Under the pieces are notes generated by a model, which was not told where the DNA came from, made no database searches, and was given only the letters and a program-made list of their open reading frames with translations. This document shows positions 1 through 64,000 of a DNA stretch of 64,000 nucleotides, in pieces. Origin of the DNA: Minisyncoccota bacterium (lineage in GTDB: Bacteria > Patescibacteriota > Minisyncoccia > Phycocordibacterales > JAGLPS01); the NCBI GenBank assembly GCA_023137185.1, contig JAGLPS010000002.1:47458-111457 (forward strand), written 5' to 3'. The position numbers and the translations under genes were made by a program. How positions within the stretch are numbered: the stretch's first letter is position 1; every line of letters begins with the position of its first letter.

Positions 1-7641: not shown

Positions 7642-8061
7642 ATGTTATTTCCAAAAAAAGTAAAATATCGCAAGTGGCAGACACTGAGGGAGCATCCAGA
7701 CAAGGTTGGCGTTGCTTCACGAGGGTTTTGTGTGGCTTTTGGTTCATACGGTCTCAAGGCAATGACAGCCGCGCGTGTGGAATCAAAACAGCTTGAATCA
7801 GCTCGAAAAGTGCTTTCTCGTTCAACTGGCAAGACAGGAAAAGTGTGGTTGCGCGTGTTTCCTGATATGCCGTTTACAAAAAAACCAGCTGAAGTGAAAC
7901 TTGGAAAAGGAAAGGGTGACCCTGAAGGATATCAAGTCCCCGTTAAACCTGGTCGGATTATTTTTGAAATTGATGGGGTGACTGAAGATGTCGCTCGAGA
8001 AGCGTTGCGAAAAGCGGGAACAAAGCTCCCTGTAAAGACTAAAATGGTGATTCGCCACTAA
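7642..8061 (+). CDS. rplP: 50S ribosomal protein L16
   Basis: MLFPKKVKYRKWQ...GKGKGDPEGYQVPVKPGRIIFEI. Confidence 0.95.
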   Translation: MLFPKKVKYRKWQTLREHPDKVGVASRGFCVAFGSYGLKAMTAARVESKQLESARKVLSRSTGKTGKVWLRVFPDMPFTKKPAEVKLGKGKGDPEGYQVPVKPGRIIFEIDGVTEDVAREALRKAGTKLPVKTKMVIRH

Positions 8062-8083
8062 ATTTGACAGATTTCACAGAACT

Positions 8084-8287
8084 TTGCAAAATAAAACTTT
8101 TATGTCAGACCTTGCGAACAAAACCGAAAAAGACTTATTTAAGGCACTTTCCGAAAAACGGGAAGCACTGCGTAGTTTTCGATTTGGAATTTCGGGTAGT
8201 AAAGTGAGGAACATAAAAGAAGGCCGTACGATAAAAAAGGAAATCGCTCGGATTCTTACAGTGTTGAGTGCGAGAAATATAAAATAA
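8084..8287 (+). CDS. rpmC: 50S ribosomal protein L29 (the true start could be the ATG at 8102)
   Basis: KTEKDLFKALSEKREALRSFRF; its size and position between rplP and rpsQ fit L29. Confidence 0.75.
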   Translation: MQNKTFMSDLANKTEKDLFKALSEKREALRSFRFGISGSKVRNIKEGRTIKKEIARILTVLSARNIK

Positions 8288-8288
8288 T

Positions 8289-8555
8289 ATGACCAATACA
8301 CATCCAGATAAAACTACAAAAAGAAAAACTCTCACGGGGGAAGTAATGTCAAATAAGATGCAGGATACAGTTATTGTTTTGGTGAAGCTGTATAAAAAGC
8401 ACTCTAAGTATGAAAAGCACTTTCTTCGGGGGAAGCGGTATAAAGTTCATGATAAAGGCAATATGTCTTCTGTCGGGGACAAGGTGGTTATAGAAGAATG
8501 TCGGCCTTTTTCAAAAGAAAAGAAATTTACAATTGTTAAGAATTTGAGCGGGTAA
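8289..8555 (+). CDS. rpsQ: 30S ribosomal protein S17
   Basis: TGEVMSNKMQDTVIVLV...HDKGNMSSVGDKVVIEECRPFSKEKKFTIV. Confidence 0.85.
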   Translation: MTNTHPDKTTKRKTLTGEVMSNKMQDTVIVLVKLYKKHSKYEKHFLRGKRYKVHDKGNMSSVGDKVVIEECRPFSKEKKFTIVKNLSG

Positions 8556-8556
8556 T

Positions 8557-8928
8557 ATGATCCAACCACAAACATTAGTAAAAATCACGGATAATTCTGG
8601 TGGAGAAATCGGACGAGTATTCAAAGTACTCGGAGGAACACGGAAGAGGTACGCGAGGCTTGGTGATATTGTTGTGCTTTCGGTTCAAAAAGCAAAACCT
8701 CGAAAGACAGTAAAGAAAAAACAGGTTCTTCACGCGGTGGTAGTTCGCCAAAGCAAGGCGTTTCGCCGTAAAGATGGTTCGTACATTCGTTTTGATGAGA
8801 ACGCGGTTATTATTATTGAAAAGGGTAAAAAAGATCCAACAGCGGGTAGAATTTTTGGACCTATTCCAAGAGAGATCGCAGAACGAGGATTCCAGAAAAT
8901 CGCGTCTCTAGCACCGGAAATCGTATAG
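8557..8928 (+). CDS. rplN: 50S ribosomal protein L14
   Basis: MIQPQTLVKITDNSGG... Confidence 0.95.
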   Translation: MIQPQTLVKITDNSGGEIGRVFKVLGGTRKRYARLGDIVVLSVQKAKPRKTVKKKQVLHAVVVRQSKAFRRKDGSYIRFDENAVIIIEKGKKDPTAGRIFGPIPREIAERGFQKIASLAPEIV

Positions 8929-9113
8929 TAATTTAAGAAGCGAAGCGACTATAAATTACTTAACCCACCTTAATTTTTGAACATATGATTGGTGTTATCA
9001 CACAAAAAAATAACAATTCACACATTGCTCCAACAGTGGTAGAAAAGCTGTATGGTCAAAAATTGTGGTGGGTCATGATTGTTTCTAATTCGCTTTGCTT
9101 ATAAGAAAAATCA

Positions 9114-9425
9114 ATGAAAATTAAAAAAGGAGACAACATTATAGTAATTTCGGGAAAAGACAAGGGGAAAACCGCCCCAGTTCTTAAAGCATTTCCCGCT
9201 CTAAACAGAGTGGTTGTTGAGGGGGTTAATGTGAGAAAAATTCATGAACGAGCTCGAAAAGGGGGGCAGAAAGGTCAAATTGTAGACAGAGCGCTTCCGA
9301 TAAATGTGTCTAATGTTATGATAGTTGACCCCAAAACACATAAAAGAACACGTGTTGGAAAGGAGAGGAGAGGAGACAAAACTATCCGTATTGCAAAAAA
9401 GAGCGGTGCAGCACTTGATAAATAA
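9114..9425 (+). CDS. rplX: 50S ribosomal protein L24
   Basis: MKIKKGDNIIVISGKDKGK (KOW motif). Confidence 0.85.
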   Translation: MKIKKGDNIIVISGKDKGKTAPVLKAFPALNRVVVEGVNVRKIHERARKGGQKGQIVDRALPINVSNVMIVDPKTHKRTRVGKERRGDKTIRIAKKSGAALDK

Positions 9426-9427
9426 TT

Positions 9428-9973
9428 ATGCAGATGTTTAAAGAAAAAACAGAACACACATTTGAAGCACTTAAAGAGCGTTTTTCATACCGTAATAAAA
9501 TGCAATCCCCACGGCTTCTTAAGGTGGTAATAAATGTTGGGATTGGGTCAATTAAAGACCCTAAAAAAAAGGAGGTTATCCAAAATCGTCTTATTCGTAT
9601 TACTGGGCAGAAACCGCTTGAACGCGGAGCAAAAAAATCTATTGCGTCTTTTAAGACTAGACAAGGAGACAAAGTTGCCTATCAGGTAACACTTCGAGGA
9701 AAACGGATGCACGATTTTCTTGACCGTTTAGTGCATATTGCGTTTCCTCGTACAAAAGACTTTCGCGGTATTGCGACTTCTGGAATTGACGAAATGGGGA
9801 ATTATACCTTAGGAATTCGAGAACATATTATTTTTCCCGAAGCCTCAGACGAGGAAATAAAGGACGTATTTGGTCTTGCGGTAACAATTGTTACTACTGC
9901 TAAAACAAGAGAGGAAGCTCGCGCGTTTTTTGAGTATCTAGGATTTCCTTTTCGTAAGGAAGATAAGAAATAA
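9428..9973 (+). CDS. rplE: 50S ribosomal protein L5
   Basis: RNKMQSPRLLKVVINVGIG...REHIIFPE. Confidence 0.9.
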   Translation: MQMFKEKTEHTFEALKERFSYRNKMQSPRLLKVVINVGIGSIKDPKKKEVIQNRLIRITGQKPLERGAKKSIASFKTRQGDKVAYQVTLRGKRMHDFLDRLVHIAFPRTKDFRGIATSGIDEMGNYTLGIREHIIFPEASDEEIKDVFGLAVTIVTTAKTREEARAFFEYLGFPFRKEDKK

Positions 9974-9994
9974 GAAAGCGGCAAAGAAATATAT

Positions 9995-10020
9995 GCCACT
10001 GCGGTTATTACCGCAGTGGC
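9995..10020 (+). terminator. Hairpin GCCACTGCGG-TTATTA-CCGCAGTGGC after rplE
   Basis: 10-bp perfect stem followed by a T-rich tail. Confidence 0.5.
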
Positions 10021-10041
10021 ATTGTGTTTGTATTTGCTAAC

Positions 10042-10073
10042 AAAAACACCCTTAAAATTTTAAGGGTGTTTTT
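10042..10073 (+). terminator. Rho-independent terminator AAAAACACCCTTAAAATTTTAAGGGTGTTTTT
   Basis: 9-bp stem plus U-tract, directly downstream of the previous hairpin. Confidence 0.65.
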
Positions 10074-10535
10074 AGAGTGCTTTTTACCGCAAAATTTAGA
10101 TTTTGGAAGTTAAAAGAAAAACCTTGCAGTATATGGAAATAAATAGATTTTTTTTGAGAATTCTCTGACCCTGAGATTTTGAAATTATACCTCAGACACT
10201 CCTTTTTTGGTGGCTGGTCGCAATCCCATTTGCATAAGCCGTTTTCTTACTTCGTCGAAACTTTGAACATTTTCGAAACGAGCAACAGCGAATCTCATTA
10301 TATTCACCTCCTCTATTTTGACAAGCGAGTATGCCGCGAAAGCTTCCGAGCTTTCATGGCATCCGAGTATGTTCTCTGCCACGCGATTGAACGAGCGGGG
10401 CAAGTGCCGATATTACCCCACGGTCTTTGCTGCAGGGACATATATGTGTTCTTTCTAAAAAAAATCGTATTAAATTTTATTACTTCAGTCAACTCCTCCT
10501 CTTTATGTAAAAAATATGACGGAGTTCTCTCGTTT

Positions 10536-10565
10536 GACAAAATAAGCTCCTTCTTGCTAGTATTG
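10536..10565 (+). promoter_or_regulatory. Candidate promoter TTGACA-18-TAGTAT restarting the spc operon at rpsZ
   Basis: Consensus-like -35/-10 boxes ~30 nt upstream of the rpsZ ATG, after a 520-bp non-coding spacer. Confidence 0.4.
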
Positions 10566-10595
10566 AACCCACGCTTTTCAAAGCTTTTATTTTTT

Positions 10596-10781
10596 ATGGC
10601 GAAAAAATCAGTTATTGCCCGAGCGCAAAAAACACCAAAATTTAGCACTCGTATTGTGCGAAGGTGTTTTAAGTGTGGTCGTAGACGAGGTTATATGAGA
10701 GATTTTGACCTATGCCGAATCTGCTTTAGGGAGTTTTCTAATGAAGGAAAAATTCCTGGGGTACGAAAATCGTCCTGGTAA
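10596..10781 (+). CDS. rpsZ: 30S ribosomal protein S14, zinc-binding type Z (61 aa)
   Basis: [46 protein letters not shown]; the track ORF starts at 10179 but the true ATG is at 10596. Confidence 0.85.
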
Positions 10782-10785
10782 TATT

Positions 10786-11172
10786 ATGCATGACCCCATT
10801 GCTGACATGCTTATACGGATGAAAAATGCAGGAAGTGTTGGAAAAACAACTGTTTCTTTTCCGTATTCAAAATTCAAAGTGGCTATTGTCGAGGTTTTAC
10901 AAAAGAATGGTTTTGTAAAATCTTTTGCAAAGAAGGGAAAGAAAAATAAGTCAATTGAGGTTGAACTTGTATTTGAGGGCGCTAAACCAAAAATGCGAGG
11001 GGTTAAAAGAATCTCAAAATTCTCACGAAGAATATATAAAAGTGTGCGGGATATTTATCCAGTACGGCAAGGGTATGGAATTGGTGTTTTTTCAACACCA
11101 AAAGGTGTGCTCTCTGATAAAGCTGCAAGAAAAGAGAAAGTCGGCGGAGAACTTTTGTTTGAAATTTGGTAG
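10786..11172 (+). CDS. rpsH: 30S ribosomal protein S8
   Basis: MHDPIADMLIRMKNAGSVGK...GVFSTPKGVLSDKAARK. Confidence 0.9.
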   Translation: MHDPIADMLIRMKNAGSVGKTTVSFPYSKFKVAIVEVLQKNGFVKSFAKKGKKNKSIEVELVFEGAKPKMRGVKRISKFSRRIYKSVRDIYPVRQGYGIGVFSTPKGVLSDKAARKEKVGGELLFEIW

Positions 11173-11200
11173 TTTGATATAACTCACTATAAATAATACG

Positions 11201-11743
11201 ATGTCACGATTAGGTAAAAAAGTTATTCCCCTTCCTTCAGGAACAGAGGCCATAGTGAAGACAGGGACCATCACAATTAAGGGAAAATTGGGAGAACTCT
11301 CGCGTTCATTTAAAACAGATGCCGTGTCAGTACAGATTACTCCGGAGGGGATAAAAGTAGACCCTGTTTCTGAATCTCTTTTAGCATTAAAATTGTGGGG
11401 AACATACGCATCACATATCAGAAATATGATTCAAGGCGTAAATGCAGCATATGAAAAATCTCTAATCATTCAGGGTGTTGGTTTTAAGGCTGATATACAA
11501 GGGGAAATTCTTGTGTTGAATCTCGGTTTTTCTCACCCTGTTAAAGTTGAGATTCCTCAAGCGCTTACAGTAGTTGTGGCAAAAGATACCATAAAAATTT
11601 CGGGTATCAGTAAAGAAGGAGTTGGACAGTTTGCGGCAAAGATACGGGCGATAAAAAAGCCTGAGCCGTATAAGGGGAAGGGTATCAGATATTCTGATGA
11701 AATAATTTTGCGTAAGGAAGGAAAAAAGTCAGCGACGGTGTAA
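11201..11743 (+). CDS. rplF: 50S ribosomal protein L6
   Basis: MSRLGKKVIPLPSGTEAIVKTGTITIKG. Confidence 0.9.
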   Translation: MSRLGKKVIPLPSGTEAIVKTGTITIKGKLGELSRSFKTDAVSVQITPEGIKVDPVSESLLALKLWGTYASHIRNMIQGVNAAYEKSLIIQGVGFKADIQGEILVLNLGFSHPVKVEIPQALTVVVAKDTIKISGISKEGVGQFAAKIRAIKKPEPYKGKGIRYSDEIILRKEGKKSATV

Positions 11744-11751
11744 TGTGATAT

Positions 11752-12102
11752 ATGGACAAACATAAAGAAAAAGTAATAAAGAGAAAGAGAAAACACGCTC
11801 GTATTAGAACGAAAATTTCGGGGACGGCAGAACGTCCAAGACTTTCGGTTTTTGTCTCAAGTCGCTATATTTCCTCTCAGCTTATTGATGATAATGAAGG
11901 AAAGACACTTGTTTCAGCAACTTCTCAAGGAATGGAGAGCGGCTCTCTTGTTGAAAAAGCTCGCGAGGTTGGAAGGAGTGTCGCTCGTAAAGCGCAAGAG
12001 CTCCATTTTAAAAAAGTAGTGTTTGACCGCGGAGGATTTTTATATTCAGGAAAAGTAAAAGCCATTGCCGAGGGGGCGCGTGAAGCGGGGCTTATATTTT
12101 AA
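11752..12102 (+). CDS. rplR: 50S ribosomal protein L18
   Basis: HARIRTKISGTAERPRLSVFVSSRYISSQLIDD. Confidence 0.85.
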   Translation: MDKHKEKVIKRKRKHARIRTKISGTAERPRLSVFVSSRYISSQLIDDNEGKTLVSATSQGMESGSLVEKAREVGRSVARKAQELHFKKVVFDRGGFLYSGKVKAIAEGAREAGLIF

Positions 12103-12110
12103 ATTAATAT

Positions 12111-12719
12111 ATGGAAAAAGAGACAACACAGAATAATATACAGGGAAAAGAGAAGGTCAGCACACAAGGAGAAAAAACCTCTTTAACTGCCAGTTTTTCT
12201 AGGAATAGAAAAGGTCCGAGAGAATTTCAGAAAAATGTTCGTCGTCGCAAACAGGGTCGCGGGGGGAAACCTCGTTCCGAATTTGAGCAGAAACTTATTA
12301 GTATCCGACGAGTGGCTCGTGTTGTTGCAGGAGGAAGGCGTTTTAGTTTTAGCGTGGCTATGATTATTGGTGATAAAAAAGGCTCTGTCGGAGTTGGTTC
12401 TGGAAAGGCTTCTGATACCGCGCTCGCTATAGAAAAAGCTCTTCGTGATGCAAAGAAGCATATGATTAAACTGTCTTTCACAAAAACGTTTTCCATTCCT
12501 CATCAGGTAGAAGCTAAATATTCAAGCTCTCGAGTTACAATGATGCCCACTGCTTTAGGAAAAGGAATTGTTGCTGGAAGCTCAGTACGAAACGTTTTGG
12601 AACTTGTGGGTGTTCGTGACGTTACCGCAAAAATATTGTCGGGAAGCAAAAATCAGATGAATAACGCGCGCGCCGCCGTTAAGGCTCTTTCTGAATTTGA
12701 AACAACGCAGAAAAATTAA
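12111..12719 (+). CDS. rpsE: 30S ribosomal protein S5, with an N-terminal extension
   Basis: LISIRRVARVVAGGRRFSFSVAMIIGDKKGSVGVGSGKA. Confidence 0.9.
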   Translation: MEKETTQNNIQGKEKVSTQGEKTSLTASFSRNRKGPREFQKNVRRRKQGRGGKPRSEFEQKLISIRRVARVVAGGRRFSFSVAMIIGDKKGSVGVGSGKASDTALAIEKALRDAKKHMIKLSFTKTFSIPHQVEAKYSSSRVTMMPTALGKGIVAGSSVRNVLELVGVRDVTAKILSGSKNQMNNARAAVKALSEFETTQKN

Positions 12720-12725
12720 ACTGCT

Positions 12726-13157
12726 ATGCAAAAACATCAACTTAAACGAAAAAATAAAAATAAAAAATCGGTTCAGATAGGACGAGGGGGGAAACGTGGG
12801 AAAACTTCAGGACGAGGTCATAAAGGACAAAAAGCTCGCGCGGGCGCAAAAATACGTCCTGCTATTCGTGATGTTATTAAAAAGCTTCCAAAATTACGGG
12901 GGTATCGGTTTAATAGTTTTAAAGAAAAACCAGCTATTATAAATCTTTCTCTCCTAGAGAAATCGTTTACGACAGGTGACATTGTCAATCCGTCGCTACT
13001 TGTAAAAAAGGAGTTTGTTGTGGTTCGCAAGGGTGCTTTTCCGTTGATAAAGATTCTTGGTACGGGGGTATTGACAAAAAAATTAACAATCACAAACTGT
13101 ATGGTTTCAGAATCAGCGCGACAAGCGATAGAGAAAGTGGGTGGTATTATAAAATAA
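12726..13157 (+). CDS. rplO: 50S ribosomal protein L15; it follows rpsE directly, so rpmD (L30) is absent
   Basis: KKSVQIGRGGKRGKTSGRGHKGQKARAG. Confidence 0.85.
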   Translation: MQKHQLKRKNKNKKSVQIGRGGKRGKTSGRGHKGQKARAGAKIRPAIRDVIKKLPKLRGYRFNSFKEKPAIINLSLLEKSFTTGDIVNPSLLVKKEFVVVRKGAFPLIKILGTGVLTKKLTITNCMVSESARQAIEKVGGIIK

Positions 13158-13169
13158 TAGCGGATGAAT

Positions 13170-13299
13170 CCCGTAGTGAAAAATGGCATTGGAGAGTTTT
13201 TGATAAATGATATATTCAACAAGATGTCGATATTATTACAGATAACTATATATAAATGGTAAACCCGCTCCTTAAAGCGATGCCATTTTCTACTACAGG
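13170..13299. mobile_element. Member of the MITE-like nested-hairpin family, forming the secY leader
   Basis: CCCGTAGTGAAAAATGGCAT (13170-13189) and ATGCCATTTTCTACTACAGG (13280-13299) are 20-bp inverted repeats; the right arm abuts the secY ATG at 13300. Confidence 0.5.
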
Positions 13300-14571
13300 A
13301 TGAAAGAGCTTGTACGAAAAATCAGTCTAATCTTTAGCGATTCAACACTTCGAGGTCGTATGCTGTTTACGCTTGTTGGTCTAATTATATTTCGGGTGCT
13401 TTCTTCAATTCCAGTTCCCGGAGTTGACGCACTTAGGCTTGAAAGCTTTTTTGCAGGAAATGATTTCTTGGGTTTTTTGAATATATTTTCGGGAGGCGGT
13501 CTTTCCAATCTCTCTTTGGTAATGCTTGGAGTCGGTCCCTACATTACCGCTTCAATTATTATGCAGCTTCTTACTATTATGTCGCCTCGTCTCAAAGCGA
13601 TGTATCAGGAGGAGGGGGAGGCAGGAAGGAGAAAATTTGCCCAGTACTCGCGTATATTAACCGTCCCACTTGCTCTGTTGCAATCATTTGCCTTTCTTAA
13701 TCTTTTGCAGAGCAATGAAGTTCTTAAATCGCTTACCTCCTTTGAAATGATGACAAATATACTTGTTGTGACTGTGGGTTCTGTGCTTCTTATGTGGATT
13801 GGAGAACTGATTACCGAGTTTGGTATTGGAAATGGAGTTTCCCTTCTTATTTTTGCTGGTATAGTTTCAGGTCTTCCGCAAATTCTTGGACAACTTTTGT
13901 TTACATTCGATCCGTCACAGATTCCAACCTATCTTGCGCTTTCATTTTTCATTCTTGTTGTTGTGGCGGCTGTTGTAGTGATTACAGAGGCGGAGCGTCC
14001 GATTCCGATTACATATGCGAAACGCGTCCGTGGAATGAGAGTCTACGGGGGGCTTTCGACGTATCTTCCGCTTCGTCTGAATCAAGCGGGAGTGATTCCG
14101 ATTATTTTCGCTCTTTCTTTTTTGCTCTTTCCGCAGATGATTGCTACATTTTTTTCCCAACTTCCTAACGATATTGTTCAAACAGTATCAAATTTTGTAA
14201 TTCAGTCTCTTAATAACCCTTGGGTGTATGGTTTTCTTTACTTTATCTTAGTCTTTTTCTTTACCTATTTTTATACTGCGCTTACTTTTGATCCCAGTAC
14301 GACAGCAACCAATCTCCAGAAGAGTGGCGCGTTTATTCCCGGTGTTCGCCCTGGTGTTCCAACATCTGAATATATCGGGAAAATTCTTACTCGTCTTACT
14401 CTTTTCGGGGCATTGTTTCTTGGTCTTATCGCGGTGCTTCCTATTGCCATTCGAGCAGTAACACATATTTCATCTCTTGCAATTGGAGGGACGGCGCTGC
14501 TCATTGTTGTTTCTGTTGTAATTGATCTCATCAAAAAAATTGACTCTCAGGTATCTCTGAGAGAATATTAA
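13300..14571 (+). CDS. secY: Protein translocase subunit SecY
   Basis: 423 aa, 10 TM helices, typical SecY motifs; downstream of rplO. Confidence 0.95.
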   Translation: MKELVRKISLIFSDSTLRGRMLFTLVGLIIFRVLSSIPVPGVDALRLESFFAGNDFLGFLNIFSGGGLSNLSLVMLGVGPYITASIIMQLLTIMSPRLKAMYQEEGEAGRRKFAQYSRILTVPLALLQSFAFLNLLQSNEVLKSLTSFEMMTNILVVTVGSVLLMWIGELITEFGIGNGVSLLIFAGIVSGLPQILGQLLFTFDPSQIPTYLALSFFILVVVAAVVVITEAERPIPITYAKRVRGMRVYGGLSTYLPLRLNQAGVIPIIFALSFLLFPQMIATFFSQLPNDIVQTVSNFVIQSLNNPWVYGFLYFILVFFFTYFYTALTFDPSTTATNLQKSGAFIPGVRPGVPTSEYIGKILTRLTLFGALFLGLIAVLPIAIRAVTHISSLAIGGTALLIVVSVVIDLIKKIDSQVSLREY

Positions 14572-14574
14572 ACT

Positions 14575-15168
14575 ATGCCTCCCCAGACGTTTATTTTTTT
14601 CGGCCGATCGGGATCGGGTAAAGGTACCCAAGCGCGTTTTTTAATTGATTATTTAAAAGAAAAAGATCCGGCGCGAATTGCTCTGTATCTTGAAACTGGC
14701 CAGCAAATTCGGGAATTTTCTAAGGAAGAAGGATACACAAGTACGCTTATACAAAGTATTTTAGGAAAAGGAGAACTTCTTCCCAGTTTTCTTCCTATAT
14801 GGATGTGGACTGATTTTCTTGTCAAACGCTTCACAGGCGAGGAACACCTCATTTTTGATGGTTTGTCACGTCGTCTGCATGAGGCTTCTGTTCTTGATAG
14901 CGCTATCAGGTTCTACGGTCAAACACGTTCTCACGTTATTCTTATCAATGTTTCCCGCGACTGGGCATTTCAACATCTCAAATCGCGTGGTCGGGAAGAT
15001 GATACCGACGATGACATAAATCGCCGTCTTAATTGGTATGAGAGTGATGTTGAAAAAGCTCTTAGTTTTTTCAAGGAAAAACCTGAGTATAAATTTATTG
15101 ATATCAATGGAGAACAGACGATTGAGAAAGTACATCAAGATATTGTCACGTCTCTTCATTTCCAATGA
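14575..15168 (+). CDS. adk: Adenylate kinase
   Basis: P-loop GRSGSGKGTQ; size and position after secY. Confidence 0.8.
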   Translation: MPPQTFIFFGRSGSGKGTQARFLIDYLKEKDPARIALYLETGQQIREFSKEEGYTSTLIQSILGKGELLPSFLPIWMWTDFLVKRFTGEEHLIFDGLSRRLHEASVLDSAIRFYGQTRSHVILINVSRDWAFQHLKSRGREDDTDDDINRRLNWYESDVEKALSFFKEKPEYKFIDINGEQTIEKVHQDIVTSLHFQ

Positions 15169-15935
15169 TTACTATTAAGTCGGAAAAGGACATTTCTCTC
15201 TTGAGGGAAGGGGGGAAACGCCATTCTTTCATTCTTAAGGAACTTGAAAACCTTGTATATCCTGGTATTTCTTCAAATGAACTCAATAATGCCGCTCTAC
15301 AAATGACACAAGAAGAAGGAGACCTGCCTGTTTTTTTGGGCTACTGCCCAAAAGGAGTTTCTAAACCTTATCCAGCGGCCCTTTGTGTCTCAATTAATGA
15401 TGAGGTTGTTCACGGGATACCCAACAAAAAATCAAAGATTCTCAAAGAAGGAGATATCGTGAGTATGGATCTCGGAATTTCCCACAAAGGGCTTATAACC
15501 GATGCCGCAATTACCGTACCTGTAGGGAAAATTGATACTATAGCTAAAAATTTGATAGAAATAACCAAGAGGGCTCTTTTTGTTGGGATTAAAGCGGCCC
15601 GTGGAGGGGGGTATGTAGGTGATATTGGATATGCAATTGAAAAAACCATACAAGACTCAGGCTTCAGTATTGTTGACGTTCTTTCCGGACACGGGGTAGG
15701 GTACAGTGTCCACGAAGACCCATTTGTTCCTAATATCGGGGAAAAAGGGGAGGGGCCACTTCTAAAACCCGGTATGGTGATTGCAATTGAACCTATTATC
15801 AATGAGGGGGTTTCCGAAATAATTTTTGATGAAAAAGATGAATATAGCACACGTACTGCCGATGGAAAACGAAGCGCTCACTTTGAGCACACAGTTCTTA
15901 TTACTGATGGCAAAGCAGAAATTCTTACCCTCTAG
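15165..15935 (+). CDS. map: Methionine aminopeptidase type I
   Basis: Pita-bread fold metal ligands: D..D.., HGVGYSVHEDP, E...E. Confidence 0.9.
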   Translation: MITIKSEKDISLLREGGKRHSFILKELENLVYPGISSNELNNAALQMTQEEGDLPVFLGYCPKGVSKPYPAALCVSINDEVVHGIPNKKSKILKEGDIVSMDLGISHKGLITDAAITVPVGKIDTIAKNLIEITKRALFVGIKAARGGGYVGDIGYAIEKTIQDSGFSIVDVLSGHGVGYSVHEDPFVPNIGEKGEGPLLKPGMVIAIEPIINEGVSEIIFDEKDEYSTRTADGKRSAHFEHTVLITDGKAEILTL

Positions 15936-15975
15936 ATTATTTAGGAGACTCAAGTATACTTGAAACTATATTTAT

Positions 15976-16578
15976 ATGAAAACAAAAGAAGAAAAAACTC
16001 TTGTAATCGTTAAACCTGATGGAATCCAGAGGTCGCTTATTGGTGAAATTATAAAAAGATACGAAAGAGTAGGCCTTAAACTTGCTGCTCTTAAAATGGT
16101 TGTGTCCACTGAAGAATTAATAGAAAAGCATTATTCGTCGGATTCCAATTGGAGGATTAAAAATGGAGAAAAAAGTATTAAATCATATAGAGATAAAGGG
16201 CTCAAACCTCCGACAGAAGACCCGATGGAAATGTCAGGAATCACTCTAGAAAAATTAAAAAAGTATATGTCGAGTGGTCCTGTAATCTGTATGGTGTGGC
16301 AAGGCGCGCATGCCGTTGAGATAGTAAGAAAAATTACCGGAGGGACAGAACCCTTAACGTCTGACGTGGGAACTATTCGCGGCGATTTTGTCTTAGACTC
16401 CTATCAAATTTCAGATACAGATGGTAGGGCTGTAAGAAATTTGATTCACGCTTCGGGCTCTATTGAAGAAGCGAACAAAGAGATTGCTCTGTGGTTTTCG
16501 AAAGAAGAAACACTTTGCTACTCTCTTGTTCAGGAAAAAATTCTCTACGACATTAATCTTGACGGAATACTTGAATAA
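15976..16578 (+). CDS. ndk: Nucleoside diphosphate kinase (long form with an insertion)
   Basis: TLVIVKPDGIQRSLIGEII...NLIHASGS. Confidence 0.75.
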   Translation: MKTKEEKTLVIVKPDGIQRSLIGEIIKRYERVGLKLAALKMVVSTEELIEKHYSSDSNWRIKNGEKSIKSYRDKGLKPPTEDPMEMSGITLEKLKKYMSSGPVICMVWQGAHAVEIVRKITGGTEPLTSDVGTIRGDFVLDSYQISDTDGRAVRNLIHASGSIEEANKEIALWFSKEETLCYSLVQEKILYDINLDGILE

Positions 16579-16834
16579 AAATTTCCTCGCAATAAGCGTA
16601 GCTCCAAAAGCTCTCTGACAGGGTTTTTTTCGGGTCTTTTCTTTTGTTCAAAAAGGTATATAATTAAAGTAGGGTTATTTGGGATATTATCTAGATTAAA
16701 GATATTTTTAGGGAGCCTTACATTTTACATCATCGTGGTGATGTGATGCGGGCACCCACCTAGAATTTCACTAGGTTAAATATCATCCAAGTAACCCTTA
16801 TGAAAACATCCACCAATGTGGATATTTTCATTTT

Positions 16835-17254
16835 ATGTTAAAAAATACTCGCGCACCATTTTTTATTGTAATTGTTCTCGGCGTTTTGATTGCCGTACTG
16901 CAACATACCGCTTTAATTTTTGATCTCTATTGGGTCATTAAATGGCTTGACCTCGTTATGCATATTTTTGGAGGAGCGTGGATAGCGTTTCTTTCTTTTT
17001 GGTTTTTATTCCATTTTTCTTTTTTTCAAAATAGAAAGGGGAACAGTATTTTTGTTGCGGATATTGTTTTTCTTTCAACCTTGATTGTTGGAATACTATG
17101 GGAAGTTTTTGAATCACAAACAGGTCTTACAAGTGTTTTCCAATATCATTACTGGGGGGATACGTTTTCTGACCTTCTTATGGATAGCGTAGGTGCTCTT
17201 GTTGCGGGTTTTTTTCTTGTTAAAAGTCCTATTGGACGCCACTTATCTTCGTAG
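16835..17254 (+). CDS. Hypothetical integral membrane protein (4 TM)
   Basis: Hydrophobic profile only; no motif recognised. Confidence 0.35.
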   Translation: MLKNTRAPFFIVIVLGVLIAVLQHTALIFDLYWVIKWLDLVMHIFGGAWIAFLSFWFLFHFSFFQNRKGNSIFVADIVFLSTLIVGILWEVFESQTGLTSVFQYHYWGDTFSDLLMDSVGALVAGFFLVKSPIGRHLSS

Positions 17255-17323
17255 CAGAGCTACAAAGATAAGTGGAGCGGTTTGTTTTATGAAAAAATTT
17301 CCAGCGAGAGAGTTAGAAGTTTT

Positions 17324-17668
17324 TTAGGAAATTTGCTTAATAAGCCGTTCAAAAGTTTTGGGGTTCTTTTCTGCAAGATGAGAAAGAATCTTTCTGTCAA
17401 TATTTATCTTTTTCTTCTTCAAAATATGCATAAGCCTGCTGTAAGAAAGGTTCATTAAACGCGCTGATGCGTTAATACGGACATTCCACAGCCTTCTGTA
17501 TTCGTTTTTCCTGTCTTTTCGGTGGGCAAATGAGTGAACTCCAGCATGCGTTACCGCTTCACGCGCCTGGCGTTCTTTGGTACTTCGTCCGAAACGGTAC
17601 CCTTTTGCTTTGTGCAATATATTTCTTCGGCGCTTTAATGCGTGTACTCCCTTTTTTACTCGTGTCAT
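17324..17668 (-). CDS. rplT: 50S ribosomal protein L20
   Basis: MTRVKKGVHALKRRRNILHKAKGYRFGRS. Confidence 0.9.
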   Translation of the reverse strand: MTRVKKGVHALKRRRNILHKAKGYRFGRSTKERQAREAVTHAGVHSFAHRKDRKNEYRRLWNVRINASARLMNLSYSRLMHILKKKKINIDRKILSHLAEKNPKTFERLIKQIS

Positions 17669-17685
17669 ATGATTTAAATAACTGA

Positions 17686-17871
17686 TTAAGCTCCTGCCAA
17701 AAAGCGTGATTTTGCTTTGTTGTTCATTGGAAACGGACTCATTCGTTTTCTAGAAATATGTTCCTGTCCCGATCTTTTTGCATTAAAATGATTCTGACCA
17801 GGTTTGCGACCTAAAATTTTCCCTTTTTTAGTAACTTTCAATCTTTTTGTGTATGATTTCTTGGTTTTCAT
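17686..17871 (-). CDS. rpmI: 50S ribosomal protein L35
   Basis: MKTKKSYTKRLKVTKKGKILGRKPGQNH. Confidence 0.85.
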   Translation of the reverse strand: MKTKKSYTKRLKVTKKGKILGRKPGQNHFNAKRSGQEHISRKRMSPFPMNNKAKSRFLAGA

Positions 17872-18010
17872 CCTATTAGAAATAGGAAACCTCTGGGTTT
17901 CCGTCAGTATTGTTAAAACTGGTAAGTAATCGACTCATAAAGTGATATTGTAAAGCGTGTCTTAAGTTCATAACGTTGTGACCTGCCTGCGGTAGGCAGG
18001 CTTCTAACGG
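17872..18010 (-). promoter_or_regulatory. Conserved promoter + leader module (copy 2), filling the infC-rpmI intergenic region and ending at the rpmI ATG
   Basis: The reverse complement is ~90% identical to 55580-55720, including the palindrome CCTGCCTACCGCAGGCAGG, TTACAAT, ATGAGTCGA and the GGAAACC....GGTTTCC hairpin. Confidence 0.55.
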
Positions 18011-18016
18011 GACGCT

Positions 18017-18532
18017 TTATTTTTTTGCTTGTTCAACAAATGTTGAAAGTCCTTTTGGGCTTTTTGCAATTGGTTCAATTATACGATACTCCTCAGTAAG
18101 GAATCTAAGAAGCCGTTCTATCCTTTCTTTCAGGAAAGTCGTATTAAGATACTTTGACCGTCCTGGAAGAAAAAGAGTAATTCGTACTCGGTTTCCGTTC
18201 TTTAACCATTCGGAAACTTTTTTTGCTTTTAGTTCCAAATCATGTTCTCCAGTGCCGATTTTGACCTGGACACTTTTAACTTCTACAATGTGTCGTTTTG
18301 TCCGAGCAACTTTTTCTTTTTTCTGCTCAGCGTACTGGAACTTACCATAATCACAGATTTTTGCAACAGGAGGATTCACATTCGGGGAGATTTCTATCAA
18401 ATCCAGACCCAGTTCTTCTGCTTTTTTAAGCGCGTCGCTAAGAGATAGAACGCCAAAATTTTCGCCAGTAGGACCGATAACCCGGACCTCTTTTGCTTTT
18501 ATTCTATGATTTATTCTTGTGTTTCTTGCCAA
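18017..18532 (-). CDS. infC: Translation initiation factor IF-3
   Basis: EVRVIGPTGENFGVLSLSDALKKAEELGLDLIEISPNVNPPVAKI; infC-rpmI-rplT order. Confidence 0.85.
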   Translation of the reverse strand: MARNTRINHRIKAKEVRVIGPTGENFGVLSLSDALKKAEELGLDLIEISPNVNPPVAKICDYGKFQYAEQKKEKVARTKRHIVEVKSVQVKIGTGEHDLELKAKKVSEWLKNGNRVRITLFLPGRSKYLNTTFLKERIERLLRFLTEEYRIIEPIAKSPKGLSTFVEQAKK

Positions 18533-18642
18533 ATTGGTATTCTTGTAAGATTACGGTGACAAAGAAAGGTTACCACAGATTTCTTCTGAGAGCAACAGAT
18601 GTCTTTTGCGGTAAAGGTTGTTCAGATCAGGTGTGGGAAGAG

Positions 18643-19143
18643 TTAATGTTTGTATTTATCCGAGATGGTTTTAGACTCAGTTTCTCTCGGCATGGGGGTA
18701 ATTTCAATTGTTTCCGCAATATTTTTAATATTTGCGTCTCCTTTCCCCTTAAGTACTTCTCGGACATATCTTACAAAGAGTTGCGGACTCGTATCAATCT
18801 TGAGCACATGACTTGTCTTTGGTATTTTCTTGATTTCCTCGCGAATTTCATCGGTGCCGTAATTGGTAAGCATAATAACTGGAACAGAGTCAAATTCCTT
18901 GTTCTTTCTAATTTCTTTTAGAATCTCTATTCCGGATATATCTGGAAGAAGGATGTCAAGGATAATTACATCAGGTTTGGATGCTTTTCCGCTTTTGTAG
19001 TCTGTTAGTCGTTTCAGTGCGTCTTTTCCATTTACAAAACTTTCAATTTCAAATCCATTACTACTAAAAGACATTGCGTACAAATCAGCGATACCGGGCT
19101 CATCTTCTACAAAGAATATTTTGCTTTTATTTTCTGACTCCAT
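18643..19143 (-). CDS. Response regulator, receiver domain only, with a short C-terminal extension
   Basis: FFVEDEPGIADLY...DVIILDILLPDISGIEILKEIR...VIMLTNYG. Confidence 0.8.
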   Translation of the reverse strand: MESENKSKIFFVEDEPGIADLYAMSFSSNGFEIESFVNGKDALKRLTDYKSGKASKPDVIILDILLPDISGIEILKEIRKNKEFDSVPVIMLTNYGTDEIREEIKKIPKTSHVLKIDTSPQLFVRYVREVLKGKGDANIKNIAETIEITPMPRETESKTISDKYKH

Positions 19144-19234
19144 GTTGGGAAGATATTGTTATTATAACTTTATCTGCCGAGGCTATCAACTGGGGTTACC
19201 ACAGAGATTAATTTTAGTGGCATAATAAAGGACA

Positions 19235-20959
19235 ATGGATGCTGAAACTATACGTTTAATATATTACGTTTCTCTTGTTACAAATGTTGTTTGTGACGGC
19301 TTAGCTGGAATTTTTCTTTTTTTTACAGCATATCGCAAAGCGCGCTCTGCGCGAATGTTTGCAAATATGTCTTTTGCCCTTGTCTTTTGGTCGCTTACCT
19401 TTTTTATAGCCCTCACCGTGCCGACGGTCCCTATTTCTGCTGTAAATACTCTTATTCAAATATCATATATAGGTCTTGCGTTTGCGGCGGTGTTTTTTCT
19501 TGATTTTTGTTTAAGTTTTGTTGAAGAGCGTTCAATAGCACGGTATCGTTGGCCGAGAAGAATAGGGTATTTTCTAGCTCTTACTTTTTCCTTTTTGTTT
19601 ATTCTAGGGGCGTTTACTGAGGTACGCCTTGTCCTTGCTGGCACTGAATCGAGTTTGTGGTTTCCACTATGGGGCAAGGCAGGTCCTTTGTATGGGGTGT
19701 ATCTGATTTATTTCTTAGGACTTTTTAGTGCTGGATTTTATTATCTTCTTAGTTTGTGGTTTAAAACTACCGATACCGCCCTTAAGAAACAAATCTCTCT
19801 TATTTTTTGGATGACAGTTATTCCTGCTCTTGGTGGTTCTACGCAATACCTCATTGTCTATAAAATTCCGGTGTTTCCAGTAGGCGCGTATCTTATCCCA
19901 GTGTATGTATTTGGACTTCTCTATGCAATTACACGATTCCATTTATTCAATGTAAAAGTTATTACCGCAGAAGTTTTTACAATTACTATATGGATGGCAT
20001 TAGCAGGAAAAGTTTTGTTTGTGCAGGATATCACAACCTTAGTACTTGATCTTGGAGTACTCTTCGCTTCAATTATTTTTGGTCTATTTGCAATACGCAG
20101 TATCTTGAACGAAGCGCGCCAGAAAGAACATTTGGAAGATTTAAATGACCTCCTTGAAGAGAAAGTGGCTAAGCAGACAAGAGAAATCCGCAAATCCTAT
20201 GAGGTGGAAAAGAAAGCTCGTATTGAGCTTGAAGAGTTAGATAAGTCAAAGGACCAATTCATTCTCACCACTCAACATCACTTGCGAACCCCGCTTACGA
20301 TTGCAAAAGGTTATTTAGAGCTCTTGCAGCGCGATGAGCCACGCTTAAGCCCGAAGGGCAAAGAATATCTTTCACAGATAGACCAATCCGTTGAAAGAAT
20401 GAAAAGTCTGGTCAGTGATTTTCTTAATGTTTCTCAGCTGGAGGTGGGGAAGGCCGTTCTGGAGCCCCTCCCTCTTGATATATACAACGTTCTTTCGGAT
20501 ATTTATAAGGAACTTAAAGCGGATATCGTTCGCAAGCATCTCTCTTTTGAGCTTCGTTTTTCACCAAAAGCCCTTCAATCAAAAGTTATGGCCGACAAGC
20601 GTGTTGTGAGGGCAGCGTTTTATAATCTTGTTGATAATGCGGTGAAATATACCGAAAAAGGAGGTATAAGGATAGTTGGGGAAATTTTTACTCATCCTAT
20701 AGAAAAACTTGAATTTTTACGTGTCAGTATTATTGATACTGGCATTGGTATTGACACAGATGAATTGCCGAGAATTTTCAATCGGTACTTTGAAAGAGGT
20801 GTAGATGCTGAGAAAATTTTCGCTTCGGGCAAAGGATTAGGGCTTTCCATTTCTAAAAATATGATTCAGCTACATAGCGGAAAAATCTTGGTTGATTCTC
20901 ATGGTAAAGGCAAAGGCTCGACCTTTATGGTTGAATTGCCGATTATTTTTTCGTCATAA
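19235..20959 (+). CDS. Sensor histidine kinase (N-terminal multi-TM sensor + HisKA + HATPase_c)
   Basis: H-box HHLRTPLTIAKGY; N/G boxes NLVDNAVKYT, GKGLGLSISKNMIQLHSG. Confidence 0.85.
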   Translation: MDAETIRLIYYVSLVTNVVCDGLAGIFLFFTAYRKARSARMFANMSFALVFWSLTFFIALTVPTVPISAVNTLIQISYIGLAFAAVFFLDFCLSFVEERSIARYRWPRRIGYFLALTFSFLFILGAFTEVRLVLAGTESSLWFPLWGKAGPLYGVYLIYFLGLFSAGFYYLLSLWFKTTDTALKKQISLIFWMTVIPALGGSTQYLIVYKIPVFPVGAYLIPVYVFGLLYAITRFHLFNVKVITAEVFTITIWMALAGKVLFVQDITTLVLDLGVLFASIIFGLFAIRSILNEARQKEHLEDLNDLLEEKVAKQTREIRKSYEVEKKARIELEELDKSKDQFILTTQHHLRTPLTIAKGYLELLQRDEPRLSPKGKEYLSQIDQSVERMKSLVSDFLNVSQLEVGKAVLEPLPLDIYNVLSDIYKELKADIVRKHLSFELRFSPKALQSKVMADKRVVRAAFYNLVDNAVKYTEKGGIRIVGEIFTHPIEKLEFLRVSIIDTGIGIDTDELPRIFNRYFERGVDAEKIFASGKGLGLSISKNMIQLHSGKILVDSHGKGKGSTFMVELPIIFSS

Positions 20960-21141
20960 GAGCGTGTGAGTCTGTCAACTTTCAGAAATATTTTGGTAAA
21001 ACAACGGATATCTTGACGATGGCAGCCGTTGTCAACGGTCTTGTGGACGTGATTGGATTTGGTGTGGGGAAGAGGGAATTTGGTAAAAAATAAACCTGCT
21101 TTTAAGCAGGGGTCTACAATTAAATATATAACAATAAACTT

Positions 21142-21561
21142 TTAGTCTGTACAAGTTATTCCTACCATTCCACAAATCTGTGTGACAAATAATACCGGAG
21201 AAGTGTCCATTTTAAGAACGTGGCTTGTGTTAGGTGTTTGCTTTACAGTCTGTTTGATTTCGTTTGTTCCGTAATTGGTAAGCATAATAACTGGAACAGA
21301 GTCAAATTCCTTGTTCTTTCTAATTTCTTTTAGAATTTCTAATCCAGAGATATCGGGTAAAAGAATATCCGAAACAATAATATCTGGTTTTGGTTCATCT
21401 CCTTTCCTAAACCGTTCAATTTTTTCAAGAGCTTCTTTTCCTGTCGTCGCACTTTTTATTTTAAAATCACTTCCTGAAAACGCAGATTCGTACAAATCTA
21501 TAATTGCCGGCTCATCCTCAATAAAGAAAATTCTGTATGTTCTTTTTTGTTTTTCCGCCAT
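21142..21561 (-). CDS. Response regulator receiver protein, paralog of 18643-19143 (start taken at MAEKQ)
   Basis: IFFIEDEPAIIDLY...DIIVSDILLPDISGLEILKEIRKNKEFDSVPVIMLTNYGT. Confidence 0.75.
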   Translation of the reverse strand: MAEKQKRTYRIFFIEDEPAIIDLYESAFSGSDFKIKSATTGKEALEKIERFRKGDEPKPDIIVSDILLPDISGLEILKEIRKNKEFDSVPVIMLTNYGTNEIKQTVKQTPNTSHVLKMDTSPVLFVTQICGMVGITCTD

Positions 21562-21944
21562 TGTTTTAATTGTATATGGAGATAACTGAAAACACAACGG
21601 AAACAAAAAACTACCTTCAAAAACGGTTTTTGGGAAGAGAAGATGTTCTAGAAACTTTTACAAATAAAAATGCCTTCTCTTAAAAGAGACGGCAGCCTAA
21701 ACGATTTCAAGTTCCAGTGAAAAGGGAGTGTCTCATTTACAGCTCCACATTCTCCAGAAAGAATGCTTCAATGCCCCCACCCATGCTATGCTGCAACACC
21801 TTAACACCTTTCTATTTGCCTACTGTAGGGATTCGAACCCTTACAGATCCCGCTATTTCCAGTATTGTTCAGGCAGTACAAATTTACCACAAATTTCTCT
21901 AATTACAATAGCTATTTTTAAATTCTCACAATATATACACAAAA

Positions 21945-21982
21945 CAAAAACCGCCAGAAAGGCGGCGTTGTTTTGTCTGTGG
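21945..21982 (-). terminator. Rho-independent terminator downstream of ssrA (minus strand)
   Basis: The minus strand reads GCCGCC-TTTCT-GGCGG followed by TTTTTGTTTT. Confidence 0.5.
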
Positions 21983-22049
21983 AGCACTTCGGCGTAGTAC
22001 GCCTCAGTATTCTCACAAAATATAGTCGCTCTCGCAGAGCTTGTTATTT

Positions 22050-22471
22050 TGTGGAGGTGGGCGGAATCGAACCGCCGTGCAAAATAGGATTTCTCAACGA
22101 ATCTACAATACGTAGTTTATTTCAATCCGTCAGCTGACGGATTTAAGCACAAGGTGTAAGAAATAAACAAAACCACAATGTGCCGATTCCTAAAATTTTG
22201 TGCTGATACTGGAAAATATCAACATATAGTCCGGAAGATATTACACTTCGTTTGCGTTACCGAACATCACGCAAAGAAATGCCGCTCAGTCCGTCTTAGA
22301 CGGAGTAAGCGAAAGCGAAGTCGTTTTCCGTAAAGTACGGAGAAACTAGTGACTTTGCCCGTGCAAAAGTATTTTTAGCACGTATAGTTTCCTCAACATA
22401 TTAGGAGAAGTGAGGATTACTCCGTATTGCACATTGAAAATTCATTATTTTGTCTAGGCCGATCACCCCCC
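22050..22471 (-). ncRNA. ssrA: Transfer-messenger RNA (tmRNA)
   Basis: The minus strand starts GGGGGGTGATCGGCCTAGAC (tmRNA 5' consensus GGGG...GAC) and ends GGTTCGATTCCGCCCACCTCCAC (tRNA-like T-arm + acceptor); ~420 nt; directly downstream of smpB. Confidence 0.7.
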
Positions 22472-22536
22472 TAAAACAAATTTTACAAAGTAAAATTTGT
22501 TCAACAGTATAAAATACGCTTTAGGCAAATGACCGG

Positions 22537-22983
22537 CTATCTTTTCAAAGTTCTTCCAATATCTCGTTCCGTATCGCGTTTCTTTATTGTTTCGCGTTTG
22601 TCGTATTTTTTCTTACCGCGAACGATTGCGATGTCTACCTTTATTTTTCTACCAACATTATACATTGAAAGAGGGACTACTGTCAACCCTTTTTTGTCCT
22701 CAGCAAGAGAAATTTCCTGTAGTTCTTTTTTGGTTAAAAGTAATTTACGATTTCTCTCTGGATTGTAGATTTCCGGAGTATTTTTTGGTTGAAAAGGAGG
22801 AATAGATACCCCTATCAAATATGCTTCTCCTCCGCGTACAGTGATGTGTGTTCCGTCTAGGGACCCCATTTTACTCCTTACTGCTTTTACCTCAAAACCG
22901 AAAAGCTCAATGCCTGCTGACATTTTCTCAAGAATCTCGTAATTAAGCGTTACTTTTTTATTTTGTAAAAGCATTGCACTCAT
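22537..22983 (-). CDS. smpB: SsrA-binding protein SmpB
   Basis: LLQNKKVTLNYEILEKMSAGIELFGFEVKAVRS...LLLTKKELQEI. Confidence 0.9.
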   Translation of the reverse strand: MSAMLLQNKKVTLNYEILEKMSAGIELFGFEVKAVRSKMGSLDGTHITVRGGEAYLIGVSIPPFQPKNTPEIYNPERNRKLLLTKKELQEISLAEDKKGLTVVPLSMYNVGRKIKVDIAIVRGKKKYDKRETIKKRDTERDIGRTLKR

Positions 22984-23240
22984 AATAACAGATTATACCC
23001 GTCCTTCAATTTACTCCCCCCACCCGTCTTGTTAGGGTATTTTGTTGTTTCAGTTGGACAATTAATAGTCTAAGTAATACTTGCCATACTTTTTATAATT
23101 ACCTTACTCCTTAAAATACTATCTTCTTACGGTCGTCCCTACGGGAGATCTGCCGTAGGCATAAGAGATGTTCCGAAGGGACACAGCAATGACAAGATGG
23201 GTGTGGGGGTTTAACCTTTTTTAAGGTATAATGGGTTTTT

Positions 23241-25178
23241 ATGAATAGCGGTATCAAACAAAAGAACGGAAAAAAGAATATTCGGCTTATTATTAAGCCT
23301 TCTAACAGTGGTCGGAACAAAAAACCTGTCCCTTTTTGGGGAAACATTCTGACAACTCTTTTGATTTTCCTTACACTTCTTTCTTTATACACACTTCTTT
23401 CCGAAGGATTCATCGAGAAAGAAAAAATTCCAATATCGCAACTTGCCCGAGATATAGAAGCAAAACAGGTGACTTCAATTGTTGTTGAAGGTGATATGCT
23501 TTCTGTAACTTACATTACAGACGAGGAAAAAGAGGTTAAAAAAGAAGAGGGGACAGCCTTGTCAGAAACGCTTACTAATTACGGGGTTTCAAGTGAGCAG
23601 CTCAAAGATATATCAATTTCTGTTGAAAGTGACACGGGTTTTGCGTTCTGGTTTCTCACACTTGCTCCAATTCTTTTTCCGATAGCACTCCTCTTTCTTT
23701 TTATTTGGTTTATGGGACGTCAAGTTCGGGGGGCGGGTATGCAGGCATTTTCTTTCGGTCAGTCAAAAGCGCGGCTTATCTCGCCTGATGACAAACGGCA
23801 GCGGGTAATGTTTAAAGATGTCGCAGGCGCGAAGGAAGCGAAGGAAGAACTTGCTGAAATCGTAGACTTTCTCAAAAATCCGAAAAAGTTTTTTGATATT
23901 GGAGCGCAAATTCCTCGCGGCATTATTCTTATGGGAGCGCCTGGGACAGGAAAAACACTCCTTGCTCGAGCTGTAGCGGGAGAAGCGGGAGTTGCCTTTT
24001 TCTCTATCTCTGGTTCGGAGTTTGTGGAAATGTTTGTTGGTGTCGGGGCTTCTCGTGTTCGTGACCTCTTTAAGATAGCCAAACATACGGCACCCGCGAT
24101 TGTTTTTATTGATGAGATTGATGCTGTTGGAAGAGTGAGAGGTACTGGTGTTGGGGGGGGGAATGATGAAAGAGAGCAGACTTTAAACCAGATCCTTGTT
24201 GAGATGGACGGATTTGAGCAAAACGAAAAAGTTATTGTTATAGCTGCAACAAATCGACCAGACGTGTTAGATCCAGCTCTGCTTCGTCCGGGGAGATTTG
24301 ATAGAAGGGTTACGATTGATTTACCTGATCGAAAAGACAGAGAAGATATTTTAAAAATTCATTCAGGGAAAAAACCGCTTGCCGAGGATGTCAACCTCTC
24401 CATTGTTGCCGAACGAACTCCAGGTTTTTCCGGAGCTGATTTGCAATCACTTATGAACGAAGCCGCGATTTTGGCTGCTCGCGAGAACAGAAAAAAAGTC
24501 GCGCAATTTGACCTAGTTCGTTCAATTGAAAAGGTGATGCTGGGGCCGGAAAGAAGAAGCCATGTGTTGAATCAAAAAGAAAAAGAAATTACCGCGTACC
24601 ATGAAGCAGGGCATGCGGTTGTCGCGTCTGTCTTGCCCTACGCCGATCCAGTTCATAAGATTTCAATAATTTCACGTGGAAACGCGGCGGGCTATACTCT
24701 TAAACTTCCTTTTGAAGACAAGCGTTTTCAGTCAAAGAAAGAATTTCTTGATGATATCGCGGTTTCCCTTGGGGGATATGTCGCCGAGAGAATGATATTT
24801 GGCGATTTGACAACCGGTTCCTCAAACGACTTGCAGGTCTCTTCCGCGCTTGCTCGCGATATGGTTACAAAATACGGAATGTCGGACACAATAGGACCAA
24901 TTGCTCTTGAAAACCAGGGGGGGCGGTCAATATTTGGAAAAGGAATTGATGTAAAAGAATACTCGGAAGAAGTTGGCGCCCGCATAGACAAGGAAATTGA
25001 GCAAATAATGAATGAGGCGCTCAAAAAAGCCGAGGATATTTTGAATAAACACAGAGTCATTCTTGATGTCGTCGCGAAGGAACTTATTGTAATTGAAACA
25101 ATCGAGCGCGAAGATTTTGAAAAACTTCTCATAGCAAATGGCATTACTCCCAAAAAGAAGGAAGAACCCAAAAGCTAG
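23241..25178 (+). CDS. ftsH: ATP-dependent zinc metalloprotease FtsH
   Basis: Two N-terminal TM helices, Walker [19 protein letters not shown] zinc site. Confidence 0.95.
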
Positions 25179-25391
25179 GTAAAAAAGCTCTGTCCGTTTA
25201 AAATCCCACAGTTTAACTACAGACTTCTTTTTGCGGTATAATAAAATTTACTATCCGCGAGGTATCCGCGGACGGCATCGGGGAAACTTTGTTGGATGGG
25301 AGCGAGCTCCGCTCGTCCCTATTATTGCGCGACCATTCATCCCCGCCGCAAGCGGACGGAGATAAATGGTCGCTTCCAATTAAAAAGCCAA

Positions 25392-25861
25392 ATGGACTTT
25401 TCTCAAATCAGCTTTTATAGCCTATCTGCGCTTGTAAACTTTTTTGCGAGTTTCTTTTTTGGGACATTTGTATATCTGCAGGACAGAAAGAGCAACTAAC
25501 CAGACTCAACGCCAATTTAGATGTTCTCAACCAGAATCTTGAGAAGAAAGTGGCAGAGCAGACTCAAGAAATCCGTAAAGCCTACGAAGTGGAAAAAGAG
25601 GCTAGGAAGGGGCTTGAGGAACTCAACAAAGCCAAAAACGAATTTATCCTTGCAAGTCAGCACAATTTAAGAACGCCAATAACGATTGCAAAAGGCTACG
25701 TCGAGGAAACCGGACTAAGCCTTAAGGGTAATGATACTGCGCGTGAATATTTAGATAAAACGACAGGAGTGTTGGAAACTCTTGCCAAACTCGTCAACGG
25801 ACTTATTGATGTGACTGATCTCAAAGTGGGGAAGGAGGGGTTTAGCAAAAATAAGAAATAG
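25392..25861 (+). pseudogene. Internally deleted sensor histidine kinase remnant, paralog of 19235-20959
   Basis: MDFSQISFYSLSALVNFF resembles the kinase N-terminus MDAETIRLIYYVSLVTNVV; QTQEIRKAYEVEKEARKGLEELNKAKNEFILASQHNLRTPITIAKGY matches the kinase HisKA region. The TM sensor body and HATPase domain are missing and stop codons interrupt it. Confidence 0.55.
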
Positions 25862-25954
25862 CGCGACCATTAGAACTTAAACCTTTAGTCACGCAGGTTA
25901 TTCAGAAATATAAAAGGTTTACTTGTATCAATTGCAAAAATATGTCTATCCTCT

Positions 25955-25988
25955 AGGACTCAAACCTGGGACTACGAAGGTATATAGG
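25955..25988 (-). other. Diverged partial copy of the 3' half of the adjacent tRNA-Ile (tRNA fragment / att-like remnant)
   Basis: GGACTCAAACCTGGGACTACGAAGGTATA compared with the tRNA's GGACTCGAACCTGGAACCGCGGAGGTATA. Confidence 0.45.
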
Positions 25989-26001
25989 AAAAATTTTTCT
26001 G

Positions 26002-26075
26002 TGCGAGTACCAGGACTCGAACCTGGAACCGCGGAGGTATAAGCTCCGTGCTCTAACCAATTGAGCTATACTCGC
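26002..26075 (-). tRNA. tRNA-Ile, anticodon UAU (decodes AUA)
   Basis: The minus strand reads GCGAGTA-TA-GCTC..GAGC-A-CGGAG-CTTATAC-CTCCG-CGGTT-CCAGG-TTCGAGT-CCTGG-TACTCGC-A, a full cloverleaf; the anticodon loop CUUAUAC gives UAU. Confidence 0.8.
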
Positions 26076-26292
26076 ATATTTTATGTTTCTAAAGTACGAA
26101 GGTATTTTATACCTATTTGCACAAAATCTCCACCCTTCCCCCCTGTTTCTTGGAGGGAGAAATCCTTTTCCGAACCTTTAGAGTGAGCACACTATTTTCA
26201 AAAGACTCTGCGCAGGTCGATGAGGCCGAGCAGGAAGAAAAATTTTAGCAAAAATTTATTCTGTTCTTTTGAAAATAGTGTGCGAACGGCCT

Positions 26293-28449
26293 TTACTCAA
26301 AATGAATCTTCTCTCTTTTTTCTTCGATGTTCTTTTTGAGAAGAGGGTAGTCGATCAGGGCGGAATCCGAATCAATGAGTTGTGTTGCTTCCTCCCGCGC
26401 CGCTTCAACCATTTTTATATTGCGAAGTGCTTCCATCCCTAAATCTGTCAGTCCCCATTGTTTTTTTCCATAAAGGTCCCCAGAACCACGCTGCGCAAGG
26501 TCAAATTCAGCAAGTTCAAATCCGTTTTTTGCTTTAACCATACTTTGAAGTCGTTCAAGTGAACTCTCGCTTTTTGTGTCCGCGAACACAAAACAGTATG
26601 ACTGATGCGTACTTCTAATCACACGTCCACGAAGTTGATGGAGTTGGGCAAGCCCAAATCGTTCAGCTCCCTCAATAATAATAACCGTTGCATCAGGGAC
26701 GTTCACTCCCACTTCAATAACTGAAGTGGCAACCAAAATATCAATTTCTCCATTTTTGAATTCTTGCATCACATCTTCTTTCTCCTTTTTTAACATTTTG
26801 CCATGAAGAATTCCGATTTCATTTTTTGGAAACACTTCTTTTTTTAATCGCCTCGCTTCCTCTTTTACTGATTTTACGTTAAGGGCCAATTCTTTTGTCG
26901 GGTCTGGTTCGTCGATGCGAGGACATATTACGTAGGCTTGCCGTCCGGCAGAGAGCTCCTTTTTTATCACTTCATACGCGGTGTTTCGTTTGGTGGGAAG
27001 AACAATTTCGGTAATTACCGGTTTTCTGCCGGACGGCATCTCATCAAGAAGCGTAATATCGAGATCTCCATAGACTGTAAGCGCAAGTGTGCGGGGGATA
27101 GGAGTCGCTGTCATTGAAAGGAGGTGGGGAAGCACTACGTCCTGCTTATGCCTCAGATTTTTTCGCTGCTTTGTGCCAAAACGGTGTTGCTCATCAATTA
27201 CCACAAATGCAAGATTCCTAAATTCAACTGTTTTTTGAATCAATGCATGAGTTCCAACAAGAATTGGAATTTCTCCGTTCTCGACCCATTTTAGAAGCTG
27301 ACTGCGGGAAATATCTGTCGCTTTTTCAGAATTTACCTTTGAAGGAAATTTCTTGCACCCACTTCCTGTAATAAGTCCTATTTGTATGGGCAGATGCTTG
27401 AAATATTCAATGAAAGACTCAAAATGCTGTTGCGCAAGAATTTCTGTGGGAGCCATATATGCTACCTGTAAATTTCCGTAGTCCTGCTTAGGCGGCGAGG
27501 TGGTTACAATGGCATATGCTACTGTTGCGGCAACGGCAGTTTTTCCAGAACCAACGTCTCCTTCCAAGAGTCGTGACATTGGCGTATGTTTTGAAAAATC
27601 TTCCAAAATTTTATCTATTGCCTTTTCTTGCGCGGAGGTTAAAGAAAATGAGAATCGAGCAGTAAATTCTCCCAGTTCTTTTTTTGTTTTTCTTATTTTA
27701 AACGCTGAATATTCCGCGTATAATTTTCGCTCTTTTTGTTTCTGAAGTTGAATGTAAAATACTTCCTCAAAGGCAAATCGTTTGCGCGCTGATAGGCTGT
27801 CCTCCTTCCGTTTGGGCGCGTGTATCCAAATGAGAGCGGTACGGAGCGAGGGAAGGTGGTATTTCTCAAGAATGCGTGTTGGAATTGAATCTTCGAGGGT
27901 ATCAAGAACGCCACCCTTGAGTATTTTTTGTATTGAGTGAAATATCCAGCGCGAAGTGACGCCCCGTGTTTCCCGATATATCGGATATGCGAATCCATTT
28001 TCACTTTTCCCAAACAAAGAGTTTCCTACCGCGATAGGGACTTTTTTCACCTTTTCAATCTCTGGATTTACAAATGCCAAATCTCCTTTTCGTTCTGAAA
28101 TTTTTCCCTCAATTTTTACAAAAGTTTCCGGCTGAATCATCTTAGCAATATAGGGTTGGTGAAGCCACACGATTTTTATTGTTCCTGATTCGTCGGAAAG
28201 ACGCGCTTCTGCCATCGGAATTTTTGATTTCCACCCTTTGCGGATTTTGATTTGGGAAATTTTTCCATAAACAAGCGCGGTGTCTCCCTTTTCGAGAGTT
28301 TTTATATTTTTTATTTGGGCGACATTTCCATACCGAGTGGGAAAGTAAAAAAGCAGGTCTTCCACTGTCTCAAGTCCGAGTTTCTTTAGGGCGCAGTTTT
28401 GTGGAGTGAGGATTTTAAATACTTTATCAAGGGGGGAGTTAATATCCAT
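26293..28449 (-). CDS. recG: ATP-dependent DNA helicase RecG
   Basis: N-terminal wedge/OB domain, helicase motifs GDVGSGKT, DEQHRFG, C-terminal domain; 718 aa. Confidence 0.9.
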   Translation of the reverse strand: MDINSPLDKVFKILTPQNCALKKLGLETVEDLLFYFPTRYGNVAQIKNIKTLEKGDTALVYGKISQIKIRKGWKSKIPMAEARLSDESGTIKIVWLHQPYIAKMIQPETFVKIEGKISERKGDLAFVNPEIEKVKKVPIAVGNSLFGKSENGFAYPIYRETRGVTSRWIFHSIQKILKGGVLDTLEDSIPTRILEKYHLPSLRTALIWIHAPKRKEDSLSARKRFAFEEVFYIQLQKQKERKLYAEYSAFKIRKTKKELGEFTARFSFSLTSAQEKAIDKILEDFSKHTPMSRLLEGDVGSGKTAVAATVAYAIVTTSPPKQDYGNLQVAYMAPTEILAQQHFESFIEYFKHLPIQIGLITGSGCKKFPSKVNSEKATDISRSQLLKWVENGEIPILVGTHALIQKTVEFRNLAFVVIDEQHRFGTKQRKNLRHKQDVVLPHLLSMTATPIPRTLALTVYGDLDITLLDEMPSGRKPVITEIVLPTKRNTAYEVIKKELSAGRQAYVICPRIDEPDPTKELALNVKSVKEEARRLKKEVFPKNEIGILHGKMLKKEKEDVMQEFKNGEIDILVATSVIEVGVNVPDATVIIIEGAERFGLAQLHQLRGRVIRSTHQSYCFVFADTKSESSLERLQSMVKAKNGFELAEFDLAQRGSGDLYGKKQWGLTDLGMEALRNIKMVEAAREEATQLIDSDSALIDYPLLKKNIEEKREKIHFE

Positions 28450-28464
28450 ACGATTTATTTATCT

Positions 28465-28998
28465 TTATAGAAACGCGCGAGCGACACCCCCGATTATGAG
28501 AATTCCTATGAAATTGAGAGTAAACGAAAGAGGGATAACGGTAATTGTTCTTGTTTTTGAAATTCCCATAAGAGTTAATCCGATTTCATCGGGGAGGGGG
28601 GACGCGATAATAATTGCTCCGGCAATGGGGGCAAGAAATTTCAATGGTTTCCATTGGAAAAGAGAAAACCATTTTTTGTACTTAAACCGAGCGATGAGCA
28701 GGGAAATATCGCGAGCAAGACGGTCTCTAACAAAAAGAAAAATAAGCATATCGCCGACAACGGCGCCAAGTCCTCCCCAGAATGCGGTAAAGAGAAGTGA
28801 GCCTGACTGGGCGATTTCTCCCAAAGCTATTGCGGCTGGCGCGACAGTAAAGAAAGAAGTAAAGAAAATCCCTGCAATGAAACTTCCAAGAAACCTTGTC
28901 CCACGAGTCGCCGTCAAAAAGTGCTCAAAAATTCCACTTTGGGCAAGGATAACAGCGAGAAGCACACTCAGCACAACTATTGAAAAATCTCGTCGCAT
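28465..28998 (-). CDS. Hypothetical integral membrane protein (~5 TM)
   Basis: Hydrophobicity only. Confidence 0.35.
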   Translation of the reverse strand: MRRDFSIVVLSVLLAVILAQSGIFEHFLTATRGTRFLGSFIAGIFFTSFFTVAPAAIALGEIAQSGSLLFTAFWGGLGAVVGDMLIFLFVRDRLARDISLLIARFKYKKWFSLFQWKPLKFLAPIAGAIIIASPLPDEIGLTLMGISKTRTITVIPLSFTLNFIGILIIGGVARAFL

Positions 28999-29155
28999 AA
29001 GCTATAGAATATCACAAGATTTCCTTTTTGAAGCATTTCTTCCCGAAAGTTTTAAAAATCGCCTCGGGAGATAGCGTAAGCAATATCTCCCGAGGCGATT
29101 TATTGGTTGCCTCTCATCCCTGCAACAGAGCTGCGGGGTGGATGGACGGCCTGTT

Positions 29156-29827
29156 TTATGACGAGTGAACTTTTTCGTTTTTCTTAAGAACTCTTTCTAT
29201 TTTTTTCTCTGATGAAGCAACCCACGAGGGTATTTCAATCGTTGCGATATCTCCTTTCCACGAGTATTCTCGCAGCCGGTTTAATTCTCCAAGTAGCCGG
29301 TATATGTGTGAGACTCTCGTACACCAGTCCATAATCTTCATCTCAAATCCGCTTCCATATATTCGTATCTTTGGAAAATGTTTCTTGAATGTTGCGTATG
29401 CTCTTTGCAATAGAGGAGGAAATGCGCATACAATAAGGCTTTCTGGAAAGAATTTTTTGCTGTGACACACACCAATCCCTTCCATTACCTCGTCGAGTAC
29501 GTTTATTGCCCTATCCTCAACAAAAAGATTTTCCTTTGACACACCTGCCTCAAGCGCATATGAAACATAATTGCACTCTGATGACGATGTACTCTTAAGC
29601 GCTTCCCCCGAAATAATCATTTTGTCCGCTTTTTTCATTCTCCAAAATTTTATCCCGTGTTCTATAATCTGTGGATGATAATGATTGGGAATAAAAATCC
29701 CGTCAGCGTGAGGAAAAGATTCAATCGGCACATCTTCAGGTCTGTTTTCTGAAAGATATGTAAAAATATCTTCGATTGCTGCTACTTCATTTTCTTCTAG
29801 CAATATTTCATTTTCCACCTTTCTCAC
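29156..29827 (-). CDS. DUF218 / YdcF-like protein (tentative)
   Basis: DKMIISGEALKS...YALEAGVSKENLFVEDRAINVLDEV...IVCAFPPLLQRAY resembles the DUF218 core. Confidence 0.4.
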   Translation of the reverse strand: MRKVENEILLEENEVAAIEDIFTYLSENRPEDVPIESFPHADGIFIPNHYHPQIIEHGIKFWRMKKADKMIISGEALKSTSSSECNYVSYALEAGVSKENLFVEDRAINVLDEVMEGIGVCHSKKFFPESLIVCAFPPLLQRAYATFKKHFPKIRIYGSGFEMKIMDWCTRVSHIYRLLGELNRLREYSWKGDIATIEIPSWVASSEKKIERVLKKNEKVHSS

Positions 29828-29952
29828 CTCCTTTCATAGAATGTGAACGAAATCTGCCTCAATCCTACCCCATTCTCTCTTTTTCGCAAATGGCGCGAGC
29901 ACTTTCTGAATCAAGCGCGTACGGTAGGGTTTTTTCGTCGCCGAATTCAATT

Positions 29953-30822
29953 TTAAAGAATTTTTTTTATAAATTTTGTAACAAGCTTGGTTAGCTTTTC
30001 CTCGTGTCCAGTAAAGTCGTGGCTACAATTTTTTAGATAATGAGTTTCAGTTTTTGCATTCTGTTGCTCCATAAGTTTTAATGCTTCATCGGGCGGAATA
30101 GCCGTATATTCATATTTATCCCCGATTGCGGCAAATATCGGCGCAGAAATTGTTTTGTACATTTCAAGTTTCCCAGTATGGAATGGTAAGGCTTTTAGTA
30201 TTTCAGCATTTGGTCCAAGAGTATTCACCAAAGACCTTGCGCTTTTAGGCATAATACCCGCATAGGCAGTGCGTTTCATAAACTCGTCACCTTTACTGGC
30301 ATCAATCAATTTTTGCGCCTCCTCTAAAAGTTTTTCAACATTTTTTCTATCAATTTCTGATGGCTGATAGTTATCATTATATATATGATAACCCGGAGAA
30401 CTTGCTGGTGCCAAAAGAATTACACCGGATATTTTTTCTTTGTATTTTCCTTTTGCCATATAGTAAACGACTTTTTCTGTTCCTAAACTATGGCCGGAGA
30501 GAATGATTTTGGTGTAACCCTTTTGAATGACAAACTCCACCCACGCGTCAATATCAAGCAAACAGTCTTCAAACATTTCAACCGCCGCTCCTTTTTCGGC
30601 CCACGCGTCATATACGCCAGTTCCTCGATTGTTTGTTGAGAGCATTGAGATTTCTTCTTCAACAAACTCTTTTGTCATATACTCAATAAAATCTTCCTCA
30701 TAGAAATTACTTGCGGTTCCGTGAATATTGATAAAAACGGCTTTTGGATTCTTTGCCTCGACAAAAAGACTATGAAGCAAAAAGCCATCTTTCGTTTCAA
30801 CTTGTGTTATTGGGTATTTCAT
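29953..30822 (-). CDS. Alpha/beta-fold hydrolase
   Basis: Nucleophile elbow GHSLG and an HGTASN oxyanion region. Confidence 0.7.
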   Translation of the reverse strand: MKYPITQVETKDGFLLHSLFVEAKNPKAVFINIHGTASNFYEEDFIEYMTKEFVEEEISMLSTNNRGTGVYDAWAEKGAAVEMFEDCLLDIDAWVEFVIQKGYTKIILSGHSLGTEKVVYYMAKGKYKEKISGVILLAPASSPGYHIYNDNYQPSEIDRKNVEKLLEEAQKLIDASKGDEFMKRTAYAGIMPKSARSLVNTLGPNAEILKALPFHTGKLEMYKTISAPIFAAIGDKYEYTAIPPDEALKLMEQQNAKTETHYLKNCSHDFTGHEEKLTKLVTKFIKKIL

Positions 30823-31057
30823 ATGTTATTAAAAAATAGATTCTGCAGTATTTGTGGATTTCTCTGCGAAATGTACAAATTGGCGGTACCTTTTGGTTGA
30901 AATCCGAACCTTTTTTGAACAGAACTTCGATTAGCCACGCGCAGAGTGCCTGGTGACTCTGAACGAAATCTTACGCTCCAATTCTAATTGCGCAAGGGCA
31001 AAAATTCCTTCCTCCAGACACCTTTCCTTTTTGCCATAATATGTTTTAAGAACGAGG

Positions 31058-32797
31058 TTATTCTATCTGTTTTCCGATATCTTTAATTTCTTTTTTTATA
31101 AAACTCTCTGCATCATCCAGGTCTTTTTTTAGATGCTTTATAACCTTTTCCTCCACCTTTGTGAGTTCTCTTTTGAACTTCGTTTTATCTAAAAATTCAA
31201 TTTGTTTCTGTATATCTTCTTTTAATAAATCAAATGCTTTACGCAAACTATCTTCGGCCTCTTTCACCTCTTTTTTTAATTTCTTTTTAAGCGCAGAGAA
31301 TCTATGCCAACCGAGCCAAACAAGCGAAAGCAAGGTAAATATTATTATAATCAACAAAATTATCAAAGATAGATAGCTCGTCAAAAGAGAAATAATAGTA
31401 TCTAAAAATCTGGACTTAACTGCAATAACATATTCATTAGTAAGATGACTTTTGGCGCCTCTAGAATCTGTTACTTCAGCCCAAATTCTGTAAACACCTC
31501 TATCTAGCACTTCTTTAGCAACAAACTCAAATTTACCTTCGTTGTTGCTTGAAATATCTTGAGCGATAGCTTCTTCCCCTTTTTTCTTTAACCAAATAGT
31601 TACGGTTGCATCAGGATAAGTTTCTCCCTTAATTATTAAAATATCTCCTTGTATCAATTTTGTTGGGCACTCTGTAATTTTAGGCGTTTTAATTGCAAGA
31701 ACAGTAAACTCTTCAGTTGCAGTTGTGTAATTACCAGCTTTATCATAGGCCTGCACGATAATACTCCGCTTGCCGAACGATTGTATCGGGAGAGTATATA
31801 AATTAGATGTCACTAATTGGCTCGCGATGAAATAGTCTCCTTCGCCTATTTTGACTTTGTAATGGTCAATGCCCGACATCAAATCAATTGTCTTGAATAG
31901 AACTTCTGGCTGCGGATTGTCGTCTTCTTTTCCGCCAGGAAATTTGATATCAAATGCTTTTGGCGGCTGTGTATCAATCAACACCTTGCGATGCGTAATG
32001 CCTCCCCAACCATATTTATTTTTGAAACAGACATGGAAATAATAAGTCCCGTCTAGCATCTCATCAATTTTCTTTTCAGAAATTACCGGCGTATACAGTA
32101 CGGTAGGAGTAGCAATAGGCAATTTTCCAATCAGCAATTTAACTGCCGTCACATCGCTAGGTACGTCCCAAGAAAACTCGGGGGTATTGTTCGGGTACCA
32201 TTTATTGGCATCCGAGTGGGTAGATGAAATAATATCTGGTGCTGTCGGCGCGCCACCTATTACAGTAGGTGTCGTCGCTTTGGGAGCTGTTTGTCCAGTA
32301 ACAGATGGATTCAAATCAAACTGCGCGCTAGACATAACAGATAAAATATTTGTTCCTTGTCCATCATTAGCCAATACCGAACCCGAATTAAAAGCCAAAG
32401 AAACATTACCTGCTGACTTCGCTTTAAAATTTATAGTAAGAATTTTACCTGTTTGCCCGATAAAACCGGGGTTTAGAACGATTCCCTCAAAAGTTATATT
32501 GCCTGCAATATTAGAAAAAGTTGGCTCTTGCACCCAAAGCGAGAAAATAGAATTGGCTTTAGAGACAGATGTCACTTGTAATTTATCCGAAGAAAAAAAT
32601 ACCACTCCAGAAGCCGCATTCATTGCTTGATCAGAACTAGAGACATAAACATTTACAGAAAATGTTTGTCCGACGAGGTGCGAGCCAGAAGAAGGAGAAA
32701 AATACAAAGAAGCGGCGTTTGCCTTACCGAAAATGCAAAATGTGAAAATTAAAATACTAAAAAAGAATATAAAATTTAATATTTTTTTCTTCTCCAT
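31058..32797 (-). CDS. Cell-surface protein: signal peptide, cohesin-like domain, Ig-like repeats, C-terminal TM anchor and a cytoplasmic coiled-coil tail
   Basis: The N-terminal domain ASLYFSPSSG...VNVYVSS...KLQVTSV...ILTINFKAKSAGNVSLAF...LANDGQGT fits the cohesin pattern; TM LIILLIIIIFTLLSLVWL, then a KE-rich coiled coil. Confidence 0.55.
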   Translation of the reverse strand: MEKKKILNFIFFFSILIFTFCIFGKANAASLYFSPSSGSHLVGQTFSVNVYVSSSDQAMNAASGVVFFSSDKLQVTSVSKANSIFSLWVQEPTFSNIAGNITFEGIVLNPGFIGQTGKILTINFKAKSAGNVSLAFNSGSVLANDGQGTNILSVMSSAQFDLNPSVTGQTAPKATTPTVIGGAPTAPDIISSTHSDANKWYPNNTPEFSWDVPSDVTAVKLLIGKLPIATPTVLYTPVISEKKIDEMLDGTYYFHVCFKNKYGWGGITHRKVLIDTQPPKAFDIKFPGGKEDDNPQPEVLFKTIDLMSGIDHYKVKIGEGDYFIASQLVTSNLYTLPIQSFGKRSIIVQAYDKAGNYTTATEEFTVLAIKTPKITECPTKLIQGDILIIKGETYPDATVTIWLKKKGEEAIAQDISSNNEGKFEFVAKEVLDRGVYRIWAEVTDSRGAKSHLTNEYVIAVKSRFLDTIISLLTSYLSLIILLIIIIFTLLSLVWLGWHRFSALKKKLKKEVKEAEDSLRKAFDLLKEDIQKQIEFLDKTKFKRELTKVEEKVIKHLKKDLDDAESFIKKEIKDIGKQIE

Positions 32798-33387
32798 AGT
32801 ATATAAATAAAAAGAAGTCCTGATATAATTATTATACCGTAAATAAATCCAATAGTCTTATCTGATACTGCTTCTCCCGAAATATCCACAGAAAAAGGTA
32901 TTAGGGAAACATCAGTTTCAGTACCCTTGCCGTCATTAAGCAACGCCCGCGTATTTTCCAAAATAATAGAACCATCACCGACACTCTTCGCTTTAAAAAC
33001 AAGAGTCAAAATTTTTCCAGATTCAATTTCTTTCTGAAAAGGATCTCTTACACCATCAAACCCGCCGGGGATTATCCCTGCAAAAATAATTTCTCCTGCT
33101 TTTTCCAATGACGGATCTTCAATCCACAAATTAATAACAGAATCCGTGTAACGAATATCAACCAAACTTAACTTATCTTTTGAAAAAATTACTCTTCCTT
33201 CAATTGCGTTTATCCGTTCTCCTTCTGTATCAAGCATAAGAAATACTTCCGCTTCGCCGTTTGTTTTTATATTTATGTGAGGCGGCGAAAAGTAGAAGAT
33301 AGCCGCATCGACAACTTGGGTCATAAATAATGAATCAAGAATTATGACCATACAAATAACAAATGCGAGTTTTTTCAAAAAATTCAT
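32776..33387 (-). CDS. Membrane-anchored cohesin-like domain protein (start taken at MNFLKK)
   Basis: AAIFYFSPPHINIK...KLSLVDIRYT...ILTLVFKAKSVGDGSIILENTRALLNDGKGT, paralogous to the N-terminal domain of 31058-32797; C-terminal TM helix. Confidence 0.5.
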   Translation of the reverse strand: MNFLKKLAFVICMVIILDSLFMTQVVDAAIFYFSPPHINIKTNGEAEVFLMLDTEGERINAIEGRVIFSKDKLSLVDIRYTDSVINLWIEDPSLEKAGEIIFAGIIPGGFDGVRDPFQKEIESGKILTLVFKAKSVGDGSIILENTRALLNDGKGTETDVSLIPFSVDISGEAVSDKTIGFIYGIIIISGLLFIYILWRRKKY

Positions 33388-33436
33388 AATTCGTGGTTTA
33401 TAATTCATAATCTGGCTAAAATTTGCAAAGCAAATT

Positions 33437-34840
33437 TTAGCCAGTCCAATAAAAAGCAAGAATGCTAAAATCTATCAGATCAACTTTGCCGTCGTTGTTT
33501 AAATCAACAGAAGCCAGCGGCGACGGTCTTTTATACCAATAAGCGACAATCGAAAAATCAACCAAATTTACTCTTTTATCGCTATTCGTATCTCCTTTGG
33601 CTGGAGAGACTGTCTTTTCTGGAAGCTCTGCCAGAATATTTCTATCTCCAACTTTAAAAGCAATAACTTTTGAAAAAGTCGTTATGTCATTATTTTTAGC
33701 TGCTTTAGCACGCGTACTGTGGTCACCGTACTCAATTTCTGATGTATCAAATTTGTAGAGCCATACACCTGATTCATCGGCAGTGATTCTTTTTACCAAT
33801 TCTTCGTTCGAATTTATAAAAACAGTAATATCAGCTTCTGGAACGCTTTGTCCAAGAATATTTAAATTATCTCCTCGTTTTACTTCCGTTTTTTCAACAA
33901 AAATTGTTGGAGGGATAAAAATACCACTAATAACGGTTGTTACACCACTTGTAACACTAATAGTAAATGTGTGAGTAATAGAACGATTTCCTTTTGAATT
34001 TTCGGCCCAAACACCAAAAGTATGAGTACCTGACGAAAGCCCAGAAAGCTGTATTTCAAAATTAGCATCAAGTCCGGCTTTGGTCGTCGCAGCAACTTGA
34101 GCGTTTCTCAAAATAGTAATATCGCTATCCGGATAAGCCCTACCTTTGAAAGTCACTTTTGTCACTGAAGTTATAATTCCGCCACCACCACCGCCACCAC
34201 CACAACTGCCACAGTCAGCGGAACATGTACTACAAGTTTCATTTCCGTTACAGCTTCCATCTCCACAACTTGCCGCAGGCGTAGGCGCATCGCCTATCAA
34301 AGAAAAAAAACTGAATTGTTGGGTTGTGGCAATAACAGTATTTAGTCCTGTATCAACAGCGTTATTGTCTAAACTAACCCAACTAGAACCATTCCAGCGG
34401 TGTGCCACCAATGTGCTTTCATCAATCCCACTAATGTCAGAATCTGTGTAATGAAAAGTTAAAGTTATAGGCTTATCAAACGAAGTAACAGAGCTAGAAT
34501 CGCTTGTTTTAGTAAACGATAAATCATAAAAAGTATTAGCAGCCAATTTGCCACTAGACAAAGGCCGGCTAGCAACAACCGCAACTTCATCAGTTGATTC
34601 CATTTGCATTCTTATTTCGTTACCAGTACTGAGAGAATCTTCTGGAAAGCTTATATCAAAACTTGTGTCGTTAGAATTTTCTAAGCTTTCGGAAAAGGAG
34701 TTTGAGGAATCAAAATCATGAGACTCTTCTGCATAAAGAACAGTGACATTTAAAACTGCTTCTCCTGAAAATAAAGGAGCCGGATAAACAAATAGTGTTA
34801 AAACAATACCCAAAACGCAAAAAACTTGAAAACCTTTCAT
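33437..34840 (-). CDS. Secreted dockerin-domain protein with Cys-rich and poly-Gly linkers
   Basis: C-terminal DTNSDKRVNLVDFSIVAYWY....VDLNNDGKVDLIDFSILAFYW is a duplicated dockerin type I calcium-binding repeat; CGDGSCNGNETCSTCSADCGSCGGGGGGGG linker; signal peptide. Confidence 0.6.
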   Translation of the reverse strand: MKGFQVFCVLGIVLTLFVYPAPLFSGEAVLNVTVLYAEESHDFDSSNSFSESLENSNDTSFDISFPEDSLSTGNEIRMQMESTDEVAVVASRPLSSGKLAANTFYDLSFTKTSDSSSVTSFDKPITLTFHYTDSDISGIDESTLVAHRWNGSSWVSLDNNAVDTGLNTVIATTQQFSFFSLIGDAPTPAASCGDGSCNGNETCSTCSADCGSCGGGGGGGGIITSVTKVTFKGRAYPDSDITILRNAQVAATTKAGLDANFEIQLSGLSSGTHTFGVWAENSKGNRSITHTFTISVTSGVTTVISGIFIPPTIFVEKTEVKRGDNLNILGQSVPEADITVFINSNEELVKRITADESGVWLYKFDTSEIEYGDHSTRAKAAKNNDITTFSKVIAFKVGDRNILAELPEKTVSPAKGDTNSDKRVNLVDFSIVAYWYKRPSPLASVDLNNDGKVDLIDFSILAFYWTG

Positions 34841-34848
34841 CCATTCTT

Positions 34849-35769
34849 TTACTTATTTATTGATATAGATATATTAAGTTTTTTCTTAAGAAATTTCAAA
34901 ACAAAGAAGAGGACAACAACACAAAGAATAAAACTTACCAAATACCAAAGTGGAAAAGCATAAAAAGTAACGGCTGTCGCAGTCAAAACATTGCCTTCAC
35001 CGTCCTTAATGTTTATTTCCGCTTTATAACGGCCCAAAAGCAAACTGGCAGTCTGCCAACTAGCGAATAAAGTGCGGACTCCGCCAGGAAGAACAATTTG
35101 CCCAGAAATTGGTATATTTGCTACTTCCTTACCAAAAATATTGGTAATTCTTATTGTTCCCTTTGGCTCAAAATGAACCGTACCTGTATTTTCAAAATCA
35201 ACATTAAAATTAACAGGTCCCTTTTGAACAAATTTTTCTGACGAAAAACCAAGCAAATCACCTTTTTGCAAATGACTACCAGGGATTGTTACAAAAATAA
35301 GCATTCCAAGTTCAGTGCCTATTTTTAACTGTCCTTCCTCAACTATTTTATTTGCTTTAAATAAAGCCACACCAAAATGACCGCCGGGCTCGGCGTTGTT
35401 GGGCGCGTTTATAGTATAGGTAACTTGTTTGCTTCCGTTTTCCGGAAGGATAAAAGTATAACCAGGATCAAGTGTTACCCAGTCTTTTACTGTTGTTACG
35501 CCTTCAGCTCGCTCTATAATCTGGATAGTTACGGTACCTTTTAACGGCACAAAGTCTTTTATGTTTACTTCAACCTTGACTGGCTCGTCACTACGATTGA
35601 TAACCTGGATTTTCCCAGAAACAGAATCACCGGGATTTATGGTGTGGGAAACCTTAACTGGCTCAATAGTCAGACCAACAGAAGCATCAACATGAAATAC
35701 ACTTAATCCAAAACAAACAAACAGTAAACCAAACACTGCCAAAAACTTAATTGGATAATCTAGTTTCAT
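34849..35769 (-). CDS. Surface protein with signal peptide, beta-sandwich domains (DUF916/CscA-like, tentative) and a C-terminal TM anchor
   Basis: Architecture of signal peptide + all-beta region + C-terminal hydrophobic helix + KKK. Confidence 0.4.
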   Translation of the reverse strand: MKLDYPIKFLAVFGLLFVCFGLSVFHVDASVGLTIEPVKVSHTINPGDSVSGKIQVINRSDEPVKVEVNIKDFVPLKGTVTIQIIERAEGVTTVKDWVTLDPGYTFILPENGSKQVTYTINAPNNAEPGGHFGVALFKANKIVEEGQLKIGTELGMLIFVTIPGSHLQKGDLLGFSSEKFVQKGPVNFNVDFENTGTVHFEPKGTIRITNIFGKEVANIPISGQIVLPGGVRTLFASWQTASLLLGRYKAEINIKDGEGNVLTATAVTFYAFPLWYLVSFILCVVVLFFVLKFLKKKLNISISINK

Positions 35770-35809
35770 TGAACTTTATAACTAAAGCAATCTGCAAAAC
35801 ACAATCTGG

Positions 35810-36517
35810 TTATGGGTTTACAACCGTTGTATAAGTTAAATCACCGGCATAATCACCACCCTGTTGAGTAGAGGCTACCTCCAAGTGATACAAAACAGTA
35901 TTAAGGTGGTCACTGGCGCTATAAGAACCAGTGCCCGCATTTCCGATCTGAGTAACATCGGTAGTACTAGCAATACCTGCCCACAAGCAATTAGCGTTAT
36001 CAGCATAAGAATCCTCCGTACCCCACCAAGTAGTTGCGAGAAAAGGTGTGCCATTTGTACTAGAAGCGCTCATTACTCTAAAAGCAAGAACATCACCACT
36101 ATTATCAAAAGAACCAATCTGCACAGCAGTTCCGGCAGAAGTTGTAGCAGCGCCTGCCGTCCATTGCGTCTGGTCGGTAATACCAACCGCAGCGTCACTG
36201 TCATTGTCCATCACTGTATTGCCAGTGGCCTGGTCATCTCCATAAAGCGTAACGTTCCACCCGGAAGTGTTATTGGTATTAACATTCAGTGTGCTTGTGG
36301 CAAAAACCACAGCACCTCCAGCAGTAATAGACGGGAAAGTATCAGTAGAAACGGTGGCGCTAATAGTTGATGATACAGTTGCGGTCAAACTGGCTCCGTC
36401 AGTTTCAGCGAAAGCAACATAGGCAATATAGAAACTGGAAAAGATAAGACTTATAATAAGCACTGACGACAACAGTAAATTCAAGTCTTCTTTTGTTGTT
36501 TTTGAATAAGTTAGCAT
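35810..36517 (-). CDS. WxL-like surface protein (tentative)
   Basis: SGWNVTLYGDD ... CLWAGIAS ... YAGDLTYTTVVNP C-terminal pattern resembles WxL domains; ~60% identical to the C-terminus of 36720-37937. Confidence 0.4.
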   Translation of the reverse strand: MLTYSKTTKEDLNLLLSSVLIISLIFSSFYIAYVAFAETDGASLTATVSSTISATVSTDTFPSITAGGAVVFATSTLNVNTNNTSGWNVTLYGDDQATGNTVMDNDSDAAVGITDQTQWTAGAATTSAGTAVQIGSFDNSGDVLAFRVMSASSTNGTPFLATTWWGTEDSYADNANCLWAGIASTTDVTQIGNAGTGSYSASDHLNTVLYHLEVASTQQGGDYAGDLTYTTVVNP

Positions 36518-36719
36518 ATTGTTAAATTGTTAAACTAAAAATAAATTCCCCAACCGAATTTGGGTTCAAAAATTGTATTAAATTTTCCAATAAATTTAGT
36601 GGTGTGTATGTGATTAAACATAGATAAAATCTAACTACGCAAAGTTAAAATTATACTATTATTTTATAATTATAATAAAATTATTTAAAAGTTGCAAAAG
36701 ATATCCACAAGTATCGATA

Positions 36720-37937
36720 TCAGGGGTTAATAATAGTAGTAAAAGTAATATCGCCCGAATAAGACCCTGATTGTTGGGTTGTTGGGACTTTTAAATAATA
36801 ATTAACTGTGTTTAGCGCGCTTCCTCCGCCAGAATCATCACTGGAATTACCAATCTGAGTAACATTGGTTGAACTAGCAACCCCAGCCCATAAAGTATTG
36901 GCATTATCAGCGTAATCATCCACGCTGCCCCACCAATCTGACGCAAGAAAAGAAGCAGTGCCACTTGCTGTCATTACACGAAAAGCAAGAACATCATTAC
37001 TGTTATCTAAAGAAGATATACGCACAGCATTTCCGGCAGACGATGTAGCTGCGCCGGCAGTCCATTCTAACTGATCAGTAATTCCTACAGAAGCGTTTGT
37101 AGTTAAATCCATTACAGTATTAGAGGGTCCTTGGTCGTTTCCGTAAATAGTCACATTCCATCCACTGGCAGAGTTTGTGTTCACATCTATAGTGCTGGTA
37201 GCGAAAACGGCAACCCCCGGAGTAACAATCGGAAAAGTATCAGTAGAAACAACCGCAGTAAGGGTTTCAGCTGGGGGGCTATAGTGCACGGTTATTTGTA
37301 TTTGGTCCACCCAAATATCAGCCTTAGCGCCAACTGCCATAGCCGCAAAAACCAACCCAAATCCACTGCTTTCTATTTCAGCTTCTGTCCATGTTGTGTT
37401 CCATTTCTCGTCAACCCCGCCATAAGTTGCAGCAGTAACAGAAGCTGGCCAGACAGTTGTTGTGTCTGCATTATCATCACTGCCAGCAACTGGTGTTCCA
37501 GCGCTTTTTGTTAGCTGAAGATGGTAATCTTTTCCATCGGCTCCACCTAAACTTCTTCTCGAAATTGATACTACAATTCCGTCAATGGTTGAATTAGTTG
37601 GAAGGTCAAAACCAAAATTAGAAAGGACTATCGTATAGCTTTTATTGCCGTCATCAAAACTGGGAGACGTAATATAAATTTCACTGCCATCCGCTGATAG
37701 CAAATCTGCTTGAACATCCGCACCCTCAAAAGCCCAAGCGATATCATCGCAATCAGCATAACCCCCGCCGTCTTTTGTGGACGCAGCAGTCCCCGCAGTC
37801 TTAGCCTGAGTCTCAGCAAAAACTCGTTCAGTTTTTGGTGGAATTGACGGATTCTTCCAAATCTGCGGCCACCCGGAAAAAATCCAGGCAAGAATCAAAA
37901 TAAAAACTAATAAAAATTTTCCAGATTTTCCAAACAT
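36720..37937 (-). CDS. Larger surface protein with the same WxL-like C-terminal domain and a distinct N-terminal domain
   Basis: SGWNVTIYGNDQ ... TLWAGVAS ... YSGDITFTTIINP; N-terminal TM/signal. Confidence 0.4.
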   Translation of the reverse strand: MFGKSGKFLLVFILILAWIFSGWPQIWKNPSIPPKTERVFAETQAKTAGTAASTKDGGGYADCDDIAWAFEGADVQADLLSADGSEIYITSPSFDDGNKSYTIVLSNFGFDLPTNSTIDGIVVSISRRSLGGADGKDYHLQLTKSAGTPVAGSDDNADTTTVWPASVTAATYGGVDEKWNTTWTEAEIESSGFGLVFAAMAVGAKADIWVDQIQITVHYSPPAETLTAVVSTDTFPIVTPGVAVFATSTIDVNTNSASGWNVTIYGNDQGPSNTVMDLTTNASVGITDQLEWTAGAATSSAGNAVRISSLDNSNDVLAFRVMTASGTASFLASDWWGSVDDYADNANTLWAGVASSTNVTQIGNSSDDSGGGSALNTVNYYLKVPTTQQSGSYSGDITFTTIINP

Positions 37938-38456
37938 TACTTTTATTATACAAAAAAACACCGAAACGAAAAACTAAAAAACTTGTAAATTGCCTACAAA
38001 TTGCTAACTAGCTCATTCTTTACTCTATGAGCTACGACGGTTAGATATTTTGGTAAGTTTTACAACAATCTCACATTCTTAAGAATGTGAGATTGTTGTA
38101 TTAAAATCCTCGAGCGTGCACTTGTTGTGGACTTGAAAAACCTCGGTGTAGCGCGCAAATGGCATTCGGTGTCGCTTTGCGACGCTCCACATCTCGCCGT
38201 TTCGGGCGAAAGTGCAACTTGGCGGAGGAGGTGGGATTCGGTCACAAATAATTTTCTGCTGAAAATTTTCGCGACTCTTACAGAGTCTGTACACCTTTTG
38301 GACAATTCAGAAATTGTCTCAAAAGGTCTTGCGAAATGCTCCCAGCATTTCTCACCCGACTCGGCGCCGTCGCGCCTCCGTCTTTCGAATCCCTCTCTCA
38401 CAACCAAAGCTGCTAATTTTTGATACCTATATAAACGGTATCAAAATTATCAGTGC

Positions 38457-38542
38457 GGAGGAGGTGGGATTCGAACCCACGAGGGGATTTCTCCCCTAAC
38501 GCCTTAGCAGAGCGCCACTTTCGACCACTCAGTCACTCCTCC
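38457..38542 (-). tRNA. tRNA-Ser, anticodon GCU (long variable arm)
   Basis: The minus strand reads GGAGGAG..GCGCT-CTGCTAA-GGCGT, variable arm TAGGGGAGAAATCCCCTCG, T-arm GGGTTCGAATCCC, acceptor CTCCTCC-G. Confidence 0.85.
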
Positions 38543-38619
38543 TTGTGGTGAAACTTTATCATATTTACTCCCTTTTTCCCATTACTTTTACATATTTTTT
38601 CTAAAAACTAAAAGCTATT

Positions 38620-39279
38620 TCAATGCGCGATGGTATACGCGATTACCTTTCGCGCTCCTGCCTTTTTAAGTGTTTTCGTTGCTTCTTTCAATGTGCTGCC
38701 GGTGGTAACAATGTCATCTATAAGGATTATATTTCTTCCTTTGATTCGTGACGCGGTTTTTACTCCAAAAGAACCCACAGGATTTTTAATACGCTCGCTT
38801 TTGTTTTTTGTTTTTGTTTGGGGGATTGTATTTTTTGTTTTTATTAAAATATGTTTTTGATATTCAAAAATTTTGTTGATGTCGAAAATCATAATCGACT
38901 CTGCCAGAATTTCCGTCTGGTTAAAGCCGCGCTCTTTTTTGTGTTTGTTTGATGAGGGTATCGGAATAAGCAGGGGAGAAGAGAAATTTTGAAAAGAAAG
39001 AATGTCTTCTACATCGTCTAGAATAATCGTATAAAGAATCTCTCCAAATTTCTTCGCAATTTTTTTATTCCCCCTGTACTTCACTTCTCGGATAGCCTCT
39101 CGCGCTAATGGGTCCGTGTATCTAAAGACCGTTTTACACTGGGGAAGCTCGGTAAAACAGCGCTCCATTTTTTCGAGATACTCTTCCGCTGTCATTTTCT
39201 CAATTTTTTGTATAGATGCGGGTTGGGGAAACGTATAGTCAAGAAAAATTTCTCCTAATTTCTTCACAAAAATAAACAT
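38620..39279 (-). CDS. comF: ComF-family phosphoribosyltransferase-domain protein
   Basis: C-terminal PRTase motif NIILIDDIVTTGSTL; next to the T4P locus. Confidence 0.7.
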   Translation of the reverse strand: MFIFVKKLGEIFLDYTFPQPASIQKIEKMTAEEYLEKMERCFTELPQCKTVFRYTDPLAREAIREVKYRGNKKIAKKFGEILYTIILDDVEDILSFQNFSSPLLIPIPSSNKHKKERGFNQTEILAESIMIFDINKIFEYQKHILIKTKNTIPQTKTKNKSERIKNPVGSFGVKTASRIKGRNIILIDDIVTTGSTLKEATKTLKKAGARKVIAYTIAH

Positions 39280-39333
39280 ATATTCTCATTTTACAATGTT
39301 TATGAGAAACTAGTGTGATATACTGAAATCACT

Positions 39334-40452
39334 GTGACTAATTTCTTTAAAGGATTTTTTGGAGGGAAAAAGGAAAGCGTTATTGGAATTGATATCGGAA
39401 CTTCTGCTATCAAAGTTGTGCAAATCTCACGCAAGGGACAGAAGGTTGTTCTTGACACGTATGGGGCTCTTGCACTCGGACCCTACGTCGATATGGAAAT
39501 TGGGAGGGCAACGAATCTCTCTGTCGAGAAAACAGTTGAAGCGCTTGGAGATGTATTGAAAGAGGCGAATATAACAACACGACAATGCGGCATTGCGATT
39601 CCTTTTGCCTCTAGTTTAATGACCGTTATTGAAATGCCTGATGTAAGCGTCGAGCAACTGGTCGGAATGATTCCTATCGAAGCGCGAAAATATATTCCAG
39701 TTCCTATCTCCGAAGTAATGCTTGACTGGTCAGTCATTCCTTCAGATGAATATACCGCAACAGGAAAAGAAACTACGGATGTTTCAAAAACTACTGAGAC
39801 TGTAAAAAAGAAAAAAGATGTGCTTATTGTTGCGATTCACAAAGAGATGGTCGCAAAATATCAAGATATTGTAAAAAAAACGGATCTCAACGCGAGTTTT
39901 TTTGAAATTGAATTATTTAGCACTATGAGAAGCGTGCTTGAGCAGGAAAATGTTCCTGTCGGGGTTTTGGATATGGGAGCGGCATCTACTAAACTTTATG
40001 TGATTGAACGAGGAGCTGTTAGAGTTTCTCATACAGTGAATCGTGGTTCCCAGGACGTTACCCTTGCGATTTCGAAATCTCTCGGGATCCCCGTCAATCA
40101 GGCGGAAGTAATAAAGAGGGACCCTAATTTGGGCGGACACAGTGATGATAAAGGAGTATTGGAAGCAGTATCGCTAGTCACAGACCATATTTTTTCAGAA
40201 GCAAGTCGCGTCTTTTTTAGTTACCAGAAGAAACATCAGAAGAATATAAGCAAAATTATTCTTGTGGGTGGGGGTATTGCGCTCGCGGGACTCACAGACA
40301 AGGCTCGTAAAGCGCTTAAGATAGAAGTAGAAAAAGGCGACCCTTTTTCAAAAGTAGAGGCCCCCGCTTTTTTGGACGAGGTTCTTAAGAAAGTGGGTCC
40401 AGAATTTGCCGTTGCGGTTGGGGTTGCCCTCCGTCGTCTGCAAGAAGTTTGA
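39334..40452 (+). CDS. pilM: Type IV pilus assembly ATPase-like protein PilM
   Basis: VIGIDIGTSAIKVV actin-like fold; 372 aa; precedes pilN/pilO. Confidence 0.85.
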   Translation: MTNFFKGFFGGKKESVIGIDIGTSAIKVVQISRKGQKVVLDTYGALALGPYVDMEIGRATNLSVEKTVEALGDVLKEANITTRQCGIAIPFASSLMTVIEMPDVSVEQLVGMIPIEARKYIPVPISEVMLDWSVIPSDEYTATGKETTDVSKTTETVKKKKDVLIVAIHKEMVAKYQDIVKKTDLNASFFEIELFSTMRSVLEQENVPVGVLDMGAASTKLYVIERGAVRVSHTVNRGSQDVTLAISKSLGIPVNQAEVIKRDPNLGGHSDDKGVLEAVSLVTDHIFSEASRVFFSYQKKHQKNISKIILVGGGIALAGLTDKARKALKIEVEKGDPFSKVEAPAFLDEVLKKVGPEFAVAVGVALRRLQEV

Positions 40453-40519
40453 CTCTGTAGTAGATTTTGGCATTGCCCGCGGGGCATATTAAGATGTTAT
40501 GCCAAAATTCACTACGGGG
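40453..40519. mobile_element. MITE-like nested-hairpin element (TIR CTCTGTAGTAGATTTTGGCAT / ATGCCAAAATTCACTACGGGG) between pilM and pilN
   Basis: 21-bp inverted ends, inner hairpin TGCCCCGCGGGGCA-like; followed by an extended -10 TGGTATAAT at ~40541. Confidence 0.5.
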
Positions 40520-40560
40520 TTTGATACTCCTCAAAATATCGTGGTATAATTTCAAAAGAA

Positions 40561-41172
40561 ATGGATACAAAATTTCAAACATCTTTTATTCCGAAAAAGC
40601 CCATAATTCCTTCGGGTAAAGCAGAGCACAATGTGCATCCGACGAACTTTTTTTCTTTGCTTACAAGTGTGTTGCTTGTAATTACTCTTCTTGCCGCTGC
40701 CGGTGTATTTGCATATCAGGGGTATCTTTCAAATAGGATTAAAACGCTAGATACGCAGCTTGCCCAGATGGAAGAAACCTTTGAATCAGAACTTATTACC
40801 GAGCTTTCTCATATTGATAGCCGTCTTAAATCCGCAAAAAGTATTCTTGAAAATCATCTTTCAACCGTATCTCTGTTTGAACTTCTGGAAGCAATTACTC
40901 TTCAAGATGTTCAATTTACGAATTTTGATTATACGTTAGGGTCAAATGGTATTACTGTTGAAATGAGCGGTAAGGCAAGAAATTACAGCACACTTGTACT
41001 GCAATCTGACGAATTTGTAAATAGTAAAGATGTCCGGAGTATCGTGTTTTCCAATCTCGACCTTGATTCGACCGGTAACGTGCTTTTTAGGCTTGCGCTA
41101 CAAATTAATAAGACCGGATTTCTTTATAAAAACAGCATTCAGACGCTCTCGTTTGAGGGGTTTCCTTTTTAA
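40561..41172 (+). CDS. pilN: PilN-like pilus assembly protein (bitopic)
   Basis: Cytoplasmic N-terminus, one TM helix, coiled-coil periplasmic domain; position after pilM. Confidence 0.6.
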   Translation: MDTKFQTSFIPKKPIIPSGKAEHNVHPTNFFSLLTSVLLVITLLAAAGVFAYQGYLSNRIKTLDTQLAQMEETFESELITELSHIDSRLKSAKSILENHLSTVSLFELLEAITLQDVQFTNFDYTLGSNGITVEMSGKARNYSTLVLQSDEFVNSKDVRSIVFSNLDLDSTGNVLFRLALQINKTGFLYKNSIQTLSFEGFPF

Positions 41173-41178
41173 CGCATT

Positions 41179-41730
41179 ATGAATCGTACAGCACCAATCT
41201 TTCTAATAATTCTTGCCGTAGCCATTTTCTATGTCTATATTGACCCCGCGTATGCGGATATACGACAGCTCCAAGTTGAAGAAAAGGCATATGCGGAAGC
41301 GATTGAAAGTGTTCGGGCAGTTGAACAGAAACGTAATGAACTTATATTAAAATATAATTCTTTTTCAAGCGTTGATTTAGATCGTCTTGATGAAATGATT
41401 CCGAGTACAATCGACAATATGCGTCTTGTCGCCGAAATTAACGGAATTGCGCAGCAGTACGATATTGAAATCAGACGAGTGCGAGTAGCGGAATATCGGG
41501 AGGGAAATATTCCACGGGAAGGGACAGTTACGGAGGGGATTCCAGATGTGCATAAAATGCTTACAATGAGTTTCACTTTTGACGCGCCTTATGATTCTTT
41601 TATTAAATTTATGAATGACTTGGAGCAAAGCCTGCGAATTCTTGATTTTTCCTCAATATCTTTCAGGGTTGAATCAGATACACAAGAAGCGACTTATAAT
41701 GTGACTTTACGGACATACTGGCTTCCATAA
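41179..41730 (+). CDS. pilO: PilO-like pilus assembly protein
   Basis: N-terminal TM + coiled coil; position in the locus. Confidence 0.5.
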   Translation: MNRTAPIFLIILAVAIFYVYIDPAYADIRQLQVEEKAYAEAIESVRAVEQKRNELILKYNSFSSVDLDRLDEMIPSTIDNMRLVAEINGIAQQYDIEIRRVRVAEYREGNIPREGTVTEGIPDVHKMLTMSFTFDAPYDSFIKFMNDLEQSLRILDFSSISFRVESDTQEATYNVTLRTYWLP

Positions 41731-41739
41731 ATATCTATT

Positions 41740-42027
41740 ATGAAAGAGAATTTTTTACAAAAAAATAGAGGAACAATAACACTTATACTGATTGCGGCGG
41801 TAATCTTTTGGGTGTATACAGTATTTTTCAGAGGCGCTCCAAAAGATTTCACTCAGCCGACAAACCTTATCGGGAAAAGCGCTATTGAAATGCTTAACAG
41901 GCTCAATTCAATTACCCTTGATGGTTCTGTTTTTTCTTCTCCTGCTTTTCATGAACTCAAAGATTTTGAATTAGTACTCCCGGAACAACCTGTTGGTCGC
42001 AGTAATCCGTTTGCGCCTGTGCGATAG
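41740..42027 (+). CDS. Small bitopic membrane protein (possible PilP-like)
   Basis: TM helix only; operon context. Confidence 0.3.
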   Translation: MKENFLQKNRGTITLILIAAVIFWVYTVFFRGAPKDFTQPTNLIGKSAIEMLNRLNSITLDGSVFSSPAFHELKDFELVLPEQPVGRSNPFAPVR

Positions 42028-42053
42028 AAAATCCTGAGGTCTTTTAAAAGTAT

Positions 42054-43802
42054 ATGGGAATTTTAGACATCCTAGCGAGAAGAAATATTGTTCGTGAAGA
42101 AGATATTCCAGTTATCAGAAGAAAAGCTGGAAACTCCCAAGAAAAGCTTGAGGTGTTGCTTAAAGAGATTGGAGTTAGTAATAAGGACATTCTTGAAAGC
42201 AAGGGAGAGTATTTTGATATTCCGGTTAAGGAAGTAAATGATGATGAAATTTCCAATGAAATTCTTGAATATATTCCGGAAGAATCGGCGCTTCATTATC
42301 ACTTTGTTTCTATTGGTTTTTCCAACGGGGTGCTTGAAGTAGGTATTACTGACCCTAACAATATTGAAGCGCGGGACGCGCTCACTTTTATCTCCGCAAA
42401 AATAAATCTGCCGTATAAGATTTTTCTTATTTCTGAAGAGGATTTTAAACACGTTGTGGGTTTGTATAAAGGACTTTCTCGCGATGTGACTGAAGCGGTG
42501 TCGGAATTTGAAGGAGGAAAAGATTCCCAAGGCGCAAAGCGGAAAGTACATACAAAAGAACCCGAACAAGAAAAGGTGAAAAAAATACGAAAGGAAGAGG
42601 ATGAGGTTGAAGTGAGAACCATAGAAGATGCTCCTGCTAAAAAAATTGTTTCAACAATTTTAAGATATGCCGCTGAAGGAAACACGTCTGATGTGCACAT
42701 TGAACAAATGAGAGAAGTTGTCCGGGTGCGTTTTCGGGTTGATGGAATTTTGAACACTAGTCTTGTACTTCCGCGAAGGGTGTCCGATGCAGTAATTGGA
42801 TATATAAAAGTTCAGGCGAATTTACGACTGGAAGAACGTCGCAAACCGCAAGACGGTCGTTTTTCCGCTCTTATTGAAGACAAAAAAATAGATTTTCGCG
42901 TATCTACTTTCCCAACTCATTATGGAGAAAAGGTTGTGATGAGAATTTTGGACCAGAGTAAGGGAATAAAAAAGCTTGACGACCTTGGTCTAAGCAAAAA
43001 GAATCTCTCCACAATTCGCAGGGCAATACAACGCCCTTTCGGGCTTATTCTTATTTCTGGTCCGACAGGTTCTGGTAAAACGACGACTCTCTACGCGATG
43101 CTCAACGAAATAGATAAGGAAACGCAAAATGTATTAAGTCTCGAGGATCCAATTGAATACAACATTGAAGGAATCAATCAATCTCAGGTGCGTCCGGAGA
43201 TAAACTACACTTTCGCGAATGGTTTACGAACCGCTCTACGTCAGGATCCCGATATCATTATGGTTGGCGAGATTCGCGATAAAGAAACTGCCCAACTTGC
43301 TATTCAGGCGGCACTTACTGGGCATCTCGTGTTTTCAACTATACACACTAATAATGCGATAGGAACTGTTCCGCGTCTCGTGGATATGGGAGTCGACCCT
43401 TATCTTATTAGTCCAACCCTTATTTTAGCCATTGCCCAGCGACTTGTCCGTACCTTGTGTCCGGGGGCGGGAAAACCAATGTTGGTTGAAGGGAGTATTG
43501 CGATGATGATAGAAAAACAGTTCGCGGACCTTCCTGAAAAATTCAAAAAGGACATTCCTCTTGGTAAATATGTATACGGGGTGTCTCCAACTCCAGAATG
43601 CCCAACAGGACTGCGTGGAAGAGTAGCCGCGATGGAAGTATTTGAGATAGACAAACACATAGAAGAGTTGATTCTCAAAAGTCCAACTGAAGTAGATATT
43701 TGGAAAGCGGCAAGAGAAAATGGAATGTTGACTATGAAAGAGGATGCACTTATTAAAGCATTTGAAAGAAAGGTTTCTTTTGAAGAAGTCAACGGTCTCT
43801 AG
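42054..43802 (+). CDS. pilB: Type IV pilus assembly ATPase PilB/GspE
   Basis: N-terminal GSPII domain, Walker A SGPTGSGKTTT, Asp box, His box, tetracysteine CP..C motif. Confidence 0.9.
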   Translation: MGILDILARRNIVREEDIPVIRRKAGNSQEKLEVLLKEIGVSNKDILESKGEYFDIPVKEVNDDEISNEILEYIPEESALHYHFVSIGFSNGVLEVGITDPNNIEARDALTFISAKINLPYKIFLISEEDFKHVVGLYKGLSRDVTEAVSEFEGGKDSQGAKRKVHTKEPEQEKVKKIRKEEDEVEVRTIEDAPAKKIVSTILRYAAEGNTSDVHIEQMREVVRVRFRVDGILNTSLVLPRRVSDAVIGYIKVQANLRLEERRKPQDGRFSALIEDKKIDFRVSTFPTHYGEKVVMRILDQSKGIKKLDDLGLSKKNLSTIRRAIQRPFGLILISGPTGSGKTTTLYAMLNEIDKETQNVLSLEDPIEYNIEGINQSQVRPEINYTFANGLRTALRQDPDIIMVGEIRDKETAQLAIQAALTGHLVFSTIHTNNAIGTVPRLVDMGVDPYLISPTLILAIAQRLVRTLCPGAGKPMLVEGSIAMMIEKQFADLPEKFKKDIPLGKYVYGVSPTPECPTGLRGRVAAMEVFEIDKHIEELILKSPTEVDIWKAARENGMLTMKEDALIKAFERKVSFEEVNGL

Positions 43803-43866
43803 AGGTGTTGAACGTATATAAAAATGTTACTATAGCAATATCTCTACACAGAGGAATAATAAAGGT

Positions 43867-44259
43867 ATGACCGAGCAAAAATATAAAATGCTAATTGTTG
43901 ATGATGACCGTTTTCTTACCGATATGTATTCTCACAAGTTCGAAAAAAGCGGTTTTAATGTGGTGGTTGCGGACAATTCCGAAAAAGCTCTTTCAGTTCT
44001 AAAAGAGGATCCCAAACCCGATTTGTTACTTTTAGATGTTATCTTACCTGGCATGACTGGAATAGAGCTTCTCAAAAAAATCAGAGAAGAAAAACTAGTT
44101 ACAGACGCTATAGTGATTATGCTATCCAATCAAGGAAGCAAAGAAGATATAAACGAAGTGAAGGACTTAGATATTGATTGTTATATTATTAAGGCGACAA
44201 CGATTCCATCGGAAGTTGTTGAAAAAGTGCAAAAAGTAATTGACACACACAAGAAATAA
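43867..44259 (+). CDS. Receiver-domain response regulator (PilH/PilG-like)
   Basis: MLIVDDD...DLLLLDVILPGMTGIELL. Confidence 0.8.
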   Translation: MTEQKYKMLIVDDDRFLTDMYSHKFEKSGFNVVVADNSEKALSVLKEDPKPDLLLLDVILPGMTGIELLKKIREEKLVTDAIVIMLSNQGSKEDINEVKDLDIDCYIIKATTIPSEVVEKVQKVIDTHKK

Positions 44260-44261
44260 TT

Positions 44262-45323
44262 ATGGATTATCAACGCGAACTTGAAGATTTATTCAATGCG
44301 GTTATTGCTGAGGAAAGTTCCGATCTCCATTTTTCAGAAGGTCGGCACCCGACTATCCGTTCTGCGGGTTTTCTTATACCCCTTGTAAAAAAAGATGTCC
44401 TCAAAAAAGAAGATCTTACGGGTTTTACCAAAGCGATTCTGACGCCAGATCAGCAACAGGAACTTGTCACAAAAAAAGAGATTGATTTTGCGTATATGTA
44501 TGATGATAAAGCGCGATTTCGTGGCAACATCTTTTATCAGCAAGGTAGAATAAGTATTGCGCTTCGCCTTATTCCCAGAAATATCAGAACGTTTGCGGAA
44601 CTCAACCTCCCTGAAGCCCTTGATATGTTTTCTCGCAAGAAACAAGGATTTTTTCTAGTTGTTGGTCCTACGGGACAGGGGAAAAGCACTACACTAGCTT
44701 CAATGGTTGAGCTTATTAATAATGAACGACTTGAGCACATTATTACCATTGAGGACCCTATTGAGTATCTTTTTGAACAAAAAAAATCAATTATTGACCA
44801 ACGGGAAATAAAATCGGATACTCGCAGTTTTCACAGCGCTCTGCACAGTGTGTTCCGTCAGGATGTTGATGTTGTAATGATTGGGGAAATGCGCGATCCG
44901 GAAACAATAGGTACAGCTGTAACAGCGGCTGAAACAGGACATTTGGTGTTTTCCACACTTCATACGAACAGTGCCGCGCAAACAATTGACCGTATTATTG
45001 ATTCATTTCCCGCAGGCCAGCAAGACCAAACCAGGTTGCAGCTTTCAAGCAGCCTTATTGGAATTTTTTCTCAGCGACTTATTCCGCGCATCTCTGGAGG
45101 ACTTATTCCCGCTTACGAGCTTCTTATAAGCAACAATGCTGTTTCTAACCTTATTCGGGAACGCAGGACTCATGAAATTAATACAGTAATAGAAACAAGT
45201 TCTCAGGAAGGAATGGTTGATCTTAACCGTTCTCTTTCAGATTTAGTACGCAGAGGAGAAATTACTGTTGAAAATGCGTATCTGCACACGTTGAATCAAA
45301 AAACGCTTGAACGAATGCTTTAA
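44262..45323 (+). CDS. pilT: Twitching-motility retraction ATPase PilT
   Basis: Walker A GPTGQGKSTT; AIRNLIRE-like motif NLIRERRTHEI. Confidence 0.9.
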   Translation: MDYQRELEDLFNAVIAEESSDLHFSEGRHPTIRSAGFLIPLVKKDVLKKEDLTGFTKAILTPDQQQELVTKKEIDFAYMYDDKARFRGNIFYQQGRISIALRLIPRNIRTFAELNLPEALDMFSRKKQGFFLVVGPTGQGKSTTLASMVELINNERLEHIITIEDPIEYLFEQKKSIIDQREIKSDTRSFHSALHSVFRQDVDVVMIGEMRDPETIGTAVTAAETGHLVFSTLHTNSAAQTIDRIIDSFPAGQQDQTRLQLSSSLIGIFSQRLIPRISGGLIPAYELLISNNAVSNLIRERRTHEINTVIETSSQEGMVDLNRSLSDLVRRGEITVENAYLHTLNQKTLERML

Positions 45324-45328
45324 CACAT

Positions 45329-46531
45329 ATGATTTTTAATTATAAAGGGGTTAATAAATTAGGAGAGGGAAAACGAGGAACTGTTGAGGCGGTTAATATC
45401 GATGCTGCAATTGATACTCTCCAGGCTCAAGGACTGACACTTTCCTCCATTGTTCCTATAGAAGAGAGAGTGTCCATTGACTATCTTTCGTTTCTTCGTC
45501 AAGTATCTACTAAAGATGTAGTCATTTTGTCTCGGCAGATGGCAACCCTCTTTCAGTCAAAAGTGCCGGCGCTTAGAGTATTTAAACTGCTTGCGGCAGA
45601 AACTGAAAATGCCCTCTTGCGTGAAGCGCTTGATGAAATTGCGAATGACCTTCAGGCAGGAAGCTCAATCTCGAAAGCGCTATCTCGTCATCCAAAGATT
45701 TTCTCCGAATTTTATGTGAATATGGTTAAAGCGGGGGAAGAGTCGGGGCGTCTTGATGAAATTTTCTTATATTTAGCGGATTACCTTGACCGAACGTTTG
45801 AAATAACCTCGAAAGCAAAAGGAGCTTTTGTATACCCTTTGTTTGTCGTTGGAGTTTTTGTCGGAGTAGTTTCTTTGATGCTTACGTTAATTATCCCCAA
45901 GATTACTTCTATTCTTATTGAAGCGAATACAGAACTGCCAATTTATACAAAGATAGTTATCGGTACAAGCGATTTTTTAATTAATTACGGCTTACTTTTT
46001 GTTATAGGTATCGGGCTTGCTCTTGTCGTGTTGGGGCGTTATGTTCGTACTCCCGATGGCGCTCTTTCTTTCGATTCGTTTAAATTAAGCGTACCGTTGG
46101 TGGGAGGCTTGTATAAGAAGCTTTATCTTTCTCGTATTGCCGATAATCTCAATACAATGATTATTTCAGGCATACCTATACTGCGAGCTATTGAAATTAC
46201 CAGCTCTGTGGTGGGGAGTCCTGTATATAAACAAATTCTTGACGAAAGCCTTATTGCGGTAAAAGGAGGAAATACACTTTCTGAATCCTTGTCAGGACAT
46301 CCTGAAATGCCAGGAATTATGATTCAGATGATGAAAGTGGGCGAGGAGACTGGAGAGTTAGGCAGCATTTTAAAAACGCTCTCACGATTTTATCAGCGGG
46401 AAGTAACAACTACCGTGGATACGCTTGTTGAACTTATTGAACCGATAATGATTGTCGTTCTTGCCACAGGGGTCGGTGTTTTACTTGCTGCGGTACTTCT
46501 TCCTATTTACGACGTTGCTGCTGGATTTTAA
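45329..46531 (+). CDS. pilC: Type IV pilus platform protein PilC (GspF family)
   Basis: Two T2SSF repeats, 3-4 TM; 400 aa. Confidence 0.9.
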   Translation: MIFNYKGVNKLGEGKRGTVEAVNIDAAIDTLQAQGLTLSSIVPIEERVSIDYLSFLRQVSTKDVVILSRQMATLFQSKVPALRVFKLLAAETENALLREALDEIANDLQAGSSISKALSRHPKIFSEFYVNMVKAGEESGRLDEIFLYLADYLDRTFEITSKAKGAFVYPLFVVGVFVGVVSLMLTLIIPKITSILIEANTELPIYTKIVIGTSDFLINYGLLFVIGIGLALVVLGRYVRTPDGALSFDSFKLSVPLVGGLYKKLYLSRIADNLNTMIISGIPILRAIEITSSVVGSPVYKQILDESLIAVKGGNTLSESLSGHPEMPGIMIQMMKVGEETGELGSILKTLSRFYQREVTTTVDTLVELIEPIMIVVLATGVGVLLAAVLLPIYDVAAGF

Positions 46532-46794
46532 CCCCCACGCCAACTTTGTCATTGTCACAGTATTTTCAAAAATAAAGTAATTGTAAAAAACACAGCAATA
46601 TCTTCGGTGTTATGAATACATCGGCTTAGGCGACAAAATACTATGCCAAAGTTGGTGTGGGAGTAAAGTTGTCAACAAAAGACTGTTTGAATTTTCTCTC
46701 ATACGTTATAATAAGAACACTAAGCTTTTTATTAAAAAAGCGGCTCAATTAATGAGTCGGTCGAATGTAAAGTTATTAAGTTATTTTTAAAAGC

Positions 46795-47277
46795 ATGCTT
46801 AAAAAAAATAAAGGTTTCACCCTTATTGAATTGTTAGTCGTTATTGCTATTATCGGTATTCTTTCGTCTGTTGTTTTGGCGAGTCTAAATACCGCTAGAG
46901 TAAAAGGATCAGATGCTGCGATAAAAGCGAATCTTTCAAGTATTCGCGCGCAAGCAGAAATTCTCTACGATACGCATGGAGCATACGGAGTTGACAGCAC
47001 ACCGACAGTGTTTGCTGAAGGAGTGTGTGCGGCAACAGCCGACACTCTTTTTGCTGACTCTACTATCTCTCAACAGATTACTGCGGCAGGAAACGCAAGT
47101 ACTGGCGGTGGAATAGGGGTAGGCCGATGTGTGGTTACCACATCAGGAGCTGCGTGGGCAGTTTCAGTTCCTCTCAAGAGCGTTTCTACGAATGCATGGT
47201 GTGTTGACAGTGGCGGAGCATCGAAGGAGGTTACAGCCGGAGATGCAGGAATTACTGCGGCAGGTGCGTGTAACTAG
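46795..47277 (+). CDS. pilA: Major type IV pilin (short leader)
   Basis: MLKKNKG|FTLIELLVVIAIIGIL; C-terminal Cys pair; followed by a strong terminator. Confidence 0.85.
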   Translation: MLKKNKGFTLIELLVVIAIIGILSSVVLASLNTARVKGSDAAIKANLSSIRAQAEILYDTHGAYGVDSTPTVFAEGVCAATADTLFADSTISQQITAAGNASTGGGIGVGRCVVTTSGAAWAVSVPLKSVSTNAWCVDSGGASKEVTAGDAGITAAGACN

Positions 47278-47296
47278 AAATTCTTTTAAACCAAAA

Positions 47297-47322
47297 AACC
47301 ACCCGCGCGGGTGGTTTTTTGT
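47297..47322 (+). terminator. Rho-independent terminator after pilA
   Basis: CCACCCGCGCGGGTGG followed by TTTTTT. Confidence 0.7.
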
Positions 47323-47349
47323 TGTTTGCTTACATTGTATAATATTAAT

Positions 47350-48156
47350 GTGAGCTATTTTTTTATTGTTTCTGTTTTTGTTCTAGGAACTATCATAGGA
47401 AGTTTCCTAAATGTGGTTATTCTCCGTTACGGAAAAAAAACTTTGCGAGGACGCTCTTTTTGTCCTTCTTGCAAAAAAATACTTACTCCCTGCGATTTAA
47501 TTCCTTTGTTTAGTTTTCTGTTTCTTAGAGGAAGATGCCGTTATTGCCGCGTCCCGATTTCATTCCAGTACTTTATTGTTGAGGTATTAAGCGGTCTTCT
47601 TTTTGTTCTTATCTTTCTCCGTTTTTCTTTTCCGGAAGATATTGTGTATATTGTCCTTTCCCTTGTGATTTGGAGTGTGCTTCTTGTTATTACAGTGTAC
47701 GATTTCTATCACAAAATTATTCCCGATGGCTTAGTATCACTATTTATACTTTTTTCATTTCTGACAATTTTTTTACGAGTGCCGATACTTCATTTTCTCA
47801 CATTTCCTTATGTTCTCGATGTTTTTGCCGGGTTGATTCTTTTTCTGCCTTTTTTTCTGCTTTGGCTTGTTTCAAACGGTAGGTGGATAGGTTTGGGAGA
47901 TGGTAAATTGGCAATCGGGATTGGTTTTTTGCTCGGTCTTAAACAGGGGGTAAGCGCAATTATTTTTGGTTTTTGGATTGGAGCGGTTGTGAGTCTTACT
48001 CTCATAGTTGTAGAGCGTTTATTAGAGAAACGCGCATTGTTGTTTTCCTCAAAAACACTTACAATGAAAAGCGAGATACCGTTCGCGCCCTTTTTGATTC
48101 TTGGTACCGCGATTGCATTTTTCTTGCGACTTTCGTTATTTTCGTTTACGTTATGA
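47350..48156 (+). CDS. pilD: Prepilin peptidase PilD (A24 family); start proposed at GTG 47350
   Basis: GSFLNVVILRY, CPSC...CRYC zinc motif, 6-8 TM. The track start 47311 lies inside the pilA terminator; an extended -10 TGTATAAT sits at 47334-47341. Confidence 0.8.
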   Translation: MSYFFIVSVFVLGTIIGSFLNVVILRYGKKTLRGRSFCPSCKKILTPCDLIPLFSFLFLRGRCRYCRVPISFQYFIVEVLSGLLFVLIFLRFSFPEDIVYIVLSLVIWSVLLVITVYDFYHKIIPDGLVSLFILFSFLTIFLRVPILHFLTFPYVLDVFAGLILFLPFFLLWLVSNGRWIGLGDGKLAIGIGFLLGLKQGVSAIIFGFWIGAVVSLTLIVVERLLEKRALLFSSKTLTMKSEIPFAPFLILGTAIAFFLRLSLFSFTL

Positions 48157-48875
48157 AACATTTCAATCACTTTCGCCGTGTTGCCGGCTTTACCCCGTTA
48201 GTAGAAGATGGTCTCGCGCCTAAAGCATTTCCACAGAAAACACCTTTTTCCATTTTTAATATGTTTATTTCAAAATTATCTTTAACCAACACAGGGCGCA
48301 AAAATGCTAGACCGTCTTTCACTACGGGGTTTACCCTTGTTGAGCTTCTCGTTGTGCTTGCGATTATAACTGTGTTATTGGCTGTTTTTATTTTCCGCTA
48401 TAAAGATTATACACAGATGGTGATTGTAAACCGTCTTGCAAACGAAGTCGCCCTTACTCTTCGAGAAGCCCAATTTTACGCGACAGGTGTTAAAGAATTT
48501 GAGCCGGGGAGTGATAATTTTTCTGGCTGGTATGATGTCAACTTTTATAGTGAAGGATATCTTTTTCGCGCTCTTGAGGAAGCGGATTTTTCATCAAACA
48601 GAGTAACCCTTGGCGCATATTTAATTGCCAATCCTGTGGACTTGTTGTTTTACGAATCAGTAGACGACACTGTTCCCGAAGATGTGGACGATGTTACTGT
48701 TATATTCAGAAAAGCAAATCTTTCATCGGTGATAAGAAAAACAGCGGGACCTGTTGATGGGTATCGGTTAGAAGTAGCAATCCATTCTCCTGATATGTCT
48801 GTTACACGGCGCGTGTGTGTTGAACAAACGGGACGAATCTTTATTTCCAAAGCCTCTTCCTGTATTAGCCCTTGA
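48153..48875 (+). CDS. Type IV pilin-like protein with the long conserved leader (third copy); start ATG overlaps the pilD stop (ATGA)
   Basis: MKHFNHFRRVAGFTPLVEDGLAPKAFPQKTPFSIFNMFISKLSLTNTGRKNARPSFTTG|FTLVELLVVLAII. Confidence 0.6.
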   Translation: MKHFNHFRRVAGFTPLVEDGLAPKAFPQKTPFSIFNMFISKLSLTNTGRKNARPSFTTGFTLVELLVVLAIITVLLAVFIFRYKDYTQMVIVNRLANEVALTLREAQFYATGVKEFEPGSDNFSGWYDVNFYSEGYLFRALEEADFSSNRVTLGAYLIANPVDLLFYESVDDTVPEDVDDVTVIFRKANLSSVIRKTAGPVDGYRLEVAIHSPDMSVTRRVCVEQTGRIFISKASSCISP

Positions 48876-48893
48876 TAAACACCATTTGATATA

Positions 48894-49502
48894 ATGAAAA
48901 CTGTGAACTCCAAAAAAATGAACAAAGGGTACAGTCTTATTGAGATGCTTATCTCGCTCGCTCTTTTTTCTATTGTCGTTATGATTGCTATTTCAGGGCT
49001 CGCGTTAATTACTGACGCCAACAGAAGAGCGGAAGCGACACGGCGTATTATTGATAACCTCGATTTTATTGTTGAAGATATGGTGAGAACGACGCGACAG
49101 GGAAATAGATATCATTGTGGAGATTTTTCTGATTATGACGCCGAAGTAACTACTGGACAAAGCGGTATTGGGAGCTCGCGCAATTGTGTCGATGGAGACT
49201 ATCTTGCGTTTGAAGCTTCAGGAGGTGATAACACCGACCCCTCAGATCAGGTGGTATATCGTTTTAATGGTGGGATTATTGAAAAAATAACCGATCCTAT
49301 AAACGGTTCGTTTGTTCAAGTTTCTGACCCTCAAATTGAAATCCAGAAGCTGAAATTTTATGTCACTGGTTCTCAGTCAAATGACAATACTCCAGCGCGG
49401 GTTCTTGTTATTCTTAAAGCGGTTACAGGGCGCGAAGGAACTTCAGATAGGACAGTTTTTAATCTTCAAACAACTATTACCCAACGAGGAACCGATTTAT
49501 AA
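48894..49502 (+). CDS. Minor pilin / pseudopilin
   Basis: MKTVNSKKMNKG|YSLIEMLISLALFSIVV. Confidence 0.7.
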   Translation: MKTVNSKKMNKGYSLIEMLISLALFSIVVMIAISGLALITDANRRAEATRRIIDNLDFIVEDMVRTTRQGNRYHCGDFSDYDAEVTTGQSGIGSSRNCVDGDYLAFEASGGDNTDPSDQVVYRFNGGIIEKITDPINGSFVQVSDPQIEIQKLKFYVTGSQSNDNTPARVLVILKAVTGREGTSDRTVFNLQTTITQRGTDL

Positions 49503-49514
49503 TTTTAGAAATTT

Positions 49515-50065
49515 ATGTCAACAGCACGCAAAAAAGGATTTACATTAGTAGAGACGCTTGTCGCTTTGGCAATTGTGGTTGGCGCTATAATTGGTCCGAT
49601 GGTGATTGCGTCGCAAGGGATAAGTTTTATGACATACGCGCGTGACCAAGTCATTGCGGCTTACTTGGCGCAAGACGCGGTGGAGTTTGTAATCGCAAAG
49701 AAAAAACAGAGCACGCTCAATGTGGTGTATGAAGTGCCTGGGGCGACAAATTGGCTTAATGGACTTGAGGCGTGCGATGAACTCGAAGGATGCATTGTTG
49801 ATACCACGGTAACTGACCTCAGTTCTTACACCGCTCCCGTTTGTCCTTTTGTAGATGGCTGTTCTCCTCTTACATTTAATACAGAGACCGGAGTATATAA
49901 TTATACAACTGGTGAGAATTGGATTAATAGTCGCTATACGCGTACAGTGCATATTATTCCACTTACAAATCCTAGTGAGGCAGTGTTGACGGTTACTATT
50001 ACGTGGAAACACAACTTGATAACAAAAAGTTTCACTTTGAAAACTAATATTTTTGAAACTGTCCT

Positions 50066-50069
<4 letters not shown>
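49515..50069 (+). CDS. Minor pilin / pseudopilin
   Basis: MSTARKKG|FTLVETLVALAIVV. Confidence 0.7.
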
Positions 50070-53969
<3,900 letters not shown>

Positions 53970-54045
53970 TTGATTTAAAATCTCTTTTCGTATATTCTCC
54001 TTTTAAACGTACCTTTAAACCTTATTTTGCGCTGAGGAGGAGAAA

Positions 54046-54747
54046 ATGAAAGTAGAAATTGGATTGTGGGGGAAAATGGTTTATACTGTTTCCAGTTTTT
54101 TGATACTTGCGTTGGCGCGCCTGCTGTTTAGGCTCAAAATCGTAGGAATTGAAAATATTCCTAGAAAAGGCGCGGTGATTATCGCTCCAAACCATATAAG
54201 CTACTTTGACCCGTCACTTGTCTTTGTCAGCTTAGGAATTCCTCAAAGGATACACTGTATGGCAAACAAAAAACTGTTTCGATATTGGTTTCTAAGATGG
54301 TTTATGGAAACTGTAGGGACCATTCCCGTAAATCAGAGGTACAGCCGAAAAAGTCTTGCCGATGTTCTTAGAATGCTTCACCACGGGCATTGCGTCATCA
54401 TTTTTCCTGAAGGAAAAAGAAGCAAAGACGGAAGGCTTATACAGGGGAGACCCGGCGCTGTCCACGCGGCAATCCGCGCCGATTCTGTTATTGTTCCCGC
54501 GGCTGTTGTTGGAAGCGATAAAGTTCTTCCATACGATGCGAAATTCATCAAAAGCCTTTCTCAAATTGAAATTCATTTCGGGAAACCATACAGAATTTAT
54601 TATCCTGGCAACAAAAATAAAATACCGAGTACTATTCTTACGGAAGAAACTTCAATTCTTATGAAAAAAATAGAAGAACTTCTTCCCGAAAACATGCGGT
54701 CGACATCAGAACAAAAACAGGAGTGGTATGGTCTGCGCGCGCATTAG
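54046..54747 (+). CDS. plsC: 1-acyl-sn-glycerol-3-phosphate acyltransferase family protein
   Basis: HX4D motif NHISYFD and FPEGKRS. Confidence 0.8.
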   Translation: MKVEIGLWGKMVYTVSSFLILALARLLFRLKIVGIENIPRKGAVIIAPNHISYFDPSLVFVSLGIPQRIHCMANKKLFRYWFLRWFMETVGTIPVNQRYSRKSLADVLRMLHHGHCVIIFPEGKRSKDGRLIQGRPGAVHAAIRADSVIVPAAVVGSDKVLPYDAKFIKSLSQIEIHFGKPYRIYYPGNKNKIPSTILTEETSILMKKIEELLPENMRSTSEQKQEWYGLRAH

Positions 54748-54955
54748 TAGAATGACCATATTTTGTTGCTGAAATTTTCTTCTTATGTTATCTTTTTAAT
54801 AAAGTTCTTTGTTTTTGAAGAAAGGAGGACAACGTAATGATGATAAGACTTGGTACTGCAGGCGGATTGTCTAAGTAGCCGGGATCGTCCGCGCACTCTT
54901 TCACTTCTTTTGACCAAACGATTTGGTCAAGCGCGAAAAAGCGCAAAAAGGTTTG

Positions 54956-54990
54956 TAGCCCGTTTTCTTGATAGAAACGGGCTATTTTTT
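54956..54990 (+). terminator. Terminator hairpin AGCCCGTTTTCTTGATAGAAACGGGCT + TTTTTT after plsC
   Basis: 10-bp stem plus T-run. Confidence 0.55.
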
Positions 54991-54999
54991 AACAAGCGA

Positions 55000-55260
55000 G
55001 CCTGCCTACCGTAGGCAGGTCGAAGTCAAACTATAGGTCAATACCGCCCCGCCTACGGCGGGGCAAATGAACGAGCAGAGCGAGTACCAGCATTACTCTG
55101 CGGTCTTTGCCGCAGGGTGTATATTTCCTATCGAGGCACTACTATCGAGGTTCAACCTCGATAGTAGTGCCTCGATAGTTAGTTATGTATGCTAAAATTT
55201 TTCTAATAAGGTTTACCCAGCACTACTTTTTTTCAGGAAAAAAGTAGTGCTGGGTTTACA
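55000..55260. repeat. Cluster of four long perfect palindromes (REP-like)
   Basis: GCCTGCCTACCGTAGGCAGG (55000-55021), GCCCCGCCTACGGCGGGGC (55044-55064), CTATCGAGGCACTACTATCGAGG-TTCAA-CCTCGATAGTAGTGCCTCGATAG (55129-55179, 23-bp stem) and CCCAGCACTACTTTTTT-N-AAAAAAGTAGTGCTGGG (55211-55260). Confidence 0.7.
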
Positions 55261-55290
55261 GAGCCTCTCTTTATTCGTACACTTAATTCT

Positions 55291-55575
55291 ATGATTACCC
55301 GTACAGACATCGAGAAACTCGCTTCTCTCGCCCGTATCAGACTTTCTGAAAAAGAAAAAAGCCTCTTTCCAGAAGAAATAAACTCTGTTCTTGGCTATGT
55401 TGAGCAAATTAAAAACGCGGATGCTAGTAACGCGAAGGCTCTCCAAAAGGAGACGGTTTATAATGTGATGCGGGAAGATATAAACCCTGATGAAAGCGGT
55501 GTGCATACGAAAGATATCGTAGACGAATTTCCGAAGAAAGAAGGTAATTACCTAAAGGTAAAAAATATTCTCTGA
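55291..55575 (+). CDS. gatC: Asp/Glu-tRNA(Asn/Gln) amidotransferase subunit C
   Basis: MITRTDIEKLASLARIRLSEKEKSLF...VLGYVEQI. Confidence 0.85.
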   Translation: MITRTDIEKLASLARIRLSEKEKSLFPEEINSVLGYVEQIKNADASNAKALQKETVYNVMREDINPDESGVHTKDIVDEFPKKEGNYLKVKNIL

Positions 55576-55579
55576 CTTA

Positions 55580-55720
55580 TCCCGTTAGAAGCCTGCCTAC
55601 CGCAGGCAGGTCATAACGTTATGAACTTAAAACACGCATTACAATATCACTTTATGAGTCGACTACTTAACAATTTTAATAACAATGACGGAAACCTCTG
55701 GGTTTCTTACTTCTAATGGG
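55580..55720 (+). promoter_or_regulatory. Conserved promoter + leader module (copy 3), ending exactly at the gatA ATG
   Basis: CCCGTTAGAAGCCTGCCTACCGCAGGCAGGTCATAACGTTATGAACTT..TTACAAT..ATGAGTCGA..GGAAACCTCTGGGTTTC..TTCTAATGGG-ATG. Confidence 0.55.
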
Positions 55721-57145
55721 ATGGCAATTGATCTGACAGATTTAACAATTGATAAAGCTCACAAGCATTTAAAAAGTAGGGATTTTTCTGCTATGGAACT
55801 TGCTGATGCGTATCTTGAAGTTATAGAAAAAAAGAATCCTGAAATCAATGCGTATCTTGAAATTTATGATGATGTAAAAAAGCAGGCGCAACAAGCGCAA
55901 GAAATATTTGAATCAAAGGAAGAAAATATCGTAACAGGTATCCCTCTTGCGATAAAAGACAACATTCTCATAAAGGGAAAGCAGGCGAGTGCGGCATCAA
56001 AAATTCTTGAAGGATATACTGCCACTTACACGGCAACAGCTGCTCATAAACTCATTGAAAAGGGGGCAGTATTTTTAGGACGCGCTAATATGGACGAATT
56101 TGCTATGGGTAGTTCCACTGAAACTTCCGCTTTTGGTGTAACAAAGAATCCGCGAGATTTGAGTAGGGTTCCGGGTGGCTCGTCTGGAGGTTCTGCTGCG
56201 GCAGTCGCAATGGGAGGCGCGCTCGCGGCGCTTGGTTCTGACACAGGAGGGTCTATAAGGCAGCCTGCAAGTTTCTGCGGGTGTATCGGACTTAAACCAA
56301 CCTATGGCACAGTGTCTCGTTACGGTCTTATGGCTATGGGTTCGTCTTTAGATGTTATTGGTCCGATTACAAAAACAGTTGCCGACGCGGAGATTATTTT
56401 TAAAGCAATTTGTGGAAAAGACAAATATGACAGCACATCGATTTCTGGAAGTATAAATGCTGTTTCTCCTAAAAAAGAATATATTATCGGAATTCCGCGC
56501 GAAATTCTAGAGATAGAGGGAATTGACAAAGATGTTAAAGAGAATTTTGAGGCATCAATAAAAAAATTTGAATCTCTTGGATTTAAAACTAAAGAAATAT
56601 CTCTCTCTAACATTGCGTACGCCCTTGCTTCATATTATATTTTGATGCCGGCTGAAGTATCTTCGAATCTTGCTCGTTTTGATGGAGTGAAATATGGACT
56701 TCACAAAAAAGGAGCGAATCTTTTGGAAGATTATCTCAACACACGAGGCGAAGGATTTGGTGTAGAAGCTCGTCGTCGCATTCTTCTTGGAACCTACGTG
56801 CTTTCAGCGGGATATTACGATGCGTATTATAATAAAGCTAATGATGTCCGCCGATTGATTGCCGATGACTTTGAAAATGTGTTCAAAAACGTTGACATTA
56901 TTATTACTCCCACGACCCCAACTCCCGCGTTTAAAATAGGGGAAAAAGTGAATGACCCTCTTTCTATGTATCTTGCCGATATATTTACGGTAACAGCAAA
57001 TATTGTCGGAATTCCCGCTCTCTCAATTCCGTCTGGCGCCGTTATTCGTGAGGAGAAAGAGCTTCCACTTGGTCTCCAATTGATGGCGCCACATAGAGGG
57101 GAACATTCACTTTTTATGGTAGGGAGTCAGTTTTTAGGAGAGTAA
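55721..57145 (+). CDS. gatA: Glutamyl-tRNA(Gln) amidotransferase subunit A; true start at the ATG 55721 (MAIDLTDL), not the track start 55685
   Basis: Amidase signature GGSSGGSAAAVA, Ser-cisSer-Lys triad. Confidence 0.9.
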   Translation: MAIDLTDLTIDKAHKHLKSRDFSAMELADAYLEVIEKKNPEINAYLEIYDDVKKQAQQAQEIFESKEENIVTGIPLAIKDNILIKGKQASAASKILEGYTATYTATAAHKLIEKGAVFLGRANMDEFAMGSSTETSAFGVTKNPRDLSRVPGGSSGGSAAAVAMGGALAALGSDTGGSIRQPASFCGCIGLKPTYGTVSRYGLMAMGSSLDVIGPITKTVADAEIIFKAICGKDKYDSTSISGSINAVSPKKEYIIGIPREILEIEGIDKDVKENFEASIKKFESLGFKTKEISLSNIAYALASYYILMPAEVSSNLARFDGVKYGLHKKGANLLEDYLNTRGEGFGVEARRRILLGTYVLSAGYYDAYYNKANDVRRLIADDFENVFKNVDIIITPTTPTPAFKIGEKVNDPLSMYLADIFTVTANIVGIPALSIPSGAVIREEKELPLGLQLMAPHRGEHSLFMVGSQFLGE

Positions 57146-57149
57146 AAAT

Positions 57150-57815
57150 ATGGCAGAAGAAAAAAAACCAACAATTGCAAAGGATCCGGTCGTAAGCGCG
57201 ATTGACGTCGGAGCGGGGCTTCTTTTGGTTATTGTTTTGGCTGACGCGCTTCGCAGAATTTTAAAAAGTATTATATCTAAAGTTAACCCTAATTTTCTCA
57301 GTCGCACCTACTGGGTAGAAATGTTTATTGATATGTCTCCTGTCTTAAAAATTGTTTCTGTAACTCTTTCAGTTATCTTTCTTGTTGGAATATTTTATTT
57401 GACAAGAAAGATAAATATGATTAGAGCGGAAGAAATAGCGCTTCTATATCCGAAAGGCAGGGGAGAGTCTGCTGCTACAGACACAGAGTCTCAAAAAGTG
57501 GAAAATAAGAAATGGGAAAAAGTGCTTGCGCGCGTGGAATCTAGCAATCCAAGCGATTGGAAAGTCGCTATTTTGGAAGCAGACATTATGCTTGAAGAAA
57601 TTCTTGAAAAAATGGGTTATCACGGGGATACAATGAGCGATAGACTCAAGCAGGTTGAAAAGAGCGACTTTACGACTATTGATCTGGCGTGGGAAGCGCA
57701 TAAAATAAGAAACGCGATTGCTCATGAGGGGGGAGATTTTCTTTTAAACGAGAGAGAGACACGCAGGGTTATTGACCTATATCGACAAGTATTTGAAGAA
57801 TTTTACTATATCTAG
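57150..57815 (+). CDS. Membrane-anchored protein with a C-terminal HEPN-like domain (Rx4H motif)
   Basis: Two N-terminal TM helices; C-terminal ...IDLAWEAHKIRNAIAHEG carries R-X4-H, as in HEPN/DUF4145-type nuclease folds. Confidence 0.4.
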   Translation: MAEEKKPTIAKDPVVSAIDVGAGLLLVIVLADALRRILKSIISKVNPNFLSRTYWVEMFIDMSPVLKIVSVTLSVIFLVGIFYLTRKINMIRAEEIALLYPKGRGESAATDTESQKVENKKWEKVLARVESSNPSDWKVAILEADIMLEEILEKMGYHGDTMSDRLKQVEKSDFTTIDLAWEAHKIRNAIAHEGGDFLLNERETRRVIDLYRQVFEEFYYI

Positions 57816-57922
57816 CGCTATTCTCGCGTCTTGTTTGACTCTTATATGAAATTCTGGTATTCTAAATATCAGAAAAGTTAAACCCGTTCCGTATAACGCG
57901 GACAAAGTAAAGGAGGGGAAGT

Positions 57923-58252
57923 GTGAAAAATAGGCCTTATTCCGGACAGTATCCAAAATCAAAGACAATGAAAGGTGATTGCGACGGGCATCTGATAATT
58001 GACCTTTGCGGCCGCAAGGAGAACGTTTTCTCTCGGCAGGCTGCCGAAGAGATTGTTGCGCAAGCGTTTTTTGACGCGAAAATCACAGGCCATGATTTCC
58101 ATCGTTTAATTAAGGAAATTGAAAAAACTCCCTATCTGAAAGGTTCAAGAAGACTCCATCTTTTGGATATTGTGATGGACCTTTCCCGACTAAAACCACA
58201 ACTGCGCAGTGTGCAGAAATTGGTGGTCCAAGAAGAAATGGTAATAGCATAA
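57923..58252 (+). CDS. Hypothetical protein
   Basis: ORF only; no motif recognised. Confidence 0.3.
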   Translation: MKNRPYSGQYPKSKTMKGDCDGHLIIDLCGRKENVFSRQAAEEIVAQAFFDAKITGHDFHRLIKEIEKTPYLKGSRRLHLLDIVMDLSRLKPQLRSVQKLVVQEEMVIA

Positions 58253-58388
58253 ACTCTCCTCACAAAAATCTTAGCCCCCTATTTTTATAGGGGGCTTTTT
58301 GACTTTGTTGACAAATTTTTTAAAAAAAGATATATAAGTTTAAGAAGCACGTTTGTTAATAATAATATCTTAAAGAAAGGAGGTAATA

Positions 58389-58703
58389 ATGACTGGGTCT
58401 ATTGTTAAATTTGCTCCATACTTTCTTTCCTGCAAGAAAAACAAAAGATTTGGTTTCCTTGTTTTTTCTCCTATTGAAAAGGTCCCAGTTTTTTCAAAGG
58501 AAACAGCTCGTATGTTTATAAACCGCGCTATAAAAGAGGGGATTATCAGAAAGGAAGAAAGTTTGGAACTTCTGCGTCAAATTGAAAATTCAAAAATGGC
58601 AGAAGAAATAAATGTAGAAAGCTGTCTTGCTGTTCTTGGTAGGTTAGAAGAAGTGTGCGAGAAAGATTTCTCAAGCTCTCTCTACATACCCTCTTTAAAT
58701 TAA
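58389..58703 (+). CDS. Hypothetical protein
   Basis: ORF only; RBS AAGGAGG 8 nt upstream. Confidence 0.35.
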   Translation: MTGSIVKFAPYFLSCKKNKRFGFLVFSPIEKVPVFSKETARMFINRAIKEGIIRKEESLELLRQIENSKMAEEINVESCLAVLGRLEEVCEKDFSSSLYIPSLN

Positions 58704-58904
58704 AGCAAAGCCCGACTTTTTTGTCGGGCTTTTTACTATGCGCGAGCGACGTGGCTTGGTTAAAAATGCTATATGATTAACTGTACACAGCCTTGCTTTA
58801 TACGCGCTGATGTATAATAATGTTTCGCATCGCTTATATTTGGTGAGAAAGTGTAGACTTTTCCATAAAACGTTAAAAGTGCTTTATGGAGATAAGATTG
58901 TATT

Positions 58905-58978
58905 GCGGGAGTAGCTCAACTGGTTAGAGCATCCGCCTGTCACGCGGAAGGTTGCGGGTTCGAGTCCCGTCTCTCGCG
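58905..58978 (+). tRNA. tRNA-Asp, anticodon GUC
   Basis: GCGGGAG-TA-GCTC..GAGC-ATCCGC-CTGTCAC-GCGGA..GCGGG-TTCGAGT-CCCGT-CTCTCGC-G; anticodon loop CUGUCAC. Confidence 0.9.
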
Positions 58979-58985
58979 CAAACGC

Positions 58986-59020
58986 TAAAACAGGATACCT
59001 TTTTGGTATCCTGTTTGCGT
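58986..59020 (+). terminator. Hairpin AAACAGGATACC-TTTTT-GGTATCCTGTTT after tRNA-Asp
   Basis: 12-bp perfect stem. Confidence 0.6.
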
Positions 59021-59149
59021 TATTTGGCGAGAGAAGAAACTAAACTGCTTTAGTTTCGTCGGGACTTGAAAAGCATTTTGATGTTTTGTCAGTAGACAAA
59101 ACCAAAATGCTGGGGTCGCGGAGTGAGCGTGCGACGGCACGCGAGCGAG

Positions 59150-59174
59150 GTGACCGAGTCCCGTCTCTCGCGCA
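59150..59174 (+). repeat. Direct repeat of the tRNA-Asp 3' end (copy 2), att-like
   Basis: GTGACCGAGTCCCGTCTCTCGCGCA; the last 19 nt are identical to tRNA-Asp 58960-58978. Confidence 0.7.
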
Positions 59175-59346
59175 AAAGTAAAAATGCTTAGATTTTCTAA
59201 TCTAGGCATTTTTACTTTCTAGTGTGATTTGTGGCGGGACTCGAACGACGGAGATGCCATTTCAGAAAGGTTTGGGAAATCTTTCTGAAATGAATCCTGC
59301 GTCGAGTCGGGGTCGGCAGTACTTTTCGCGAAGCGAATTAGTAACT

Positions 59347-59371
59347 GTGACCGAGTCCCGTCTCTCGCGCA
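59347..59371 (+). repeat. Direct repeat of the tRNA-Asp 3' end (copy 3), att-like
   Basis: GTGACCGAGTCCCGTCTCTCGCGCA, identical to copy 2; spacing of 194 and 197 bp between the three copies. Confidence 0.7.
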
Positions 59372-59523
59372 TACGATTTTATACTAAAAAATCTCTCAAT
59401 GGGAGGGGTTTTCTATCTCTAACCGAGAGGAAACTTTTATTGACATATTTATACAAATATGTTATTATTAATACTAGAATGCTTTGGTATTTTGAAAAAC
59501 CCTTCAAAAAAAAGGAGTTGAAA

Positions 59524-59919
59524 ATGACTGAATCTAGACAAGCAGATGCAGAAAAAATCAAAAAAGATTTTGAGGAAATAGCAGTTGGTTTGGAAAAGAT
59601 ATTTTTATCTGATTATGAATCCTGTGCAAGAGTTATCACAAAGGTAAGAGAGCTTCTTATAAATGAACCACACTGCTTTGAAAGAAGAATTGAGCAGCAC
59701 CAATCATTTGCTGATTTAAACAAAAAAACGTGGAAAATGATGATTGAGCGTCTCCCCGAAGAGCAGCGTTTAGCGTTTGAATGCGCGCTAGAAGAAGATT
59801 TAAGAGAACTCTTCTACATTCACTATATCGCTGTATATCTAGAAACAGACGAAGGGAAAAAACCACTGGAGACAGATTCAGCAATAGGAAAGGAGGAATT
59901 AAATGGAAAAATACAGTGA
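59524..59919 (+). CDS. Hypothetical protein (first gene of a two-gene cassette)
   Basis: RBS AAAAAAGGAG before the ATG at 59524; the track ORF 59224 extends spuriously upstream across att-like repeat copy 3. Confidence 0.45.
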   Translation: MTESRQADAEKIKKDFEEIAVGLEKIFLSDYESCARVITKVRELLINEPHCFERRIEQHQSFADLNKKTWKMMIERLPEEQRLAFECALEEDLRELFYIHYIAVYLETDEGKKPLETDSAIGKEELNGKIQ

Positions 59920-60256
59920 CCCACTTAAAAGAGTTAAGCCACCCTTTATTATCATGCAAAGAGACATTAATAATGTTTCTGAAGACTGGAAAACGCATAT
60001 CGAGAAAGTAAGGGTTATTGATGCCCAAGCCATCTATCCTGACGATGAAACAGGATTACCTATTTCTGGTGAGGACTATGTGGAGAAATTACTGGAAAAT
60101 GGGGAAGGTTGGCATCTTGAAGGCATATTTCTTGTAAATAAAATAACGAATGGCGTACAGGAACAAGTGGTTCAAATGGTCTTAGTACGTAACGGGCTCC
60201 TAAATAAGAAGGTACAAGAAGCTTTTTGTAAAATAGCGAAGATTGAAGGTAAATAG
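59903..60256 (+). CDS. Hypothetical protein (second cassette gene; overlaps the previous gene by 17 nt)
   Basis: RBS GGAAAGGAGG upstream; translationally coupled; followed by a terminator. Confidence 0.45.
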   Translation: MEKYSDPLKRVKPPFIIMQRDINNVSEDWKTHIEKVRVIDAQAIYPDDETGLPISGEDYVEKLLENGEGWHLEGIFLVNKITNGVQEQVVQMVLVRNGLLNKKVQEAFCKIAKIEGK

Positions 60257-60265
60257 AAAACCGAC

Positions 60266-60298
60266 AAAGCCCAAGCGGAGATATCGCTTGGGCTTTTT
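60266..60298 (+). terminator. Rho-independent terminator AAAGCCCAAGCG-N7-CGCTTGGGCTTTTT
   Basis: 12-bp stem plus U-tract. Confidence 0.7.
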
Positions 60299-60541
60299 AT
60301 ATATATGGAATATAAATTTTCTCTCTTCTTTCAATCCCAATTCTAACGTCGTCCACTAGTCCGCGCAAAATACAAAAAGAGTTGGATTTGTTTCGACTCT
60401 TTTTAGACCTGTGGACACGCCGTGTCCACAGGTACAGATCTAAGTCTAGAATAGATACAATTTTGATCAAAATCCATACATTTCAGTATAATATAACCTT
60501 GAGAGTAAGATATCGCCTACTCATCTCCACCTTATTTCACT

Positions 60542-60616
60542 TGGTGCCGACGGCAGGGATCGAACCTGCGACCGCTTCTTTATGAGTGAAGTGCTCTACC
60601 ACTGAGCTACGTCGGC
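60542..60616 (-). tRNA. tRNA with CAU anticodon (elongator Met or lysidine-type Ile2), CCA encoded
   Basis: The minus strand reads GCCGACG-TA-GCTC..GAGC-A-CTTCA-CTCATAA-AGAAG-CGGTC-GCAGG-TTCGATC-CCTGC-CGTCGGC-A-CCA. Confidence 0.8.
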
Positions 60617-60722
60617 ATATGTAACAATTCATTTTTAGATTACTACACTTACAGAGCAAAATCTACCATAAAAAAGAGGCGCGATTGACGCGCCTCTTCC
60701 TAAATGCATTTCCATTTAGGGT

Positions 60723-61241
60723 TCATTTTTTCTTTTCGTAAACCAGAAAGGGTTCACCTTTAAGCATGTTGGGGGAATCGCAAGCGACAAGGTAAACATT
60801 CCCACTATACGTTTCTAACCCTTTTTGCTCGATTATTAACATAAAAGACTCTTCGAACCCTCCATGAAGATAGTCTCCAAGCTCGTTATATATTTTTGGA
60901 AGACTGTATTCATAATCAACCAAGAATAAAAACGAGTCTTTGAAAGGAGAAAATTTCTTAAGGCGGCGCAGGTATTGATTGTTGAAATTTTCATACAGAA
61001 AAGTTACCCATTCTTGTCTTTCCATACATTGAAGCTTTATAAGGCGGCTTTTTAAACCTCTAGAAAAATAAGTTTGAACTTCGTAATGACTTTTCTGTGA
61101 ATTGTCTGCCTCCTTCGCTTTTTGGGAAACTTCTTCCTTTAGACGTTTTGATGGCTGCTTCAGGTATTTGACAATGGACTCAATAAACCCGCGGTGTTCT
61201 TCGCTCACTTCAGAAAATATTTCTATTGTATCTCTACCCAT
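60723..61241 (-). CDS. Hypothetical protein
   Basis: ORF only. Confidence 0.35.
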   Translation of the reverse strand: MGRDTIEIFSEVSEEHRGFIESIVKYLKQPSKRLKEEVSQKAKEADNSQKSHYEVQTYFSRGLKSRLIKLQCMERQEWVTFLYENFNNQYLRRLKKFSPFKDSFLFLVDYEYSLPKIYNELGDYLHGGFEESFMLIIEQKGLETYSGNVYLVACDSPNMLKGEPFLVYEKKK

Positions 61242-61563
61242 TATTAAGACCCCTTTCTCTTTATGATTAGAACGATTTCTCTAAACAAAAGGGTATCGTA
61301 TAAGAGATTTTTGTCAATAATTATCTACTCGTATAGTTCAATATTTTTCTGAAAGATAATCTTTAAAAAGCTTTTATCTTTTGTGTTTTCAAGAACGTAG
61401 ACGTAATACATACAATTATTATACATTGCCCCGTAAAATTCACCTTGTTCATCACGGGGCTCACGTTAAAATGAAAAATCTGCCAAAATGGCAGATTTTC
61501 ATCACATGTCAGTCCACTTATATGGCCTGCCACGTGGAGAATTGCAAAGCAATTCTCTTTACG

Positions 61564-61637
61564 TGGTTGCGGGGCCTGGATTTGAACCAGGGACTGAAGG
61601 TTATGAGCCTTCTGAGTTACCGCTACTCTACCCCGCG
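61564..61637 (-). tRNA. Initiator tRNA-fMet (CAU), CCA encoded
   Basis: The minus strand reads CGCGGGG..; C1 x A72 mismatch, A11:U24 pair, anticodon loop CUCAUAA, T-loop TTCAAAT. Only two of the three G:C pairs in the anticodon stem. Confidence 0.7.
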
Positions 61638-61802
61638 GCTTACCCGTATTTCACACAGAGGAAATTCAAGGCAATTATGCTCAACACTATATCACGGCAA
61701 AAATGTTGGCACAAGTTTGTTGCACATTACCATAACGTCAGTAATACTCTAGCCTTTTAGAAAAGCAAAAGGCGCGGGGTAATAAGTAAAAACACATTAC
61801 AC

Positions 61803-61872
61803 CACATTTTGAGGCTTTTATTTGGAAGCCGAGCTTCCAAGTTAGAGCTTCCAAGTTACTTTGTGGACTTTC
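61803..61872 (+). other. Second copy of the TTACACCACA-hairpin-CTTCCAAGTT element
   Basis: ATTACACCACATTTTGAGG..TTGGAAGCCGAGCTTCCAAGTTAGAGCTTCCAAGTTAC; compare 3797-3858. Confidence 0.4.
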
Positions 61873-62047
61873 AGTTTTTGACTCTGGTGGGGTATACTCC
61901 CACACCTGTTTTGACATTGTGTTTTTACTGTCCCATTCTGTGCCGATTAGCTAAATATGTTTGTGCCATTTGTATAGACAGATGATAAAATTAAAAAAAC
62001 ACAATGCGATAATGCCAAAACAGGTGTATGGGGGTATACTTTAATAA

Positions 62048-62461
62048 ATGGTGAAAAAAACTCTCATTCAATTTTTTGCGGCAATAGCCTTGCTCACGCT
62101 CTTTTTCTTTTTTGCGTATTTGTCGCGTACACCCGTAGAAGAGAATATACAGAAACGAACACACCAAGAAGCTTCTGATTTCATAGTTTCTAATACTGAT
62201 GACGAGCGAATCGCGCCAAACGAGGAAATCTATGGGTTTGCTATCGGTAATTTCCATAAGGCGTATTATGCTTCCAACTTTTTAGAGGTAGACCAAATCC
62301 ACGACATTATTGCTGGAGAAAACGTGATTCTCCGTCGAACTGGCAGTGGAGATGTTGTAATGATTCATTCGGAAACAGGGGAGGTATTTATTCCAGTAAA
62401 AACAGTGTGGTCGTCATGGGTTACTCTTTATCCGGATACGTTAATTTACGAGAATGAGTAG
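62048..62461 (+). CDS. Hypothetical secreted protein
   Basis: N-terminal signal peptide MVKKTLIQFFAAIALLTLFFFFAYLS. Confidence 0.4.
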   Translation: MVKKTLIQFFAAIALLTLFFFFAYLSRTPVEENIQKRTHQEASDFIVSNTDDERIAPNEEIYGFAIGNFHKAYYASNFLEVDQIHDIIAGENVILRRTGSGDVVMIHSETGEVFIPVKTVWSSWVTLYPDTLIYENE

Positions 62462-62626
62462 TGAATTTTTCAGAGCGCTTTTGTTTTCGGTTGTTCTCGC
62501 GTTTTTTATCGCGAAGTTGGAATTTCTCATTATTTTGTGTAATTAAAGTTTGAAAAAGATTCTTTGATGTATTATCATTCGGTTTTGATGTCACTGTAGT
62601 TATTTTGATATAAGTTGAAGCAATAA

Positions 62627-62699
62627 GCCGATGTAGCTCAGTTGGTAGAGCAACTCCATGGTAAGGAGTAGGTCACCAGTTCAAATCTGGTCATCGGCT
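62627..62699 (+). tRNA. tRNA-Thr, anticodon GGU
   Basis: GCCGATG-TA-GCTC..GAGC-A-ACTCC-ATGGTAA-GGAGT-AGGTC-ACCAG-TTCAAAT-CTGGT-CATCGGC-T. Confidence 0.9.
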
Positions 62700-62790
62700 C
62701 TGGTTGTGCCATCCTAATTCAGTTGGTAAAGGTAAAATAATCTGGGAGATTATTTTACGGATCGGGTTTTAGCAGTTTTTTCTGGAATAT

Positions 62791-62863
62791 GCCCACGTAG
62801 CTCAATTGGTAGAGCAACGGTATCGTAAACCGTAGGTTGTCGGTTCAATTCCGACCGTGGGCT
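62791..62863 (+). tRNA. tRNA-Thr, anticodon CGU
   Basis: GCCCACG-TA-GCTC..GAGC-A-ACGGT-ATCGTAA-ACCGT-AGGTT-GTCGG-TTCAATT-CCGAC-CGTGGGC-T; flanked by 19-bp inverted repeats GTTTTAGCAGTTTTTTCTGG / CTAGAAAAAACTGCTAAAAC. Confidence 0.9.
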
Positions 62864-62991
62864 CTAGAAAAAACTGCTAAAACGCTAATGTGTAGGTCGT
62901 GGGTTCAAGTTTGGGGAGGGGGCGGCTCTACATAAAACATTTTTAAACAGCTTGGAGGCGAAGCTCCCAAGTAGGTAGCAACTTATGAGTT

Positions 62992-63879
62992 ATGAATGAT
63001 ATGAACAATAATATTTCCGAAAAAATAAAAGAACTAGAGGAGCAAATGTCTCTCCCCGATTTTTGGAATAACAAAACAAAAGCTCAAGAAACTATTAAAG
63101 AGATTCAAAATCTAAAAGATGAAGCTGAGGGAATAGGGAAATATGACAAGGGAGACGCAGTTATGACTCTGTTTGCTGGCGCGGGAGGGGACGATGCCGA
63201 AGATTTTGCGGCAATGCTTTTTTCAATGTACGAAAAATTTGTTGCAAGAAAAAACTGGCGCTATACTGTGCTTCATCAGAATCAAAATGACCACGGAGGA
63301 TTTCGAAATGTTACTGTTGAAATAGAAGGAAAAAATGCCTATGGAATACTCAAAAATGAATCGGGGGTGCATCGCCTTGTCCGCATTTCTCCGTTTAACG
63401 CGAAAAAACTTCGCCACACGTCGTTCGCGCTTGTTGAAGTTATTCCGAAGTTTGAAGAAGTGGACGCAAAAAGTATTGAAATTCCAGAAGATGAGCTCAA
63501 ATTTGAGTTTGCTCGTTCAAGCGGTCCGGGAGGACAGAATGTTAATAAGCGAGAAACAGCAGTGCGCGTGGTGCATATTCCGACCAAACTTTCTGCGCAT
63601 GTTAACTCGCAACGAAGTCAGGCGCAGAACAAGGAAAAGGCGCTTATGATTTTACGCGGGAAAATTTTCAAGGCGCTGGAGGAAGAAAGGATAAAAAAGC
63701 AGGAAGGAATGTATGTAAGCAAAACGACAGAGATTGAGTGGGGGAATCAAATTCGTTCATACGTGCTTCACCCGTACAAAATGGTAAAAGACCATCGGAC
63801 CGAAGTGGAAGTTCGCGACGTCGAAAAAGTCCTTGACGGTGAGTTGGATGAATTTTTAGAGGCTGAAAAAAACCTGTAA
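62992..63879 (+). CDS. prfB: Peptide chain release factor 2 (short form, no frameshift)
   Basis: SPF tripeptide (VRISPFNAKK) and GGQ motif (SGPGGQNVNKRETAVR); uninterrupted ORF. Confidence 0.8.
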   Translation: MNDMNNNISEKIKELEEQMSLPDFWNNKTKAQETIKEIQNLKDEAEGIGKYDKGDAVMTLFAGAGGDDAEDFAAMLFSMYEKFVARKNWRYTVLHQNQNDHGGFRNVTVEIEGKNAYGILKNESGVHRLVRISPFNAKKLRHTSFALVEVIPKFEEVDAKSIEIPEDELKFEFARSSGPGGQNVNKRETAVRVVHIPTKLSAHVNSQRSQAQNKEKALMILRGKIFKALEEERIKKQEGMYVSKTTEIEWGNQIRSYVLHPYKMVKDHRTEVEVRDVEKVLDGELDEFLEAEKNL

Positions 63880-64000
63880 TACATAGCGATTAGCTGTTAG
63901 CTTTCAGCTTTTAGTAATGACTAAAAGTGATATTTTGAGTTACCTTTCCTCTAAGGTATACTTTATAAGTGATTTATAGTTGTTAAGGGGTATTTTTTCG

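Follow-up and report, generated by a model that had tools for sequence, protein, structure and literature searches.

Surface systems that resemble the locus described here include: (i) the Pam system of CPR bacteria, which is composed of PamA/B/E/T pilins, PamC/D chaperones and a PamR anchor and is described from Ca. Mycosynbacter amalyticus (10.64898/2026.03.03.709456; NF058581/NF058579), (ii) the WxL/Csc clusters of Firmicutes, which encode a small WxL protein, a large WxL protein and a WxLIP of DUF916-DUF3324-TM organization (Hassan et al. 2023, PMC10599100), (iii) the chaperone-usher pili of Gram-negative bacteria (e.g., Fim, Pap, Csu, CFA/I and Caf1), (iv) the fibers of TasA/TapA and of archaea (the cannulae CanA/CanX and bundling pili), and (v) cellulosomes. 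PamR, the proposed terminator and anchor of the pilus, combines an N-terminal strand with two Ig/FnIII domains and a transmembrane helix; the preprint that describes it makes no mention of dockerin, cohesin or WxL (10.64898/2026.03.03.709456).

The window (the whole 64-kb stretch of DNA analyzed) comes from a MAG of an ultra-small CPR (Patescibacteria) bacterium, labelled "Candidatus Pacebacteria", and includes a cluster of six co-oriented genes, G1 to G6, and all six ORFs of the initial annotation are confirmed on the minus strand at its coordinates. We assign a probability of about 0.5 to the reading that this cluster encodes an usher-less surface fiber (pilus), which relies on a chaperone and donor-strand exchange for assembly and is a divergent relative of Pam with a WxL/WxLIP (Csc)-like architecture. 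The features of the cluster are as follows.

36720-37961, minus strand: G1, large protein; proposed tip adhesin
about residues 40-230 of G1, minus strand: variable N-terminal domain, after the signal peptide
36723-37271, minus strand: pilin-like C-terminal domain of G1 (residues 231-413)
36518-36719, minus strand: G1-G2 intergenic region, with a sigma-70-like promoter match at 36669-36698
35810-36517, minus strand: G2, small pilin; proposed shaft subunit
about 36368-36394, minus strand: N-terminal extension 'ASLTATVSS' of G2 (residues 42-50), between the signal peptide and the pilin-like domain
34849-35769, minus strand: G3, membrane-anchored chaperone-like protein
34879-34950, minus strand: transmembrane helix of G3 (residues 274-297; AlphaFold2 model)
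33437-34840, minus strand: G4, secreted adaptor with dockerin; proposed donor-only terminator and anchor adaptor
34733-34759, minus strand: N-terminal strand 'AVLNVTVLY' of G4 (residues 28-36), after the signal peptide
33455-33598, minus strand: dockerin of G4 (residues 415-462; Pfam Dockerin_1)
32776-33459, minus strand: G5, short membrane-anchored cohesin-like protein
32920-33312, minus strand: cohesin-like domain of G5 (about residues 50-180; by paralogy to G6)
31058-32797, minus strand: G6, long membrane-anchored cohesin-like protein
32333-32674, minus strand: cohesin-like domain of G6 (residues 42-155), after the signal peptide
31307-31390, minus strand: transmembrane helix of G6 (about residues 470-497)

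From G2 to G6 the genes overlap or are separated by gaps of 40 bp or less, while the G1-G2 gap is 202 bp. The promoter match within this gap (TTGCAA, 17-nt spacer, TATAAT) is a match to consensus only, and the count of promoter-like sites in the intergenic region is not above that of shuffled sequence. The earlier view that the six genes form one module is upheld by a near-invariant gene order across CPR species. At the species level, 33 loci have 4.5 kb or more of sequence after G3; a dockerin gene follows in 31 of these and a dockerin gene plus two cohesin-like genes in 29, with the dockerin-cohesin set partly absent in the other four (4/33). Where enough upstream sequence is available, the small pilin is encoded in 30/30 loci and the large pilin in 22/30. 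The same order is noted in Kaiserbacteria, Collierbacteria and a distant high-GC branch. Joint duplication of a dockerin gene with cohesin genes, in locus L017, is also in line with a module.

G1 and G2 are paralogs, as first suggested, with a common C-terminal domain of ~190 aa (58% identity, E 4e-75). G1 probably starts at ~37937, given the 405-aa length of the deposited protein. The N-terminal regions of G1 relatives include beta-propellers, lectin-like domains, and fn3 or PARCEL repeats, and extend up to about 3300 aa. The initial annotation viewed the common C-terminal domain as WxL-like, an identity that the tests applied here do not support: PF13731 matches 0/119 family members, the dual W-x-L motif is absent from the G1/G2 domain (GW[NH][VI] is followed by an 'LTYT' that lacks Trp), and the solved WxL chain is missing from the fold-search lists of the G2 model. 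By sequence the domain appears nearer to the C-terminal domain of CPR Pam pilins, to which the matches are weak but consistent. G1 aligns to positions 16-143 of the 148 in NF058581 (CPR_Pam_pilin_C, NCBIfam) at 11.2 bits versus a curated cutoff of 55, and 50/59 members of the G1/G2 domain family match this model, all sub-threshold. The G2 model resembles donor-strand-exchange pilins in the fold search, with the TasA fiber, TLP-2, CanX and DUF1102 tubes included in its top matches.

The signal peptide of G3 precedes two beta-sandwich domains, and a transmembrane helix lies at the C-terminus (AlphaFold2 model, pLDDT 81.6), an arrangement that agrees with the signal peptide, beta domains and C-terminal anchor noted previously. 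In a Foldseek search of the PDB, the G3 model first retrieves the Enterococcus faecium WxLIP structures 9i1y/9i25 (DUF916-DUF3324; E 2e-10), followed by RbmA and then CfaA, YadV, FimC, Caf1M, CsuC and DraB at 1e-9 to 1e-8; 9i25 is WxLIP in complex with a WxL protein. WxLIP as the best solved-structure match supports the earlier DUF916 call, as do Pfam WxLIP_PGBD/DUF916 matches in 20/42 G3 orthologs, which are sub-threshold (best 2.7e-5); G3 of the window scores 16.4 bits to a gathering score of 27.3. G3 orthologs are >50% identical across CPR lineages.

The tandem dockerin repeat predicted in G4 is significant, with a Dockerin_1 score of 32.3 bits that is above the Pfam gathering score of 22.9. 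Both 12-residue Ca-binding loops are legible in the sequence (DTNSDKRVNLVD and DLNNDGKVDLID), and the domain is weakly matched to the cellulosomal dockerin 2y3n. The middle of G4 includes a variable region, a Cys-rich motif with a G8 linker, and two Ig-like domains with Big_13 and Big_6 matches. The cohesin-like domains attributed to G5 and G6 hold at the family level. The window G6 scores 22.6 bits to Pfam Cohesin, just below the gathering score of 24.1, and Cohesin matches 23/31 G6 orthologs (best 1.8e-9); a G6-family profile found no solved cohesin by sequence. G6 also has Ig-like domains, including Big_13 (32.5 bits; matched in 25/31 orthologs), and a charged cytoplasmic coiled-coil tail that is conserved in orthologs (E-values as low as 1e-35). 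G5 and G6 are paralogous in their N-terminal domains (BLASTP 2e-20); the window G5 has no Pfam match of its own, and Cohesin is matched in 6/32 of its orthologs. The window G5 is also missing a second domain of ~100 aa carried by most orthologs, and probably starts at ~33408 (M18), as M18 is the conserved start in these sequences. G5, like G6, begins with a signal peptide, and at the C-terminus of both proteins is a transmembrane helix with basic residues after it.

A 'TLTVTV'-type strand is common to the small pilins and G4 orthologs. In small pilins, 'xTLTVTV' occurs directly after the signal peptide, and in G4 orthologs a strand of this type is kept at the mature N-terminus in the same position. 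By contrast, the large G1-type orthologs are without this extension, and their N-terminal domain runs straight into 'SLTFxVSTxxF'. The motif occurs at frequencies of 77% in small pilins, 74% in G4 orthologs and 9-18% in controls (G1-type, G3, G5/6 and other ORFs), where the motif was defined after the data were seen and signal-peptide ends were placed by a crude heuristic. Alternating T/V strands are frequent in secreted beta-proteins. G2 and G4 strands from the same genome resemble each other more than permuted pairs do (p=0.0013, by a permutation that ignores phylogeny).

In the proposed mechanism, all six proteins are predicted to be exported by Sec. G3 would stay membrane-bound via its C-terminal helix, hold the newly exported pilin domains and complete their open beta-sandwich. 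G1, with a variable binding domain fused to the pilin domain, would accept a donor strand and donate none; as it has no free N-terminal strand, G1 is proposed to start the fiber as the tip adhesin. G2 would form the shaft by both donating and accepting a strand, with its 'xLTxTV' extension inserted into the preceding subunit's groove. G4, which combines a pilin-type N-terminal strand with the lack of an acceptor domain, would be the donor-only terminator that caps the proximal end of the fiber. G5 and G6 are type-I membrane proteins, and their cohesin-like domains would bind the Ca-dependent C-terminal dockerin of G4 and tether the fiber to the cell. Domain content, paralogy, fold resemblances, the conserved gene order and the common N-terminal motif are observed. 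Polymerization, subunit order, chaperone activity and cohesin-dockerin binding are what we infer in this model.

The cluster is similar to Pam in its occurrence in the CPR superphylum, its Sec-exported proteins, a pilin C-terminal domain that resembles both NF058581 and PamT, and a proposed terminator (G4, PamR) in which two Ig-like domains come after an N-terminal strand. It differs from Pam in that: (i) its scores are all below the NCBIfam cutoff, (ii) G2 has only the extension and C-terminal domain and not the N-terminal beta-sandwich that defines PamA and PamB, (iii) one chaperone is encoded instead of two, and (iv) the terminator has a dockerin and not a transmembrane helix, such that the layout of G4 is that of PamR with the helix replaced, and two cohesin-like membrane proteins are extra. 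While Pam is found mainly in Saccharimonadia and Microgenomatia (10.64898/2026.03.03.709456), the loci here are mostly labelled as Parcubacteria-group lineages. Like the chaperone-usher pili, the cluster has a protein that resembles PapD-like chaperones (G3), a pilin-like protein (G2), and a proposed logic of tip (binding and pilin domain, no extension), shaft (extension and pilin domain) and terminator; unlike them, it has no usher, outer membrane or detectable sequence similarity, its chaperone is membrane-anchored, and anchoring is proposed to be via cohesin-dockerin. TasA/TapA and the archaeal fibers are likewise usher-less and donor-strand-complemented, in monoderm or archaeal cells, yet have no sequence relationship to the cluster; TasA uses TapA and not a two-Ig membrane chaperone, and cannulae polymerize without a chaperone.

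The alternative that survives best, although we consider it unlikely, is a non-polymerizing complex of the WxL/Csc type, in which G1 and G2 are displayed singly on the envelope and stabilized by a strand from G3, with G4 docked separately on G5/G6 to form a multi-protein adhesion patch instead of a fiber. Insertion of a strand from a membrane-anchored partner has been proposed for WxL and WxLIP, and the G3 evidence (WxLIP as best structural match, including the 9i25 complex, and DUF916 in orthologs) favors this arrangement. The Csc-like layout recognized initially is also retained: a small protein, a large protein and a two-Ig membrane-anchored protein form the commonest type of WxL cluster, and the published account of WxL proteins is of surface proteins bound to peptidoglycan and not of polymers (PMC10599100). 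In both systems the small protein is the C-terminal domain only, the large protein adds variable N-terminal binding domains to the same, always C-terminal, domain, and the two-Ig protein ends in a transmembrane helix; however, the cluster has no LPXTG (CscD-like) protein, and its dockerin and cohesin genes are extra. Against a 1:1 complex, members of the C-terminal domain family are matched by Pam pilin and PamT models but in no case by Pfam WxL, and Pam pilins form filaments by cryo-EM. Furthermore, a strand in the small pilin and G4, and not in the large protein, fits an ordered polymer, while a 1:1 complex needs none.

Ranked next, and improbable, is the presence of two independent neighboring systems with no physical link: a Pam/WxL-like fiber or complex (G1-G3) and a cohesin-dockerin adhesin (G4 on G5/G6). 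Cohesin and dockerin domains are widespread outside of cellulosomes, and certain loci separate the two gene sets: L028 and L042 encode the pilin and chaperone without the dockerin or cohesin genes, while L017 has the dockerin and cohesin genes duplicated together without a pilin gene. This separation is countered by the near-invariant order and tight or overlapping spacing in 29/33 species, including the distant branch, by the pilin-type donor-strand motif at the mature N-terminus of G4, and by a profile search of G4 in which no obvious binding or catalytic module was found beyond the dockerin and Ig-like domains.

Cohesin-dockerin pairing is known from cellulose-degrading machines, with type I dockerins on the subunits and cohesins on the anchoring scaffoldins. 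The cellulosome-style scaffold of the initial annotation is disfavored, and a cellulosome-like system in which cohesin anchors recruit dockerin-tagged enzymes to degrade polymers is highly improbable: a genuine dockerin and cohesin-like domains are present, but enzyme subunits are absent, profile searches find catalytic or carbohydrate-binding domains in 0/6 proteins, the 64-kb window encodes a single dockerin protein, each anchor has one cohesin-like domain, and the genes are tightly coupled to those of the pilins and chaperone. The likeness to cellulosomes is in the tandem F-hand dockerin of G4, with canonical Ca-binding loops, and in the cohesin-like domains of cell-bound proteins that may provide a non-covalent surface tether; the differences are the lack of enzymes or CBMs, anchors that are type-I membrane proteins and not SLH- or sortase-linked scaffoldins, and a proposed cargo that is a fiber terminator. 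The cohesin-dockerin pair is more likely to anchor a polymerized fiber than to scaffold several docked proteins.

The cluster is most likely to encode a thin adhesive fiber of the "Pam"/WxL type, whose apparent tether to the membrane is a cohesin-dockerin "plug and socket", and for which a role in host-cell attachment is plausible.

The module consists of six co-oriented genes, termed G1 to G6 in gene order:

36720-37961, minus strand: G1, large protein with the pilin-like C-terminal domain, ORF of 413 aa
35810-36517, minus strand: G2, small protein with the same C-terminal domain, ORF of 235 aa
34849-35769, minus strand: G3, chaperone-like protein, ORF of 306 aa
33437-34840, minus strand: G4, dockerin protein, ORF of 467 aa
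32776-33459, minus strand: G5, cohesin-like protein, ORF of 227 aa
31058-32797, minus strand: G6, cohesin-like protein, ORF of 579 aa

Genes G2 to G6 overlap or are spaced by no more than 40 bp, and a gap of 202 bp separates G1 from G2. Exact matches in the protein collection belong to a MAG with the label 'Candidatus Pacebacteria bacterium' (locus tags KAR00_005xx), a kind of organism that NCBI now assigns to the Minisyncoccota (CPR, Patescibacteria). When GTDB was scanned with a single genome for each species, 47 loci were returned, without exception from the CPR, and their ORFs were searched with pieces of the window proteins. The small pilin is present in all 30 loci with enough upstream sequence, and a large protein with the C-terminal domain in 22 of these 30. 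Where at least 4.5 kb follows G3 (33 loci), the dockerin gene is found in 31 and the dockerin gene together with two cohesin-like genes in 29. Contigs of Kaiserbacteria and Collierbacteria carry the six gene types in unchanged order, the gene order is kept in a much more divergent, higher-GC relative (locus L052), and the dockerin and cohesin-like genes are jointly duplicated in locus L017. Thus, G1 to G6 form one module, not two, and the six-gene design appears to be conserved through a large share of the CPR. Surface systems of the Pam/WxL type are a kind already known, as are cohesin-dockerin pairs, and their conserved combination was not found in the literature searched; that two such systems are merely co-located here is considered unlikely. 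The favored reading, with a probability of roughly one half, is an usher-less pilus with G1 as tip, G2 as shaft, G3 as chaperone and G4 as a terminator docked on G5 and G6, as judged from motif, synteny and fold.

Certain orthologous loci differ from the window in gene content. Locus L026 (642-6090) has a second, divergent G3-like gene (E 1e-27) and a dockerin gene upstream of the small pilin gene, and in locus L042 (9196-11656) a small pilin gene lies on each side of G3, the two being identical, and there are no dockerin or cohesin genes. Genes of selfish-element type lie within the orthologous module in loci L001/L002 (6819-7073 and 13379-13750) and L014 (12884-14164), with the order intact. 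One inserted gene, between the large and small pilin genes, encodes a GIY-YIG endonuclease. Another, between the dockerin and cohesin genes, encodes a protein of the 23S-rRNA-IVP type and in L014 appears to be fused to the ORF called for the G5 orthologue.

The C-terminal domain common to G1 and G2 (~190 aa, 58% identity) was described as WxL-like in the initial annotation. Its homologues in the database are all unannotated CPR proteins, which include a ~230-aa class and larger classes, and an exhaustive profile search with the domain identifies 240 representative clusters at E ≤ 1e-3. The Pfam WxL model (PF13731) matches neither G1 nor G2, none of the 59 small-class sequences of the family alignment (A1) and none of a second sample of 60 more distant cluster members. 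The dual Trp-x-Leu motifs are likewise absent from the alignment, in which GW(N/H)(V/I)T and then a C-terminal '(L/I)TYT(A/T)' without Trp resemble the WxL motifs but do not match them. Membership in the WxL family was dropped because none of these 119 family members has a Pfam WxL match.

The same domain has a weak similarity to the pilins of the CPR Pam system. G1 matches NCBIfam NF058581 (CPR_Pam_pilin_C) at 11.2 bits (E 0.28), below the curated cutoff of 55 bits, with the match extending from position 16 to 143 of the 148-position profile and coinciding exactly with the domain common to G1 and G2; G2 itself has no match to this model. Among the A1 sequences, 50 of 59 match NF058581 at E ≤ 10 (best 5.9e-7) and three match the PamT model (NF058579), all below the curated cutoffs. 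The more distant sample includes 13 members that match the Pam pilin model (E ≤ 0.01) and four that match PamT (best 3.3e-9), again all below cutoff, as well as a few that match the fimbrial families TafC and BcfA. The domain occurs in one copy per protein and ends no more than four residues from the C-terminus in all 224 proteins whose match reaches the profile end. About half of these proteins are small; the remainder are extended at the N-terminus by as much as ~3300 aa, for example by beta-propellers, ConA-like lectins, fn3 domains or PARCEL repeats.

NF058581 traces to a 2026 preprint on the filaments of Ca. Mycosynbacter amalyticus, in which cryo-EM led to PamA and PamB, each with a beta-sandwich at the N-terminus, then a donated linker strand and, at the C-terminus, a truncated Ig-like domain (10.64898/2026.03.03.709456). 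The Pam operon also encodes PamC and PamD, which are PapD/FimC-like chaperones with a C-terminal transmembrane helix, the single-domain tip protein PamT, and PamR, a proposed pilus terminator/anchor with an N-terminal strand, two FnIII domains and a transmembrane helix; dockerin, cohesin and WxL are not mentioned (10.64898/2026.03.03.709456). Fold matches of the G2 model, although moderate, are in line with a donor-strand-exchange pilin, in which the C-terminal domain is Ig-like and truncated, and the solved WxL chain is not among them. The two-domain Pam layout (nine-strand N-terminal beta-sandwich, donated linker strand and C-terminal domain) is not found, as G2 has, besides its signal peptide, just a strand of ~10 residues ahead of the C-terminal domain; G1 does have an N-terminal domain, but not the extra strand motif. 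Sequence searches of the PDB with G1, G3, G4 and G6 and with the family profiles A1, A2, A3 and A5 returned no pilin, WxL, WxLIP or cohesin, the matches being a weak one to dockerin 2y3n and generic ones to Ig domains.

G3 orthologues are more than 50% identical over many CPR lineages. The AlphaFold2 model of G3 (pLDDT 81.6) has a signal peptide, two beta-sandwiches and a transmembrane helix (274-297), and its best solved-structure matches are the Enterococcus faecium WxLIP structures 9i1y and 9i25 (E ~2e-10, with a TM-score of only ~0.35-0.41), the latter being WxLIP in complex with a long WxL protein (PDB). RbmA follows in the Foldseek ranking, and then the chaperones CfaA, YadV, FimC, Caf1M, CsuC and DraB, with E-values of 1e-9 to 1e-8 for FimC, Caf1M, CfaA and CsuC. 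By sequence, the DUF916 (WxLIP_PGBD) model PF06030 scores 16.4 bits on G3 (gathering score 27.3) and has matches below the gathering score in 20 of 42 orthologues (best 2.7e-5); no DUF3324 match is listed for G3. NCBIfam searches of the G3 family gave no Pam-named chaperone model, only weak matches to DUF11 repeats, and CspA-like matches were rejected as short chance matches within a beta-sandwich. The earlier assignment of G3 to the DUF916 type appears sound, since WxLIP is the best solved-structure match and sub-threshold DUF916 matches recur in the orthologues. G3 and WxLIP appear alike as partner proteins, and G3 also corresponds to a PapD/FimC-like chaperone with a C-terminal transmembrane helix, encoded by one gene, not two.

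The commonest type of WxL gene cluster encodes a small protein, a large protein and a WxLIP-like protein (PMC10599100). The module is similar in that G2 (235 aa), G1 (413 aa) and G3 are adjacent and represent small and large proteins that share a domain, plus a WxLIP-like protein. Unlike the WxL/Csc clusters, it has no LPXTG-anchored small protein of the CscD type, and no LPXTG sorting signal is detected at the ends of the six translated proteins. A surface complex of WxL type that does not polymerize would fit the WxLIP likeness of G3, but the family of the G1 and G2 C-terminal domain has no Pfam WxL match, and this alternative is also regarded as improbable. The pilus reading in turn differs from chaperone-usher pili, as nothing resembling an outer-membrane usher is present among the six genes or their conserved neighbors.

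The dockerin of G4, already recognized in the initial annotation, is confirmed by tandem F-hand repeats. Pfam Dockerin_1 (PF00404) matches residues 415-462 at 32.3 bits (gathering score 22.9), and the calcium-binding loops DTNSDKRVNLVD and DLNNDGKVDLID are readable straight from the sequence. G4 also matches Big_13 and Big_6. The conserved core of the family is an N-terminal strand, two Ig-like domains and the dockerin, with a variable region between, and some orthologues are only 180-215 aa long. A PamR-type terminator gene is absent from the module; compared to PamR, G4 similarly has an N-terminal strand and two Ig-like domains, but a dockerin replaces the transmembrane helix at its end.

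G5 and G6 have candidate cohesin domains, as first proposed. G6 matches Pfam Cohesin (PF00963) at 22.6 bits, just under the gathering score of 24.1, and has a Big_13 match above the gathering score, whereas G5 itself has no Pfam match. Cohesin matches are found in 23 of 31 G6-type orthologues (best 1.8e-9) and in six of 32 G5-type orthologues, and the N-terminal domains of G5 and G6 are paralogous (BLASTP 2e-20). An enzyme scaffold of the cellulosome type is very unlikely because G1 to G6 include no catalytic domain, dockerin-tagged enzyme, carbohydrate-binding module (CBM) or multi-cohesin scaffoldin, each anchor has a single cohesin-like domain, and the 64-kb window encodes only one dockerin ORF.

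Several features of G4 to G6 are recorded separately. G4 has a Cys-rich motif, CGDGSCNGNETCSTCSADCGSC, followed by eight glycines (window 34177-34273, residues ~190-222), between its variable N-terminal part and the Ig-like domains, and this Cys-rich and poly-Gly element is found again in most orthologues. The tail of G6 after the transmembrane helix (window 31058-31306, residues ~498-579) is a highly charged, predicted coiled coil on the cytoplasmic side that is conserved in orthologues (lowest E-value 1e-35) and may point to a partner in the cytoplasm or to oligomerization of the anchor. The window G5 (32776-33459) is without a second extracellular domain of ~100 aa that is present in most orthologues of its family alignment (A4), with the motif 'PPExF…QDKxSGI..YEV…SPY.L.DQ'; a similar short form is found in loci L024, L037 and L041.

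A donor-strand pattern distinguishes the subunits of the putative pilus. In small pilins, 'x(T/S)L(T/S)VTV' adjoins the signal peptide and precedes 'LTFTxSTDxF', the strand with which the fold begins. In the large G1-type proteins, the variable N-terminal domain runs directly into 'SLTFxVSTxxF' and the extra strand is absent. G4 orthologues have a similar strand at the mature N-terminus (e.g., TTLTVTVVY, STLTITVTQ and VNLTVTISD), as does the window G4 (AVLNVTVLY). With a position-anchored heuristic, devised post hoc, that looks for an alternating strand motif within 22 residues after the hydrophobic region of the signal peptide, the motif is detected in 77% of small pilins and 74% of G4 orthologues, compared to 9% of G1-type proteins, 10% of G3 orthologues, 17% of G5/G6 orthologues and 18% of other ORFs with such a hydrophobic region. 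A strict 9-mer PSSM for the N-terminal extension had been set aside in favor of this looser motif because it separates G4 from controls incompletely (median 3.1 for G4 vs. -5.1 for other ORFs, with a score of at least 8 in only 28% of G4 orthologues). G2 and G4 strands from one genome share slightly more residues than permuted pairs do (3.18 vs. 2.72 identities of 9, p = 0.0013). The pattern is supportive rather than decisive, as the motif and permutation tests were designed after the data were seen and the statistics ignore phylogeny.

In the proposed mechanism, G3 would act as a membrane-anchored chaperone for subunits that may polymerize into a filament by donor-strand exchange, a step suggested by motif and synteny. 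G1 would be the tip adhesin, which accepts a strand and donates none, G2 the shaft subunit, which both donates and accepts, and G4 a donor-only terminator. The G4 dockerin would bind the cohesin-like ectodomains of G5 and G6, predicted type-I membrane proteins; this putative contact is based on co-occurrence (29 of 33 loci) and the L017 duplication. In function, PamR would thereby be divided into a soluble adaptor and membrane sockets. A broader proposal is more tentative: that a donor-strand pilus has its proximal end held by a cohesin-dockerin bond, with no usher, sortase or transmembrane segment, and that the G3-WxLIP link joins Pam and WxL/Csc into one superfamily. In the literature searched, CPR pili are not linked to cohesin or dockerin, WxL proteins are not presented as polymers formed by donor-strand exchange, and the minimal pilin (N-terminal extension plus C-terminal domain), the single chaperone and the wide CPR spread were likewise not found.

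The surroundings of the module include additional elements. A complete type IV pilus cluster (window 39334-51900, plus strand) adjoins it, with only a ComF-like gene and a tRNA-Ser between, and encodes PilM, two small membrane proteins, a PilB-like T2SSE ATPase, a response regulator, a PilT-like ATPase, PilC/T2SSF, N-methyl pilins and an A24 prepilin peptidase. A functional link to the module was rejected, as the adjacency is absent in the Kaiserbacteria and Collierbacteria loci. Between tRNA-Ser(GCT) and G1, a non-coding stretch of ~300 nt (38105-38410) is relatively GC-rich, has many hairpins and several GNRA-type loops, and its predicted folding is far stronger than that of shuffled sequence (z of -4.2 for the minus and -5.4 for the plus strand). 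Rfam gives no match at E ≤ 1, and the stretch may be an undescribed structured RNA on either strand. A perfect palindromic hairpin of ~20 bp (38058-38103, …ACAACAATCTCACATTCTTAAGAATGTGAGATTGTTGT…) is located ~100 nt ahead of the G1 start and could serve as an operator or as a terminator in both directions. The AT-rich gap between G1 and G2 has a near-consensus promoter-like site (36669-36698, minus strand; TTGCAA, 17-nt spacer, TATAAT) that would suit a small pilin expressed separately and strongly; promoter and terminator scans gave counts no higher than in shuffled sequence. Elsewhere in the window are a tmRNA gene (22049-22470, minus strand; full-length match to Rfam RF00023, 110.8 bits) and a tRNA-Ile gene with anticodon TAT (26001-26075, minus strand), which is uncommon in bacteria, where AUA is usually decoded by a lysidine-modified CAU tRNA.

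The CPR are a very large, mostly uncultured share of bacterial diversity and live attached to other microbes. To our knowledge, little is known of their means of attachment besides type IV pili and Pam pili. The module described here is kept in content and order over dozens of CPR species. As a pilus, it would carry Pam-like fibers into lineages where few had been reported (10.64898/2026.03.03.709456) and would give cohesin-dockerin pairs a new structural role as the anchor of a fiber. The proposed contacts are between small soluble domains and, thus, are amenable to work with recombinant proteins without culturing the organism. The module also suggests an evolutionary bridge to the poorly understood WxL/WxLIP surface systems of enterococci, listeriae and lactobacilli, one that is concrete and testable. 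If the G3-WxLIP link is true, the Pam-type pili of CPR and the WxL/Csc systems of Firmicutes would constitute one monoderm superfamily of 'chaperone without usher' systems, and WxL proteins may themselves be pilin-like subunits.

Follow-up and report, generated by a model that had tools for sequence, protein, structure and literature searches.

The stretch of DNA analysed here (the window, 64,000 nt) is part of a 94-kb metagenome scaffold (ENA ZHAN22-2, SAMN18200496, scaffold_70) from a CPR/Patescibacteria genome with a G+C content of about 40%; 81 kb of this host sequence were examined. The GatA protein encoded in the window is 100% identical to NCBI MCK5059641.1, which stems from a MAG of Candidatus Pacebacteria/Paceibacterota. 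A spacer of 543 nt separates a plsC-like gene (54046-54747) from gatC (55291-55575), the products of which were recognized by domain hits to the acyltransferase family PF01553 and to GatC (PF02686), respectively. Five sample assemblies made independently agree in the spacer sequence. Comparison with two relatives divides the spacer into three parts: a leader unit (54815-54990), a hairpin patch (54991-55254) and the gatC promoter (55255-55290).

The first part is a leader or small-RNA-like unit on the + strand. A strong Shine-Dalgarno sequence (GAAAGGAGG, 54820-54828, +) precedes a mini-ORF (MMIRLGTAGGLSK and stop, 54837-54878, +), which is followed by the perfect 9-bp stem of hairpin H1 (TTGACCAAAcgaTTTGGTCAA, 54910-54930, +). 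A GCGC hairpin also lies within the unit. The unit ends in an intrinsic terminator (TAGCCCGTTT..AAACGGGCTA, 54956-54984, +) with a perfect 10-bp stem and the run TTTTTT (54985-54990). Within the spacer, a GC stem directly joined to a full T-run was found only at 54956-54990; the downstream hairpins H4 and H5 show these properties weakly, and H2, H3 and H6 have no T-run. An Rfam scan of the spacer returned no family at gathering thresholds; under permissive settings, nothing came up beyond hairpin noise of the miRNA type and weak matches to attenuators.

Since the nearest homolog of the PlsC protein outside the same strain is only 40% identical, PlsC was useless for synteny and GatA was used instead. 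Two relatives, L157 and L159, were found with GatA identities of 72-73% and the shared gene order VWA-ligA-plsC-gatC-gatA, and 13 kb of each were examined. The element order of the leader unit and its box AGTAGCCG are present in both. Common to the three genomes are the Shine-Dalgarno sequence GAAAGGAGG (kept in 3/3), a mini-ORF ending in [TS][AS]GG.[SP][KE]-stop, AGTAGCCG, two equivalently placed hairpins and a strong terminator, the position of which is conserved in both relatives. In the consensus fold of the unit, seven pairs are kept via changes on both sides. The gatC promoter on the + strand comprises TTTACA (55255-55260), a spacing of 17 nt and TACACT (55278-55283), which is followed after 7 nt by the ATG at 55291; L157 matches it exactly in the two hexamers, in their spacing and in how far they lie from the ATG. 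As the promoter lies only 7 nt before the ATG, the gatC transcript is probably leaderless or nearly so.

Between these conserved parts the three genomes differ. In L159, about 20 nt lead from the terminator to gatC and there is no hairpin patch, while in L157 the gap is filled by unrelated sequence of about 187 nt that is poor in hairpins. A search for the host palindromes in the 13 kb of each relative found none. Judged by this alignment of genomes, the patch (54991-55254) is lineage-specific. Because it lies between a conserved terminator and the conserved gatC promoter, it is probably transcribed little. A role of the palindromes as mRNA stabilisers, which had been suggested in the preliminary description of this DNA, fits poorly with a position after the terminator and before the promoter and is unlikely.

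The patch contains five hairpins. H2 (CCTGCCTACcGTAGGCAGG / CCTGCCTACCGTAGGCAGG, 55001-55019, +; 54999-55021 with its AG/TC flanks) is a GC-rich hairpin of 19 nt with a perfect 9-bp stem, H3 (GCCCCGCCtacGGCGGGGC, 55046-55064, +) has a perfect all-GC stem of 8 bp, and H4 (ACTCTGCGGTctttGCCGCAGGGT, 55095-55118, +) has ten pairs, including two G-T pairs, and a T-rich tail. H5 (55128-55178) is a perfect palindrome of 51 nt with a 25-bp stem and a 1-nt loop. H6 (55210-55259) has a 36-nt core (55217-55252) between two GGTTTAC repeats and forms a perfect 18-bp stem (55215-55255) with a 5-nt loop. These hairpins had been reported before with coordinates and lengths that were off by 1-4 nt; the long stems of H5 and H6 had been given as 23 bp at 55129-55179 and as 17 bp at 55211-55260.

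The density of hairpins far exceeds chance. In 54900-55270, six perfect stems of at least 8 bp were found (25, 18, 10, 9, 9 and 8 bp), compared to a mean of 0.08 in 2000 dinucleotide shuffles of the same sequence, in which the longest stem was 12 bp. Folding of 54991-55262 as DNA gave -79.3 kcal/mol, compared to -30.4 +/- 3.5 kcal/mol for shuffled sequences (z = -14.1). For stems of at least 9 bp it is the densest 371-nt stretch of the window, with 5 of the window's 31, and only 0.8% of sliding windows contain three or more such stems. With six stems against 0.08 expected and a z of about -14, the dense palindrome cluster noted earlier between plsC and gatC is real.

One of the palindromes recurs. 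The 19-mer CCTGCCTACCGCAGGCAGG is present exactly at 17982-18000 (minus strand) and at 55592-55610 (+), and H2 is a variant of it with a C to T change at position 12 (T-variant). Its occurrence at three loci, one of them previously given as 55593-55611, could hence be confirmed with the qualification that H2, the copy within the cluster, is one base away from the other two. The 19-mer gives six strand-matches in the window versus 0.01 expected, and the 81 kb hold three exact or near-exact copies and one degenerate copy. The two exact copies are located in MITE-like modules of 140 nt: the one at 55592-55610 lies just inside the left inverted repeat of a module between gatC and gatA (55581-55720), the other at the same module position between infC and rpmI (17872-18011, minus strand). 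A further module copy between rplW and rplB (2541-2661, +) is without exactly these 19 nt and represents an empty site; in the module alignment it shows a gap of 19 columns where the gatA and rpmI copies carry the hairpin.

Terminal inverted repeats of 11 nt (CCCGTTAGAAG ... CTTCTAAyrGG) bound the modules. In L159, these termini are found on both sides of a small GIY-YIG gene located between gatC and gatA, and this full-length cassette is without the hairpin. Similarity of the module interiors to this cassette was considered and was not significant; the termini alone match. As the module copies and H2 share only 23 nt (AG, the 19-mer and TC), the 19-nt hairpin is regarded as a unit of its own. 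A further empty site was found in a Chitinophagales genome (L008), in which two adjacent, paralogous units in tandem are distinguished by the presence or absence of precisely these 19 nt. The 19-mer had been described as lying inside leader modules; it is indeed located there, and the alignments point to an insertion into the modules without target duplication rather than to an integral part of them. No target duplication was seen at the inspected copies of H2 and H5, and no site filled in one and empty in another was seen within the host population across the five identical sample assemblies.

The 19-mer is not confined to this genome. A scan of a genome collection detected the flanked 23-mer once each in nine species-representative genomes (uniform expectation about 0.03), a count that covers the flanked form only. 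By record title these belong to six phyla, with three Bacteroidota, two Ignavibacteria, one gammaproteobacterium, one Acidobacteriota, one Nitrospiraceae (closed chromosome) and one Saccharibacteria. In several of them, what remains once the 19 nt are excised is a simple hairpin, in the loop or apex of which the 19-mer is situated. For the 19-mer without flanks, at least 121 matches were obtained in JGI metagenomes; of the 121 matches listed, 119 represent the C-variant, even though pairing would be better in the T-variant. In IMG/VR, eight matches in seven viral contigs were obtained, compared to 0, 1 and 0 for three scrambled controls preserving stem, loop length and composition. No exact 19-mer was detected in the plasmids of cultured bacteria in PLSDB, and a literature search for the 19-mer string found no paper containing it. 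The fetched loci contain 13 further near-copies beyond the primary matches versus 0.009 expected, so that host genomes often carry several.

Among the matches listed, 19% of 139 are situated in long open frames compared to 75% for the background, and 18 of 118 are nested in an outer stem of at least 6 bp (2.3 expected), which includes self-nesting. In metagenomes, these outer stems often correspond to the loops of CGTC-type REPs (GGATTCCCGC..GCGGGAATGAC). The flanks are AG/TC in the host and variable in metagenomes, where the next base is C in about 80 of the 121 matches listed; as the flanks of the host differ from those of most metagenome matches, unit and target of the 19-mer are not sharply defined. 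When spacer and module were compared by BLAST with the fetched loci (about 0.8 Mb), only chance-level 12-16-mers were obtained. Two further resemblances were dismissed: CCAGCACTAC as a link between the spacer or module and the Chitinophagales genome was rejected as chance, and a similarity to the EUB338 region of 16S was considered a coincidence.

It was considered whether the palindromes could be artefacts of assembly or sequencing, as contigs assembled from other samples end within H2 and H5 and all nine genome matches are MAGs. This is extremely improbable. Five independently made sample assemblies agree in the sequence, and an NCBI MAG of the same organism exists as well; the matches span many studies, assemblers and years, and one of them is a closed chromosome of 2.5 Mb (CP070644.1). 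Scrambled controls, moreover, were nearly absent.

The palindromes had also been called REP/BIME-like, and this label is partly supported. They are short, extragenic and recurring, like REP, BIME and REPIN elements (PMC3733652, PMC3116915), which are GC-rich, imperfect palindromes of 20-40 nt outside genes that cluster in long spacers mainly downstream of genes, and in size and location H2 (19-23 nt) and the H5 core (21 nt), both intergenic, agree with them. Nesting of the 19-mer in the loops of CGTC-type REPs in metagenomes likewise recalls REPs, since some REPs are documented inside host palindromes and CGTC REPs also occur without a known transposase (PMC3733652). True REP/BIME elements mobilised by a RAYT (Y1 HUH transposase) elsewhere in the genome, serving as mRNA 3' stabilisers or as gyrase or IHF sites, are nevertheless an unlikely explanation. 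REPs are defined by a conserved unpaired GTAG or CGTC tetranucleotide at the stem foot, the CGTC-tagged family having been described by Di Nocera et al. (PMC3733652). H2, H5 and H6 have neither such a tag nor a CCA tail, and GTAG occurs in the 19-mer only at the apex of the T-variant.

The architecture differs as well. Five different palindromes make up the spacer cluster, the linkers between them are not repeated, and it has none of the alternating pairs or inverted doublets of BIMEs; each family has few copies in the 81 kb. REPs usually number tens to hundreds per genome, and a RAYT gene is typically flanked by them. Among the called genes and ten further ORFs of the 81 kb, no Y1_Tnp / PF01797-type match was found, and no transposase or other enzyme that might mobilise the hairpins was identified in this sequence. 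Around the 137 loci carrying the 19-mer among the matches listed, no recurrent neighbour gene family was found. The position between terminator and promoter also argues against mRNA stabilisation. The REP/BIME label thus fits the general kind of element and fails on tag, doublets and, so far, transposase. Small GIY-YIG genes were seen at 3 of the 137 loci, which is too few to count. The host also encodes a small GIY-YIG protein of its own (5734-6009).

The possibility that the palindromes are unique to this locus does not hold for two of them, as the core of H5 recurs in addition to the 19-mer. H5 contains the 9-mer CTATCGAGG four times at an exact spacing of 14 nt in the orientation -> -> <- <-, and its inner core of 21 nt (TATCGAGGTTcAACCTCGATA, family form TATCGAGGTTsAACCTCGATA) is present in three copies in the 81 kb, two of which are self-nested. 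The other two copies lie just outside the window, about 12 and 16 kb downstream of the spacer. One (window-equivalent 67502-67546) is self-nested with a 22-bp stem and a spacing of 11 nt and is situated between the 3' ends of convergent genes; the other (window-equivalent 71460-71480) is a single unit 114 nt upstream of a dCMP deaminase gene. No second copy of H3, H4 or H6 was found in the 81 kb available, and an IMG/VR search with the H5 core, H6 and the module core gave no matches.

H6 is distinguished by the 7-nt direct repeat GGTTTAC on both sides of its core (55210-55216 and 55253-55259). Of the 44 perfect hairpins in the 81 kb, no other is flanked by a direct repeat of at least 5 nt. Removal of the 36-nt core and one repeat yields GGTTTACA, which compares with GGTTCTTTACA in L157, where the same place has no palindrome. 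In this single instance, H6 looks like an insertion with a target-site duplication exactly at the -35 box.

Protein-binding sites could likewise account for the four evenly spaced 9-mers of H5 and for the way in which H6 overlaps the -35 box. In such a reading, H5 and H6 are operators regulating gatCAB, with a dimer-of-dimers bound to the four CTATCGAGG sites of H5 and H6 occluding the -35 box, the hexamer in which its 3' arm ends; the H5-core copy upstream of the dCMP deaminase gene points in the same direction. This is possible, although we consider it decidedly improbable. The spacing of 11 nt in the second copy of the H5 family and its location between the 3' ends of convergent genes do not suit an operator, and no such sites are present in the relatives, in which promoter or gene order is retained. 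Perfect arms of 18-25 bp, furthermore, are far beyond what an operator needs.

H3 and H4 show a weak resemblance to the 19-mer at the level of sequence words. H3 and H2 share the pattern CCyGCC-TAC..GGCrGG, and the H4 stem reuses the central words CTGCGGT/CCGCAG of the 19-mer. A 17-mer of H3 gave 11 matches in IMG/VR, which is about chance level, so that H3 is only a candidate relative of H2. Owing to its two G-T pairs, H4 folds only as + strand; with its T-rich tail it may act as an RNA terminator on this strand. G-T pairs are absent from the stems of H2, H3, H5 and H6 (60 bp in total), a pattern more in keeping with young palindromes at the DNA level than with RNA hairpins that selection has refined.

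Long perfect hairpins are characteristic of this genome in general: the 31 perfect stems of at least 9 bp in 64 kb are mostly unique, A/T-flanked and terminator-like. The hairpins of the patch could have evolved in place as a back-up or bidirectional terminator stack insulating gatCAB, their recurrence reflecting common terminator sequences. The use of many such hairpins as terminators, the terminator-like scores of H4 and H5 and the G-T pairs of H4, which work only in + strand RNA, are consistent with this, and a stack centred on H4 is possible; as an account of the cluster, it is rather unlikely. H2, H3 and H6 are not followed by a T-run, and identical 19-mers across phyla, an indel of exactly 19 nt in paralogous sequences and a flanking duplication of 7 nt would be unexpected. 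The relative L159, in addition, does without any such stack.

We favour, with little more than even confidence, the reading that the patch represents non-autonomous palindromic micro-elements that accumulated in a transcriptionally silent gap and are REP-like in a loose sense. The conserved leader-like unit ends in the intrinsic terminator (54956-54990), and gatC has a conserved, probably leaderless promoter (55255-55283). Very small non-coding palindromes, inserted one after another, may have given rise to the 264 nt in between (54991-55254). H2, with its 19 nt, would enter new sites with no duplication of the target, frequently at the loop or apex of a hairpin already present. H5 would be a 21-nt unit nested in itself, H6 a palindrome of 36 nt that duplicated 7 bp of its target, and H3 and H4 GC-rich hairpins from related sequence words. 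Such elements could have moved as DNA with the help of an enzyme acting in trans. They presumably pile up between terminator and promoter because insertions are tolerated there. At least three more low-copy palindrome-bearing repeats were found in the 81 kb. The same pattern of accumulation is seen in the fusA-tuf spacer (623 nt), a second cluster in which two of these repeat families are combined with a degenerate 19-mer. The copy numbers on which this reading is based amount to 3-4 per family within 81 kb. The present effect of the patch is most likely incidental: the hairpins may provide extra barriers to read-through into gatCAB, with an insulating effect, and an obstacle beside the -35 box.

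The closest described phenomenon, by analogy, appears to be the small dispersed repeats (SDR) reportedly found in heterocyst-forming cyanobacteria. These, too, are hairpin units of about 20-27 nt dispersed in non-coding DNA, are recognised as insertions because otherwise similar sequences exist without them, are often nested in other repeats or hairpins, and have no encoded protein and no obvious target duplication. Related sequences with and without the unit are available for the 19-mer in the rplB module, the L159 cassette and the Chitinophagales units, and its nesting corresponds to the outer stems in metagenomes and the MITE-like modules in the host. SDRs, in contrast, were described within one cyanobacterial lineage, while at least six phyla and many habitats share one and the same 19-mer, and the SDR sequences are unrelated to it.

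MITEs are resembled by H6, with its palindromic body and a 7-bp direct repeat similar to a target-site duplication, and by the 140-nt modules, the 11-nt terminal inverted repeats of which are shared with the GIY-YIG parent cassette in L159. However, H2 and H5 are far below the usual 50-500 nt and have no target duplication, H6 is single-copy, and the modules have a GIY-YIG gene cassette as their parent and not an IS transposase. Yeast mitochondrial GC clusters and Rickettsia palindromic elements (RPE) are likewise GC-rich palindromic inserts that gather in the spacers of AT-rich genomes. RPEs are members of the CGTC class, in which the 19-mer is frequently lodged in metagenomes. While in-frame insertion into genes is common for RPEs, the 19-mer keeps out of long ORFs, and hosts, sequences and sizes of both types of element differ from those described here.

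Taken further, and held only tentatively, the 19-mer might be a cosmopolitan, self-contained micro-insertion that ranks among the smallest DNA units capable of propagation. Both within phyla and from one phylum to another, it would spread into hairpin loops and spacers without target duplication, via a common host function or an unrecognised enzyme, and the patch between plsC and gatC would be a local graveyard of such units (H2, the H3/H4 words, H5 and H6). This poses the question of what copies a 19-nt hairpin across phyla without target duplication. In practical terms, such hairpins break metagenome assemblies, create spurious ORFs and can mimic regulatory RNA structures or REPs. If the proposed explanation is true, even a reduced CPR/Patescibacteria genome would host an ecosystem of palindromes below the size of MITEs, residing in the gaps between terminators and promoters and in other mobile modules.

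Each of the three leader modules is bounded by terminal inverted repeats of 11 nt (CCCGTTAGAAG / CTTCTAAyrGG), and the ATG of gatA, rpmI or rplB directly adjoins the right end of the respective copy (55581-55720, plus strand; 17872-18011, minus strand; 2541-2661, plus strand). A 31-codon ORF (MNLKHALQYHFMSRLL...VSYF*) is uninterrupted in all three. The same termini also bracket a small GIY-YIG gene in the gatC-gatA gap of a relative, L159 (5710-5990), whose product shares 49% identity with the GIY-YIG protein encoded in the window at 5734-6009. The leader modules are MITE-like, and they appear to be ORF-less forms derived from a GIY-YIG cassette whose insertion sites lie between essential genes. 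Within the gatA copy the apex of the 3' hairpin (55690-55706) is inverted with respect to 17885-17902 and 2631-2648, AACCTCTGGGTT being the exact reverse complement of AACCCAGAGGTT, which is found in the other two copies. Such an inverted apex is a signature of intrastrand template switching at a hairpin.

Two contigs of the same study, assembled from other samples, start within palindromic hairpins of the plsC-gatC spacer, L003 at window position 55010 inside H2 and L004 at 55174 inside H5, and therefore these palindromes break short-read assemblies. A second hairpin cluster was observed in the 623 nt fusA-tuf spacer (5326-5948 of locus L156, which extends beyond the window; window-equivalent -1483 to -861). 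It contains a perfect palindrome of 26 nt, a 17-bp stem present also at 6072-6109, a degenerate version of the 19-nt GC-rich hairpin (CTTGCCTACCGCAGGTAGA) and TTGGAAGCtcgGCTTCCAA, of which further family copies lie at 61822 and 70126. Close to tRNA-Ser, a loopless perfect palindrome of 40 nt (TACAACAATCTCACATTCTTAAGAATGTGAGATTGTTGTA, 38061-38100) occurs once in the window.

At 3858-6230 the ribosomal protein operon is split: rplB and rpsS are separated by a GIY-YIG gene and two pilin-like genes, the latter with small partner ORFs. This insert is followed by a palindrome-bearing element of 97 nt, of which an inverted second copy is located in the fusA-tuf spacer. Inverted repeats at 40452-40520 and 6017-6133 take in the start codon of pilin genes and the part that codes for the prepilin leader (ATGCCAAAATTCACTACGGGG, translated as MPKFTTG); an inverted copy of the pilin 5' end is located upstream, adjacent to the gene.

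The final ~20 nt of tRNA-Asp (CGAGTCCCGTCTCTCGCGCA) recur twice downstream with a spacing of about 195 nt (58961-58990, 59155-59184 and 59352-59381); the downstream repeats may be what is left of the attachment sites of integrated elements. Many tRNAs, hairpins and ORFs without a Pfam match surround them at 58-62 kb. A tRNA-Ile with anticodon TAT was predicted at 26001-26075 on the minus strand. Immediately beyond the window, a repeat-rich stretch (L155 17350-19550; window-equivalent 70340-72540) harbors a 244-nt repeat with 91% identical copies, GCGTAATTACG palindromes at three sites and genes for a T5orf172/GIY-YIG-like protein and a DNA methylase, and is probably a mobile-element region.

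Upstream of gatC, three Paceibacteria have a conserved unit in common (window 54815-54990; relatives L157 5255-5485 and L159 5105-5385), in which a strong SD box (GAAAGGAGG) and a mini-ORF, 13-25 codons long and with the C-terminal end [TS][AS]GG.[SP][KE]*, are accompanied by conserved hairpins and a terminator. This SD box is able to pair with a CCTTCC-like box farther downstream, and in L159 the unit lies directly 5' of gatC without a separate promoter. The unit may represent a leader of the attenuator type or else a small RNA.

Follow-up and report, generated by a model that had tools for sequence, protein, structure and literature searches.

RtT-like modules copying the 3′ end of the neighbouring tRNA: a probable new family of structured RNAs in Patescibacteria

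Introduction

The 3′ end of tRNA-Asp occurs three times in the DNA analysed here (the window, a 64,000-nt stretch of a patescibacterial genome). One occurrence is the genuine end of the tRNA gene; the other two belong to a pair of tandem non-coding modules (~145-150 nt each), of which they form the 3′ legs. Our overall reading, which we favour with some reserve, is that these are RtT-like structured RNA modules which copy the end of the neighbouring tRNA and are not prophage attachment leftovers.

RtT has been known since 1978 and, to our knowledge, has so far been a single-locus curiosity without known function. Its design is now seen in an unrelated and very large bacterial radiation, with structural support and behind at least eight tRNA species; the phenomenon is thus general and open to comparative study. 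This raises the question of how each new tRNA comes to be matched by the two legs. It also reveals an annotation risk in metagenome-assembled genomes, where such arrays can be mistaken for att scars or for tRNA fragments, and the conserved G-A motif provides a handle for finding a partner protein.

Organisation of the tRNA-Asp locus

The locus includes an intact tRNA-Asp gene (GTC), identified by ARAGORN and scoring 71 bits against the Rfam tRNA model. Its final 19 nt, GAGTCCCGTCTCTCGCGCA, are present in three exact copies on the + strand, starting at 58962, 59156 and 59353 and therefore spaced by 194 and 197 nt; 0 such threefold occurrences are expected by chance (100 shuffles). Measured from C56 of the T-loop, the exact match to the tRNA extends over 22 nt in the copy at 59156 and 20 nt in that at 59353, and these two copies lie within an identical 25-mer (59150-59174 and 59347-59371). 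Each of the three copies is followed by a hairpin. The triple repeat, the shared 25-mer and the hairpins had all been recognised in a preliminary description of this DNA and stand as described. The principal features of the locus are:

58739-58756, + strand: partial inverted copy (left-leg-like) of the tRNA-Asp 3′ end, 83% complementary to 58963-58980
58905-58979, + strand: intact tRNA-Asp (GTC)
58961-58980, + strand: the tRNA's own 3′ segment (repeat copy 0), from C56 to the discriminator plus CA
58988-59016, + strand: terminator-like hairpin after tRNA-Asp (terminator prediction)
59175-59218, + strand: A/T-rich hairpin after unit 1, with 20-nt arms that are 95% complementary
59392-59406, + strand: weak terminator-like hairpin after unit 2 (terminator prediction)
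60542-60616, - strand: tRNA-Met (CAU), part of a rearranged ancestral Met-Met-Asp-Thr-Thr cluster

The hairpin at 58988-59016 is the tip of an imperfect palindrome with 37-nt arms, one provided by the end of tRNA-Asp and the other by the left leg of unit 1. The locus also carries inverted copies of the tRNA-Asp segment which the preliminary description had overlooked: 59027-59034 together with 59060-59067, 59233-59245, and the partial copy at 58739-58756. This last copy lies directly 3′ of the terminator of the upstream gene and its score was reached in 0 of 300 shuffles; copies of this type were seen in this window only, and none was found upstream of the other tRNAs tested. The two spacers between the direct repeats, of roughly 175 nt each, are non-coding.

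Architecture and folding of the two modules

The modules share one plan, in which a conserved core lies between a 5′ leg complementary to the tRNA and a 3′ leg that repeats part of it. The 5′ leg is complementary to the T-loop and the 3′ strand of the T-stem and, in unit 1, also to the 3′ strand of the acceptor stem; the 3′ leg repeats the tRNA exactly, beginning at C56 of the T-loop and running through the discriminator and the CA after it. The core includes two hairpins: one bears a tandem G-A motif in its internal loop, and GGUCGC/GUGACC closes the other. Since the two legs pair, they form a closing helix that copies the acceptor/T-stem duplex of the adjacent tRNA. The components of the two units are:

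59026-59174, + strand: unit 1 (type A-like), -76.8 kcal/mol, fold z -8.65
59027-59034, + strand: unit 1, acceptor-like 5′ strand, GCGAGAGA
59036-59057, + strand: unit 1, hairpin with a CUGC loop
59060-59067, + strand: unit 1, complement of T-stem and T-loop, CGGGACUU
59072-59111, + strand: unit 1, extra hairpin
59114-59155, + strand: unit 1, tandem G-A motif hairpin, closed by GGUCGC/GUGACC
59155-59174, + strand: unit 1, right leg (repeat copy 1)
59233-59371, + strand: unit 2 (type B), -65.9 kcal/mol, fold z -6.12
59233-59245, + strand: unit 2, left leg, GGCGGGACUCGAA
59246-59309, + strand: unit 2, P2, with the motif GAC-G-GA...GA-GUC
59311-59352, + strand: unit 2, P3 (GGUCG.../...UGACC)
59352-59371, + strand: unit 2, right leg (repeat copy 2)

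In predicted folds, the + strand of unit 1 is more stable than the - strand, and all 14 units (14/14) fold more stably in the tRNA sense than as the complementary strand. The 5′ module of unit 1 is common to units in seven other loci (L043, L010, L019, L009, L305, L048 and L321; loci are designated here by L numbers). Unit 1 was not detected by the covariance model R1 and is assigned to the family solely by its architecture.

The window contains a second member of the family, which the preliminary description had also overlooked:

38222-38399, - strand: type B unit behind tRNA-Ser(GCU) (38455-38542), with legs matching tRNA-Ser

This unit includes a 19-nt exact copy of tRNA-Ser starting at C56 and has an additional insertion between P2 and P3. 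Its right leg is the only one to carry GCCA.

Covariation and the covariance model

Covariation was examined on a MAFFT alignment with a hand-drawn structure; alignments A1, A2 and A4 place the tRNA-Ser unit out of register and A6 was usable. In an alignment of eight sequences, 91.6% of the cells are paired, compared with 74% when shuffled and 27-44% when slid, and 15 of the 23 pairs show changes on both sides, a number equalled in 0 of 500 shuffles. A G-U pair of P3 is kept in seven of the eight sequences. For P2, parsed in its best-scoring register, 89 of 91 pairs are canonical, which was reached in 0 of 5000 shuffles; in unit 2 itself P2 is paired at 7/7 positions. These observations support the core structure.

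Unit 2 scores 87.5 bits against R1, but it is one of the seed sequences of that model. The tRNA-Ser unit of the window, which is not a seed, was recovered with 44.4 bits (E 8.7e-10). The other non-seed recoveries located behind tRNAs were two in L019, one behind tRNA-Tyr in L258, those behind tRNA-Asp and tRNA-Met in L048, and one behind tRNA-Arg in L321.

Distribution among Patescibacteria

The same architecture is present behind tRNA-Asp in about 11 of 23 related patescibacterial loci. Among the fetched loci, tRNA-end copies were found behind 10 of 23 tRNA-Asp, 2 of 64 tRNA-Met and 1 of 6 tRNA-Ser genes, and in every case the 3′-end copy is located downstream of its tRNA and never upstream. 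With further units behind tRNA-Trp, Tyr, Gly, Leu and Arg, the family occurs directly 3′ of at least eight tRNA species in Patescibacteria, and each time the legs match the local tRNA. The exact tRNA copies range from 12 to 25 nt and begin at or near C56. The left leg also covers T-loop positions 54-55 in complement, two positions missing from the right leg, and it covaries there with an unusual UG of the L009 tRNA-Met.

Similarity between cores crosses tRNA type: the tRNA-Ser unit of the window resembles a remnant in L329, the tRNA-Trp unit of L305 and the tRNA-Asp unit of L039. Other likenesses link the tRNA-Asp and tRNA-Met units of L048, the tRNA-Met and tRNA-Asp units of L009, and the units of L012 and L282 (tRNA-Gly). 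Units within L009 and within L039 are near-identical, pointing to recent tandem duplication, and arrays combine types A and B in either order. Decayed copies also occur: a degenerate unit behind tRNA-Asp in L048, the copy in L329, and a nested or truncated unit in L019. In L033 and L084, a small insert bounded by a tRNA-Asp 3′-end copy includes an ORF for a GIY-YIG nuclease. Presence is patchy (about half of the tRNA-Asp loci), with empty sites in L014, L015, L021, L031 and L040, and copy number varies. Together with the decayed copies, this is more like the behaviour of dispensable or selfish DNA than that of an essential RNA gene.

No units were found in the phage and viral collections searched. 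A scan of viral and metagenome contigs with a loose core pattern gave, among the matches listed, genuine units in L305, L258, L282, L321 and L012; the matches listed were mostly chance occurrences in GC-rich coding DNA. The contigs of this strain from several samples are all identical and show no insertion polymorphism.

The neighbouring ORF1-ORF2 operon

Downstream of the modules, the preliminary description had reported two overlapping small genes with strong ribosome-binding sites, a terminator and then a CAU tRNA (60542-60616), and we find all of these. It had overlooked a promoter with TTGACA, a 17-nt spacer and a TG-extended TATTAT:

59440-59468, + strand: sigma-70-type promoter of ORF1-ORF2, matching 11 of 12 consensus positions
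59524-59919, + strand: ORF1, 131 aa, predicted three-helix bundle (pLDDT 81)
59903-60256, + strand: ORF2, 117 aa, orphan gene with only a self-match among 5.8 billion proteins
60266-60296, + strand: bidirectional intrinsic terminator of ORF1-ORF2 (terminator prediction)

The two reading frames overlap by 17 nt and each has an AGGAG-type ribosome-binding site. ORF1 belongs to a rare family of about a dozen proteins, three of eight members of which show weak matches to Sigma70_r4_2; its predicted structure has no structural neighbour in a fold search. The ORF2 model is unusable (pLDDT 55); the PDB gave no match by sequence or, for ORF1, by fold. Comparison of both proteins with Pfam, NCBIfam, PADLOC and PHROGs gave no toxin-antitoxin, defence, immunity or phage family, the sole signal of the family search being a sub-threshold Csx1 match (E 0.003). 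The suggestion that they form a toxin-antitoxin or immunity pair is therefore not borne out.

The genes had also been taken for the surviving cargo of an integrated element. They have their own promoter and terminator, no convincing repeat follows them (a possible fourth copy after ORF2 is marginal, at 10 of 500 shuffles), and ORF1 homologues elsewhere have no flanking tRNA-end copies. The idea of these homologues as att-flanked cargo was dropped, as there are no repeats around them. In L329, ORF2 is absent beside the ORF1 homologue and a degenerate unit lies downstream of it. We infer that ORF1-ORF2 is an independent neighbouring operon and not cargo.

Origin of the modules

The preliminary description had interpreted the repeats as attL/attR scars of serial integrase-mediated integration, the larger elements having decayed and ORF1-ORF2 remaining as cargo. 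Repeats that start in the T-loop and finish with the tRNA, such as those observed here, are indeed typical of T-loop-type tRNA att sites, and part of the claim holds: there are direct repeats and there is additional DNA compared with relatives. The proposed search for an empty site in relatives revealed compact ones in the form of a Met-Met-Asp-Thr-Thr cluster, in which tRNA-Asp of L014 is followed by tRNA-Thr after 84 nt. The marginal fourth copy and the degenerate unit 3′ of the L329 ORF1 homologue could be added to these points. What fails is the nature of the inserts: the spacers are conserved structured modules and not decayed cargo or genes, all extra tRNA-Asp 3′-end copies in 24 loci lie within about 500 nt of the tRNA, and none of these loci includes a kilobase-scale island bounded by such repeats. 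The reported absence of an integrase was verified (no recombinase domain among about 40 window ORFs with Pfam or NCBIfam) and itself weighs against integration. The exact 25-mer, for which a search elsewhere in the genome next to an integrase had been proposed, has no match in the collection of genome contigs. Adding the operon signals, the unflanked ORF1 homologues and the lack of a toxin-antitoxin, defence or phage family match, we consider integrase scars to be largely refuted and very improbable. It is equally improbable, perhaps slightly more so, that the units are functionless decaying tandem duplicates of tRNA-Asp which kept their 3′ end. This explanation is also disfavoured, despite the precedent of the tyrT repeats, classically explained by tandem tRNA duplication followed by unequal crossing-over. 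tRNA-like remnants, of a kind that the preliminary description had set against its own reading, are present in part: unit 1 retains the complete 3′ end and 5′ strands resembling those of the acceptor stem and T-stem, with a hairpin standing where the anticodon and D arms would be. However, ARAGORN and the Rfam tRNA model find no cloverleaf in the units, the pairing of the legs and the exactness of the 3′ copy have been kept without the remainder of a tRNA body, and at least eight tRNA species, in many genomes, are followed by the same core, which is not that of a tRNA and shows compensatory changes. The CUGC loop of unit 1 is common to the unit behind a tRNA-Trp, so this hairpin is not derived from the local tRNA.

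A looser version of the earlier idea, small elements inserting serially at the tRNA 3′ end, is a live rival. In its specific form, to which we give an appreciable though minor chance, the units would be non-autonomous miniature mobile elements targeting the tRNA T-loop and 3′ end, with a core serving mobility and not the cell; a folded RNA or single-stranded DNA helix would mimic the target, and a recombinase or nuclease supplied in trans would insert it, duplicating or restoring the tRNA 3′ end. The folded attP hairpin of CTX phage, which mimics a dif site, provides an analogy. Such mobility would fit the patchy distribution with its five empty sites, the homologous cores behind different tRNAs and their likeness within a genome (Asp and Met in both L048 and L009), the apparently nested arrangement in L019, the mixing of both unit types in either order, the GIY-YIG inserts of L033 and L084, which are likewise bounded by a tRNA-Asp 3′-end copy, and the left-leg complement of positions 54-55 that tracks the L009 tRNA-Met. 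Against it, no recombinase, transposase or reverse transcriptase is encoded beside the units or among the about 40 window ORFs, no copies were found in the phage and viral collections, and the contigs of this strain show no insertion polymorphism. Moreover, segments that match the target alternate with conserved modules, in the order acceptor strand, hairpin, T strand, core and 3′ end, which simple insertion does not give, and no mechanism is known by which 10-20 nt of a target would be copied as both a direct and an inverted repeat. More tentatively, and with a similarly small likelihood, the units may represent an undescribed class of tRNA-end-matching RNA scaffold, spreading among tRNA genes or acting on the matching tRNA. 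If so, a three-way-junction core would carry two programmable legs, sense and antisense to the tRNA 3′ end; spread would be guided by RNA or a single strand, or the units would act as decoys or guides for 3′-end enzymes or nucleases, and E. coli RtT would be an isolated relic of the same principle.

In the reading that we favour, that of RtT-like modules, the units would be read through from the tRNA promoter as a trailer RNA. Given the terminator-like hairpin after tRNA-Asp and the lack of a promoter before the units, their transcription would depend on read-through, which weighs against this reading. The tRNA-like closing helix may then allow RNase P, RNase Z, the CCA-adding enzyme or RNase III to excise them, and the conserved G-A motif is a putative protein-binding site. 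Arrays would grow and shrink through unequal recombination between the repeated 3′ ends, and cores may be exchanged or moved between tRNA loci. Local duplication alone does not account for re-matched legs with homologous cores behind different tRNAs, and this too weighs against the reading.

Three other origins were considered and set aside. TnpB omega-RNA or IS110 bridge-RNA, in which the scaffold precedes a 3′ guide with the sequence of the flank, was dropped as there is no TnpB or recombinase gene nearby. A phage or viral origin was dropped as the units have no similarity to phage records. Reverse transcription of a mature tRNA was rejected as the right legs, that of the tRNA-Ser unit excepted, carry the genomic trailer (CA, then A or G) and not CCA.

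Comparison with known systems

As with integrase att sites and CIME-like arrays, the latter formed by tandem accretion of remnants lacking an integrase, each element is bounded by direct repeats that begin in the T-loop and end with the tRNA, there are arrays at a single tRNA such as repeated insertion would give, and relatives have empty sites. In contrast, the inserts observed here are about 110-195 nt long (445-460 nt in the GIY-YIG variant), non-coding, homologous across genomes and provided with an inverted copy of the target, with no integrase and, in 24 loci, no island-sized insert.

The modules may also be compared with tRNA-like structures and minihelix mimics that serve as handles for processing (viral and mascRNA-type elements) since, in the modelled fold, an acceptor-like helix is stacked on a T-stem-like helix and terminates in a discriminator end. 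RNase P, RNase Z and the CCA-adding enzyme could in principle read a tRNA-like acceptor helix. Unlike these structures, the modules have no T-loop and include a three-way-junction core instead, their helix is 16-17 bp and not 12, and its sequence is identical to that of the adjacent tRNA and not generic. Like small RNAs from tRNA trailers, such as 3′ETS-leuZ of E. coli, the putative RNA of the modules would be non-coding and made out of the external spacer 3′ of a tRNA; those small RNAs, however, lack the tRNA-end copy, the closing stem and the repeat array. No Rfam or ARAGORN match to a self-cleaving ribozyme, group I intron or tmRNA was obtained.

The closest parallel is RtT (RF00391), the 178-bp repeats of the E. 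coli tyrT-tyrV operon, whose cellular role is still obscure (10.1101/2024.07.17.603846). In E. coli, the last 19 nt of tRNA-Tyr recur with an exact 178-bp period. Both sets of repeats follow immediately after a tRNA, on its own strand and in tandem, with periods of 194/197 here and 178 in E. coli; both end in an exact tRNA tail starting in the T-loop (20-22 nt here and 19 nt in E. coli); and in both the tRNA-end copy pairs with a complementary segment upstream of it to close a multi-hairpin RNA. The Rfam consensus structure of RtT has the same leg-to-leg closing stem, which is indicated here by predicted folds and by covariation in P1. The RF00391 model, which gave 133-137 bits on E. coli as a positive control, has no match at E up to 10 in 57500-64000 or 37900-38700, and the link to RtT is therefore one of analogy and not of demonstrated homology. 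No tpr-like small ORF, as found with rttR in RtT, is evident here. From these comparisons, the modules probably constitute a new RtT-like family: RtT is known behind a single tRNA (Tyr) in enterobacteria, whereas the patescibacterial units are found behind at least eight tRNA species with legs re-matched to each, and have their own conserved core composed of the tandem G-A hairpin and the GGUCGC/GUGACC hairpin.

Organization of the tRNA-Asp region

The window comes from the chromosome of an uncultivated patescibacterium and includes, among others, gatC, gatA, DNA ligase, prfB and type IV pilus genes. Its intact tRNA-Asp gene is followed by two tandem non-coding modules (units 1 and 2), which are two members of an apparently undescribed RtT-like family of structured modules that copy tRNA ends in Patescibacteria: the family was not found in Rfam 15 or in literature searches. 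Exactly three + strand positions (58962, 59156 and 59353) carry the 19-mer GAGTCCCGTCTCTCGCGCA, with none expected from shuffles. Identity of the copies with the tRNA runs over 20–22 nt from T-loop position C56 through the discriminator and CA, and copies 2 and 3 have a 25-mer in common. The threefold repeat, this identical 25-mer, the hairpin behind every copy, and the two overlapping small genes with their terminator and the subsequent CAU tRNA were all recovered as in the preliminary description.

Features of the tRNA-Asp region (window positions)
58905-58979, +: intact tRNA-Asp(GTC), whose 3' end is the first copy of the 19-mer
58988-59016: hairpin after copy 1
59026-59174, +: unit 1 (free energy -76.8 kcal/mol, z = -8.65)
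59175-59218: hairpin after copy 2
59233-59371, +: unit 2 (free energy -65.9 kcal/mol, z = -6.12)
59392-59406: hairpin after copy 3
59440-59468: strong promoter of ORF1-ORF2
59524-59919: ORF1
59903-60256: ORF2
60266-60296: terminator of ORF1-ORF2
60542-60616, minus: tRNA-Met(CAU)

Upstream of the tRNA, at 58739-58756 and right behind the terminator of the preceding gene, the tRNA-Asp 3' end is also present as an inverted copy resembling a left leg; none of 300 shuffles was as good, and the copy has no counterpart upstream of the other tRNAs tested. A possible fourth copy after ORF2, CGCGCAAAATACAAA at 60361-60376 with a hairpin behind it, is similar to repeat copy 1 at its end and to the trailer of that copy, but is marginal (10/500 shuffles).

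Structure of the units

The two spacers between the repeats do not consist of gene debris. In each, the tRNA end recurs as an inverted complement, and each has a predicted closed multi-hairpin fold. Since the left leg (the complement) pairs with the right leg (the direct copy) in both units, the closing helix, P1, has the sequence of the tRNA-Asp acceptor/T-stem duplex. From 5' to 3', unit 1 carries an acceptor-like 5' strand GCGAGAGA, a CUGC-loop hairpin, the T-stem/T-loop complement CGGGACUU, two internal hairpins and the 3' copy; unit 2 carries the left leg GGCGGGACUCGAA, a G-A motif hairpin, P2, with GAC-G-GA...GA-GUC, a hairpin, P3, closed by GGUCG/UGACC, and the 3' copy. No Rfam match to the units was found.

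The tRNA-sense strand folded more stably than its complement in all 14 units, and a G-U pair in P3, present in 7 of 8 sequences, points to the same strand. With the parser picking the best-scoring register, 89 of 91 P2 pairs were canonical over 13 units, a value equalled in none of 5000 column shuffles. The three C-stem pairs of P2 vary (GAC/GUC, ACC/GGU, AGC/GCU, GCC/GGC) and its inner stem has many variants. In an 8-sequence alignment with hand-drawn P1, P2 and P3, 91.6% of cells were paired, compared with 74% in shuffles and 27–44% when partners were slid, and 15 of 23 pairs showed changes on both sides (0/500 shuffles as high).

A covariance model seeded with eight aligned sequences and a hand-curated structure, with rough E-values, retrieved the non-seed unit behind the window tRNA-Ser (44 bits, E 9e-10) together with both L019 units, L258 Tyr, L048 Asp and Met, L321 Arg and the L329 remnant. 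The remaining weak matches were two chance matches in coding DNA, L012 (E 0.3) and a core in L030. Window unit 1 gave no match to the model and is provisionally placed in the family solely through its type A 5' module and G-A hairpin.

The L030 core (1708-1793, minus; rough E 0.02) is type B-like, with a G-GA...GA hairpin and a P3-like hairpin; it has a long closing stem not derived from a tRNA, and no tRNA is nearby. Cores may also occur outside tRNA contexts.

Units behind other tRNA genes

In 80 loci fetched around gatA relatives, a tRNA sample biased to the gatA neighbourhood in relatives that are distant (GatA identity at most 67%), 10 of 23 tRNA-Asp genes had further copies of the gene's own 3' end, one or two per gene, 130–500 nt downstream. 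The copied end differs in sequence between genomes, and no upstream copies were found in these loci. A further degenerate unit lies behind the L048 tRNA-Asp. Units were also present behind seven other tRNA types, each time matching the local tRNA. The exact 3' copies span 12–25 nt and start at or near C56.

Units behind tRNAs other than tRNA-Asp
Ser(GCU): this window, 38222-38399, minus
Met: L009, L048 and probably L012
Trp: L305 and L258
Tyr: L258
Gly: L282
Leu: L321
Arg: L321

Two types can be distinguished. Type B consists of a short left leg, AAA, GAC-G-GA-[hairpin]-GA-GUC, GGG and GGUCGC...GUGACC, while in type A the T-complement is preceded by an acceptor-like 5' strand plus a hairpin whose loop is usually CUGC. 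Both often share one tRNA in variable order (A-B in the window and L019, B-A in L305 and L010).

In the window segment 38222-38542 (minus), tRNA-Ser(GCU) is followed by a hairpin and by a type B unit with legs matching this tRNA. CCA follows the 3' copy in this unit (GCCAAG), compared with GCACTG in the tRNA gene itself. P2 and P3 of the unit are also separated by an additional insertion (38289-38333, minus; CGCAAGACCUUUUGAGA...CCAAAAGGUGUAC), homologous to a free-standing structured element in L305 (~1600-1680, minus) and with no Rfam match.

Origin and possible mobility

The P3 regions have nearest neighbours that cross tRNA identity: the window Ser unit resembles the L329 remnant (0.88), L305 Trp (0.82) and L039 Asp (0.82), and the other pairings are L012 with L282 Gly (0.84), L048 Asp with L048 Met (0.82) and L009 Met with L009 Asp (0.75). 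The type A CUGC hairpin likewise occurs behind both tRNA-Asp and tRNA-Trp. This suggests movement or exchange of cores between tRNA loci, with the legs remaining local. In L009 and L039, tandem units that are nearly identical indicate recent local duplication. The conserved T-loop-derived junctions (UUCGAA left, GUGACCGA right) could serve as gene-conversion anchors. Immediately upstream of the L009 tRNA-Asp are ~2.5 tandem copies of a ~47-nt unit (GGTTAGTTAAGCAAATATTGCAGAGGGTAGCTGTTTT; ~14380-14523).

The preliminary description took the repeats for attL/attR scars of serial integration. The structured spacers speak against this, as does the location of all copies within ~500 nt in 24 tRNA-Asp loci, which implies that island-sized inserts are absent. 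The ancestral cluster in relatives is a compact Met-Met-Asp-Thr-Thr. An empty site with tRNA-Asp directly followed by the CAU tRNA had been proposed as a check; L014 has an empty tRNA-Asp site, with tRNA-Thr as the next tRNA, 84 nt downstream. In L033 (9112-9570) and L084 (3835-4280, reverse-complement coordinates), tRNA-Asp and a 15-nt copy of its 3' end enclose a different insert of 445–460 nt; it codes for an 85-aa GIY-YIG nuclease (PF01541, E 2e-15) and has no left leg, type A or B core or group I intron. In a looser sense, this makes the tRNA-Asp 3' flank a hot spot for insertions. Among ~40 window ORFs, no transposase or reverse transcriptase was found and, as previously noted, no integrase; phage and viral collections contained nothing similar among the matches listed. 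Contigs from several samples were identical across the region, with no population variation seen. The final 100 nt of a short metagenome contig, L004 (1445-1544), do not match the otherwise identical window and may stem from a chimeric assembly or reflect variation inside ORF2.

Most likely, the units would act as co-transcribed trailer RNA, cut out via the tRNA-like helix, with the G-A hairpin as a putative protein-binding site and with unequal recombination shaping the arrays. A reading of the units as selfish mobile elements is a serious rival.

The ORF1-ORF2 operon and other features

The two genes had been proposed to be integrated cargo, for example a toxin-antitoxin or immunity pair. 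They have their own promoter and terminator, the chromosomal surroundings of ORF1 homologues are Patescibacteria-like and show no tRNA-end copies on the flanks, and neither PADLOC, PHROGs nor PDB sequences gave a match; we treat the two genes as a neighbouring operon. ORF1 is one of about a dozen proteins of ~110 aa that make up a rare family, three of eight members having weak Sigma70_r4_2 matches. It is predicted to be a three-helix bundle (pLDDT 81), for which no structural neighbour was found. Its nearest homologue (L329, 71% identity) is without ORF2 and has a degenerate type B remnant behind it. ORF2 has no homologues among 5.8 billion proteins and its structure model was unusable.

A ~90% identical 145-nt repeat is present at the gatC-gatA junction (55580-55723, +) and immediately downstream of infC (17869-18012, minus). 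Its closing stem is 12 bp long (UCCCGUUAGAAG/CUUCUAAUGGGA), and its internal hairpin shows compensatory changes; it may be a further small structured or mobile element. ARAGORN predicts a tRNA-Ile with a UAU anticodon (26001-26075, minus), which is uncommon in bacteria. The prfB (RF2) ORF (62992-63879) matches its profile only from about residue 49, in line with the usual programmed +1 frameshifting upstream.

Comparison with RtT

The historical references for RtT are Egan and Landy 1978, Rossi et al. 1981 and Boesl and Kersten 1991. Downstream of tyrV in E. coli K-12, a region annotated as rttR/tpr has three further copies of the last 19 nt of tRNA-Tyr, with an exact 178-bp period, and the tyrT-tyrV spacer has another one. 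RtT is still described as being of unknown function (10.1101/2024.07.17.603846). We judge the repeats behind tRNA-Asp real and more interesting than an att scar. The Rfam RtT model has no match in the window, so that the likeness is one of design, with homology undetected. The E. coli unit includes GGGGAAGGAU, complementary to AUCCUUCCCC of the tRNA-Tyr copy, and this pairing is the closing stem of the Rfam consensus: as in the window units, a copy of the tRNA end is paired with an upstream complement to close the structure.
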